Of a DNA stretch of 64,000 nt, positions 1-64,000 are shown piece after piece (position 1 is the first letter of the stretch; each line of letters starts with the position of its first letter). The position numbers and the translations under genes are program-made. This DNA is from Octopus vulgaris (taxonomy: Eukaryota), in the NCBI GenBank assembly GCA_951406725.2, contig OX597827.1:52018001-52082000 (forward strand), given 5' to 3'. The notes beneath the pieces were generated by a model, which saw only the letters and a list, made by a program, of their open reading frames with translations, made no database searches and was not told where the DNA came from.

Positions 1-128
1 GTTTACATACATATTCCATTTGCATCTATGTTCCATGATGTACACCTAACCACTACAAATTTATTGTTTCCTGACAAATAAGCGTTTTCATTCTTCGTTA
101 CAATGTTTGCCCGTGCATTGGCAATTTT

Positions 129-340
129 GTATGTATGTATGTATGTATGTATGTATGTATGTATGTATGTATGTATGTATGTATGTATGTATGTATGTAT
201 GTATGTATGTATGTATGTATGTATGTATGTATGTATGTACGTATATATGTATGTATGTATGTACGTATGTATGTTTGTATGTGTGTATGTATGTATGTAT
301 GTATGTATGTATGTATGAATTTATATATGTATGTATATAT
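129..340. repeat. (TATG)n microsatellite
   Basis: Seen directly. Confidence 0.97.
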
Positions 341-344
341 GCAC

Positions 345-468
345 ATAGTTCCTGGTTCAGTCCCACTGCGTGGTACCTTGGGCAAGTGTCTTCTATAGCC
401 TCGACCAAAGCCTTGTGAGTGGATTTGATAGACGGAAACTGAGAGGCCCGTCGTATTTATTATATATT

Positions 469-552
<84 letters not shown>

Positions 553-560
553 TATATATA

Positions 561-605
<45 letters not shown>

Positions 606-640
606 TGTCTGTCTGTCTGTGTTTGTCCACCACCATGGTC
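345..640 (+). mobile_element. SINE family A, partial, with internal (GATA)n and (GT)n
   Basis: ggttcagtcccactgcgtgg...ttgggcaagtgtctt core shared with copies at 26849, 33560 and 59265. Confidence 0.8.
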
Positions 641-1300
641 AACATAACTTCTTGGTCACTTGTCTTGAAGGACCTTAGTATCCATCCTGCCAGTTGTCTG
701 CACTTCGCTGCCATCTTGGTAATGTGCATATGAAATGATGCACCATTGCACATGCTGATCCATAAGTCTTTCACTGTGTGTAACACTGGGACTGCAATGC
801 CCCCAGGTCCTGTGTATGCAGGTCATGAGTCGATAGCGCAGTGCTTGAAATTTTCCAGTATTAAACTGCATGTTATTTACTTCAGCCCACTTGTATATTG
901 CATTGAGGTCCCGCTGTAGGCTTGCGACGTCATCTGGATTTTTTAGTGCCTGTGACAATGTTGTATCATCGGAGTAGCTAGTGACAGTGGCTGTCCGAAT
1001 GACCGTGGGCATGTCTAAGAGGGCTACTATAAACAGTAACGACTCCAGGGGAACGCCACTTAGAATTTGAGTATCCTTGGCTGCATAGTTAGTTCAACAA
1101 TGTTGTGGTCCTGAAAGTACACTTGGCGTCACCTTCACATTATGGATAAGGTCTACATTATTTGTGAAACAAAGGTCCAAGATGTTGTTTCCCTGGTTGG
1201 CTTGCGTATCACTTACTCCATGAACAGTATATTAGAAAGTTCAAGTAATGACTCTACATACATTTGTTCTTGCAGTGTCATCCTAGAGAGGATGTGGCCT
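640..1300 (-). mobile_element. CR1/L2-like LINE fragment (degenerate RT)
   Basis: YSDDT, LQRDLNAIYKWAEVNNMQFN and GWILRSFK motifs; stops and deletions. Confidence 0.8.
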
Positions 1301-1470
1301 TCTCTATAAGGCTGCGCTCTCCGTATTATATCCCATTCAGGGCTAAATTCGATCCCGCTTACCTTCAGTTCCCAAATCTTGCTAGATAAGGACGTACAAT
1401 TGGCTTGATGTTTGAGTCTAAAAGACGAAAAATGATTATTGATACGTCTTCCATATTTATCGAACATCCT
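1300..1470 (-). mobile_element. Penelope-like GIY-YIG region fragment
   Basis: RINNHFSSFRLKHQANCTSLSSKIWELK...WDIIRRAQPY resembles a PLE endonuclease C-terminus. Confidence 0.65.
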
Positions 1471-1489
1471 ATATATATATATATATATA

Positions 1490-1597
<108 letters not shown>

Positions 1598-1732
1598 CCA
1601 GCCCCAGTTATGATTGTACATTAACAAATTACGCTTTGGATTAGACATCGACTTAATAACGGACAGTGAGATTTAACTCTACAATTGCAACCAGGAGCAT
1701 TACTAATATTAATATTACTGATATTCCTACCA

Positions 1733-1832
<100 letters not shown>

Positions 1833-1899
1833 CACTACAATAATCTGTTATTTTTATTATTGCTATTATTATTATTTATACTTCCTTCAATAGAAGTAT

Positions 1900-2640
1900 C
1901 ATTTAAGAAAAGTAATTTCATGGTTGTACCTTGCCTTAGACAAAGAGAGGTTATCGTGGTGGAAATGAGTATTAAAAATGTCTTTATTTGCTGATAATTT
2001 CGTAACTCTTGCTAAAAATCAAAGCGAAAGCTTCAAAAAACCACCAACTCTACGATAAATACACACACGAGCAATGTAATGAATATTTTTAACAAATAGG
2101 CCTATCTTCGGGATGGAATGTGAAGGCAGCTAATACATATCCCAATATCACATTTGATATGATTAAATATTGTAAGTTTTTGGATAATTTTCGGTTTTTA
2201 AAAGTTGGTATTTTTTTATTGCCAGCAAAGGACTGCGTCTGCGCAGAAGATTTTTAAAAAATTAGAATGTATAAACAAGAAGCACATAGTTGATCGCCTC
2301 GTGTTTATATATTTAATCTAAGGTGTACCTCTTGAAAACGATTTCACCACGCGAGTAAAAGTTATTTGCTTGCTAAACTAAAATCAGAAACGAGGGGTAA
2401 AGATACCGCTTGCTAAAAATCAAAGTGAAAGCTTTAAAAACCCACCAATTCTACGATAAATACACACACGAGCAATGTAATGAACATTTTTAACAAATAG
2501 GCCTACCTTCGGGATGGAATATGAAGGCAGCTAATACATATCCCAATATCAATTGATTTCATGCCGTGTAGTTATCGTAGAATTGGTGGTTTTCGAAGCT
2601 TTCGCTTTGATTTTTAATAAGCAGTATCTTTACCCTTCTT
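1900..2640. repeat. ~140-bp direct repeat (2009-2150 / 2410-2551) plus an inverted partial copy (2572-2635); probable PLE terminal repeats
   Basis: Repeat copies are visible directly; the PLE assignment is inferred from the direct-plus-inverted layout. Confidence 0.6.
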
Positions 2641-2939
2641 TTCTTCAAATATTTTATATTATACCTGTTTAGGTAGAAGTCAGGCTAGCCACCTCATTAT
2701 TACTGTTTTTAACAGTAATAATACTTTACATATTTACTTTCTTATTGTTTACGATAGTTTTTCTCTTTAAACGGAGTGGGACGTTTAAAGTTAGAAACGC
2801 ACACAAGTTGACGTAATGAATATTTTAGAAATAGATGTCAAATACTATTTCCAACTGAGGATTGCAAAGCATGTTTCTCATGCACATCATGAAATCAATT
2901 GATATTGGGATATGTATTAGCTGCCTTCATTTTTTTTAA

Positions 2940-3212
2940 AGCAAAAATGACCAGCATCGAAGCTTATGTCATCAAAGGCCAACTAAGATGGAGCGGCCAC
3001 GTGGTTAGAATGACTGACGAACGACTTCCCAAACAGATCTTCTACTCCCAACTCAAAGACGGCAAGCGTACAAAAGGAGGCCAGAAGAAACGCTACAAGG
3101 ACTCCCTGAAAACGAACCTCAAAAAGTGTGACAGCGACTTCACTAACGGTAAAAACAGACCACTCTGGAAAACCACCATCCATGAGGGAACGGCGACTTT
3201 CGAGTCGAAAAG
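2940..3212 (+). mobile_element. RTE/BovB-like LINE 3' fragment
   Basis: QLRWSGHVVRMTDERLPKQIFYSQL...GGQKKRYKDSLK. Confidence 0.85.
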
Positions 3213-3316
3213 GTTAATAGTTAATCCAAACATGACCAAGAGAAAACACAACAATGCGAGGACGTGGAACAAGTATAGTGTTATTGGAAGCTCAGGAAAG
3301 GAAAGAAAGAAGGGGG

Positions 3317-3352
3317 ATTTAACGTTTCGAGCGGAGCTCTTCGTCAGAAACA
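3317..3352 (-). ncRNA. Minimal type I hammerhead ribozyme motif in a PLE-like repeat
   Basis: Minus strand reads gttt-CTGACGA-a-GAGC tcc GCTC-GAAA-cg-TTA-aat, with the conserved core intact. Confidence 0.6.
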
Positions 3353-3639
3353 TAGAAAAAGGAAAGGTCCAAGGAAGGGAATGGGTGAAGAAAAAGTTCT
3401 TTCAGAGACAGAAGAGTTCAAGAGAAGGAGGTATGTGTGGGTATGTGCGTGCGCGCATGTCTGTGTGTGTGTGTGTGTGTATGGTTGTGGCTGTTTATCT
3501 ATGTGTATGGTTGAGCTTAGTATCGTTTAAGATTATAGGAAGAATTTATAGTAAGAATTTTGGTAAGAGTGGCTGCCTGTTGTGTGTCTACCTACACGTG
3601 CGTAGGAGAATGATAAGTAGAAGGTACTGGTAGATTGAA

Positions 3640-4960
3640 GTATGCGTGTGTGCATGTATGTATATGTAGTGTGTGTGTGTTTTCTTTGCTATGTGTGTAT
3701 GTGTGTGTTCGTGTTTGTATGTGTGTATACGTAGAGGTTGTGTTTGGGGGAGTAACTGTACTTTACAATGTGCATGTGTGCATGTGTGTATACATGTGTG
3801 CGTATGTGTGTACATGTATGTATAATTGTGTGCGTGTATGTATGAGTGTGTGCTGTGTGTGTATGGGAGGTATGTGTGGATTCATTTGCGCGTGCGTGTG
3901 TGTGTATGTGTGGGCGTATATATATACACGTGTGTGAGTGTGAGTGTATTTGGGTGTGTACATGCGTGTGTATTTTGTGTGTATGCATGTGCATGTGTTT
4001 GTGAACGAGGGGTTGTGTAGGGGGTATAGGTGCGTTTTTTTGCGCGTGCATGCATGTGCGTGTGTCCGTGTACATGTGTATGTGCGTGTAGTTGTGTGTG
4101 CGTATATGTGTGCGTGTGTACGTGTGTGAGTATGTGGGTGTATATACGTGTATGCGTGGGGTTGAGTGTTAGGTATGTGTGCATTCGTGTACGTATGTAC
4201 GTGCGTATGTATGCGCATGTGTGTGCGTGCGTGTGTGTGAATGCGTATATATGTGTATACGTATGTGTATGTGCGTGCATGCGTATATTGTGTGTGTATG
4301 CATATGTATGTGGCTGTATGTGAATTTGTGTATGCGTGTGTGCATGGGTTGTGTTTGTGGGGGGAGGGGTGTAGGCGTATATGTGCGTACTTGTGTGTAT
4401 GTGCGTGCGTGCGTGGGTGCATGTGCTTGTGTGCATGTACTTGTGTGCATGTGCTTGTGTGCATGTGCTTATGTGCTTATGTGCGTGTGTGTTTGTGCCC
4501 ATGTGTGTGGAATTGTGTGCCTGTATTATGTGCGTATGTATGTGCGTGTGTATGTGCGTGCGTGTATATGTGTGAACGTGGAGATGTGTGTCGGATTATG
4601 TGTGCATTTTGTTGCGTGTATGCGCGTGTGCTTGTATGTGTGTGTATGTTGTTGTGTGTAGTTTATGTGTGTGTGTATAAAGGTATGTGTGTCTGTGTGT
4701 GTGGGGGGTTGTGTGGGATAGGTATCTATGCATTCCTGTGCGTGTGTATGTGTATGTGTGTACGTTTGTGCACGTGTGTGTATGTGTACGCGCATGCATG
4801 TGTGCGCGTGGGTGTATATGGATGTGTGTGTGTGTGTATGTATGTGTATATGTATGTGTGTGGAAGTATGTGTGTATATGTGCATGTATGTGTGCTGTAT
4901 GTGTGTGGGAGGTATATGTGCGTTCGTGGATATGTACGTATGTGTGTGTATGTGTGCGGA
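3640..4960. repeat. Degenerate (GT)/(GTAT)-rich simple-sequence tract
   Basis: Seen directly; explains the many Cys/Val/His/Thr ORFs. Confidence 0.95.
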
Positions 4961-5129
4961 TATATAGAAATAAAAAGAATAATTTATAAGGACAATAAAA
5001 TATAATTAATAAAAACAAAAAATTATAAAAACAATGAAATATAAAAATTAAGGTTGAAAGGAGATAAGGAAATTAATGCAATATAACTGACGCGATTACA
5101 AGCAAAAATGAAAAATGAAATAAGGTTGC

Positions 5130-6330
5130 CTGTTGCAGGAGGTGTAGAGGCAGTCAATAGGAGGAGGGGTTGTCTTTAGTTCGTCGGGGATAGTTATCCG
5201 TAGATTAAAGATAAACCGCTGTTCCAGGCGGAGTCGTGAGTGTGTGGATCCGTGGTGTAGAGCGAGGCCAAAGACGGAATGTTAGAGGGGGAATGGTTGG
5301 CCACGCGGAAGTGAGGAGCGACGAGAGTGTTCGAACGTAGACGAACATCCCTTAGATGTTCGGTGAACCGGTCGGCCAGTCGGCGGCCTGTCTGACCTAC
5401 ATATAGTTTACCACAGAGGTTGCATTTAATACAGTATATGAGGCTAGAAGAAGTGCAAGAGAGGAAATTTGTTATGTGAACAGTTTGCTGATTAGAACCA
5501 GTGAGAGAAGTAGTGTTGGTGATGAAGCGGCAGGTGTTGCAGCGGGATCTGGAGCACGGGAAGGATGCATGTGGAGCTGGGGAAGAGGAGCTGCTACGGA
5601 CCAGAAGATCGCGTAGTTTCCGGGCGCCTGATGTCCCCAGATCAATACACACTAAGTTTCCAACAACTGTGATAGGAGTGGTGAATGGGCGGGTGGTGGG
5701 GCGAAGGGGTGGAAAAGGAGGGGAAATGGGGTGCGGTTAGGGGGTAGTGCGATCGATTCGACGAGCGCGGGCAAGGGCGTTTTGGACAAGGGTTGAGGGA
5801 TATCCTCGATGCCTGAACAGGCGGGCCAGGTACTGGGACTGGGTCTCAAAATCCTGGTCCCGGATTCACAAGCGTCGGAGGCGGAGGAACTGGGAGTAGG
5901 GTATGGCCCGTTTGGTGTGGAAGGGATGGAAGGAGGAGAAGTTGAGGTAGAGGTGGGAATCTGTGGGTTTGAAGATGGCAGAGGTGATGAGAGAGTGGGA
6001 GGGTGGTCAATGGTATGATAGATATAAAAGAAGTTAACAGAGGTGTTAGAGATAGTAGAAGTGAATTGGAGAGAAGGGTGGAAGTGAGAGAGGAAAGAGA
6101 TGAAGTGGTAGAGTTGTTCAAGGGAGAGGGAGGTGGCACCTATACAGTCGTCTATGTAGCGACCGTATAGCTCTGGGGTCGGCCCGGAGAATTGGGAGAA
6201 TGCTTGGGCCTCAATGTGGCCAACAAAGAGGTTGGCGAAATTGGGGCCTATTCTCGTTCCCATCGCGACCCCAGACAGCTGTTGGTAGGTTTCCCCAGCG
6301 AACGTAAAGTAGTTAAAGGTGAGGACGATA
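5130..6330 (-). mobile_element. Penelope-like retroelement, 5'-truncated and frameshifted (RT + GIY-YIG)
   Basis: GVAMGTRIGPNFANLF and RYIDD RT motifs; LIYCIKCNLCGKLYVGQT...RFTEH GIY-YIG motif. Confidence 0.9.
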
Positions 6331-6501
6331 TACATATATATAGACTTGTTTTATTTATATTTCCTGAGCGCCATACTAATACAATTGTTTGTTTGTTTTC
6401 CACCTGCCTTCGTCTTTTGTCTATTTTCATAAAGCTTCCCTATATATATATATATATATATCATGCATATCATGCATCAATGTATTTACACACATACACA
6501 A

Positions 6502-6541
<40 letters not shown>

Positions 6542-6786
6542 AAGCTTTATGAAACACGTGTGTGTGTGTACATATACAGTTATACATGTGTATTTGTTTG
6601 TATGTGTATGTATGCATGCATGAATCTGTGTATAATAACTAAAAGATGCCACGACATATAGCATGCACTATTTTAACAGGTAAAGGATACTGACAAAGCT
6701 TTCAGTGTCACGCGCGTTTAACAGTGGAAAGAAGAGACAACTAAATAAGAAACTGTCAGACTGGCAGGAGATATGAATTAGCAAGT

Positions 6787-6832
<46 letters not shown>

Positions 6833-7249
6833 CTTTCCACAGAATCTTAGAATACGTTGAGATGCGTGCGTGCGTGTGCGCGCGCGCGCGCCTGCGTGCT
6901 AAATTATGGGCATATATTTAGGAGATGTATGCGCGAACACAAATTGAGTATACAAACACACATACACAAACACATACGCAGATACATACAAGCATCTGTA
7001 GACATACATACTCATATATGTGATCACGTATATGTGTGTGTATATCTACTTATATACATATACTTACACATACAGATACACATGCGTGCACACACATACG
7101 TATATGAATATATACCATGTGTCAATTTAGGAGTGTATACATATATATACATATATATATACTTGGCTGTCTGGCTGACTGGATGGCTTCATTGATAGAT
7201 AGAAGCATGTATGAGCGTACGTATGTATGTATATGCAAATAGACGCATG

Positions 7250-7516
<267 letters not shown>

Positions 7517-7941
7517 GTGTTAATGTTTTTTTGTGTGTATGTATGTATGTGCGAATGAATGTATGCATGCACGCATGTATGCATGCATGTATGTATGTGT
7601 GTATGCATGCATGCATATCGCACCATCCCTTCTCAGTCTACGCAACAATTATCAACGGCACGACAGCTCGTCAGGCAGTCATTAAAGCACATCCTTTGAT
7701 CTATTCTGTTGCACGCGTTCATACGATACTTATGCTGGTCGCCATCATGATCAAAGATTATTCCGGCGTCCATCCACTTCCAAAGTCGAAGGACTTTTCT
7801 CTTTCTCTTTCTCTTTCTCTTCTTCTTTGTCTTCTTCCTCTTTTTCGTCTTCTTTTTCTTTTTCTTTTTTCTCTCTTTTCCTTTTTTTCCATGTTTTTTT
7901 CACCTTGTAGTAGGCGTGGATGGGTGGATGAATGTGTAAAA

Positions 7942-7983
<42 letters not shown>

Positions 7984-8189
7984 GCTACTGCTACTGCTAC
8001 TGCTACTACTACTACTACTACTCTTCCGGTGACAAAGTAGACGGCGATAAACAGTATCGTTAAATAAACTAGGATCGGTTCAAACGACTTGATTCTCCCA
8101 CCATGAATTCGTGGCGTTGTGCCAATGAGGGAATTTAAACTTTTTGCAGTAAATTAATAATTACAATTGAAATAAGTTTCGCTCCCCAC

Positions 8190-8529
8190 CGCAACCTACT
8201 CTTCCTCATCATTATCATCATCATCATCCTCATCATCAACACTACCACCGTCACCAACGCCACCACCAACACCACTACCAACAACACCGCCACCACCACC
8301 ACCACCACTAACATCACAACTATTACTATCACCACAGCCACGGTCACTATTACTACTATTACTACTATTACTACTACAACTACTAACTACCACCATCACT
8401 ACCATCACCACCACTATTACTACAACTACTACAACCACCATCACCACCACCACCATCACTACTACTACTACTACTACTACTACTACAATCATCACCACAA
8501 CTACTACGATCATCACCACCACCATCACC

Positions 8530-8566
<37 letters not shown>

Positions 8567-8572
8567 TTACTA
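8190..8572. repeat. Compound (ATC/ACC/ACT)n trinucleotide tract
   Basis: Seen directly. Confidence 0.95.
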
Positions 8573-8859
8573 TTCAGCTGTGAGATTTTGCATGTTTTCA
8601 CTGCATTATTGAGCGTAACACCGTGAGCCTTGGAGATGTGCAGTTTTGTTTTGGTCTTGCTTGCTTTTACTATATCACTCTACGTTAATTTGTGTAGTTT
8701 CCTGTGGCTTTAGTCTACGTGTTTTGGGGGCTTTTTCGCATTTTGTTTTTCTATTTTTGATGGGGTTTTTTTTTTTTGGCTTTTTTGTTTTGTTTTTTTT
8801 ATTATCATTTCATTTCCAAACCGTCGATTGTTATAGGGATTGTTTCTGTTCTCAAACCC

Positions 8860-9110
8860 TACATTCAGGTTATCTCTATATTCCGACTGGATAATTTCTC
8901 CATCTCTTTTAGAGATATCATTTGTTGGGACTGAAATGTAGATTAGGAGGTCTTTCTTTCCCTGGTGGTCCATGACAACAATATCTGGCCAATTAATATG
9001 TCTAGCGTGACTTGGCATAACCCAAAGTATTGGTTGTATTGCCACGCCACTTCTTTTCTGTTGCAATTTCATTGTATTTATATAATTTCCTGGCAAAGAG
9101 TAAGGAGCCA
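8860..9110 (-). mobile_element. R4/Dong-like LINE fragment (restriction-like endonuclease region)
   Basis: ILW...NWPDIVVMD...LLIYISVP resembles the RLE PD..D region. Confidence 0.6.
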
Positions 9111-9768
9111 GAGGCAACATGATTAATTTTTCCTTCCACATCTCCACAGATTCTGAAGTTACATATGATATTGTCTTACCAATCGTTAGCGTGTCGGGCA
9201 AAATACTTAGCGACATTCCTTGAGGCTCATTACGTTCTGGGTTCAAATTGTGGCGAGGTCGACTTTACCTTTTATCTTATCGTGATCGATAAAATAAATA
9301 GCAGTTGAACACTGGGGCCGATATAATCTACTTACCACTCCCTTTAAATTTCTGGTCTTGTGCCGAAATTTGAAACCATTAAGATTTTTGTAATATTTTT
9401 TTGTTAATTGCTTTCACTGCTCAACTGTACTCAACTTTCTGTCCATTGGACATGTTAGGAGTTTGTTTTTTATATTTTTCAGGAATCACTCAGTGTAGTA
9501 AATGTGCAGTACAGGGTAGTAGTGTTTTCGGTGTTCTGTGTGTGGAAGGAGTCTGTGTATGTGAGGGGAGTGTGTATGTCTGTGTGTTTGTGTGTCCGTG
9601 TGTGTGTGTGGGTGTGTGTGGGTGGGTGTGTAAATCCTACGAGTTTGGTGGTTTGTATTTTTTTTTAATTATTCTCAAAGACCCAATTATTATAAGGAAG
9701 GTTACTTTTCATAATCCACATGTTTTGCTTTTCTCGTTATTATTACTATTTCCATAATTTAGATTTGG

Positions 9769-9831
<63 letters not shown>

Positions 9832-10399
9832 CGCTTTACCGCTTCAGTTTTTGGTTAAGACAGAAGTATATTATTATTATTGACCTCGGTGGGATTTGAA
9901 TTTCTAACTTCAAATCCTGCCAAGATTGATTCTGCCTTTCCGGGGCCGATAAAATAAAGTTCATCAAAATGATTTTAATGCTTCATTCTATAATTAGTAA
10001 AAACATCTGCGAAAACGACAATAACTTTCTCGTGTATACACAGGCCTTTTCCAGTGAAAACATTAGTGGAGAAACAACCTTTACCTATGTTGCTTCAGAT
10101 TGAAGTATCTAAATTTGGGCAAGGCGTAGGGTCAGGAGCTGTGGCAACATTATGTTAGAAAATACTCTGCCTCTCTGCATATTCGAGTGCAGGAAAGGGA
10201 AAAGCTAGCATATCTATATTCCACGAAAAACATATCAGGGTTCATTATACCCATAAAGGAGCAACTGAGAGATGCTTTGGATTATGTGTGGAGATAATTG
10301 CATCCATTGACTGAGGCTAGTAATATGAGACCATGGACCTCCACCTCAAGACCAAGTCATCCGACAGATTCAAGACATTACTGATGATGATCCAGGAAA

Positions 10400-11160
10400 A
10401 TCAAGGAGGGCTAAGCATTCGATATAAGTCACATGTACAAAAGAGAGGTCAATTCACGTCAACAAAGACACAGCAAAACCAAGTGTTTACTAAAAAAAGA
10501 CTTCGCTCAAGACCAAAACTGATAAAATGACAGATGGTTATATACAGATCTTTCTGATGTCCCCAGATCAATACACACTAAGTTTCCAACAACTGTGATA
10601 GGAGTGGTGAATAACGAAGGTCATTTTATGCTATCTCATATCTTTCCACAGAATCTTAGAATACGTTGAGATGCTGAGACAGTTGTTAAGCCCTGGTTGG
10701 ATGAAGAACGCTGTAGAAGTCCATACGAGTTTCATCAAGACTCAATACATTCTCACAATGTCCAAATAACCCAAGAATGAATGTTGGACAATCTTTACGA
10801 TCAAGTAACACCAAACGTAGGGCCTCCAAACTCGTCAGCTCTAAATCCTGTGGACTACTACGTTTGGACCGTTGATGAAAGAGATACTAAATTGCATCCT
10901 CACGATACCATAGCCACACTGAAGGTTGCCATCATGTCTTCCCCCAGCTTTTGGGGAGCTGCAATCGTCGGAGAAATTTTCAAAATTCCCTTGGCTTACC
11001 AGTGTTCGGACCTGCATTAAAGCAGTCATCGAAGCTAAAGGTGGATTCATAGAATAATCTTATAGAAAAGCATATTAAGAACGTGTGCATAATATTTATA
11101 CAATTACATTTGGATTTTGCTAGATTAAAGTTGCAATATTAAATTACCAAATATGCCGAT
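10400..11160 (+). mobile_element. Degenerate Tc1/mariner-superfamily transposase relic (maT-like)
   Basis: TKFPTTV..GVV.NEGH, VVKPW, HQDS..SH and PPNSSALNPVDYYVW motifs; many lesions. Confidence 0.75.
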
Positions 11161-11207
<47 letters not shown>

Positions 11208-11559
11208 ACAATCGCAGATTAGAGCGTCTGCTCTTTCACTTCTTGAGGAAAGGACACGTTCCAGTGGTCAGATGGTCTGTCTGTTATCTGTATTCTCTGC
11301 ATGGAAAGCTGAATATATCCAAGCTGATGATGCGCAAGCATTCGCTGAGGCTGCGATCTCTACAAAAACTCCTGGACGGTGAGCAGATGTGGTTACCTTT
11401 TGAGAGGCATCTGCATGTCTTCCCCCAGCTTTTGGGGAGCTGCAATCGTCGGTCAAGCGAATACCAAACAAGGACACTTGACATGCAGAATGTCGTTACG
11501 CGTTCACAATTCCCTGTCAATCGAACAATGTGATAGGTGATATTCCTCATTAGTATTCT

Positions 11560-12840
11560 TTAGAGATGTAGAGATGGGGAAGAGTGAACTCGTTCTCGGA
11601 GAAACTCTTGGTGTCGATAGGAATCATCTGGCTGATCTGTTCCGGCAAACCTTCACTCCAAGACCCATGGATAATTTTCAAAATTCCCTGGCTTACCAGT
11701 GCTATCAGGGATTACAAGGATGGAAGTGCCGTCAGTTGGTCTGTCCGAGATGCGCAATGAGAGAGAGAGAGAGAGAGAGAGAGGAGATGAAGCTTTTCCG
11801 CATGCATTCGTACAGTTTGAGCAATGCTGACTAGTGGACTGTTATGGAACAATTGCTGTTGTGTTTAAGATGGATCGGGATATCGTTTGAGTCTCCTGTC
11901 GCTTTCCTTAGGCCAGGAAGGACAAGCAATTTTTTCTGACTCCCATCAATGGGTAAGACTTTGAAGAGTTCCGAAAGATAAACTCTTTATACAGTTTTAC
12001 AGAGATATGGACAGAGTTAAAAGGAAATTTCCCTTCGGTGTTGGAAAGATTTTTCTAAACATCTTTACCTCTTAACCAATGTGGACACTGAATCAAATGG
12101 CTTTCGCGGGGACCAATGTGAATGACCACTCACATTCCATTTTCTTCTCTGTGACCGATATAGCTGTCCTTAGAATCGGGTGCATAAATGCGGCCGGCCT
12201 GGTGTCATCTTTGAAGCAAGGTCTCTTCCTAAATGGTTTCAGGTCCCTAGGTGTATAATGTATTGTCATCAGCGAGCTCTACAGCTTTAGAGCACGGGTA
12301 TTGACACCCATTTTCAAGAAATACGAGTACAACTCGTATTTCTTGAAATGCGCGGCCCGATGGTATGATGGCAATGTTATTCCGACAATCCTTAGATCTC
12401 GAAGTACGAACAATCTGGACCTTGACCTCGACATTAGGTCACTGGTCCTAGATACGAATGGCAAAGATGTTACCGCCAGGCTTGTGACCGTCTATGCTCC
12501 AACAGAGTACGGCTTGATTTCTTCAGACGTCTAGAAACTTTCTAGACGACGTTTCAGAATTTAATATCAGTGTGGGGATTGGAATCGCAAGGTAGAAACA
12601 TATCGAAATTACGTGAGATTAGCGCATGCGAAGTGGGGTGCAAAAGCCTCGAAACCTGTTCAGAAGTTTCCCACTGTCTGGCCTATAATTACTACCTTTT
12701 CCGGACGTGCAGGTGTGGACATGGAGCAAACACAATATGTCATCGAAATCATATCTAGGAAGAATATTTGTTAGACCAGCAGTTATGGATTGCATAGGGT
12801 GTCCACATTTCTAACAGGTTAGTTACACAGCACACAAATT
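11560..12840 (+). mobile_element. Tx1/L1-like LINE fragments (3' Cys-rich piece, then AP endonuclease)
   Basis: CPRC near 11740; IGCIN, RLVTVYAP and GDWN endonuclease motifs in mixed frames. Confidence 0.65.
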
Positions 12841-13089
12841 TAACAAGTTTATTAAGCAAGAAAAATAAAAGGGAGTGAGAGACCAAATCACTGATCAAAG
12901 CAACACAGTTTCTTGTTGAATGCTAAGTGACTCTTGTCTGAGATGAACTCACGAACTTTTTATATCCGTAAGTCAAATTTTCCAGAGCCTTCGATCAAGC
13001 TATTCGGTGGGAAAACTTGCATGCGTCCTTGAAGTTTTCTGTATTAACCATAAGTCAACCCGTGCTGATGTGTCGAGTCATTTTTGGGT

Positions 13090-13520
13090 AGGTGTCAATA
13101 CCTTTTTATGGCAACACATTGCCTTTTTATGGTGATATGATAAATGGTAGTTCTGACCTGGGAAAATCTAAGAGTGATAGGACAAAGCTCAGCAGGAGCC
13201 TTGCTACAGTAGTATACAAACAATACGTTAGATTCGTCATGGACTATGCAAGTTCTTCCTCCACAAACCGCAGTAAGCAAAGTACAAAAACAGCGAACAT
13301 CATGGTAGCTTGTAGGCAGATAACAAACACAGCAACCATTTCTACATCGAAACAAAAATACTAACAATGAAGGACCAACGACGTGCAACGCAGTAAACAA
13401 ATCTTTACAGTCCCTTGTGACTAAAAATAAATCACCACCAAAAACCCACTCATAAACAATGTCCCAGACCGCTACAACACTAGCATTCTTAAAATATTAT
13501 CGCTCCCCCTTAGCCTAAAT
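13090..13520 (+). mobile_element. Old LINE 3' fragment
   Basis: VYKQYVRFVMDYAS resembles the post-RT YxxxxRPxxxY motif. Confidence 0.5.
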
Positions 13521-14499
13521 ATTAAAAAATATATACACACAAATGTGGCTGCATCACAAATAAACTTACTCTGGTCGGGATGGAAACATTGTCGGCCTGC
13601 AAATCACCAACAGTAATGGTAGAGGAACAACAACAGCCATGCTTTGAAATAGTTCACCTGGCCCTCTTCTAGAATCTGCAAGCGTAAAATAAAAATTGGA
13701 GAACGCAATATGTCCAGACTGTCACGTAGCGTACCACACACGTTCTCAGCGTATTTTTGCTGCACAGTGCAATCCTCAACTTCATGGAAATATGGCATAG
13801 CTGGGAAACCAGATCTGTGGGTCACATCTAGCCAGTCGTACGGCCATAGAACTCTTCTACGACTACATGACAACGACAATAGCAGTAGTAGCAACAATAA
13901 CAACAACTATCAACATATAGAGAGAAATATTACTATAGAAGGAAATATGGTGGAGAAAAATGAAGAACGATGCTGGGAGAGAGAAAAAAACGACATGGAA
14001 GTAGAAATAGGAAAAGGAAGAAAAACAAATACTTAGAGACAGAGAGATGGTAATGAAAGCATGTTCATGAAAATGTTCAATTATCCAACATAGGTTTGTA
14101 TGGACGTTAATCTCCCGCTTGTCCTTCTCCTAATCACTAATTCTTTAAGTAAATCTTATTCTTTATTACCGGTGACTACTTCATTACTTTCTCCGTTTCC
14201 TTCACTCAAACAAACATTGAAACACTCTCTCTTTCCTGTTCTTATTTTCTAACAGATCCTCTACCCCCACTATATATAAGCCTATGTGACTCCCTTCTCC
14301 TCTTGCATGGCTCTTTCTTGCTTTCTCTCTTAAATACGTAATTGGTTTCGGTATCGTGAACCAGAGGGACATTAATTAATTACTTTTAGCACCAGATGTG
14401 CAGAACTCTCAAAATTCCCGTCTGCAGCGGTAAATACATAATTTCTTAAATAACTATTGTCATATTTCTCTCATACACCCCCAGCTTGCTCACTCACTC

Positions 14500-14652
14500 T
14501 CTTCTTCTTCTTCTTCTTCTTCTTCTTCTTCTTCTTCTTCTTCTTCTTCTTCTTCTTCTTCTTCTTCTTCTTCTTCTTCTTCTTCTTCTTCTTCTTCTTC
14601 TTCTTCTTCTTCTTCTTCTTCTTCTTCTTCTTCTTCTTCTTCTTCTTCTTCT
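14500..14652. repeat. Pure (CTT)n microsatellite
   Basis: Seen directly. Confidence 0.98.
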
Positions 14653-15019
14653 ACTGCATTCTCCCTCTCTCTGTCACTATCTCTTGTTCTATGAAATATG
14701 TGTATGTGTTCGAGTGTGTATATACATACATACACACATACATATATGCAAACGTATATATATATATATGTACGTGCGTCGTGTGTGTGTGTGTATATTT
14801 CTGTGCGCGCGTGCTATACTGTATTATAGAATATATCTATAGATTTTTAGCCAACCCTGCTGAGATATGTCAGCACTAAGTCTTTAAACACACTATCTTC
14901 ATGGACAGAAAAAATGGGATCGGCCGTATTGGTTTCAATCCTGTGCTAGGATTTTATCTACGACCGAGTACGCTCCTTTACATTTTACACAGACACTACG
15001 CATAAATCCGTTTATTGTA

Positions 15020-15455
15020 ATAATAATCCTTTCTTCAATAGGAACATAGCCTGAAAGTTAGGGTAGAGAGCACGTTGATTACATCGAGCCAAGAGCGCAT
15101 TATTTTATTGATTCATGAAACGATGATAAACAAACCGACCTCGACGGAATTTGAACTCAGGACCTGAAGACAGACGAAAAGCATTTTGTCCAGCGTGCTA
15201 ACGATCCTGCCATCTAGCCAACTTAATAATAATAACGATAATTTTTTTCTAATTTTTCGCACAAGGCCAACAATTTTGATGGTAGGGCGAAGTCAATGAC
15301 ATCGACTCCTATGCTCAAATGATACTTATTTTCGATCCCGAAAGGTTGAAGGGCAAAATCGACCTCGGCGGTATTTGAACTCAGAACGTCAAGAACCGGA
15401 AGAAATACTGTAGGAAACTTCGTCCGATGTTCTAATGATTCTCTTAATCCGCCGT
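15020..15455 (-). mobile_element. Two adjacent SINE family B copies
   Basis: gacctcggcgg.atttgaactcagaacg core shared with many copies in the window. Confidence 0.75.
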
Positions 15456-15589
15456 CCTCAAAACTATTTCTTATAATAATAATTAAGCGTCACGCCTAGA
15501 CGTATCTGTCCTTTAATAATATGTAGAGCGGTTAACAACTAACCAGTCAGTAGCAATAGTAAGTAGAATTTTTGTATCGTAGCCATGTG

Positions 15590-16697
15590 GAAAGGAGTGT
15601 CTCACAAACGGAGCCCACACACGTTCATCTTCTAGAAATCATTGCAGGTGGCGCAACCTGAGTGCATGTCTGCGCATCAAAAGCCATGCCATGTATAAGA
15701 CGCCACGCAGAGGGATTTGGCAGCAGACCGACCGTCTGACAACTGGAACGCGTCCCTTCCACAAGAAAATAATAAGATATGTTCCAATCTAAAGAAACAG
15801 TAACTGGAGCAAGCACGACTGCCAGACGATAAATAATGACAGAGGTGATGTAAGCATTCACCACCTCTGTCCGACCTTTCAGGAACAACTTATTCTACCT
15901 ATTTCTGGGTAAAACAGGCCACCCTGTTCATCACCTCTTCCTAGTTCTTATCCAGCTGGAGGTTGGGACCAAACAAGACCCCGATCAGTTTAACTGACAC
16001 GTCAGTCCAGCGTCCAACGGCATCGATCTGTCTCTCCAGGTGCCCAGTCGCAATCCCACCGACTTGTCAGCGTTGATTTTGGCCTCTCCAACTGACTCAT
16101 ATTTCTTTACAATGGAGTCGATCGTCTCCACTTCGAATGCGTCTGACACCATGACAGTGACGTCATCCGCGTACGCCGACACTGCCCTCCCAGGTCCAGC
16201 CGCGAAAGAGTGGCCGCCTAACTGCTCCAACTACTGCAGCAGTGGTTCGAAAGCCAGCACATACAGAAGGGGTGACAGCGGACAGCCTTGACGGACCGAA
16301 CATGCGATACTAAACGGTACCAAAAATGGTCATTTACTTTGACCCCCGATCAGGTGCCACTGTGCATTGCAGCAATCCAGCCTCTGAAATCAGGTACGAA
16401 ACCGGCCGCTTTGAGGACGGCTTCCAAGTAGCGATGGTCTACCATATCGAAAGCTTTCGACTGATCTAAATTGATCAAGCCCCCACCGAAGCCAGCTTTA
16501 GTCCCAGCCCTCTCTGCGATGTGTCGCATAAGGTAGAGGTTGTCGTGGATAGACTTGCTCAGGATTACGTGCATTTGTGCCTCCCCGACCAGGCTACCAA
16601 CGACAAGCTCCAACCTTTTCGCTAACACCTTGGCCAAAATCTTAAACTCTGTATTTAGCAGAGCTATGGGCTGAAAATACCCTAGCACATCCGCCAT
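15590..16697 (-). mobile_element. Tx1/L1-clade LINE RT fragment
   Basis: PIALLNTEFKILAKVLAKRL, LDQSKAFDMVDH, VRQGCPLSP, AYADD and INADKS motifs, with frameshifts. Confidence 0.9.
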
Positions 16698-17010
16698 TGG
16701 TATGATAAGAAAGGGATGTCAGAAACATCTAGGTATGATAAGAAAAGGATGTCAGAAACATCTAGATAATATCCCAGGAGTACCATGTCTCAGAGAAATC
16801 CAAAAGATTGTGCTGACAAGTACTGCCCACATCCTTAGAAAAACCTTATCAATTTAAATGTCTGTGTTGTATTACATGGAGATATTTCGCTTCTGCCCCT
16901 GTCACTTCCCCTCCCCACGCTTTCTGTCATACTATAAAATCTCTTATTCTTCACTCACCCTAGGCTGTTGGGTGTGTCTCGGCGAGTGATTTTAACAAAC
17001 ATGCAGATTA
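16698..17010 (+). mobile_element. R4/Dong-like LINE 3' end with a 33-bp tandem duplication at its junction
   Basis: GMIRKGCQKHLDNIPG..LREIQKIVLTSTAHILRKTL*, followed by a UTR and a (TGA)n tail. Confidence 0.65.
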
Positions 17011-17769
17011 AAAGTAAATGATGATGATGAAGAGGAGGAGGAGGAGGGGGAGGACGAGGATTTCTATCAATGACTGTAAAATACAAAGAAATACAAAGAT
17101 ATGTTATACAAGGGGATTCCAAAGATATGTAGGTTGGGTGGAGACAGACAATTTATACAAAAATGAGGGGAAGGATGAAAGGCGTTTTACAATATATAAT
17201 GGGACAAAATACGAAGTTATAAAATAGCCAAACTATTTACACGGACTAAATAAATAACCATAAAACACACAGTTAAAACAATATACCCATATAAAAGTAA
17301 AACAACTTGCATTACTCTGCGCACCCCACTTTCTTAGTTAATCAACCAAATAAGATGTCGTATATACTCCCTCTCCTAATAAAGGAGATTTCACTTAAGA
17401 TAGCCACCAATTCTGTTTCTAAATCTTCGTTGAATGCAACGAAGAAAACTCCGAAGACTTTGCAAAGTATTGTTGAATTACCTTCCTCGTCTCATAAGTC
17501 TCCGTGATAGATTGTAGTAGGCTGGCATCAGCTTGGAGACGACATGCTTTCAAACTTTAGTTTTTTCAGCCAAATGTTCCATAGTGAGAGAATATTTGCA
17601 GGAAATCGTTTCGTTCCTCTTGCTCACATTTGATGTAGGATAAGCACGTATACAGTTGCTGATGTTATTGTTGCTGCTTCCAAATATGCTATCTCTATCT
17701 CTATATTTTTCTCTTCGATGATATCATTTTTTATTATCTACCATTTGTTTGCGTGTTCTTTAATATTGG

Positions 17770-17975
17770 CTTCAAACGTTGGCATAAAGCCAGCAAATTG
17801 GGGGTAAATCGATTTCATCGATCCCAGTGTTCAACTGGTACCTATTTTATCGACCCCCAAAAGGATGAAAGGCAAAGTTGACCTCAGCGAAATTTGAGCG
17901 CAGAACGTGAAGATGGACGAAATAACGCCAAGCATTTTGCCCGACGGGCTAACGATCCTGCCAGCTCGCCGCTGT
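17770..17975 (-). mobile_element. SINE family B
   Basis: Shared core, ending ctgccagctcgcc. Confidence 0.8.
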
Positions 17976-18737
17976 TGTGTGTTCTTTAATATTATTTCAA
18001 GTTTAGGGAGTATGGTTATTTTGCTTTGTTCAACGTAATCCGTCTGGGGAACGTATGCCAGAAACGAAGAAGCCATTTCTTGCCTTGCCGTTTGATGGAA
18101 AAATATAACTGAAATGTTTTTAAAAGTCAACCTTCTTGTACAACCCACGAAGGTATAGATTCTCTAAACTGTTCAATAATAGTCTATGTCGGAAATAAAA
18201 TCTAAAATGAAGATCTTTTCATTCAGTTACACTTGTTAAATATCGAGAAATACTATTACACACCGTCAATTGTTTCACCCACGCTTCATCAGAGATCAAA
18301 CTTAGCTATAAGCATCTAAACACGAATGATCGTAATATATTTTAATGAAATCTACTTGAAGGTGAATTACATCTCTACAATATATCCGAGAAATTCGAAA
18401 GCAACGATGGGCCAGGCCGAACAACATCTCGAAAGAGGAGTGTAACCACAATCAACCTAGACATTACAATTTTATAAAAAATAATCCCTACATACATATA
18501 TTTACATACGGTTGCACACATGTGTGTGTATGTATGTATATATATACACACACGCATATACATTATGTATGTATGTATGTATGTATGTATGTATGTATGT
18601 ATGTATGTATGTATGTATGTAGTGTTCTCTTCTTTTTTAATTATTTGAAGGTGCGGGTTTCTAACAAAGATACAAATCTCCATCCTTGGAATGTTGATGA
18701 CAAAAACAATGTCACATTTTCAACTTGAAAAAAGTCT

Positions 18738-18846
<109 letters not shown>

Positions 18847-18962
18847 TATTTATTTAAAATTAAGGATAAAATCTTTATAAGAAATTATCAGTAGTTAGCG
18901 TGAAAAACCTCGTAAGAGAAAAAATCTGTAAATTTTTCCACTTTGAAAATATTTATTTATAT

Positions 18963-19298
18963 TATATAGAGGGTACTATTATTCATAGGTACCGCACGCT
19001 AGGAGGGACTATTGCAGTCAAAACTAGTAAAATAAACAAATTGTACCGAATGCAAAACTTCAAAGCAAGTTATATGTCTTGAGTTATATGTCTTATATGT
19101 CTTGAGTTCGTTGCACTGAAGAGCATAGAATGCATATTCTGCATTGACTGCGAAATCACAGGTGATATGTAACTAAATTCTGTTTCTAAATGACTTGCTT
19201 TGAAGTTTTGCATTCGGTACAATTTGTTTATTTTAGTAGTTTTGACTGCAATAGTCCCTCCTAGCGTGCACCTATGAATAATAGTACCCTCTATATAA
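18963..19298. repeat. ~105-bp inverted repeat (18963-19070 / 19190-19298)
   Basis: Arms are near-perfect reverse complements. Confidence 0.9.
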
Positions 19299-19364
19299 TA
19301 TATACATATATATATACATATATATAAATATATATATATATATAAATATATATATATAAATATA

Positions 19365-19462
<98 letters not shown>

Positions 19463-19463
<1 letters not shown>

Positions 19464-19742
19464 GTGGAGGCGCAATGGCCTAGTGGTTAGGGCAGCGGTC
19501 GCAGGATCGCGGTTTCGATTCCCAGACCGGGCTTTGTGAGTGTTTATTGAGTGAAAACACCTAAAAGCTCCACGAGGCTCCGGCAGGGGGTGGTGATCCA
19601 TGCTGTACTCTTTCACCACTCTTTCTTCTGTTGGCCTGCTCGCTTAGCCAGCGGGGTGGCGTCATTCGAAGGCTAAAACAATGCGAACGCATTGTGACCA
19701 GCGATGTGTAACAACATCTGATGGTCTGGTCGGTCACGTGAT

Positions 19743-19748
<6 letters not shown>
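19463..19748 (+). mobile_element. tRNA-headed SINE family C
   Basis: A-box-like tggcctagtgg and B-box-like gtttcgattcc, with (TA)n flanks. Confidence 0.75.
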
Positions 19749-19801
<53 letters not shown>

Positions 19802-20359
19802 GGTGAGGTCTTGCTCCAGTCTCGGAGATGGCAATGGCTGCCGCGAAATCTCATCCAATATGGCGCTGACTGTTTGCGCTGCGACACGGTCCTTAGTGGA
19901 GTTCTCTCTCACTAATAGCTATTATTACAGCTTCATACTCAACCCGGTGGGATAAATGAGACATTTTCAGATTTGAAATTTCCCCTGTCTCAGACTGTTC
20001 TTTTCTTCCTCTCCGAACCTTTACTCTTTCCTCTTTGTGATGAAGAGCTATGTTCCAAATGTTTCACTCCAACTTTTTTCCCATCTTAAACTGAACGTCA
20101 ACCTAATACATTCACAGACAGATTTTTTTTACTTTTGTTGTTTGTGTTATTTTTATGTTTTTATTTTTTGTTTGAGTTTTAATTTGCCAACACACACACA
20201 CACAAACACACACACACAAAGAGAGGACTTTTTAAATCTCTTCAAACCACTTCAAGTTTTTTTTTAAATTTTCAACAGATTATTTTGAAAAAGTATAGTT
20301 ATAGTATACTTTTTCATACTGCTGACTAAAATCACATTGATTTTTTTTTCTGGAAATTA

Positions 20360-20578
20360 ATAATCCTTTCTGCTATAGGAACAAGGCCTGAAATTTGTGG
20401 GGAGGGAATAAGTCGATCACATCGATCCCAGTACTTGGCTGGTACTTAATTTATCGACCCCGAAAGGATGAATGGCAAAGTCGGCCTCGGCGGAATTTGA
20501 ACTCAGAATGTAAAGACGCACGAAATGCAGCTAAGCATTCTGCCCAACGTGCTTACGACTCTGCCAGCTCGCCGCCTT
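20360..20578 (-). mobile_element. SINE family B
   Basis: Shared core. Confidence 0.8.
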
Positions 20579-21879
20579 TTTCTAGAAATTAATTTAAAAA
20601 AACAGTTTCAAGCATTTAAAATAATGTAAGTCAACAGCCTCAATTGCCAGACACACCGGAAGTCGTTATTTTTTGGAAGCAGCACACACGAAATCTTCAC
20701 TTGGTCTCTCGGCCTGCTAGAAATAGCCACCAACTCTTCCTTAAACTATGCTATAGTATCTAAAGTACTAAAAAGATGAAACATTGTGCCGTAGTTTCGT
20801 TTATTTCCTTGCCTGAGGCAGCTCCAGTGCTTTCCACTAGTAACACTTAAATTAAAATCAATGTCCATGGATGTGTCGGACTCACGACCCTTCAAACATT
20901 TACTGCACCTTACAGATCGATATGTTATGTATTTCTCTTCTTATAACAAAACTGTAAACAGTGTATGAAGTGTAGCGTTGATACTGCTGTTGCCAATGAT
21001 AATGATGGTATTGGTGGTATTCTTCCTCTATCACCAAACCTTTTACCTTTTACTTGTTTCAATCCTTAGTCTGCCGCCATGCTGGTGCACCGCCTTGACG
21101 AATTTTCTGTCGAATTAATCAAACTTAGTACTTGTCCTTTTTCCAGCCTGGTACTTATTCTCTCAGTCGCAAAGACAGATAGAATGATGTTGTAAGAGAA
21201 CAGAATTAGAGCTAGTGAGAATTGTAGGGCCTTGTCTCACAGTTGCTTTCTCCCTCTGACCAAGGTTAGTCAGCCAGACCTCGTTGAGTCGTCACCGACT
21301 GTGACTAACTGATTTTTGCTTGGGGTATGCTAGCTTATATAAAGATCCAGAAGGATAGATATATCATTGAGAACAATATATTTAGTTGGTGGTCTTGTTA
21401 TCTCTATTCTAGCTTTTGGTGAAGTAGAAGAGGTTAGAAAGGGTCAAGTGGTGAAGACATTGTTTCGGCCTAGCTAAAGGCACCTGGAAAATGTAAAACT
21501 GCTGTCAGAGAAAAACCATTGTTCCCTCGTGGGAAAAGTTCTGTTGCAGTGTTAATCTAAATTTGGCTGTGGTGGATCGAATCCACTTCATGCATGCATG
21601 ACTCACTTTACACATATTCTACAATGTCATTCTAAAAATGAACAATCACATCTTGATATCTTGAAGGTTCAAGATAATACATAATTGAAGCAGCCGATAG
21701 AGTAAAATTACATAATTTTAAATGCTTGTAACTTTTATTATTAATTTCTAGAAAAAAGTCAATATGACTTTTGTCATCAGCATTAGATCTTTTAAAAATA
21801 ATCTGGTGAAAATTAAAAAAAAAAACTTGACGTTGTTGGAAGAAATTTCACAAGATCTTATACACATACGTGCGCGCGA

Positions 21880-21922
<43 letters not shown>

Positions 21923-22014
21923 TGTGTGTTGGCTGACGGGCGTGCGTAAGGCTATCAGAAATGAGTTTGTGATGCTGATTTGTGCGGGTATGTGTATTTA
22001 TGTGCGAATGTGTG

Positions 22015-22070
<56 letters not shown>

Positions 22071-22411
22071 CGTGCGTGTGTATCCGTTTACAGTTAGTTC
22101 GTGTGTTTGAGGCTATCGGACAAATTAAGTATGTGCGCCTGAAGCTGATGTGTATATTTCGTGTCTTAGTGTGTGTGTATACGTGTATATAGGCACGTGT
22201 ATGTGTGTGAGACTCTCTGACGCATGTGTGTGAATGTAATAAGAGGATACTGTCATATGGGATAGAAGTGTTAGGTGAAATGGAGATGACAAAAGTTTGT
22301 AGATGTAGGTGCTAGTAAGTCTGGAATTGGAAGGAGTGTGTGTTTTTGTGTATGTGTGTGTGTGCGTTCGTGTGTGTGTGTGTGTGTGTTTGTGTGTGTG
22401 TGTGCGTTCGT

Positions 22412-22459
<48 letters not shown>

Positions 22460-22619
22460 CTGATAGTGTGTAGAGTAGGAAAGAGAAATTGAGTTTCATT
22501 CACATATATGTGCACACTAACATACACGTGCATACACACACATACACAGATATAGGCATAAACAATACACATATCTAAGGCTGAAGCATCGAAAGTGAAC
22601 GGAAACATCTCATGGCATA

Positions 22620-23600
22620 AAAATTTAAATCTTTTAAATTCATTTCCTTCACGCGCTGAAAAAAATTATGGGGAAGAAATTAAGTCTTTGAACATCGTTG
22701 TGTACTTAAGAAGTAAAATAATTTATAAATCCAAGCAGATATCTAGAAAGCACTTGGTGTTAAACAAACTTCGTTAGCTATATCAAACAATCAGCAATAA
22801 ATTCAAGTAGAATTCATATCCAAGGTAATCCGTTATATATGACAAGTAAATCCAAATATCGCTCAGAAGAATTTCAAGAAATTTGTAATATAAGACAACA
22901 AGAAAATGGAGAAAATCACATCTTTAATTGATGATTACACCATCTATTACCGACAATGCTTTTTATTGTGCCAGCATATTTAGATACAGAAAAAAAAACG
23001 GATAAAACACCAGTCAAATTAACAGATTCAAAAATATATGCTACCACAATGTTATCAAGGTAATCCAAAGTGGACGACTTCAAACTGAACTAAGAATACA
23101 TCTACGATAGACGAACGCATACAAAAATAACGTTAAGAAGAAATATAATATCTGACTTAACTTTTGGTGATGCTTCTTTCACCCGAGGACGTAGCTTAAA
23201 TATTCTGCATTATTTTAAAGGATTTTTTGCATTTTGCATTAATGCAAACGTATAAATGATTTATTTATCATCAAATATAATAATATAAATTATTTACATG
23301 TTTTTTAAGTTACGAAACAATTTGTCTTGATATTAGAATTTTTTATTGTTAAATAAAATTTCATCAAACTATTTCTGTCATTTATATATATATATAACTT
23401 AAATAATGAGGGTGATAAATTGAATATTAATTTAATTAACATCAATTTAAAACCAGTGGCCTAGCATATAGAAAAATCTGAAAATTCAGTAGGTAACCGG
23501 TCTACGATTAATTCTTTATTTTGTATATTTTCATTTGTCTTACCCGCTTATGTTCTGGTGTTTGCTGAATTTTTCTAGAGAACATACTTTTCTTTGTGGT
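22620..23600 (+). mobile_element. Highly degenerate retroelement relic (probably Penelope-like)
   Basis: A-rich coding-like remnant with many stops; assignment is weak. Confidence 0.35.
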
Positions 23601-24336
23601 TAGATCGGAGGTGATCTATTTCAAGCATATTGGATGTCCACTTATTAGCATTATATATATATATATTGTCCTGTTATATTATTCATTAATATTTATTGTT
23701 CAGATAAATCTTTATTATGTAGTTCAACGGGAGAAAGGGAGAAATAATGGAGGGGGCTACGAAGTCAATTCCTTTTAGGAACGAAAATTTTGAAAGGATT
23801 TTTTCCACCGACATCATTCGCATATGACCTTAAGTAAATAAGCTGCTGATAGTAAAATCCGCAGGCTTTTTCTGCACTTTTTGACATTGGTCGAAAATAT
23901 GAATAACCTTTAACGTGTGTGTTAATCGTTGCACTTTTTGACGACGTAAGTGCACCAATGATTTACTATAATAATAGTTCGTTAAACTCTCGTTGATTTA
24001 AGATCAATAAAAGATTAAAATAATCTATATAAAACTTTCCATCTTATATAATTCTCTTTGGACCCAATTCTTCAAAGTATGTTAAATAAAAACAAATCAT
24101 GTAATCTTATATATATCAACTATCAAATATGTGGAATGTATGTTATATCAAGGGCTTTATAAAATACCAGTTTCAACCTATTTCCCCTTAAAATACCGTC
24201 ATAGAATACCATTTCTGGTGGCACAATTAAACCAGCATGTGTGTGTGTATGTATGTGTATGTATGAATGTATGCATGTATGTATGTATGTATGTATGTAT
24301 GTATGTATGTCTGAATATATATATATATATATATAG

Positions 24337-24375
<39 letters not shown>

Positions 24376-24391
24376 CATATACATACATAAA

Positions 24392-25627
24392 CAGGGGTTG
24401 GACGAAATAACGGAAACACCTTAAAATTTCAAACAACTTTATTTTAATATGAGGTAGGACTGCCTTTGTCAGTAATTACACCTTGAATTCTATGAGGTAT
24501 AGACTCGTACAAAGATTGAATTGTTTCCAAAGGAATTTTTATCCATTCTTCAGCTAAAACAGTCTCCAGTTCTTGTAGTGATGATGGTGGAGGATATCGA
24601 CTTGTTTTTCTAAAATGCACCATAAATGTTCAATAATATTGAGATCTGGGGACTGTGGGGGCCAGGTATGATGTTCAACTACACTAGAATGTTCCTCGTG
24701 CCATTCAGTAACAACTTTAGCTGTGTGAATTGATGCATTATCATCCTGAAACGCAACCATAGGATGAATTTGATCAGATAAAATCCTTAAATAGTCTTGA
24801 CTATTAATTCTGCCATAAAGGAAAACCATTGGACTGGCGGATTTCCAAGATATACCCCCTCCCCCAGATCATCACGGAGTCTCCTCCATGTTTAACAGTT
24901 GGAAGCAGGCAGTCTGGGTCAAATGCTTCTTTTGGCTGTCTCCATACGTATACTCGGCCGGTGGTCAGAAATAAGGTAAAAGATAACTCGTCCGAAAAAA
25001 TAACATTCTTCCCGGGACCAATTCTGTAGGTTTTTACACCACTCTAAACGCTTTGCAACGTTTGTTTTTGAAAGTAGTGGTTTTCTGATTGCAGCCCTCC
25101 CGTGAAATCCGGCTTTATGCAGCTCCCGGCTAACAGTTTTTGTGGAAACTGAGTTCTCAAAGTGGTCATTAAGCTCTGCAGTAATTTTGGGAGCTGTACT
25201 TTTGTGATCCTTTTTAACAATTTGTGTAAGAATCCGATGGTCCCTATCTGTAAGTTTTGGTTTTCTTCTGGAGTTTTGTTTCGACGAGAAGAGTTTTCTC
25301 TCTTTCTCAAAGGCTATTATTACTTTCAAAACTGTACTTCTTGATACACCAAACATTTCGGCTGTTTCGGCTAGTTACGCTAGCGCCTGCCATACGAGCA
25401 CCAACAATTTGACCTCTTTGAAAGTTAGATAAATCTGTCATTTAAATGAATTTTAATTACCTTTTTCTGATGATATCTGAAAAGAAACAGTAATTCTAGC
25501 AAAACATATTAAGCAACACTAATAATAAATATAAAAAAACATAAAAATAAACTTTTACGGTTTTATAGATATTTCAAAATTATAATGCTATGATGCTAGG
25601 TGTTTCCATTATTTTGTCGAACCCCAG
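24392..25627 (-). mobile_element. Tc1-like DNA transposon with TIRs and a frameshifted transposase
   Basis: TIRs caggggttggacgaaataacggaaacacc / ggtgtttccattattttgtcgaaccccag, then TA on the right. Transposase starts MTDLSNFQRGQIVGARMAG at 25441 and has the DD34E-type QDDNASIH...WPPQSPDLNIIEHLW. Confidence 0.92.
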
Positions 25628-25932
25628 TATATGGAAGAGCGTAGGCTCGAAACGTTAAAAACTTTTTCACTTCCCGAGCGTTAAACTAATACATCTGTTT
25701 GTTGTCTACACCATCTGTCTTCGTCTTTTGTGAATTCTCCTTGTATGTTTGTTTGTATGTATGTATGTATGTATGTATGTATGTATGTATGTATGTATGT
25801 ATGTATGTATGTATGTATGTATGTATGTATGTGTATATGTATGTATGTATGTAACAGTATTAATGAAATAGATGGAATGAGTAAAAGATTTTATTGGGTA
25901 CGACACATGTTTCGACCCATTCTGGGTCTCTT

Positions 25933-25987
<55 letters not shown>

Positions 25988-25989
<2 letters not shown>

Positions 25990-26312
25990 GAGGTGCATTC
26001 CAGAAGTTTTAAGACATTTTTGGAGAGGCAGTTGTAACTGTCCTAGATTATTGTAAATTTAGTGTATCATTACTATACATCTAAGAAGCTGATCTAGCAA
26101 CTTTTTTTTTATTATTCCAGATTGAAGGAGACAACTGTAACAGCACTTTGAACACACACTGCTAAACACTGCTTGTCGCAGTTGACTTAGTTTGCAGAAT
26201 GCAGTCGGGACGTGAATACCATTTGGAAACTTACTACGCAATAAAGTTTTGTGTTAAACTGGGCAAAAACACTGCAGAAACTTATAAAATGCTCCAGACT
26301 GCATATGGATTA
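25988..26312 (+). mobile_element. mariner 5' fragment
   Basis: YAIKFCVKLGKNTAETYKMLQTAYG HTH motif and a cgagg-type left end. Confidence 0.75.
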
Positions 26313-26356
26313 AATTTTCAGCTGGGAAGGAAGGAAGGAAGGAAGAAAGAAAGGAA

Positions 26357-26430
<74 letters not shown>

Positions 26431-26848
26431 AATGATTGTGCGCGTGGAGAATGATATGGTTAAAGAGTGAATAGGAATGATCATTCGCGGCAGGCTTCAT
26501 TACTTTCCAGTCTTCAAATCCACAATAAAAACACTTTCCAAACACTAGTCTCGTTGAGAATTATTCTTTTAGTATGCTGGGTTTTTTTTTCTTCGTTGCT
26601 TTTGTTGTTGTTTTTTCAACTAAATATCTTATTTGTATTAGTTCTTCTAACTGTGCAACAAATAACCAATATATTAGAATTCCATGTGTATTGCTGTTTG
26701 TGTATTGTAATTGTTTCAATTGTTATGAAACCCAGATTTGAGTGTCACACAAAGTATGTATAGAAAACAAAACAAAACAAAACATGACAACGTTTATAAA
26801 AAAATGTAGCTAAGTATCTTATAAACATTTTTCTTTTTTATTCATATA

Positions 26849-27226
26849 GGCGCAGGAGCGGCTGTGCGGTAAGATGCTTGCCTCCCAACCACATGGTTCC
26901 GGGTTCAGTCCCAGTGCGTGGTACCTTGGGCAAGTGTCTTCTACCATAACCTCAGGTTGACCAAAGCCTTATGAGTGGATTTGGTAGACGGAAACTGAAA
27001 GAAATCCGCCGCATGTGTGTATGTGTGTGTGTGTGTGTCTTTGTCCCTCCACCATCGCTTGACAACCGATGTTAGCGTGTTTACGTCCCCGTAATGTAGC
27101 GGTTCGACAAAAGAGATCGATAGAATAAGTACTAGGCTTGCAAGGAATAAGTCCTTTGTACGACTAAAGGCGGTGCTCCAGCATGACCGCAGTCAGATGA
27201 CTGAAACAAGTAAAAGGAATAAAAGA
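26849..27226 (+). mobile_element. SINE family A, full length
   Basis: tRNA-like head ggcgcaggag.ggctgtg.ggtaag...ggttcagtccc, internal (GT)n, tail gactgaaacaagtaaaag. Confidence 0.88.
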
Positions 27227-27499
27227 GAATGTGTGTGTGTGTGTGTGTGAAAACTAAGTTTCTTCTATGTCAGAACGACATAGAAGTAGCAGTCTGTTTT
27301 TTTTTTTAAGGTATCACGAATATATACTCGATCAGTGAAATTAGAAATGAATAGGCTTATGTAGCTCCACCTCTGTTTCACCTAAGATGATGGTGAATTT
27401 GACAGGTTGAACAAATAGATTTTAAGTGCACGAGAATAATAGAAACAAACGTGAAGGCTCTTAGAAGAGATTAACAACTAGTAGGTTTTCGAAAGCTTT

Positions 27500-27974
27500 T
27501 CACACTCGTGGATACTGGAGTTACTCCACACAAATAAGGTATCCCCAACACAACATGCAATGACAAAATGGAAAACTGTTATATAACTGAAAAACAAGGA
27601 TGACCATCAAAACTAGCCTTATAAGAAGAGTAATTTTCCAAGGTGACTCGCTGTCCCCACTACTTTTCTGTCTGGCTCTGACCCACCTAACAAAGTTGCT
27701 AAATGAAACCACTTCGGAGTACAAGTGATATGAACAAAATATAAGCCACCACCTGTACGTGAACAACTTGAAAATCTCTGCAAAAAGTAACAATGAATTA
27801 GAAAACCTAAAAATTGCCTATAGTTTCAGCAAAGACACAAAAACGAATATGGGATTAAACAAATGCGCCAAACGACATTAAGATTCTAACTAACCAGCAC
27901 TGAAAATATTGCGCTAGACACAGAGACTGAAATTGGAGAATTAGATCATAATACCCACACAAATACCTAGGAAT
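27500..27974 (+). mobile_element. R4/Dong-like LINE RT fragment, interrupted by a hAT (resumes at 31154)
   Basis: IFQGDSLSPLLFCL and ISHHLYV motifs; the HKYLGI|DE motif is split by the insertion. Confidence 0.8.
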
Positions 27975-30900
27975 AAGTGTTGCCAACTTAAAATAAGAAT
28001 TTTATGCTAAATTTCTGTAGAAAAAATATCAAAAATATGCTTAAAAATGCTAAATAAGGAAAAAAAAGTGCGGAAGACTAATTATATCAAAAACCTTAAT
28101 TTTTATTTACTTTCTTTAATTATATTCAGCATTGAGAAATAATTTCTTGAATTTCACTGATTTCATCACTTTCAGCTGCAATGCCAAGGTCTTGACTTCT
28201 GTATACATTCAAGGTCCCAATCTTGTTAATTATGTGCTTTGGAATATCGAAGTTTTTGCAACATTTGCCATATCTTTTCGGGCCATATTTTATAGACAGT
28301 ATTGATCTAAGCATAGGAAGATGCATTTTGTTTTTCAATTTTGATTTGGTTTACACCCACACTACTGAACATCCGTTCAACCTTTGCATTTGAGTTTGGC
28401 AATGTCAATAGATTAATGGCAAAATTTGCAACATCTCTAAAAGGATTTCCTCCAGTAGCATCTTTATATTCTGAGACTTCCAGCCAGAATGTTTCGGTAT
28501 TAGACGTATTTTTCCATTTAACTAAATGAATATTATTAAACTGAATTTCATTTAAAGCAATTTTTTCTTCGTTTAAATGCATTGCTTCTAAAACAGGTAA
28601 AATTGGCTCTTCGAAATGCTGTAAAATATTCTCTACTAAAAAACATTTGATATTCCTCAGTATATTGATATTTTCTAGCAAACAGTGTTTGAGCTCTTTA
28701 TAAAAGCAGAGTAAAAATTGTTGTGCTATTTTGTGAATATTATTTTTTTCGGTGGCTGTTACAGTCTTCTTAATAATCATTTCTGCTATCTTTCTCTCGA
28801 ACCTGAAGCCTAAATTTGGTTTAAGATCCAGAAATTTTTCAATAGAAGCATCAGGATCAAGAGGATCAATTCTGCATGTTGGCAACACTATCATATTAGC
28901 AACAGATTTGATCAAATTTGAAAGATCTTCAAGTAATTTTGTTTTGTCGACAGTGTTTGATTCAAACAGTTTATTCATTTCCTGAACATGTTTTGAAATT
29001 GGATGCAAAAATAAAAGGTAATGTTCATTCCCAGAATCACAAAACATTTCATGTAACTTTTGTAGTTGTATTTTGGAAGTGAGTTTGCAATTCAAATCAT
29101 TAGCTTAAAATTCTATTTACAGCTGGTTCTATTGACAGCCACCTAGTTGTACAAGAATTTACAATCTTCAAAGGCTCTTTATCATTCATAGCAGGGTAAA
29201 GTAGTTTGTAGGCACTTTGTCTTGTTGAAGAATGAGAGAACCATTTATAGGTTTCGGATACTAAAAATTCTAAATTTATAGGAAGGCATTCAGCACAAGT
29301 GTGGGATACTGCCAACCGTAAAGAATGACATACACATCTAAATAGAAGTAATGATGGAACTACTTTTAATTTCTGGAAAACACCATTGTTGACTCCTATC
29401 ATTACTCTAGCATTGTCGGTTCCTATAGCCAGTAATATCTAATTTCTTTTTCGCAAATTCAATTTTTAAGGTATCTACAATGTCATCTGCATCACATGTT
29501 TCTAAAGATACCATACTGAGATATGTATGTACCACTTTTTTGTGAGTGCCACTGTAATATATGATAACAATTCCTAACAACTTGTTTATCGATATATCAT
29601 TGGATTCATCTAATAACAGGTTAACTTTTCTATCTCCTATATCAGAAATCAAATCTCCATCAAAATATGGAGCTAGAACATTTCTCACAATATTTGCACA
29701 TTTTGTACGATGCAACTTCACTTTGGACATAATATTATTATCAGACATATAATTCTTACATAACTCTATGAAGTGATCACAGCTATTAAATGATGAGTGG
29801 CAACAAATTAACATTGCTAAATTTGCTTCAACCATAAATGTCTTATCATTTTGGGTTTTAATAAAATTGGTAAGAGGAATCATTTGCTGTGGGGTTGATG
29901 CCTTATGTTTCTTTGTTTCACAGTGGCTTACTAAAAGAGAATATCTTGCCAACATATTACAACTACAATATCTGCAATTTGCTTTAGATTGATCACTAGA
30001 TACTTCACACAACCATTTGGTAAAACCTGGCATCTTAAACCATTCCTTTCGGAATTTTTGCTGGTGCAACTTTGTTTTTTCTTTGCTCATTATAATGTAG
30101 TGGGAAGCAAGAAAATAAATTGAATGCTTAATAAAAATATAAAATTGAAAATACAACTCATCGGTTTGCCGCTAACAATTTTTTCATTCGCCGTTAGCAA
30201 TTTTTATGTTTGCTGCTTACAAATTCTTGAGGTGAATAACACTGATTCAGGATGCAGGGTGGCCAACTTAAAAATGGAAAAGTAAAATCCGCAGAAATCC
30301 TAAAACTGTGTTCTAATATAAACCTGGGAACATCATATTTCGCTTCCAGGCGAAGATAAAGAATACGTACACCCGGTGGTTAGGATTAGGGTTAGGGTTT
30401 AGGGTTAGTGTTAGGGTCAGGATTAGGGTTTTTGTTACGCCGAAAACTGTTAGTGTACATATTCTTAACCTCCGCCTCGTTTCCAATCTTACATTTAATA
30501 TCTATTGGTAAAACCACAAATATAACTACAATACTTGAAAAACAAAAGTAAGTAGAAATATAAAGGGGAAGACCCCGCCACCCCCGTACTTCTGTACAAG
30601 ATATATAATCCAAAAAAAGCATGAAAAAACACAGGGCTATTTTAAAACAGTCAAGCTGAAAGTAAATCACTCAACCTGTCATGATAAAAACTCATAACTA
30701 CAGAATAAAACATTGTTAGGACGAATTTCCATGCTTTCATTCTTTGCTACATATTTACATTATTGTGTAGTGAATTCATGTGCTGACATGAGTCATTTTC
30801 TCCCCCCCTCCTCCCACCAGCACCACTTCGTATCCAAGCCGGGGGAGGTGGGGCTGGAAAATTCATAACTTCATAAACTTCCTTTTGATAAACTTTCATT

Positions 30901-31153
30901 TGAAGTTTCAAGAAAGTGAAAGAAAAATTCAACAAAGCCGATAGTACTAAAATTTGGCTATAAGATACATTAACGAAAGTAGAAAAGGAGGAAAAAGAAG
31001 AAAAAAGGGTAACTATTGTGGAAATGTCTTGATCAGAGAAAAATGCTAAAGAAATACTAAATAAAATTTTAAGCCTGCTATTTTCCCTGTTAAATTCTAG
31101 ATTCAAAAATTTTCTGTTAAATGCTGAAAAAATATGCTAAATTGGCAACCCTG
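27975..31153 (-). mobile_element. Complete hAT DNA transposon (3179 bp) with an 8-bp TSD
   Basis: TSD CTAGGAAT at 27967-27974 and 31154-31161; TIRs aagtgttgccaa / ttggcaaccctg. Confidence 0.92.
28126..30090 (-). pseudogene. hAT transposase pseudogene (N-terminal zinc finger, DDE core, dimerisation domain)
   Basis: CRYC..H....KH finger, LLLDES, CVCHSL, TRWLS and LTLPNSNAKVERMFS motifs, split over four ORFs. Confidence 0.9.
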
Positions 31154-31269
31154 CTAGGAATAGACGAGACAGCCTTTACAATATGCACCTAAAAATCTAA
31201 AACAGCATAACTCGCGCAAATATAGATTATACAAGATTAAGGGTTAATAAAATAACGCAACCTACATAC

Positions 31270-31810
31270 ATTACACACACCACCAAGCCTAACAGGATCG
31301 CGTCTACTAACCAGGATGCATTTATATCTGGAGGTATGTCCCCCTGAAAGTACGTCTTCCAAGGTATGTGGATAGAAGCACTACCAACTTCGTCTTCATC
31401 GGGGTTACAGAGTGCAGCCTGGCGGGTACTGCATCCCTGGACCGCACCTCCACCGTGCCTTACTTCCTGCCTCTATTTATATGCATTATTTCACCCCATC
31501 TGGGCTTTAACGCTTTTTCTATTTGACTTTGCGTCATTATTTTAATTTTTTGGCTCTCCTCCGAGAGCGTTCGAAACACAGTTAATTTCTCCTTTTCACT
31601 TAACACGACATCTTGAGGTAAGGACACATTTACATTGTTTCCATCTTTTTTCAATAGTTCATTAAACTTTCCAATCTGGTTCAAATTAATATTTCTCTGG
31701 TAGCTTTTAGCTGCCTTTGCAAAATTCATTTTGTCTACGTTGTCAATTTCTCTAAGGAGTTTTTCTTCTGAGGAGGAATACTCAGACGAACTCATGCTAT
31801 TCGAATAGGA
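31270..31810 (-). mobile_element. Retroelement ORF1-like fragment (same family as 38870-41000)
   Basis: LTVFRTLS...MTQSQIEKALKPRW matches TIYRTYS...MSTAQIEKALKPIW near 39110-39200. Confidence 0.6.
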
Positions 31811-32074
31811 CATCCTAGAAGCTACGCAGTTCCCAAAAAAGGGGAACAGCGCAAAACAATGCAGCCATAAAACAGTAATACAAGTGTTCAACAATGCAAT
31901 ACAATAACAAATTAAACACAATTTCAAATTTTTCACTGACCTTTTACACAAAAAATATGCGAAATTTTTTCTCCTCAACAGTTAACCACGTTTTGTATCC
32001 ATTCGTAAAAAAGATGATCGATACCAACAGGCGTGCTGAGTCTGCCAGCTCGCCGCCTTAACAACAACAATGAT

Positions 32075-32290
32075 AATAAACCTTTCTACTATAGGCACAA
32101 GGTCTGAATTGGGGGGGGGGCAGTCGATTACCTCGACTCCAGTGCGTAACTGGTACTTAATTTATCGATCCCGAAAGGATGAAAAGCAAAGTCGACCCCG
32201 GCGGAATTTGAACTCAGAACGTAGCGATGAGCAAAATACTGCTAAGCATTTGCACAACGTGCTAAAGATTCTGCCAGCTCGCCGCCTTAT
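32075..32290 (-). mobile_element. SINE family B
   Basis: Shared core. Confidence 0.8.
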
Positions 32291-32717
32291 CATAATAATT
32301 ATAATGATGGTTCCATTTATATGCCACAAGGGCGAAGGATGAGGCGAACAATACAGAGACAGACATAACGAAAACATTAGAAAATTGAGATCAGCAAATA
32401 AGACACATGAATATGTATTGATAGATAGAATTAATATTACAAGACAAAAATAAAAAATAGAAATCATCCCCAAAAGAGTGAAGCAACAAGACTGGTCAGC
32501 TCTGGGCACCACACACACACACGCACACACACACAACACACACACACACACACACATTGATTATTCTGACACATCAAAAACCAGTCTCTTATCCATAGCC
32601 TAGAGTATTTCCGCTAGCCTAGAGTCGCATAGTTTATGTAGGCCAATTTGGCAATTCCACTTTAGCTAATTTGACGCACCTTTAGTAAAATTTACTCTTT
32701 TGTTATAACCTCCAGAC

Positions 32718-33347
32718 CAGTGCTTCCCAACGTGGGGCGTAAGAAAATTAGGGTGGAGCATGCGTTAGCGTGGGCTGTGAAAACTTTTGCAAGTGACTTG
32801 AGTGCACACTTGTCGACCCTAAGCCTATCTCTGGACACTGAAATGGAGAAAAAAAACATCACCATGCAATATCTATACTTAAATCATGAGAGTCGATGTA
32901 GCTACAACCAATCGGCATATCTGCTTTTGTTAGGTGTTTGTTTAAGTTTCAATATCTATTGTCCAAGCGAACTATTGATTCATTTTCCTTTGTTTTATTT
33001 GGTCGAATGTGAATTCAGTGCAGTTGACAATTTGCTGGAAGCCAAGAGAAACTGGCTTGAAATTACAAAACATGATGATTTAAGGCTGAATTTAACGAAA
33101 CTGTCTCTTCAAATCAAGGATTCGTGCCGTATGCACCAGGCACAGGATTCTCACTAAACGAGTTGAGGTATCCGTCAGCTAGGTAACTGAATTAAAAATC
33201 GTGCTTCTATATTTAAAAAACAATGTTGATGGGCAACAATTTTTTTGTTATTAAAAAGTGAAACATTGGAAATCTGTTATTAAAAAGTGGGGCACTGAAA
33301 ATTTTTTTATTAAGATGGGGCACCGGAAAAAAGGTTGGAAAACACTG
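32718..33347 (+). mobile_element. Internally deleted hAT (Charlie/Buster-like) element
   Basis: TIRs cagtgcttcccaac / gttggaaaacactg; degenerate TSD ctccagac / cactagac; transposase C-terminus FP..YLVECEFS...KRN.L...DLRL...HQAQDSH. Confidence 0.85.
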
Positions 33348-33559
33348 CACTAGACAGAGGAAGACTACGGGCCTTCCTTTGGCACAGAAGAGCAGGTTGC
33401 TTGATCTTTACGATAGGGTCGAACTGCTTCATCATGCTATGCATTTCTCAGATAGGGTCGGTTGTTGGCAGTTCCAAAACAGTTATGCCTGTAAGAGTTG
33501 AACTCAAGCAGACAAAATCCGTTTGAAGCAGTGCCGGGCTCCGGACTTCTGGAAAAATT

Positions 33560-33710
33560 GTGGCTCTGTAGTATGAAGCCTGTGTCCCAGCCTCATGGTT
33601 CCAGGCTCAGTCCCACAGCGTGGAACATTGGGCAAGTGTAGTCTACTATAGCTTCGGGCCGACCAAAGCCTTGTGAGTGGATTTGGCAGGCAGAAACTGA
33701 AGGAAGTCCG

Positions 33711-33805
<95 letters not shown>

Positions 33806-33836
33806 CGTGTGTGTGTCTGTGTCTGTGTCTGTGTCT

Positions 33837-33879
<43 letters not shown>

Positions 33880-34110
33880 TTTATGCCTGTTTGTCAGCCA
33901 CCACCACTTAACAACCAGTGTTAGTTTCTTTTTTTTTACGTTCCCGTAACTTAGCAGTTCGGCAAAATGAGATCGATAGAATATCATGCTTTAAAAAAAA
34001 AAAATCAAATTCTCGGGTCGATTAATTCGACTAAAAGTTCTTCAGGACGGTGTCCCAACATGGCCGTAGTCTAATGACTGAAACAGGTAAAAGGTAAAAG
34101 ATAAAAGATA
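33560..34110 (+). mobile_element. SINE family A with expanded internal (GT)n
   Basis: Shared head and tail. Confidence 0.85.
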
Positions 34111-34989
34111 AAGATAATACTCGGCCCAAAAGACAATCCACCAACCGCGTTGTCAAGCTGATAAAGTGCATCGGGTGCCTGGCAACGTTGTTAAAAACAT
34201 TTTCTTTACTGGCCTGAAAAGCTTTTATATAAATAAACGTTATGCGTGGAAATTGAGAATATAAAGAGTTATATAAAAGCGAAAGGAGAAGGAAAGACGT
34301 TATACAATGAGCATGTTTAATAATTGAAATCAATTAAAAACAGAATAAATACAACATATAAAAACACAATAATTAATACATAAATTGGGTACACACACAC
34401 ATACACAGGAAAGGAATCACTTTTTAGGTTGGATCAAATCCTCCTGTAGTTCTATCTTTCACTCCTGATTCTCCTTACTCAGTACATGGTCTTCCATCTG
34501 GAACTCGGTTGCGGCGTAAATACTCAAGTGTTCCAAGTGGAAGGAAGGTCCTCCCTGTGCATTTTGGACACTTTTTCGCGCTGCTTTTTGTCCTCTTTTT
34601 GCCATCAGCCACCGCTTTTTAATCTTCTTCAGCTTTTATTCACTCCTAATCATCGATGCAATAGCACTACTAGAAGAGGAGCTCTCTATCTCCAGATCCG
34701 TCAATTTCAGGAGTAACAGACCAGTATTCTTGATTATCCTCAACATTGGGATCCGTTGTTCGAAAACAGCATTTTCCTGGTCTTGCTTCTCTTGTTGGCT
34801 CTACTTTCCAGCACCTCAGGATAGAAATACATCAAGAGTATTTTTACAACAACACATAGAACAGATTTTTCTTTCTGTACTCCGGATAGAATATAGCTTC
34901 AACATGACCATATGGTTATCAGGACATGCATATCTAAGCAGACTCTACCGGACTATACGCCGCTTCGGTCATATCGGTATCCGTAAGCT

Positions 34990-35385
34990 GAAGGCGGCGA
35001 GCTGGCAGAAACGTTAGCACGCCGGGCGAAATGCTAAGCGGTATTTTGTCTGCCGTTACGTTCTGAGTTCAAATTCCGCCGAAGTCGATTTTGCCTTTCA
35101 TCCTTTCGGGATCGATTAAATAAGTACCAGTTATGCACTGGGGTCGATATAATCGACTTAATCCGTTTGTCTGTCCTTGTTTGTCCTCTCTGTGTTTAGC
35201 CTTTTGTGAGTAGTAAAGAAATAGGTATTTCGTCTGCCGCTACGTTCTAAGTTCAAATTCCGCCGAGGTCGACTTTGCCTTTCATCCTTTCGGGGGTCGA
35301 TTAAATAAGTACCAGTTACGCACTGGGGTCGATATAATCGACTTAATCCGTTTATCTATCCTTGCGGGCAGTAAAGAAATAGGTA
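34990..35385 (+). mobile_element. SINE family B with a tandemly duplicated body
   Basis: Starts aaggcggcgagctggcagaaacgttagc; body repeats at 35040-35220 and 35224-35383. Confidence 0.88.
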
Positions 35386-35865
35386 TCCATAAGCTGCCCG
35401 TACCGCGCTGCAAAGATGACAACTAAAAATAAGTATCAATACTTATTGATACAACTCGTTATATTCCACCGCCCAGTTGTATTACGGTGTGCCTGCGGAT
35501 TAGCGTGTTGTCCGCCAACTCAGCCTATCCTTGGTGTTGAAGACCAAACGTATAGCCCCATATTCCTTTCCTCAATCGGTGGAAACCATAATGCTCCAGA
35601 CATTAGTCGGTGGGGTTCTCTAACGACTCATCAAACAAAGACATGCCAACAACCGATGTTATCGCTCTCGTTGACTTCGCTGATGTGTCTTTTTGCAGAT
35701 CATCAATGATTGTTTGTATCAGATGATATTGCCACACAGGCCGCTGAACTTAGTGAAAACTTACTATGAGTTCACTCTCACCAAGGCCAAGGTCTGCAAT
35801 GAGAACAGTGACTACTTTAAAGTATAGGCTTTTGTATCTTATCTTCCACATTGTTCAACTCTCAT

Positions 35866-35945
<80 letters not shown>

Positions 35946-36084
35946 TAAATACTAGTATATACTTTATTGAATCTGTTAGTAATGTCAGTAAAAGAACTAA
36001 GTACGAATACACAGCTTGACTCTTACAAAGCAGTGTATTGTTTCACAAATAATGTGCGTGTATGCGTATGTATGTGTGTGTGAG

Positions 36085-36115
<31 letters not shown>

Positions 36116-37212
36116 TTATGTATGTATGTATGTATGTATGTATGTATGTATGTATGTATGTATGTATGCATGTATGTATGTATGTATGTATGTATGTATG
36201 TATGTATGTACATATGTATGTATGTGCGTACATATATACATTTAGATCTTAATCCCGTAAATTGTTTTGTTTATATTTTATTATGATTAACGTCAAAAGG
36301 TTATTTCACTACACACTAATAGGAAATTGACAAATCTCATCATACGCTGCATAAACTTTGTATCAAGACCCGAATCCAAGGTTCAAGTGTTATAAAGAGA
36401 CTCGTTTTGAGCGCCAACTGAATAGAACAGTGGTTCTCAAATGGGATTCATACAGCCCTTGAGAATCCATACAAGATTTTGTTAAAATATATGTGCAATA
36501 AAATTTTTAAACTTTTGGCCTTTTACCGGAATCTCCGTAGCCGAAAACGAGGGGTTTTGGAAAAAAAAAATCCGAGATATTGATGGCGGGGCGGGCGGAA
36601 GTCTTTCCGAATGTTGTCTCAACTGTCGCCTGCCGATTTGCGCTGTGACCCGCCGATTCATTTTCACACGTCTTGCGTCTTGCTCCAGAGTGTGACAACT
36701 CGCGGTCCAGCTCTACACACGCTCTCTTGTCATTTATAATAGCCGTTTTGACCACTTCTATTCACCCTAGATACGTTGCTATAGTTGGCCGATATGAATC
36801 TACTGTGTTTACTTTCTCCTGTCTTGGCAAGCTTCAGAACAGTTTTGTAATCAGCTATTTGTGAACGCTGCAGAATTCTTTCATTTGTGTTGACTTGTAA
36901 TAATTTTCTAATTCATGACCAACCTGAATATTACTTGTGTTGCGAGATAAAAGTTATTATTAAATGTTCACATGATGTTATATCATTTACATGCAGTCTT
37001 ACCTACAAAACCTCATAAGCCACATCATTCCTCGAAAACTAATAAATTCATCAGAGAAAGGACCGATCCTGTAATAGCAATATCTTTACTAAATTCCACG
37101 CTCAGTTTTCAATTCGGACATTTTGTTTTTCAGATATTCAATTTCTATGAGTTGAAAAATAAACGGATATTCAACCCCCGCTGTCTTATTCTTTTAAACA
37201 TACACATGCACT

Positions 37213-37264
<52 letters not shown>

Positions 37265-38144
37265 CGTATGTATACACACAAATGTAATGTACAGTAAGAA
37301 GTAAAAAAAAAAAAGAGAGAGAGATGCCTTCAAACACAAACGTTTGAAGAACGAGAATATCTACCGGTCATTGAATACTCTCTTAAATAGGTTAGTTTGT
37401 TAGTATTTCGGAGTCAAGTGTGAAGGAAAAGAAGATCAAACAACTTCCCTGTTTATTGTTATAACTCTTGTGTAAACTATGTCATTTCTCAACGTTTTCT
37501 CCTTAGAAAAATCATGAGGAAGAAAATCGTAAAAAATGAAACACCGTTGGAGTAGCTTCGTTTCAGTTGTATGTGTTTTTAAAAAAATCAATTTTTTTGC
37601 CATTTTTACTCGGTTGCATAAGAGTTCTTATCCTGAAATGAAAAAAAAAAGATAAGTCAATAGACCTAAAAGTATATATATCCTATACACTTCAACTATT
37701 TTTTTAATTCGATATATTTCTTTCTGGTAATATAATTTTATCTATGGAATATTCAGAAGCATTAAAAAAAGACAAAAAAATAGTTGACATTTGTATTCCT
37801 AGATATTCGAGAGTTGGATAAACCACGTTCAAGTGCAACATTTGACGCTTTTTATGATTTCACTCACCTTTCCAGAAGTGTTTGCCCACGTATGTATGCA
37901 TGCAAAAAAATAAATGAGTATCTTCGCATTTTTAATCATATTAAATGCGTGTTCGTGTATATTTGCTTGTGCTTATAAAGTTTTATGTGAAATTATTTAT
38001 CCCTATGTCACCCTGCGTATATATATATATATATATATGTATGTTGTGATTTATATAGTACTTGTATTGGATAATGATCTTACCACGATGCAAGTAAGTT
38101 TTAACGTAAAAACGCCTTCTTACTATATGCATAATTGTGTGTGT

Positions 38145-38189
<45 letters not shown>

Positions 38190-38869
38190 TTACCATATGT
38201 CTGGTTAGCAAATGTGTCCCATTTAACACTGAAATGTCCTGGCTATGAATCAAAAGGAAAAACTAAAAATTTTGAAATTGGCAAGGTGTCCAAATACTAC
38301 CGTGCACGCTCAGTTACATATTCATATCACAGCTCATTCTAAGTCGAGCGCTGAAGGTCCTCTTCAGAGGTTTAACAAGAGTATGATGTGCCTACGTTGT
38401 AATAACAGCCTCAAATCACAAGTAGTTTAAAGACATTTTGCTCATCCAAGGGGTAAGCATTACTTATTCCAGAGATTCAGAATATATTATTAATAACAGT
38501 TTTTCGGCTTACCTGTATATTTTCCAATAAACAATAAGTACCAGTAGCATGTCTGTATTAGGTTCAGTTAAAACATGCATTTTTGGACTTCAAGGTAGGC
38601 TCAGGCGACACTGTCAGTTTACAGCCTTACTCAGTCTGTGATTGGCTGAATTAACTAGCTCCCTCGAACAGGCGTTCTTTGCTACGCCCGATTGGAACTC
38701 GATTGGATAATGCATGCCGCCATTATTCAATCGAGTTCCTTCACTCCCTCCGTCTTGTTGATTGCTGTTGAACAGCTGTATGTGTGGAACACGTGTTTTT
38801 CCGTCTTGCAACGGTGGTGGTGTTCGACGTCTTCCCTCTTGTTTGATGGAGGATGTCGTGGGTGCGTGC

Positions 38870-41000
38870 CTTCGTAATGGAATACGAGAGTTTGAGTTCT
38901 TCTTCTGAGGAGGAGGAGGAGGAGGAGCTGGTTGAAAGTCTGAGGAGAATGGACGAAGCAATGTAGGTGAGGAATTGTGCAGAGTCGGTGAAACAGATGA
39001 GCGAGGACGTGTTCTGGAGGAGTTGAGTAGATTCAAAGAAATGCTTAAAAGTGAGAGGAACGACGTAAAAGTGTCCCCCCACCCAAAGAAGTTTTAAAAG
39101 AGAAAAACTATTATTTACAGGACGTACTCAGCTACAACGAGGAGAATTGAAATCATGTCTACTGCTCAAATCGAAAAGGCATTAAAACCAATCTGGTTAG
39201 GAGTTTCTTACCTTGCCAGAGGAAGAAATTTTGGAGCGGTAGAGGTGTAGTGCTCCTACCCATATACGTTGGGAGACGTGCTTCCAGGTTTAGTGTAGAA
39301 GATGCACTCCCAGAAATTGATCTAGTCTGGCTAGCAACTGTCATACTGCTGGGCACGGAAGAGAAGGTGGTGATCCCCGAGGCTACCAGTACACCCCACA
39401 AGAACTGGCAAGGGCAGAACCTATATACGATAATCCATGCGGATCCGGAGACCTTGAAAACGTGGTGGAGACCATCACAGTCGAAGAGATGATACTCAGG
39501 GTCAGAGTAGAAGGCAAGATCCCGCGATGCCTGAAAGGCCACATTAGAGCGGACTGTCCTCCGTCACCCGTGAAGACTAAAGAGAAACTCGAGAGCAGGA
39601 AGGAAATCACGACTTCACCACCGACGAAAACCAGTACAAGCGCTGAGGAAGAGGAGGTGAACGAGGAAAAGAACGGATGGGAAACGGCTGGAAAAAAAAG
39701 AAGAAACTGAAGGAAAAAAACACACTTTGTAAATCAGGGCCCCCATCCTACACCCTCTCTGCCCCAACCTCTCCCTACAGACACCAACATTTTCTATGTT
39801 GACATATAGAGAAACACAAGAACATAGGAGCCCCAAACTTGCCCACCCTTGCCCTGTGAGAAAAAATTTTATACTGTGCAACAGACAAAATGAAAAACTT
39901 TATAATGAGATAGATTCATGGGACAGAGCGATAGAAGTGAATAAGAAAAAAAGGGGGAAAACATTATTGATAGGACATACTCAACAACAACCAGGAAAAT
40001 TGAAATCGTGTCTACCTCTCAAGTCGAAAAGGGATTAAAACGAGAGGAAGAAAGATTGGAACAGGGGAGGTAGAGTTCCGGGGGGGGGGGAGCTACTGCT
40101 AGGATGCACTCGGCAACACCCTTAAAAACGGACCAACTGGTGCTTCTACCCATATACCTTGGGATGCGTGCTTCCAGGCTTAAGGCAGAAGATATACCCC
40201 TGAAATTGATGTACCCTGGCTAACAGCTGCCATACTGCTGGAGAAGAGAAGGTAGTGGTCCTCCAGCCCACCAGAACACTCCACAAGAACTGGCAAGGTC
40301 AGAGCCTAGATATGATAATCTAGGCGACCCCGAAAGACCTTGAAAACATGATCGAGACCATCACAGTCGAAGAAGTGATACTGAGGGTCAGAGTAGAAGG
40401 CAGGATCCTGCGATAAATGTGAAAGGCCACATTAGAGCGGACTGTTCTCCGTCACCCATGAAGATTAAAGAGAAACTAGAGAGCAGGAAGGAAATCGCGA
40501 CTTCACCACCGATGAAAACCAGTACAGGCGCCGAGGAAAAGGAGGTGAACGAGGAAAAGAATCTATGGGAAACGGCTGGGAAAAAAGGAGAAAGAGAAGG
40601 AAAAAATCACACTTTGTAAATGATGACACCCACCCAACTCCCACTCACATCCACTCTACCCCGACCTCTCCCTAGAGACACCAACCCTCTCCATTTCCCA
40701 CCTGACATAAAGACAAGCACAAGCATACAGGAGCCCCAAACTTCCCCACCCTTGCCCTGTGAGAAAAAATGTTATACTGTACAACAGACAAAATGAAAAA
40801 CTTTATAATGAGATAGACTCGTGGGACAGAGCGATAGAAGTGAATATAACAGAAGTTAGGAGATTGCCAGAGTACATTCATTGTGCGGTGGCAGGCCCAG
40901 AGTATCTTTCGAGAGTAAAGGATTATCAAGAAGACTTTGAATGGTGGGTCAAGAAAATAGATGTCAACACAATACCAGAACGGATAAGCTATCTTGAACT
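38870..41000 (+). mobile_element. Degenerate, partly duplicated LINE ORF1 (gag-like, zinc-knuckle remnant)
   Basis: KGHIRADC occurs twice; ~39250-39940 is duplicated at ~40140-40850. Confidence 0.65.
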
Positions 41001-41089
41001 TTTAAATAAAGTATCTTGAACTTTTTTTTAAGTATCTTGAACTCTTAACATAGACATTCTTCGGAAAAATAAAAAATAGAAAGATGAAA

Positions 41090-44000
41090 GTTGTCAAGAT
41101 CTCATGGTTAGGGGAATCAAGGAGATCCACGTTAAAATCACCAAGGACGATGGTCAGATGATTCCTTGGCAAAGATCTTATAAGATGATGCAGGCTGGTG
41201 AGGAAAAGAGCAACTGGTACGGAAGATCTGTAAATAGTGATGATATTGATTTTTGTTGACGAGAAGGTCACCCCGACAGCGGTATACTCTACGCTACTGA
41301 CATTCAAATGTATATCTGTAGGGGCGATCTCATGTTTGGCAACAGTTATCACCCCACCTCCACGCCCCAATGCAGCAGGCTTGTCTGCTCTAGTGATCTT
41401 CGACTGCGGTAGGATGGATGCTACTTGTTGATTCTGCTTCAATAACGTTTCCACGAAACAAAACACATCAACATTTTGAAGAGTGTTGTCCGCTTTCAAG
41501 TCTTGTTCATGTTCAAAGTAGGGCCTGATATTGAGCAGTCTGATCTGCAGTCATCCATGAGTAACTGTGGGAGCAGCAGAAGGCAAAGTTTCAGACAACG
41601 TTTGCTGTCGAAGCCTGTCCATTTCACGAACAACAGATGTACTTGTGCGGATTGCACTGACATCAAATCCAAGCAGGAAAAGGCCACTCAAGTGTCGGAC
41701 ACGACTCAAGGCAAAATACTCCTGGCCAGGCATGAAGGAACCTTTTCCTTGCATGGCAACAACAATCTTATCCATGATCTTGCCCTGGACTTTATGTATG
41801 GTGCAACCCCAGGCCAGTGAGAGAGGAAATTGCGAACGCTTTGCCTCCACAGATCGTCTACCCCTCCCGGTATAGAACTGAACATCCAGTCGTTTAATGG
41901 GAACTACTCCCGGGAATGACTTCTTGTACTGGTTGTCAGCGATGGCCTGCTTACCTACCCGTTCACTGTTAAATTTGACGAGGATTGTATGGACGTCACT
42001 ACCGGTGTTGTCGATCCCAACATCTGTGCCACAGATGCCATTTGCCAGACCGTCAGAGACGTCTATGTTGACAGGTATCATCACTCTAGCGCTAACTGCT
42101 ACAGACACTACTTCCCTGAGGCCGCCAGTGTCTGACGCCTCAGTGGAAATGGCAACATTAATAAGGCCAGTCTGGACGCCTTTCTTTTTAGTCGATAGCT
42201 TTGATGTCATAAATCGGATCAAGCAGCTTGAGGTGTTCTGTGTTGTGTTCATCAATCTCTTTGTTCGTCTTAAACATGTGAAGGGCGTTCGCTGGGTCGT
42301 CATTGTCTTCTTTCTTTGGCGATGACTCTGGTCTTAAACAGGGTTATATCATCTTCCGTGCAGGTAGCTGTCCTGACCCTCATCAATAATTGGGCAAAAC
42401 GTTGATTGTCCTTTTGTCGCTTGCTCTCTGTGAGTTCCATCAATTTGAAATTTTCCTCCCATAGAGATCCATGCAAGCGGGCGTAGTTGTCTCTCGGGAG
42501 GCCAAAGACGTGATTCTGGCCAACAGGTTGCAGTTGGTAGAGATCCCCAACGGCCATCACACTGACTCCTCCAAATCGGGAATCTGGGTCAGACTTCCCA
42601 CAGATGTATTGGAGTCGGCGATGGATGTAGTTGAGGAAGTCAGCTCCAACGAAGCGAACATGAAGCTCTGAGCGATTACCCGACACCTCTGGAGCTAGAT
42701 CGACATTTCTTAATTGATCTTCCTGTAGGAGCTCCTTTTCTTGTACAACACCTTCGTTTTCTTCTTCTGCATGTTGGAACTCCACATTTGGGGCCACAGC
42801 ATCCCAGGCATCCTCGGGAGGACTCATCCTTTTCAAATCGTCATAGGCTCTGTCCAGTTCATCAGCGTTAACACTGAACATGGCTTCGTTAGGATGGATA
42901 GTAGTATAAAAATAAGAACGTTCTCCTATTCTTAATAATATATTTTACTGACTATATTTTACATGCAGCGGCAATACACATAAGTTTGGAATGACAACAA
43001 GATTTCTTTTTAAGATATATACATTATTTATTTTACATATTTTACAATCATGTTTGATGTTGGAAGTTTGTAAGTGTTCGCATGTTTTTGTGTCTGTGTG
43101 TTCGTTAGGCGTAAAAAGGTACTGACCAGTGAAATGACGATGGGATTTGATTCACAGTTAATGTTGTTGGTATCGGCTTGGCAACAGGTAATAACAGATG
43201 GCTTAAGGTAGTTCTTAGAAGAAACTAGAACCCAAGAACAGATAATTGATTTACCGTTTATGAGGTACAGCGTAAGAGTTCTATATCAAGGTATTGCGTG
43301 TCGCAGTTGAGATTAATTGAATCACTCGTGTTTATCTTTCTCTTGATATGAACATACTTCCAGATGTGTTACTGTAGCCGTTTTTTCCATGGCGAGAATT
43401 TCACCTAACCGCTATAGCTGAATCTGTAGTTGTCTCGTGTACAAATTAAATCTTCGATGTTTGTCGATTGGTTCTTGCTGCTTCTTCATTATTTTCTGCT
43501 TGGTTATTTTTCTCTAGTTATAGATATCCTGTAACCGTTTTCTTCATGGTGATATTTCACACTAACAGTATAAGAGGTATCTGTAACATCTTGTATTAAT
43601 GGTGGTCGCCTGCCTCGAACTGGAACTTGGTCGAGTATGCTCTGTGTGGTCAGAGACTTAGCTCTTAAAAGAACTAAAAGCCTAAGATGAGCTCTGTGGT
43701 CAGAGGTTTAGCTCTGAGAAGAACTAAAAACCTAAGACGAATATTTTTCTGAGAAACCTTGTTTTATAAGCTTCACCAGGCTCCCAGTGAACTTCAGAAA
43801 TGGAAAGCTGTGATTGGCTGCTTGGACTATGGCGCGAAAATAAGTCGAGACATTTTGCGCCAAGTTATAACCAGCGGTGCGAGCGTAGTAGAGACCAACG
43901 TGTCAGCCAATCGAATTAGTGTTTACAACAATGTTAAACTAGCCAAAGCTGTTTGTAATCTCGACCGAGGTCATTCTTAATACTCTTCTCAAACAGTGAA

Positions 44001-46090
44001 GATAGCAATGAGAGACGATATTGCTACAGTAGCTTCGACGCTTTCGTAGTGTTCTTGGTAGATGGATAGTCAACTTTCAAATCAATTTCTTCATCTCGCC
44101 ATGGATAGTAAAGCATCAACAGGTTCCTGTATCTGCCTTCTCCTTCCTTCTTTTCTTTGTGGAACCTTATGATGCAGTGGCAGAGCGATAACTTTCGCGA
44201 GTTTGTCTGCAATTTCTTCGGTATCTGAGTTATTGCCACCACCTTCGATGTCATCACATCCGTGTAAAACATCAGGGACATGGTCAGCTGCATCATCAGG
44301 AGTATTTTTTCCCTCCAATTGTGTAAGTGGCTGAAAACTCTGCAAAGCACATATCTTCGAGGATATCAGGTAGCATGGCATAGCGGTCAAGGGGTGATAT
44401 ACAAAAGATATCTTCATCGTCTTCGTCCATACCTTGTAGGATCTTCTGCGACTTAAGCATGGATACACGTTTGTCTTTTGGTGCAGTGTTGATAAACACC
44501 ACTTTTCGACTGGCCCTCTTCAGTGGCAGAGAGAGGATCCTGTAAGCAGTCTCCTGAGCACTAACTTCCCTGTTGTTCAGAAAAACTGATCCTACTTTTC
44601 TCAGTTTTGATTTCAAGTCTTCACCTCTGCTTTCTTCAGTTACTTTTCTCAGCAGTTCACTCATAGTCCTCTCACTTTTCATCATGTAACTGGTGATGTA
44701 CATGATGCACGTGTATAGGTCCATGATGAACTGAAGGTCAATGTTGGCACGCCAGGTTTTGCTGATCTTCGGATTATACTGGTTGATCCACCTTTCTGAA
44801 GGTTGACGCTTCAATACCACCTATTTCCCCGATTTCACTAGTTTCACCACACCCTGGTATTCCTGCAGGTTGACATCAGCCTTTTGCAGGAAATCTTCGA
44901 AGGAAGTATCCTCGGGAACGTCCTTGTCTTCCATGACATCGCTGACTTTTTTGAAGATATCCGCTTTAGCGTTGAGTATGAGCTTTGCAACCATAAAGTC
45001 ATCTACGTCAGGCTGGCGAGCAATCACGGTTTCAGAAGAGGGTTAATGAGGGAAATGGAATCTGCATGATCCACCTCTTTGGCATGTTGCTGAGTGCACA
45101 TGCTTCTGAAGAGAGAGAACGACCTGTCTCAAATCGCTCTCTTCTTCCCCTGGAATGACACACGTCTAGTACTGGTCAATGAATGTCGCGATTTCTTCAT
45201 CAATATTCACATCAAGTTTCGACGCATCTTTTATCCATAAAATGGTGTGCGCGTGTAGACAACTTCTTGCCTGAAACTCCATGCGTATCATGTAATCTAC
45301 TAGCACGCCAATGGGATGTGCCCTTCCACCGATGAACTCTTTGAAGAATATGTCCAATCTGTGTTTGAATTGTCGGGCTGCTGTAACTGGGTTGCATCTG
45401 AGCCAGTTGTACTTTTGCTCCCACGGCATTTTCTTGATGTCATCAGCTGTCAGCTCTTTTCCATACTGATGAGCTATACTCTTGATGACTTCTGGCCACT
45501 GCATGTCAGCTGCTGACAGGGTAAGGAACCACGTGGGAATTTCAAGTTGCCGCACCATGGCAAGCAAATCTAGCAATACAGTATTCCAGTATGCAGGAGA
45601 ACCTCGAATGTCCTTCATGAACTTGAAAGCGGCGTCGGTGCGAAGCATAGCCGGAACATTTTCAGTGATCTTCATAAGTCCTGCATTTACCTTTCTATTT
45701 TGAAAACGTCTGTCCTCGTGTCTGCCTCAGAGATATTTGAATATCATCGCGGACCTGCTTGGCTTCTATAGCATACTGGGCTGCAAGAAGGTAGTCAATA
45801 TTGCTGGCAACTCTCCCGTCTTTGTTCAGTAGCCGCTGATTGAAGTATTTTCCTGGCGTTATCTTCTTTTCTCTCTCCTCAGACAGTCCTCCACGCCCAA
45901 GAGGATACTTGGAAGAATATGCCAGCTCTTCAACGTTTCTGTCTGTGAGTAAAGGGCAGGACTTTTGGTTTTCCTCGCAGAAAACGTGGTAGCACCGTCA
46001 GCTACCTGTTCTTCTTGCAGCAATGTGTCATATGGAATGCCTCGCAGTTTGCTTGTCTGCTCAAGTGAATCCTGTCTTCCTCATCTTCCA
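41090..46090 (-). mobile_element. Helentron (Helitron with Rep, Pif1 helicase and AP endonuclease), degenerate and interrupted
   Basis: Rep: IRGSPAYW, PTWFLTLS, EFQAR..LHAH, YITSYMMK. Helicase: GDLYQLQPV, QFPLSLAWGCTIHKVQG, YFALSRV. Endonuclease: DVFCFVET, IVLGDFN. Confidence 0.93.
42891..44020. mobile_element. Unclassified ~1.1-kb insertion splitting the Helentron
   Basis: The Helentron reading ...YESVEATVA resumes as NEAMFSVNA... across it; composition shifts to AT-rich. Confidence 0.6.
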
Positions 46091-46622
46091 GCACTTGCTT
46101 TACATATATATATATCTTTGTTTTTCTTTTTCTTTCTTTCCTTTATTCCTCTCTTCCCGTTTCTTATTTTTTTCATTATTTTATTATTTTCTTCTTACTT
46201 TCTTCTTCTCTTCCTGTTTTCGATTTGACCCTACTAATACACTCCCTATTTTTAGGTCACTTTAAATAAAACCCTTGATTCAATAACACTGGGTATAAAT
46301 TCTATACTTGGAATGACCAATTTTAAATACTATTGGATTTTACTCATAAGGTATTGGAATCTTATCTGTATACCATTCTGCCTAAAAAAATGGATCTACA
46401 AATACAATATCCTTACACATCTCACATCTATTTTCTCTCCTCCACCTCACTCTCTATTTTGTATCTTACCTAAATTAACTATTACTTAACCATCCTCTCA
46501 CACCGTCTCAAATGAAAGGATAAATATCCTGGAAACAGCTGTAAGACCTTCTATCTATAAATGTTCTAAAATCTACACAGCCTTGGTTTTTTATCTCATT
46601 ACAAAAAACAAAATTTTATATA
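46090..46622 (+). mobile_element. PLE-like terminal repeat remnant with a degenerate hammerhead (46505-46548)
   Basis: gtct-caaatga-a-aggata aa tatcct-g-gaaa-cagctg-ta-agac. Confidence 0.5.
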
Positions 46623-46623
46623 T

Positions 46624-47600
46624 ATTTCATTTCATTTCATTTCATTTGAGTTTGAGTCCATGCTCAGGCCAAGTCGAAGACTCCACCCTCAGAGTCTGGT
46701 GTGGTTGCCAGGTTGTATTCTCTGTTTAATTTTGACATGTGTAGGAGTGAGTTTGAGTCAGTTTGTGCTCGTTGTGTATATCCTGGGAGATGAGGCTCAT
46801 CTCTAATGGTGCTTAAGTATCTATCCAGCTGCAATTTGAATGATTCCACACTGCATCCTGATAGATTTCTGACATGTACCGGAATGGAGTTGAATAGTTG
46901 TGCTCCTCGAACCAACAGACTTGACTCTCGCAGGGTTTTTGCTGCCTGGCCAGCCTTTTTGTTGATTAGTGGTAGCTGGCAGCGTCGTCCGTGGCGCAGT
47001 GAGTGGTAGGTTTTGATACCAAAGTTTGACACCTTTTGCTCTATCATTTTCCAAATGTATATAATTCGGTATCGCTCAAATCTTCTTTCTATTGAGTACA
47101 TCTTCAAGGTTTTGAGTCTTTGCCAATAGTCCAGGTCCCTCGTTTCTGAGAAGTATGAGGTAAAATTTCTTTGGAGCGATTCCATCTTAGATAGTTGGCC
47201 CTTTGTTGTTGGTGACCACAACTGAGAACAGTAGTCAATCCTCGGAAGTATCATACTGTTCCAGAGGGTTTTCAATGTTGAGGTATCTCTTGATTTGAAG
47301 GTGCGCAAGATCCACCCGCTGTACTTTCTTGCAGTAAGACAGACTGAGTCAAGGTGTTCTCTGAATTTTAGGCTGGTTCCCATGTGGATGCCTAAATCTT
47401 TCACATACTGTTTTTCCATTATTTGTTGTCCTGATGGGTTTCTGTAGTTTGTTGTATTTTTCAGATCTTGATCTGTTCCGTAGCGAATTAGTTCAAACTT
47501 CTTATCATTGAACAACATGTTGTTTGTTTCCTGCCATTTATATATGGTGGTCAGGTCCTTTTGTAAGGCCTCTGTATCCACCTCGTCTTTGATTATATTA
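46624..47600 (-). mobile_element. 5'-truncated CR1/L2-group LINE with an open ORF2 C-terminus and a (TGAAA)n tail
   Basis: 313-aa ORF with LQKDL..IYKW...NNMLFN..K, KDLGI and PRIDYCSQLWSP; tail at 46624-46648. Confidence 0.9.
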
Positions 47601-49990
47601 TACAATGTATGTATATAACCTCATATATACACATGCATATTTATATACATCAATGCATATGCATACATATATGTGTGTATGCATGTGTGTGTGTGTCTGT
47701 CTGTACCTGAGTGCATGTTTGTGTATGTGTGTGAATGTGCATGTACACATGTTTGTTTACATTTCTTAGTTCGATGAAATCAGTGTTGTTGAACAATGTC
47801 CTAAATATATATATATGTTATGTGAACAATAATATTTTCAAAACAAAAGAATTTAAAACTTAATAGTCAGAATAATTACAAAGTTGAAAGAGAATAGTAA
47901 AAAGGGCAAAGGACTTTATTTTCAATGTATAAGAAATTCAATTAACTTAAATTGCAAAATATTCATCAGCCAATTTGGAAGTACCTATAACTATGGTTCT
48001 TGCAATGCTTAATCCACATACCATAATGAATTAGTACAGAATCAAATTGTCTTATTAAGTTAAAAATCATGAATGTTTAAAAAGTTGTTGTCTTGATCAG
48101 ATGTGCAAAGGACAATTTTAGGTTGATAACATGTGTGACAGAAAAATGTTAGGCATATGTCTGGTACACTTATACAAGTGGAGAAGTATACTAGAAATGC
48201 AAGATAATAAAGGAGGTAACCCTAACCCTAACCTTTCTCCTTTGAAATGGTGGAAGTGAGGGTGATGGTTGTTAATCATAACACACAGGTCAATACAATA
48301 TCACTGGCAGGTACCTCCGATGAAATTCATGTTGTTTCTATCAACTCAAGCCAGACTCATGGTTTCCCCACATTTTATTCTTATGCAGCAACTGACCAAC
48401 AGAAGTTCAGACTGAAACATCACCACATTAGTCTCACCAGTCTGATTTGGGTCTGAAATGATTATGGCCACTACTTCTTTCTTGATTTAACCTAAAAGCA
48501 AAGAGCGGGTTGTTGGCAGAGGAAAAGATTGTTCCTTATGAGGATAGAATACGTGATTGTATGTTTCCACAGGCAGAGGTAGATCATCATAAACATGGAA
48601 AAATTTAAAAGTTTAGTGAGGATAAGGGCTGGCCTAGTAGTACACTGTCTGAGGATAGTGAAAGGATTTGTTGCTTAAGCCTAAAATGCTATGTAACATA
48701 CACATCATCATCATCGTTTAATGTCTGCCTTCCATGCCGATCTACTTCAATTACATTTCCATATACTTATGTCATCTGCTCAAAAAACAACTGACAAATG
48801 GTCTTGTTCTCAGTTAGGAAAATGGCAAAATACATTATTTCAACCAGGAAACCCTGAGTAGCTGTATTTAACAAGATTTCTGGTCTTTTATTATAATATG
48901 AACAGGTTGCGGTCTTAAAGCGACGAAAATATTTTGACAAATTAAACTTAAATGTTGAAGTGAATCGAACAGCTTTTGTGTGTTTCTTAAATGGCTTACA
49001 AACACCTTCCATGCTGCAATTGTTTTTGTTTCAGCACACGATCTCAGATCGAATCACTTGCTATGCAAGTACATCTCCGTAATATCTTTACTCTCTTAGC
49101 TGATTGAGTGCTTTTCTACTTGTTGAAGCCTTAACAAATAATACTATACATATGAAGCCCCTACAAATCCCAATACAGTCACCAACTTCATCCTAGGCAT
49201 CACTATTGTAAATACCACAGTATTGTTAATAATTCAATGCCAAATCCAGTAATAATAATTGTAAATAAACTTGTTTCACAACTTTGTGGTTTGGAGTTCC
49301 ATCTCACCACATGATGCCTTGAGTGTCTTCCATCATAACTTCATATTAACTAAAATATTGCAAGTGAAATTTAGTATAGGGAAACTGTGCAAAAACCCAT
49401 CAAAAGGATCATTCTTGTTTTGCAATTGTAGACTTAATCTGTCACTCAGTTTAACTGCACCACAAAGCCCAGAGATGCTTTTAGTAGAGTCCACTCACAT
49501 GCAATTTTTTCAAGCCAAATACCTAGTCTGAGAATAGCTTATTCCTATCAGTCTCAAAGGCCCTGAAGGTGATTGGTACAATCCTTCCTCTTCCAACTAA
49601 ATCATAATTTTTTTTATAAAAAGGAGACATGTTCTAAACACCATTCTTTACAGCCACATAACCAAACACTGCATTGTATATAAACTGATATTCAATATAT
49701 CAATGATAGAAGTCCTGCCAGCTACTCCTAACAGCTGATCAGCCACTTCTCCATACCATAGATTTATTTGAGCAGAGGTAACCGATATTACTTAGTGTCA
49801 CGTTCTAACTGCCATACTGCACATTATTAACATACCCTGACTGTCACATTGCATGTCCCACAACCAACCACTGTGTATGGTGTGGTCCAGACTAGATTGA
49901 AGTATGTCTAGTTGAAAGGGTATGTAAGCTGCTGTCAAGTATTTCATAGGTTACCTCAACAGGTAGTTACTTAGAAGCAACTGGCTGGAG

Positions 49991-51340
49991 TTAGTGAATA
50001 ACAGCACCTGGATCAACAACATTAGTTTCTAGATCAATATCATTTGTAATCATATTGGTAACAGTAGCTGGATCACATACATTTACCTGTAGGTTGGTGA
50101 TGTTGGTATCTGAATCAGTGATGCTGGGACTAGGATTGATGATATTTGTATCAGGATCAGAGACACCAACTTCTTGATGAGTAATACTTGATTCTGATCC
50201 AGTAACATTTTCACTCGGATCAGTTGGATTATCAACAGGATTGACGACATCAACAACTGGGACAGTGAGATTGGTCACAATGGAATCTTGATTCACATCA
50301 TTGTCATTAGAAGTAGTAACAGTAACATGTGGAGCAGTGACATTAATACATGAATCAGCAACTGAGAAATTTAGGTTTTTGATTGAGTCACACGGATCAA
50401 TAACACCTGGATGAGTAATTGAGGTGCCAAGATCAGTAACATCTGCATGAGTGACAGCAATACCTAAGTTTGTAACTGGGACACAGAGATCAGTGATTGG
50501 GAGGTTGAGGTTATTAATAACAACACCTAGATCAGTCACAGTGACACCAGAGTTCGTAATAGTGACACTTGATGCTTCACTGACTGGCACATCCAAACCA
50601 GAGATAACAACACCAAGATTATTTACAGCAGCAGTTGAATCTATAACACTTGTTACAGCATTTGAATCCCTGACCGGAACACTTGTATTATTAATATTAG
50701 AAACATCTGGATCAGAGGTAGCACAGTTCATGTCATCAGTTTGAGTATCTGGGTTTGAGATAACAATTGGATTAGTATCAGAGTTCTCTGCACTCACATC
50801 CATCATTGTAACACCAGGCTGAGTGACAGTAGAAAGAGATGGTAGATAGCTAGATGGTGAATGATTCTCTTCAAATTGGTCAGAGACAGGAACAGGATTC
50901 TCAGGAGACAGCATCCAGGAAGAGGAAGTTGAGAGAGGTTCAGTAGTTGAAAGTTTTACACCAAGTGTTGACTGAACACTTGGTGATGAAGATTTGGTAT
51001 CACTGCAGCAGGTCCAAGAGAGTGTCTCATTGACAGTATCAACAGCAACATTTGACTCACAAGTGGTTTGTACCCTTGGTGACTTAAGTTTGGACAAATG
51101 AGTGTCACAGAGTAACTTTAGTTCTTCCATCTCCAAACAGACAGCAACTGTTCGCAACTGAGTCAAGATCTGTGGGTCAACATCTAGAATACCATTATAC
51201 ATGTAATCAGCAAAAGCATCCAGAGCAAGCTGGCTGATCCTTTTAGGGAAATTGACCCGCAGGAATTGACTTGAGGATATATCAGCACTTGGCATGGAAA
51301 GCAGTTTGGGACACATTGCCAACAAGACCACCTTGTGAAC
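49991..51340 (-). CDS. Coding exon 6, BTB core (VHKVVLLAMC...FADYMYNG...LEMEELKLLC) plus T/V/D/N-rich repeat tail
   Basis: ORF 49991..51331 (446 aa, uninterrupted); HKxVL and YMYxG BTB motifs; acceptor ttttcctag. Confidence 0.9.
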   Translation of the reverse strand, partial: VHKVVLLAMCPKLLSMPSADISSSQFLRVNFPKRISQLALDAFADYMYNGILDVDPQILTQLRTVAVCLEMEELKLLCDTHLSKLKSPRVQTTCESNVAVDTVNETLSWTCCSDTKSSSPSVQSTLGVKLSTTEPLSTSSSWMLSPENPVPVSDQFEENHSPSSYLPSLSTVTQPGVTMMDVSAENSDTNPIVISNPDTQTDDMNCATSDPDVSNINNTSVPVRDSNAVTSVIDSTAAVNNLGVVISGLDVPVSEASSVTITNSGVTVTDLGVVINNLNLPITDLCVPVTNLGIAVTHADVTDLGTSITHPGVIDPCDSIKNLNFSVADSCINVTAPHVTVTTSNDNDVNQDSIVTNLTVPVVDVVNPVDNPTDPSENVTGSESSITHQEVGVSDPDTNIINPSPSITDSDTNITNLQVNVCDPATVTNMITNDIDLETNVVDPGAVIH

Positions 51341-52523
51341 CTAGGAAAACAAAAAAATGAAGAAAAGTAAATATGCATATACACATGTTCTTTAGTTTGT
51401 TTTAGCCATCATGGCCAAGGCTATGCTGGCTCTAAAATGTATATAAAATATAGAGAGAGAAAGGGAGGATGTGCATATTGCATGCATGACAGAGTTAGGA
51501 ACAAGCCCCAAATAATTATTTGCTATTTAATCAGGAAGAAAAAACATAAAAGAAGCCTGTTGAGAACTGGAAACTACATAATAAAATTTCAAGGATTCCA
51601 ACATCTGTAGATAATACTCTGGTGCTATTTGATGAAGGTTTTGCTATTTCTAACATGTAAGCAAGTTGATACTCCCTTGTTGACTCAACTTTGTGCAACA
51701 AGATTCAAAGATGCCAGTATAATAAACCTGTATACAAACATATAATATGTAGTTCCAGATTCATTGACCGGGATGGTCATGGCTCAAATGATTTTAATCA
51801 TAGATCTCCTTAGTCTTAATGGAGCAATTGCATTTTTATAAAGCAATAGCAGTATCGCCCGGCGTTGCTCGGGTTTGTAAGGGAAATAACTATATAAGCA
51901 TTTTTAGAGAGTTACTTCCCTTATATAAACCGAGCAAAAAATGCATTAAAAAAAACGAAAAAACGATGGTAAATTTTTTTTTTAATTGTAGACTCATCGT
52001 AGACGCGCGCTAATACTCAGAAGGGCTCAATATGAATCACAATTATAAGATACCCGCTTTTGGTTAAACTGCACTGCAAAATGTGGGAGTAGTTAGGAAT
52101 CTAAATCGGAGGAGACAGACTCTCACACAACTTCAGTTTTATATATAAAGATATGTGAACTGCACTCTGCAAAACCAGATAAATATATCAGAGACCATCA
52201 TGAATGCAAAAATGTCATTATACTCACCACTCCAATCTTCATATTGCCAACTTACCATTATTGTAGCATTCTCATTACCAATGCCGGCATCACAGAATTT
52301 GCCATCTTTCCAAAGCAATGCAAGGTTGTGCAACATACTGCGTGGATGACTTGCAACAATGTACACCTTCTTCAGTCGTTGTGGCTGCTCATTTCTATCA
52401 TCACTGCAAATATTGGGTGTTTTTTCTTTAATAATATATTTATGGTTGTACAAGAATATAAGTGTGAAAAAGCATAGTGTGTGCTGAATTACGTATGATT
52501 TCAATAGCTAGGGTGCACACACC

Positions 52524-52564
<41 letters not shown>

Positions 52565-55500
52565 CTACTTGGTACATCTTTTATTTCTTTAGAATTAAAC
52601 AAATAAGGAACAAAACTCTTCCTCTAAGTAGGACACTGGTCCATCATAAGCTGAGAAGAGATAGAAATAGTGGTAATAAGGTGACTGGGTGGGCCCTCAA
52701 GGTATGCAGTAGAAGTGAATGGGGAGAGGGAAACCAGGACTGTAGGTGAGTAGAGGTTGCAAGAGAGTATTGGAGAGTAAGTGATGGGGAATGGTGAATA
52801 AGTGTTGAGGGATGGATGTAATGAATGGTGAATAAGAAGGGTCCAATGATGTAGGAAGGTAAAGAACAGCAGAATAGTCAGTAAAGTAAGCAGGAGGAGT
52901 AGAAGGATGAGAATGTAGCAGCACACTGATGCTGCTGGTACAGAAGCCAAATCCTTTGCTAGTCTTAACCCCTTGCTCCAACTTCTTTCATCCCCTACTC
53001 ACATTCCAAACCAGCACACACCCCCCACCAAACATTCTCAATATCATTTTTATCTCTAAGGCAGCAACCTGGCAAAAACGTTAGCACACCAGGCGAAATG
53101 CTTAGCAGTATTTCGCCTGTCCTTACGTTCTGAGCTCAAATTCCGCCGAGGTTGACTTTGCCTTTCATTCTTTCAGGGTCAATAAATTAAGTACCAGTTG
53201 CAAACTGGGGTCGATCTCTCAGAGATAATTTCTCTCTAGATGAGGTCCTCCTCTCCTTTAAAGAATGATCTAACCTCTTTGAAAACAATTTCTTCCTTTC
53301 ACCCTTTAGCATTCAGATTACTCTATTAAATATAATGATCATTTCTTCATATTGTTTTGAATTAATCATGCATTATCTCACAGCTTTGAGATGTTGAAGA
53401 TATAGTTGTTTATTTTTAGAATGACATTGTAGGATAAGTGTAAGAGGCCAGATCTGACTGTTTTAAACATAAAACAGCCAGAATCATCATCTTCATCATC
53501 CTTTAATGTCTGTTTTGCATGTTGGCATGGGTTGGATGATTTGACCAGAGCCAACAAGACAGAGAGCTACACAAGGTTCCAACCTGATTTGGCTTGGTTT
53601 CTATGGCTGGATGCCCTTCCTAATGCCAACCACTTTACAGTGTGTAGTGAGTGCTTTTAATCTGACACTGGCATGAGCACTTTATGTGGCACTGGTATGA
53701 GTGCTTTTAAGCAGTACTTTTAGCCAAATATGGACAGTTTAAATGCTAAAGAGATAAATAATGTACTCTTCTCGAAAATAGAGCTCCTATCAAAAGTAAG
53801 ATTTGTTCTGTAGACAACAATCCCTCACACATTTTACACAAGATCATATTAAGCAAAAATGATTTCCATCACAATAAATGAAAAAACATAATTCAACAAA
53901 CCTATTCTGAAGTTTACCAGACACTTTTTCATGTTGACTGGAAGAATCTTCTCTAATCGTTGGTGAAATCTGAGATGTTGCACAAATCTGCTTTCGCATC
54001 TTACAAGACTTCTCTTCTTGTAACAAGTCTGAAGACAGAGACAAATTTGGGGACACTGCTACAGCAAGTGATGAACTTTGTCTTGTTGATATAGTGTTGC
54101 TTTCACATCCCATAGCTGACTTTTTGGCATTTAGATCTTTACAAACAACATTATTTACAGTTGTATTATCCTTTGAAGCCAATGTAAGCTTATTGTTTGC
54201 AGCTGCTTCAGACAGGTTAGCAGTAAGTGTACTGTCTGGTACATCAAGTACTTTCTGACTAGATCCAACGGCTGTCTGAAAACAACATAGAAAGACAACA
54301 AGGTAATGGTGTTAGTAGGAGAGGTTAGACAGGTAAAGGCAGAGGATGAAATATTGTAACTGAATAAATCAGGGGATGTTAAGTTAAGAGCAGTTAAAAG
54401 TACTTAGGAACAAGACAAGAGATGGTGAAAAAATGAAAAAGCAGAAAATGAAAAAATTGAAAAACACGAAAAAGAGTGAACAGCTGAGAATTTTGGTCAG
54501 CACATTATGAAAAGAATAACTTGTGTCCTTGGATTTTATACTGAGATGTCCTAAGATGTAGCTTTTAATTGCATCCTGTAAGTTCATCCAGGGTATATAT
54601 ATCCTGCAAGATTTTTCACTGCATTAGATAAACACTTTTAACTATCTAATAATTATGCCCAGATTTTCAAATGATGCATGACTCACCTTTGCCACAAGTA
54701 GTAACCTAACCCAAAATATTGCAGTACACAATAATAGGGCGGGGGTAAAGAATTCAATAATAAAAACCAAGTAAAAATGGATAATGAAATTAATATTGAT
54801 TTCGGATTTTGGCACAAGGCCAGCAAGTCCAGGGGAGTGGGTAAGTCAATTACATCAACTCCAGTGCTCAACTGCTACTTATTTTATTGACCCCGAAATG
54901 ATGAAAGACAAAGTCAACCTTGATAGAATTTGAACTCAGAACATAAAGACGGACAAACTGCTGCTAAGCATTTTGCCTGGTGTGTTAACGATTCTGCCAG
55001 CTCACCGCCTTAATGATGAAATTAATATTAATAGTAATTATATGAGAGGTGGTAATAGCAACTATGCACATATATTGAATCTAAGGGGATTATAAACAAC
55101 CAATGACTAACTACGTGAGTGAAAACAATGAACCTACAATAGACGGTGTAAGGGAGATAACTGAACCCAGACCAGACATTTAAAGTAACTGTAAGAAATA
55201 TTGAATGTAGTAATAGACAAAATTTAGTGTATAGTCAAACTAATAATACTAGTGGGATAACAAGTAATGATATAGACGAGATACCTAATTCTTCTGCCAG
55301 TAGCAAGCATAGGGTTAATATCATCAAACATTTTTATAGCTGAAGAGCTGCCCAGGTTCCATGTCTGTTTAGGCATGGTTTCTATGGCTGGATGCTCTTT
55401 CTAATGCCAACTGCTTTACAGAGTGTACTGGGTGCTTTATGCAGCACTGGTACGAGAGCTTTTATGTGGGACCAGCACAGGTGTTTTTTACATGGCACCA

Positions 55501-58500
55501 GCACCCATGAGCCTGCAAGATTAGGATTGCTCAGCTGAAGAGGGGCATAGGGACATGCCTGTATGCAAAGATAATCATGATTTCACTTAGATTGATGTGT
55601 CTTCTCAAGCACAAGTGCTTCAACTCATAACACTGATAAAATATACCGTCTAATGATAGCTATTTAGTTAGACAGACTGAGTTGTTGAGGATTAAGTGCA
55701 ATACAAGTGACACAGTGCATTTCACCTACTTTCATACCTTTTGAACTCAGACATTTCCTGCTCTAAAATATTATCTTTTATCAAGTGTCAACTACACAAA
55801 TTTATTGATATAACTCCATTGTTCTGGTTGAAAGTTCAAAGTTAACATACCAAAGTTTTGCCTTTCGGAACAGAAGTCGTTGATTTTGTTGCATTCTTCA
55901 ACTGCTGTTTTTCCCGGCGGCGTTGACCACTAACACTCACCTTTTTCTGCAAAAAATAAATGACAACATAAGGATAATTAGCAATGTTTTAGATTGACTT
56001 ATGAGGAAGTTACTGTGTAATCTGAACAAAGTGTTGACCATATGTTATGAGATTAAGTAGTCATTGATCTGCAAAATTAGAATGGTTTAACTGGCTTCTT
56101 TTATGAAGGCTCAACATGATATGTTTCAAACAATTGTCTTAACTATAATCCAGCTTTACATCATGTTCCTTGCTAAGCAGCTAAAGTTTTTTTGTTTCTT
56201 TGTTTTTTTGTTGTTTTTTTTTTTTCATGGTTTAGTCAGAAGAGAAAGTGAATATCCTTGACTTATGTAGGACCTCTGGCATTGGTAGAAGAAAAAGAAG
56301 AAACCATAGCTCATCTGTTGTTGCAGTAGATATCATATTATTTATCTTCAAGCTAAGGACTTAGCTCAAATGCTTGCAACAGTGAGTTTCACTAAAGGTA
56401 TCCAAGAATCAGCTGGGGTGTTACACTGGATAATGCATCACTTAGAATTTATATCCAAACGAGCGGAGAGAAGCTAGCAGCAATAATTCATTTAAGATTG
56501 TATTTCAATCTAGGTTCTGCTTATTTTATTGAAAACTAACAGAAATAAAAGTACTTTAAGACATGTGATAATCGTTGTGGTGGTAGTGGTGGTAATAGAA
56601 CAATGCTCTGTTGTTCATAACAGTGCTATATGTTTATTAGAACTGTGTTGGGTAGGCGGCAGAAATGTTGGCACGCCGGGCGAAATGCTTAGCAGTATTT
56701 CATCTGCCACTACGTTCTGATTTCAAATTCCACCAAGGTCAACTTTGCCTTTCATCCTTTTGGGGTCAATTAAATAAGTACCAGTTATACACTGAGATCG
56801 ATATAATCGACTTAATCCGTTTGTTTGTCCTTGGTTGTCCCCTCTGTGTGTAGCCCCTTGCGGGCAGTAAAAGATAAGAACTGTGTTGGGTAGAACACAC
56901 TTGATGCCCAGAGTAAAACAGTAATACAACTTAAACCCAAACACAAATGGCCTAAATATTTTCATGCAACTAAAGATCTTTACCACTAACAATCAAGTAA
57001 TGTATCAAACCAATGAAGAAACTTCTACATGGTCACTCAACTTGCAAGAATTTCCCTTACATCACACCCTACCACCTTCTTAAAAAGAAAGAATGCACTA
57101 AATAATGCAGTCTTAGACCTATTCTACAAAAGCAACAAGATGCCTTTGACTGACCAGGACAAAAAACAACACTGGTGTATATAATTCCCAAGATTTTTCT
57201 ACTCTTGTATATTTATGCTATTAAAAGTGACTTTAATAATATTTAATGTTCTATGGTGTTATTATTAGGTGTTATATAGAGTCTGTTCAAGGCCAGATTT
57301 CAATGTGATCTATATTGTATTGGAATAGTTGTACTGCTTAATATGGAGAATAGTAGAATGAGATAACTGTGGTGTTTTCTGCATATGAATCTATGTGCAT
57401 TTTATAAGTATGTTAAAACACATTGTGCCTGAAAAAAAGAGAGAATAATTAGTTAGAAAACCATGAGTTCCTGTAGTACAAAGGACAAAAATTCTTTTAC
57501 CTTAAACTCTGGGAACAACTTCAAATGAACTCTTCAATTGCTAACTTGAATTTGCAATGCAACTCAAAGATCCTCACTATCCCAATGCACCAGCCAGAAG
57601 CTGGAATATGCAGAGACTCCAGCTGCATGTTAATTCCATCTAAGCCCCTCAGCCCAAAAGAGATGCCCTTGTCATTTGCCTCCATTCTCACGAGGCCTCC
57701 CCACAAATATTGGCAGCTTCCCAGCCTGTATGACATAGTACATACTTGTTCAGCTCCCAAAAATCCAGACTTTATTTTTCATTGACAGAACCACTGCCAT
57801 CATTGGCAACACACTGCTCTTTACCTCCTCTTTCCAACACATCAAGATACCTTCTACGATCCATCTGTTCCCCTTCTCTCTCAAACTTTCTCTGGCCTTT
57901 CTTTTCAATATATGCTCATAGCTGGCCTTATTTCTCAATGTCAGGGATCCTCCCTTCCAGAACCATTTTGGTGCACATCACTTGCCAGCAAACTCAATCT
58001 GGAAATCATAACTTCGATTCTATCAATGGCATTCCTTTCTTTAGAGTTCAATCCATCGATCCCACAGCCATAATTTTCCACTGCATGCTCAGGTGAACTC
58101 AGCAATTGAAAGTTAAGTATTTTGGTCATGGACACAATGCAAACCTTCCAGCATGTTGGCTGAACCATCCAATACCTCACTGATTCAGCTAATTGTTCTC
58201 TCTACGAAATATGTATCATAGTAACCAAAATGAATAAATAATCTATCTTGTCACTCACTCATCTGATTGACATGAAATGACTCACAGACATAATTTAACC
58301 TCTGACCTACAGGTGAACTGTCTCCTCTCTACCTTTTCTATCACTACTGTAATGGCCTCTGTTCTTCAAACTTGACTAGCTTTGTACCTCCATCAGATAC
58401 TCCCAACCCAATCATCGTTCCACTTCATCAACTCCCATCCTAAGCCCTATGCTTAGCCTTCTTCCTCAGAATACCATTCTTCTGAAATATCCACCCTGCT

Positions 58501-60220
58501 TATGTCTTTCCTTCAGGTGTCAACTTGCAACACTTTAAACAGCATATTATTGGCATCAATCTCACTAGTATTGGAAAGCCTATTAAGACCATCGAAACAG
58601 CTGCTTCTAGACCCAGGAGAAAAAAGGAAAAAAAGCACGATATAATCACTGTAGTTGACTATATTCTTGTACAAATGATAAAAATATACAAACACTCCCT
58701 TACTTTCATATGTGGTGGAAAATCAAAGATCGATGGAACAGCACCATCTCTAAGGCGTGTCGTTTGTCCAGTCCGGTCAAAACATTCTTCCGTAAAATGC
58801 TCACTACACAGGTAGGTTTTATGCTCTGGTACCCAAATTTTACCATTCACTTGGTACTTGAGGGCATATGCCCACTCTTTTCTTCGTTTCAAATCCTTAG
58901 GAAAACTACAAATAGAGAAAGTAGTTGCAAAAGGTTAGAAAAACTGAAGAAAAGGAAGGCAAATGAACAAGAGCCTCTTATATGAATCAGAGAAAAGAAA
59001 TATATTAAGGGAGATAACTTGTACTAGGAGGGAATAGGAACCAACCGCAAAGTAAACAAGTGAAACTAGACAGTCAAGTTAAAATAAAAAGCAAGTAAGT
59101 AGCGAGAGAGACAAAAGGATTAAATATAAACCTTCAAGCAACTAAAAATAGCTGAAAGATATTATTAATCACATGTTTAGAGATCAGAACATTTTTAATA
59201 ATTAAATCTATTCTACAATCAGTCAGATCATCAATCATCATTGGATGCCTTATTACTGGATACTCTTTTACTTGTTTCAGTTATTTGACTGCGGCTATGC
59301 TGGAGCACCGCCTTTAGTCGAGCAAATCGACCCCATGACTTATTCTTTGTAAGCCTAGTACTTATTCTATTGGTCTCTTTTGCCGAACCGCTAAGTTACA
59401 GGGATGTAAACACACCAGCATCGGTTGTCAAGTGATGTTGGGGGGGACAAACACAGACACATAAACATATACACACACATACATAAATATATACATATAT
59501 ACGACGGGCTTCCTTCAGTTTCCGTCTACCAAATCCACTTACAAGGCTTTGGTCTGCCCGAGGCTATAGCAGAAGACACTTGCCCAAAGTGCCACACAGT
59601 GGGACTGAACCCGGAACCATGTGGTTGGTAAGCAAGCTACTTACCACACATCCACTCCCCTGCCTTTATACAAATTGATCTCAACTAGAATCCTCTATTT
59701 CATAATTAATAGTAAAAACGTTCTTAACCAGTAGTTCACAGATGTTTCTACACTAGTTACAAAATAAACATTATCTACATCAGTTTAGAAATAAAAATTA
59801 CTTGTTCAAATTCAATTTGATATTATTTCCTAATCCAGAGGTAAGAAATTTGATAATGTGTTGAGATCATTATCAGGTATCTTGTTTTTGGAAGTGTTGA
59901 GGTGACTATTAAAAATAATTTTTCAAATAGTCTAAAAATTTAATCTTAACAATTCATCTCATACATTTAGACATTGAGTGGTAAGTGTTAATAAAAACTA
60001 CCCAAGTATAAAAATACTTGCTGAAACAATTCCTGTAGAAGTTTAAAATTGGGAAATCAGGCAACCAATTCTACAATAGAATAATTTAAAATTAGCATAA
60101 ACTGTATGAAAACAAAATGAATATTCCAAAGCATACTGACCAGTGAAATGTGATGCCTTGCTCACGTGCTTTTCGGTCACTACGATGCGTACATTTATAT
60201 GCTGCACAGGATGTTGGCAT
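49991..60220 (-). CDS. Spliced gene (6 coding exons, 2250 nt, 749 aa): THAP zinc finger - linker - BTB/POZ - 7-aa-repeat C-terminal tail
   Basis: Hand-built model with exons 60220-60141, 58905-58704, 55946-55851, 54275-53902, 52403-52256 and 51340-49991. All introns are GT-AG with pyrimidine tracts, phases are compatible (2,0,0,2,0), and there are no in-frame stops. Confidence 0.8.
51846..52152. mobile_element. DINE-1/HINE-like non-autonomous Helentron-type element in the BTB intron
   Basis: Starts ..tagcagtatcgcccggcgttgctcgggt (hairpin) and ends ttttatatataaagat. Confidence 0.65.
52256..52403 (-). CDS. Coding exon 5, BTB N-terminal part (HPRSMLHNLALLWKDGKFCDAGI...IM)
   Basis: BTB-type HxxxLLxxLxxLxxxxxFCD pattern; acceptor ttgcag and donor GTAAGT. 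Confidence 0.88.
53058..53216 (+). mobile_element. SINE family B (intronic)
   Basis: Shared core. Confidence 0.85.
53902..54275 (-). CDS. Coding exon 4, Ser/Thr-rich linker
   Basis: Extends ORF 53844..54182; acceptor ttttcag; the weak donor AG|GTTTGT supplies the phase 2 needed by the next exon. Confidence 0.7.
54795..55012 (-). mobile_element. SINE family B (intronic)
   Basis: Shared core in reverse orientation. Confidence 0.85.
55851..55946 (-). CDS. Coding exon 3, basic linker (KKVSVSGQRRREKQQLK...GKTL)
   Basis: 96 nt, phase 0/0, acceptor ttttttgcag, donor GTATGT, open frame; the basic stretch could be an NLS (inference). Confidence 0.75.
56655..56876 (+). mobile_element. SINE family B (intronic)
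   Basis: Shared core. Confidence 0.85.
58704..58905 (-). CDS. Coding exon 2, THAP C-terminal half (FPKDLKRRKEW...LCSEHF...LRDGAVPSIF)
   Basis: ORF 58659..58892 carries the conserved P, W, CSxHF and AVPTIF-box residues; acceptor ttgtag and donor GTAAGG. Confidence 0.93.
59265..59663 (-). mobile_element. SINE family A, full length (intronic)
   Basis: Reverse complement of the 26849-27226 type. Confidence 0.88.
60141..60220 (-). CDS. Coding exon 1, THAP N-terminal half (MPTSCAAYKCTHRSDRKAREQGITFH)
   Basis: Matches the THAP start MxxxCxxxxC...FH; acceptor ttgcag at 60261-60266 and donor GTCAGT at 60140. Confidence 0.9.
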
Positions 60221-61228
60221 AACTTTATCTTACTCTCCCAGCTGCTGCAGCTAGACTCATCTGCAAATAATAATAATAATAATAATAATACTGATAACAA
60301 TGATTTCTTACAGTGTCACAATATTCAAATTAGTAGGGAAGGAAGTCTAGTGAACTAAATCTACAAATAGTAAATGACTGGCTAGATAAAAGACTATGAC
60401 CCAAATTACTCTAAATCTCGAACTGAGCAAGTAACCCTATTTAGACAGATGGACAAGAATAAGTGGCATGTAAACAACACAATTCAGACAAACAATATAT
60501 GAAGTGTAAACAGATAAGGGAACTTAATGTCTTTGTCAACATGAGTTGACCAATTTGTCAACAACCTTTTATTCATGAAACACAAAAATCAGATTGGGTC
60601 TTTTCTTGCAGGACTAACAAGAACAGCTCACTCAATGTTGAAGAAGTTGACAAATTCAAATTTGCCAAGTGATAAGACCGCAGAGGCCAAGAAAATGCCG
60701 AATACTAGTTACTTGATGGTTTAGTCAGAAGAAATAAAACTGACATTTGCAAGACATTGTGGACTAGTGAAATCGATACAGTTTATGTTGAACTTGGAAA
60801 AATTTTTGTTACCAGTTTTCATGTTTCATACAACTGCAATTACAATTCTGAAAAACTTCATGATATTTTTCTTTCTATTACACCCACTTCGCTTGCAAGG
60901 CAGATGTAAAAGTAAAACTTACTGGGAAAAGAACAGAATTGGGAAGAGCAGCATGCTAAAACGTAAAATACTGAATTTTAGGACAAAAAATTCTTTCATG
61001 GAAGGAAACAAACACCTTGCCTTTTTTTCTTTCTACATGAGGTAGTGATGGCTATTCCAAAAGTCCACCAATCAGAGATTACAATCATCTCACAAGATGG
61101 ACGTAATAGTAAAACTTCACCAACTTTGGGGGGGGGGTTTCTGGTTTAAACATTCCATATAACCCCTCATAACTTATATTTTGGGGGAATTTTCAGAAAA
61201 TGTTTGCGAATTTCTGTCTTACACACAG

Positions 61229-61977
61229 GAATTCATACGATTATACCAGAAAAAATACTTTTTGTGTATCTAGCACATCTCACGACCACTTGATACCTTC
61301 CTCGTTTCTTTGTCACTCTAACAATTATTGATGTTTTTCAATTTTTTTTCCCTATAAACACATTTAATGGAATAATGATGTACCCAAGGGTGGTCCATTG
61401 TTGGAATTTAAGCAAAAGATTCGGTCTGTCCGTATTTGAAACTTTGATTTTTTTTTTTTTTAATCGAAAAGAGGGGAACTTTTAGGATTTGTGGGAAGGA
61501 TGGTTAAAATTTTTGGCAATCTTTCGTCTCTAGTAGACCTTTCCGTCAATTTCCGTAAAAAATTTTTTTTTTTTTACATATGGGCTTGCGGGAACTTTTG
61601 AAGTAATGAGAGCGAAAGAGACTAAGAGAAAGCGATTGTATGACGAGGGAAATTCTTTTGAAGTTACCGTGCATGGGAAGCATTGATGTACATGTGTGTG
61701 TGTGTGTGTGTGTGTTTGATGGGGTGTGGGAGACAGACAGTATGTTGTGTTAGTGAAGTGCTTCTGTTAGTGTGTGTGAAGAGACAGAGTAATGTGTGAA
61801 AGAAAAAGATAACTGGAATTTTTTACTCGGTGTATGTGTATATGTATGTATATTACTTCAAAAGTTCCCGCAAGCCCATATGTAAAAAAAAAATTTTTTT
61901 ACGGAAATCGACGGAAAGGTCTACTAGAGACGAAAGATCGCCAATTTTTTTTTAATAGCATAATCGTATGAATTCCC
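61229..61977. repeat. Foldback-like element with ~93-bp inverted arms (61513-61607 / 61852-61944) and short outer inverted repeats
   Basis: Arms are reverse complements with few mismatches. Confidence 0.85.
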
Positions 61978-62460
61978 ATGTATAGAACACAAATACGCTT
62001 ACAAGAGGTAGTGGATGCCCGATGTGAAACACAACGGTAAACATATTTTAAAATAATCATTTCTTTGCGGTTTAAAATTTTTTTTCTTTAATTACTAAAT
62101 TTATTGGCTAGAAAGTAGAATACTTTAGAAATAAAAAATACACTGACTTGATAGATTCTTCTTTTCGATAGTATTAGACTTGCAAAACAACTTGGAAAAA
62201 ACCGAAGATTTAGAACCGTAAACAAACATAGCCACACGTTGAACAGGAGAATTACCGGAAGTGTAATATACTCTAAATTATCTATCTCCAGTATTGAAGA
62301 ACTTAGCCAAATTCGTCTGCTTTCAGTTATACTGTTACGGTTATTAATTATGCCAATACTTCGCAAGGGAGCGCTTGCTAAATGTAGTAAATATTCCTTG
62401 TGTATATGTCTAATTGTTTTTGTTGTAAGACAGTAAAATGAAATTGTACAACTTTCTTAC

Positions 62461-62600
62461 CGTTTTAGACTCTTCCTTCTTCAGCTTTCATGTACTTGAC
62501 GAAAGTTAATAACAATGATCTTGATAAATACAGGTGACAATTCCAGACACATTTTTGTCTTATTGAAGCTCTTAGGCGAAACAAATTTTTCCTACTTGCG
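62461..62600 (-). other. Candidate 5' UTR exon of the THAP-BTB gene
   Basis: Donor ACG|GTAAGA at 62460 in non-repetitive sequence upstream of the acceptor at 60261; the 5' boundary is a guess. Confidence 0.4.
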
Positions 62601-62834
62601 AGATAAGGGAAAAGTGAACTAGTATATTCACGTACAATAATGTATACGTGTAGGTGTCAAAAATTGCCCAGAGACGCAATCTTCAGTCACAATGATGATA
62701 TTTAACACATCATGTACATTATTGTACATTAATATAATGATTTCAAATTTTGCTACGAGGGCAGCAACTTTGGGGAGGGGATGAGTCGCTTGCATCAACC
62801 CAGTGTTCAACTGGTACTTATTTTATCGACCCGC

Positions 62835-63285
62835 TGGTAACGACCACACTTGAATGGTGCCCTTTTATGTGCTACTGGCACAGAAGCCGGTTAGCCGCTC
62901 TGTCAACGATCACCCTTGTATGGTGCTCTTTGCACCCCACTAGCACAGATGCCAGTCGATGAATTTGATTTTGATTTTGATTTCACTTGCCTCAACAGGT
63001 CTTCACAAGCAGAGTTTAGTGACCAAAGAAGGAAAAGGTATGCATAAGGGGGCTGGTTACGCTCTTGGCGTAGGCCACAGGTTATGGTCTCATTTCATAG
63101 GCCACAGATTATGGGTCTTCTCAAGCACAGCATATTTCCAAAAGTCTAGGTCGCTAGTCATTTCCTTGGTGAGGCCTAATGTTTGAAGGTCGTGCTTCAC
63201 CACTTCATCCTAGGTCTTCCTGGGTCTACCTCTTCCACAAGTTCCCTCAACCGCTAGGGTGTGGCACTTTTTCACACAGCTATCA
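62835..63285 (-). mobile_element. RTE-like LINE 3' end
   Basis: Minus strand reads GRPRKT*DEVVKHDLQTLGLTKEMTSDLDFWKYAVLEKT; related UTR-like pieces lie at 53490-53720, 55330-55620 and 63370-64000. Confidence 0.75.
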
Positions 63286-64000
63286 ATATTAATAAATTTT
63301 ACTGCTATTTCTAGCATGTATGACAAAATTTATTGAAGTCAGCAAACTGCACCAATTCCTGCTGTTTGCATTGATATAATTTCTATGGCTGGATGGCTTC
63401 CTATGCTAACCAATTTACAGTGTACAGGGTGCTTTTTACATGGCACCAACAGCAGTGAGGTCACCAATTAACTTACAAGACTTCTCAGTTGAGGTGGGGA
63501 GTCGTATTGAGGGACACAAAAAAAAGAGTCTGGCATTTGAGAGGAAACGTGGCTACCTCAGGTGGAGAGACAAGAGAGAGAAGACAGTGAAGATATAACA
63601 GGAGAGAGAGTGAGTGAACCAGGGATTATCGAGGGTGTAAGATTGCAAAAGGAGAATAGGGGGGGGTATAATGAGTGGTCAAAGGTAGAGAGAATATGTT
63701 GGGAGGAAAAAGGTTCAACAGGAACATACTGTGTGCTAGTAGGTATGTGAAGGAGAACAGAGGGGAATACAAAGGATGGAAAGCATGGGAAAGAAAGGGT
63801 GTTGGGAAGCTGGGTTGTGGAGGTGGTTTGTTAGGGAACAGACTGTGTGTAGGAGGTGGGGAGGCATGGACATAAAGGGCATGCCTTTATGGCTCGATTT
63901 TACTTAGCTGGGTGGGTCTTCTCAAGCACACAAATCATCAGTTGTCTTGGTCCTTTGTCATCTCCTCTGTGAAGTTCAACATCTGAGGATCATTTCTCAC

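Follow-up and report, generated by a model that had tools for sequence, protein, structure and literature searches.

Does Octopus vulgaris encode a single protein in which a transposase-type DNA-binding finger is joined to a BTB domain, and if so, is such a gene a solitary fusion or a member of a larger system? The question is raised by a 64,000-nt stretch of contig OX597827.1 (positions 52,018,001 to 52,082,000; the whole stretch is called the window, and gene coordinates below are positions within it). A first-pass annotation, made from the sequence alone, had proposed a THAP-BTB fusion there. We found that the window gene is a real spliced octopus gene, with a THAP finger joined to BTB. By itself it is a modest finding, and the novelty suggested for its architecture did not hold: the O. 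bimaculoides ortholog, XP_014778534, was already tabulated as 'THAP BTB' in a 2023 supplement (PMC10027918).

Exon structure and transcripts

The coding chain consists of six exons on the minus strand, with five introns that are all GT-AG, and its 2,250 nt encode 749 amino acids and a stop, with zero internal stops. The product is arranged as THAP, linker, BTB and heptad-repeat tail, and in a comparison of printed sequences it was identical to CAI9733027.1 (Octopus vulgaris, 749 aa). The proposed 749-aa frame was thus recovered, as were the junctions 58704/55946, 55851/54275 and 53902/52403, exactly as claimed and with GT/AG at each.

A non-coding first exon (62148..62255, 5' end approximate) was placed by a by-eye match to the 5' end of the cDNA that the supplement prints for the O. 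bimaculoides ortholog; it has a GT donor at 62147 and depth in its bin in all four runs, so the gene starts outside the interval annotated earlier. The exon with the start codon (60141..60260, coding part 60220-60141) follows an AG acceptor at 60261, carries 40 nt of 5' UTR with an 11-codon upstream ORF, encodes the first THAP part (C5, C10) and ends in a phase-2 GT donor. The second THAP exon (58704..58905; W38, C60, H63 and the AVP-type box; Pfam THAP E 1e-12) is present on contigs X11-14 and X2-27. Linker exon 3 (55851..55946; phase 0/0) corresponds to a 96-nt gap in two contigs and is basic, its clusters making it a candidate nuclear localisation region. Linker exon 4 (53902..54275), Ser/Lys-rich and predicted to be disordered (pLDDT <50), was placed exactly in three runs and partially in the fourth; the linker is 31% identical to that of Argonauta. 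The first BTB exon (52256..52403; contig X2-27) encodes the N-terminal strand and helix 1 of the dimer extension (modelled strand 264-266, helix 270-282), residues that form the predicted dimer interface. The last coding exon (49991..51340), a 449-aa ORF, holds the BTB core (aa 301-386), a Ser/Thr region, the acidic tail of 7-residue repeats and the stop. The 3' UTR (47962..49990; contigs X11-14, X2-24 and X2-25) reaches at least to 49056 on one contig and probably to ~47960, with AATAAA at 49768, 48892, 48379 and 47920.

That THAP and BTB share one transcript was borne out by spliced contigs bridging their exons in two of the four runs, which were presumed, not recorded, to be RNA and whose contigs are not single molecules. 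In run X11, a single 3,266-nt contig carries exons 2, 4 and 6 in order, with 96- and 150-nt gaps that fit exons 3 and 5; in run X2, exons 2, 4 and 5 lie on one contig, again with the 96-nt gap. Among the listed pieces, run X16 bridges exons 4-6 only, and run X1 gives fragments. Introns were skipped at the predicted borders in these contig pieces. For the 12-aa insertion seen in isoform X1 of O. sinensis, the window offers no AG at the corresponding position. Among 72 ORFs in the introns and ~50 kb upstream, we found no second front exon, only a mariner remnant; the window gene, with its single front exon, therefore does not display front-exon switching.

The THAP domain and its origin

Pfam identified THAP at aa 5-87 (E 7.8e-17) and BTB at aa 281-384 (E 1.6e-08) in the 749-aa model and nothing else; accordingly, BTB follows the DNA-binding domain, the reverse of the usual order, as had been noted. 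The C2CH finger claimed over two exons is complete, with C5, C10, C60, H63, P29, W38, F64, P84 and the AVP-type box all present, and zinc-dependent, sequence-specific DNA binding may be expected from these residues. The reported lack of an HCF-1 motif, C2H2 fingers and Kelch repeats was reproduced by motif and Pfam checks of the same model. The HCF-1 motif D/E-H-x-Y, which like a C-terminal coiled coil marks human THAP proteins of the THAP1/3/7/11 type, is also missing from the Argonauta ortholog, and Pfam gave no RNase H-like catalytic core. In the described features of human THAP1 and THAP2 (PDB 2d8r, 2jtg; PMC13631171), the octopus protein shares the C2CH finger, all signature residues and the position of THAP1 intron 1; it differs in the missing HCF-1 motif and in a predicted BTB dimerisation that may replace the C-terminal coiled coil. 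The model has no helix after residue 386 that would bear on such a coil, at a confidence there of <50.

The nearest non-cephalopod THAP matches were one THAP-hAT protein and fish THAP2/THAP6-like proteins, with P-element transposase domains in three of 26, in agreement with the transposase-type assignment made earlier. The window gene's THAP exon is single copy, unlike the multicopy P-element/THAP9 transposases with inverted repeats. Identity to the fish and P-element-linked proteins was ~55% (105 bits) versus 36% at best (57 bits, blastp) to THAPs of the octopus BTB family described below, with 47% over 62 aa for the C24 paralog. The window THAP may therefore be an independent capture and not a copy of an exon of that family's main locus.

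These values bear on a reading to which we give appreciable weight, although we favor another: the window gene would be an independent one-off fusion, in which a copy of the family BTB gained a P-element-type or host THAP2-like exon pair that was never in a variable-exon locus. Its own chromosome, a clade that is well supported in the BTB tree (100/100) with no resolved sister, and a tail devoid of family motifs are consistent with this history. However, the second THAP exon has only three matches genome-wide among nine scored candidates, the other two being THAPs of the same BTB family that are split at the same intron, and the family's BTB sequence and intron are both present. Even in an independent fusion, the capture process would be the same. 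The common THAP intron was ruled out as proof of descent, because human THAP1 has an intron, its first, at the same place.

The BTB domain

In the 749-aa structure model only BTB folded well; the THAP domain came out poorly, its alignment having combined unrelated N-termini. BTB was modelled with an N-terminal extension of strand plus helix and a last helix ending at 386, with low confidence beyond 390, and neither Pfam nor the model places a helical 3-box/BACK after it. The window BTB is thus predicted to be of the ZBTB type, dimerising and lacking 3-box/BACK. PATZ1, ZBTB8A and BCL6 likewise have the strand extension and no 3-box/BACK; ZBTB genes, however, place BTB N-terminally before C2H2 fingers, whereas the octopus protein has its DNA-binding domain first, BTB internal and no C2H2 array. 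Fold searching did not separate ZBTB-type from KLHL/SPOP-type BTBs, and an Atlas search of BTB returned generic BTB clusters only.

The window BTB and the main-locus BTB were predicted to heterodimerise, with a score of 0.83 versus 0.07 for the best control; of 65 solved eukaryote pairs lacking a like complex 39 attained the dimer mark, and of 126 unrelated pairs 2 did. The runs agreed in at least 95% of contacts, with a partner pLDDT of 85. Close cousins passed the tool in 10 of 12 tests, and the prediction may reflect resemblance to BTB dimers of solved structure. In cells, heterodimerisation of BTBs can be prevented, as noted in PMC11426971.

Of the roles first suggested for BTB, dimerisation is retained as a prediction of the model, and Cul3 recruitment is unsupported since no 3-box/BACK follows the domain. 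A Cul3 adaptor, making the protein a DNA-tethered ubiquitin ligase, is suggested by the KLHL, SPOP and KEAP1 BTBs among the sequence and fold matches, but we consider it very improbable: KLHL/SPOP adaptors combine 3-box/BACK with a substrate domain, and the window protein has neither, with BACK, Kelch and MATH all absent by Pfam and the last BTB helix ending at 386, and PMC11426971 assigns Cullin3 binding to 3-box/BACK.

Orthologs, tail and the coleoid BTB family

Orthologs of the window gene were found in octopods only, as expected from the lineage restriction proposed at first. The Argonauta ortholog keeps THAP (84% identity), BTB (82%) and the heptad core (80%) versus 31-34% elsewhere. This core (aa 561-595; 50456..50560) stands out against 32-34% for the flanking tail. 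The repeat tail noted earlier has a period of 7 residues (z 5.6-7.2; for the tail, 7.2 vs 300 shuffles), which was not found in the control tail of the main paralog. Tandem Repeats Finder detected no DNA-level repeat; no confident fold was obtained (mean pLDDT 33), and the Atlas gave no match, leaving a beta-solenoid as a conceivable form of the tail. Among 22 loci, the window gene is the sole one whose last exon lacks a SUMO-consensus (V/I/L)KxE, and it also lacks the C-terminal YPxxL-like motif present in 16 of the 22. Judged by these motifs, an acidic heptad tail stands in the window gene where the family has SUMO-consensus sites.

The O. vulgaris genome contains 23 family BTB matches among 30 scored candidates, and a phase-0 intron before the V/I-H codon is common to 22 of the 23 loci. 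The window gene has the family BTB, this intron and a transposon-type front domain. The regulator of the first-pass annotation is lineage-specific as stated, and it is a fixed member of this family, not a one-off as to BTB, whose sequence and intron are the family's. Other loci also show fronts exchanged on a common constant part, as does a cluster with proteins of Sepia pharaonis, in which a THAP and a FLYWCH front share 698 identical C-terminal residues.

Variable front exons of the main locus

The main locus of the family (C3:149.175-149.354 Mb, ~180 kb) contains ~29-30 transposon-type DNA-binding exons, all on the BTB strand and belonging to the THAP, FLYWCH, CENP-B, Psq, Brinker and DUF3504 classes. 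Downstream of these variable exons come three short shared exons arranged as a ladder, one of them completing split THAP fingers, and then the constant BTB exons. Isoforms of LOC106877732 (names run to X36), which are RefSeq predictions from another Octopus species, have a common BTB part and different fronts that map to separate exons of the C3 locus, and 19 front exons match them. Of 149 minus-strand ORFs, 28 gave a Pfam DNA-binding/transposase-type domain, 20 of them above the curated cut-off, as against none of 123 plus-strand ORFs (Fisher P 1.5e-8). For 11 of the 160 main-interval ORFs, and for the 97 on the minus strand of C3:149.39-149.56 Mb, screening was by phmmer only.

In 26 of 31 candidates, the best donor and the next shared acceptor agreed in phase, including 11 of the 14 assessed without an isoform (P 7e-4), and one of the 31 had no in-phase donor at all. 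Two of the junctions predicted for these 14 match isoforms printed in the supplement of PMC10027918. In all five cases inspected, the 5' UTR of the isoform cDNA continues into the DNA directly upstream of its own exon. Taken together, about 30 DNA-binding exons are likely alternative first exons, which would yield many regulators from one gene.

A Tc3-HTH ORF with an in-phase donor was dropped as a front exon on account of at least 154 genome matches, which mark it as a multicopy Tc1/mariner copy; chance donors thus occur. Together with a genome rich in transposon debris and one exon seen in one species only, this donor could suggest that the front exons are for the most part annotation noise or non-functional chimeric transcripts started in transposons, with only a few fixed genes of importance. 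We regard this as improbable, because exon order and spacing were kept between O. bimaculoides and O. vulgaris in 8 of 8 exons compared, front exons of O. vulgaris show 85-100% amino-acid identity and open frames against a second Octopus species, and one main-locus front exon is kept in Argonauta. The strand and phase bias, and the fact that transposase catalytic parts are mostly absent, also argue against noise and for alternative first exons.

We found no earlier description in the literature of the variable-front BTB locus as one locus. In PMC10027918, Octopus THAP and CENP-B proteins are said mostly to carry BTB, which is treated as a transposon component; 11 rows of the supplement (one isoform twice) come from LOC106877732, whose isoforms are named as separate genes. 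The main text contains neither 'isoform' nor 'alternative', and that table does not contain 'isoform'. PMC10230085 concerns other BTB genes.

Transposons as the probable source of front exons

One O. bimaculoides front exon is without a copy in the O. vulgaris main locus and has 22 dispersed O. vulgaris matches (56-83% identity, 13 with stops), which belong to a THAP-HTH-DDE_Tnp_4 element bearing terminal inverted repeats. Given its likeness to this multicopy THAP-DDE transposon and its absence from the other species' locus, the exon is likely a recent capture. A 266-bp match at its expected O. vulgaris site read as a tRNA-like SINE head, not the THAP element, and was discarded as a trace of the exon.

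Such a source element, fronts derived from many DNA-transposon groups, and a paralog that keeps a whole single-copy Tc1-type transposase ORF would suit a family devoted chiefly to transposon surveillance, in which captured domains recognise the ends of their source elements, BTB recruits silencing and the window gene is an old guard against a P-type element. We hold this purpose to be rather unlikely: neither the window THAP nor two tested main-locus exons have close dispersed relatives in the O. vulgaris genome, yet they are strongly conserved, so that host targets fit better. On structure, surveillance is compatible with the explanation that we prefer, alternative first exons on a constant BTB, and differs on purpose.

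Comparison with known systems

As described in PMC4667647 and PMC11426971, mod(mdg4) and lola also combine a constant BTB with ~30 alternative DNA-binding modules, FLYWCH included. Their BTB is N-terminal and TTK-type, and their variable exons are 3', mostly of one domain class, sometimes on the opposite strand and trans-spliced. In the octopus main locus, by contrast, the variable exons are 5', on one strand and of at least six domain classes, with no such domain in the 123 opposite-strand ORFs; the octopus BTB lacks the FxLRWN motif of the TTK group, and that of the window gene is internal. The C3 locus has the many modules of mod(mdg4) and lola, whereas the window gene has one. The main locus is likely a mirror-image, cis-spliced analogue of mod(mdg4), with trans-splicing between alleles a residual possibility.

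Host-transposase fusions include KRAB-transposase proteins and SETMAR; F-box-mariner and BTB-integrase are described in PMC12062965. In all of them, as in octopus, a host effector domain is spliced to the DNA-binding domain of a transposase. Such fusions usually involve one capture per gene, whereas the octopus main locus has tens of captures as alternative fronts. Variable first exons are cis-spliced to constant exons also in vertebrate clustered protocadherin and UGT1 loci; those exons are tandem paralogs of one domain, in contrast to the unrelated transposon-type domains and shared-exon ladder in octopus.

Proposed model and implications

We consider it probable that the window gene encodes a spliced THAP-BTB, likely dimeric transcription factor and belongs, with its single front end, to a coleoid family whose constant BTB is likely joined to transposon-derived first exons used as alternatives. 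Each variable exon would have its own promoter and be cis-spliced to the next shared acceptor. A new front exon would originate from a transposon insertion upstream, once the DNA-binding part of the element gains an in-phase donor, and duplication of the constant part with one front could give fixed genes such as the window gene. The BTB dimer may replace the coiled coil of ordinary THAP proteins and set two fingers on a bipartite site, and heterodimers between family members are predicted.

A wider proposal is put forward tentatively. Coleoid BTB loci may act as an exon trap that keeps capturing THAP, FLYWCH, CENP-B, Psq, Brinker, Crypton-type and further domains, each as a first exon with its own promoter, and that would still have gained exons since the Octopus species split; BTB dimers might mix these into hundreds of specificities, and fixed genes would occasionally be spun off. 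The system would mirror mod(mdg4) by convergence, with possible roles in transposon control, chromatin insulation and cell-type diversity in the nervous system.

Completed fusions are the usual evidence for how a transposase DNA-binding domain becomes a host transcription factor. Here, one lineage offers the stages side by side, namely, a free multicopy element, a one-species exon, alternative exons that are conserved, a captured transposase that is still whole, and single-module genes that have become fixed, and hence capture rate, selection and target choice become directly testable. Where Octopus THAP, Psq and CENP-B 'genes' have been counted in print, some of the entries are isoforms of one locus. 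Known cephalopod diversification devices are protocadherin and C2H2 expansions and RNA editing; the BTB family would add another, and the mod(mdg4) design would have arisen twice, with opposite polarity.

The window gene is a spliced THAP-BTB gene

The first-pass annotation had joined the THAP and BTB exons of the window gene into one spliced ORF of 749 aa, and this reading was upheld by the GT-AG intron chain, an identical database protein and intron-skipping contigs. Six coding exons on the minus strand (60220-60141, 58905-58704, 55946-55851, 54275-53902, 52403-52256 and 51340-49991) are joined with zero internal stops, and P0001 (CAI9733027.1), an O. vulgaris protein whose cluster contains O. 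sinensis and O. bimaculoides orthologs, is identical in reading to the 749-aa model. Pfam confirmed THAP (aa 5-87, E 7.8e-17) followed by BTB (aa 281-384, E 1.6e-08), and no other Pfam domain was found in the model. Contigs from 4 of 24 listed sequencing runs (X1, X2, X11 and X16), whose RNA nature is guessed and which provide assembled contigs rather than single molecules, were placed on window 44500-64000 and jump the introns at the predicted borders. The proposed fusion was borne out in X11 and X2, in which contigs run from THAP exon to BTB exon: one 3,266-nt contig of X11 contains exons 2, 4 and 6 and leaves gaps of 96 and 150 nt between them, consistent with exons 3 and 5, and one contig of X2 contains exons 2, 4 and 5. 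Contigs of X16 bridge exons 4 to 6, and those of X1 are fragmented. Comparison with the ortholog cDNA placed a non-coding exon at ~62255-62148 (minus). An 11-codon upstream ORF (60260-60225, minus) ends just 5' of the main start codon. The O. bimaculoides ortholog cDNA has it too, and translational control by it is possible.

The tail of the protein has a 7-residue period (z 7.2). Identity to the Argonauta ortholog is 84% in THAP, 82% in BTB and 80% in the heptad core, far above the 31-34% of the remainder, a contrast that suggests selection on all three. The suggested novelty of the architecture was not sustained, since PMC10027918 already tabulates the ortholog as THAP BTB. The first-pass observation is confirmed and its interpretation partly supported; taken alone, the window gene is an already tabulated, conserved octopod THAP-BTB factor.

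Other minus-strand elements of the window include a broken Helitron at 41500-45750 (Helitron_like_N, E 4e-26, with helicase-like ORF fragments) and a broken Tc1/mariner element at 24550-25380 (HTH_Tnp_Tc3_2 and DDE_3 in separate ORFs). Three ORFs at 28300-30170 resemble, by eye, a disrupted hAT-type transposase whose N-terminus holds a zinc finger; the two tested gave no significant Pfam match. Retroelement-like fragments (non-LTR or Penelope-like) lie at 46660-47620 (minus), covered by RNA-like contigs from all four runs, and at 5200-6350 and 15600-16700.

Likely working of the protein

DNA binding by the zinc finger is established for the THAP family, and the window THAP, in which the zinc-finger residues of the family are present, is predicted to be such a finger. 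In the structure model, the BTB has an N-terminal strand and helix, as in dimerising transcription-factor BTBs, and nothing resembling a 3-box/BACK (as defined in PMC11426971) follows it. Because of these two features, dimerisation, one role proposed for the BTB in the first-pass annotation, is likely, and Cul3 recruitment, another, is unlikely. Human THAP proteins form dimers via coiled coils, according to PMC13631171; the BTB would replace such a coiled coil as dimeriser. A heterodimer of the window BTB with that of the main locus described below was predicted at 0.83 (best control 0.07), with contact agreement of at least 95% and a partner pLDDT of 85. Among solved eukaryote pairs without a like complex, 39 of 65 reached this mark, as did 2 of 126 unrelated pairs. 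Since solved BTB dimers exist, close BTB cousins tend to pass this prediction and BTB heterodimers can be blocked in cells (PMC11426971), the prediction shows compatibility only.

A BTB family and its main variable-front locus

In the O. vulgaris genome, 30 candidates were scored against the BTB half, and 23 of them match it. Twelve stand in tandem at C3:148.96-149.17 Mb and five at C3:151.27-151.38 Mb; contig C15 has two, and C2, C14 (the window), C23 and C24 have one each. An acceptor stands immediately before a V/I-H codon in 22 of the 23, as in the window, locus L009 being the exception. Among 1.84 billion database representatives there were 51 matches; the 20 examined comprised named clusters from Octopus, Argonauta and Sepia pharaonis, 11 without a name, and one distantly related BTB protein of a gastropod (E 7e-4), on a long branch in the tree. 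Front domains of the family include THAP, FLYWCH, CENP-B/Tc5 HTH, Psq, Brinker, DUF3504, CG-1, ZSWIM3_N/FAR1, STPR repeats and a whole Tc1-type transposase. A tandem array at C3:148.96-149.12 Mb (L081-L097) holds about ten further BTB copies, several with front ends resembling STPR repeats; the STPR domain is also seen in Helitron proteins.

The main locus (C3:149,174,000-149,355,000, minus; L042-L060) comprises ~29 transposon-type DNA-binding exons, a ladder of three short shared exons and one constant BTB part. RefSeq isoforms of O. bimaculoides LOC106877732, which stand as uncharacterised proteins (20 compared; names up to X36), have a common BTB part and different fronts, and these fronts match separate O. 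vulgaris exons (85-100% identity, C3:149.175-149.354 Mb), all of them on the same strand as the BTB and upstream of the ladder and then the constant exons. Among 149 of the 160 filtered minus-strand ORFs screened with Pfam, 28 had DNA-binding or transposase-type domains (12 THAP, 4 CENP-B/Tc5, 2 Brinker, 2 Psq, 1 FLYWCH, 3 DUF3504 and 4 others), and 20 of these exceeded the curated cut-off; such domains were present in 0 of 123 ORFs of the plus strand (P 1.5e-8). With three more from phmmer, there were 31 candidates, in 26 of which the best donor phase equals the next shared acceptor phase (3 ties, 2 not); the donor phase changes from 0 to 1 and back where the ladder does. Phase also matched in 11 of the 14 candidates without a compared isoform (P 7e-4 vs one in three), and two predicted junctions agree with isoforms printed in the supplement of PMC10027918. 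A multicopy mariner and a weak hit without a donor were dropped; the remaining ~29, of which 19 have a transcript model, are a floor because each ORF had to have an ATG and was truncated at any 10-kb border.

One shared exon (C3:149,197,375-149,197,473, L044) provides the zinc-binding His and C-terminal box to four front exons encoding only the first THAP part, three of which have isoforms; other front exons use it as a linker, and an unsplit homolog lies nearby. In 5/5 isoform cDNAs inspected by eye, the 5' UTR continues into the DNA directly upstream of its own exon (one is very short, one begins at an acceptor-like stretch), and order and spacing of 8/8 compared exons are kept between the two species. 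This arrangement fits separate promoters with cis-splicing.

PMC10027918 describes Octopus THAP and CENP-B proteins as mostly carrying BTB and assigns separate gene names to the 11 rows listed for LOC106877732; the words "isoform" and "alternative" are absent from the main text as available. Our literature search, mostly of papers without subscription and with cephalopod-genome supplements outside its scope, returned no account of the variable-exon organisation, although an earlier one may exist. The closest design is that of Drosophila mod(mdg4) and lola, with a constant TTK-type BTB at the N-terminus, variable modules on the 3' side and trans-splicing (PMC4667647 and PMC11426971); the octopus system is alike in logic but differs in polarity, BTB type and strand use, and so falls outside that class.

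Probable transposon capture

The most distal O. bimaculoides front exon, a THAP, has no counterpart in the O. vulgaris main locus and at least 22 dispersed matches in that genome (56-83% identity, 13 with stop codons). Of eight copies fetched, seven aligned at a common left boundary region, two carried the transposase domains HTH_Tnp_4 and DDE_Tnp_4, and two copies of 1.15 kb had terminal inverted repeats (16-17/20 matches). They represent a multicopy THAP-HTH-DDE_Tnp_4 DNA transposon family (L161-L168) with 1.15-kb deleted derivatives, which we take to be PIF/Harbinger-like. These data fit recent capture of the exon from such an element, and it may instead have been lost in O. vulgaris, not gained in O. 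bimaculoides. In the O. vulgaris genome, no close relatives remain for two older front exons, for the window THAP or for a captured Tc1-type ORF. In structure, a BTB system of variable first exons that shows signs of continuing transposon capture is well supported; its functional role is putative.

Place of the window gene in the family

Among 72 ORFs from the window-gene introns and ~50 kb upstream, no second DNA-binding front exon was found, only a mariner remnant ~46 kb away. Its THAP is single copy. The only other genomic matches of this THAP are the THAPs of two family loci, each interrupted by an intron at an identical codon and phase, and the gene may have been spun off as a copy from an ancestral variable unit. 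Human THAP1 intron 1 (c.71) has that same position, and family THAPs are less similar to the window THAP than are fish THAP2/6-like proteins and a fish THAP-hAT protein (both ~55% identity); a separate capture may instead have given rise to the gene. Of the fish THAP2/6-like matches, 3 of 26 carry P-element transposase domains. The window gene is the only one of 22 loci without a SUMO-consensus site in the last exon, and lacks the C-terminal YP motif of 16/22; an acidic heptad tail stands in their place. In a BTB tree of 36 rows, none left out, it forms a clade with its O. bimaculoides and Argonauta orthologs (support 100/100) whose sister is not resolved.

The same design at other loci and probably in cuttlefish

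Next door on C3, FLYWCH and CENP-B fronts share a constant part with 490 identical C-terminal residues. DUF3504 and FLYWCH fronts share one on C15 (71.43-71.50 Mb, L124-L131), where three FLYWCH, one weak CENP-B and two DUF3504 ORFs lie upstream of one BTB, and DUF3504 and THAP modules do so at C2:173.12-173.16 Mb (L132-L136). At C3:151.25 Mb, THAP and CG-1 fronts share a constant part, and an intact 392-aa Tc1/IS630-type transposase ORF (C3:151,263,479-151,264,654, plus; L148), single copy with its next match at 32%, is an internal exon of a THAP- or CG-1-fronted BTB isoform. In database assemblies, THAP and ZSWIM3_N fronts likewise share one constant part, as do THAP and FLYWCH fronts (698 identical residues) in assemblies clustering with Sepia pharaonis proteins; because these contigs are short yet encode a whole protein, they are probably transcripts. 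If they are, the swapped-front design would be older than the octopus-cuttlefish split.
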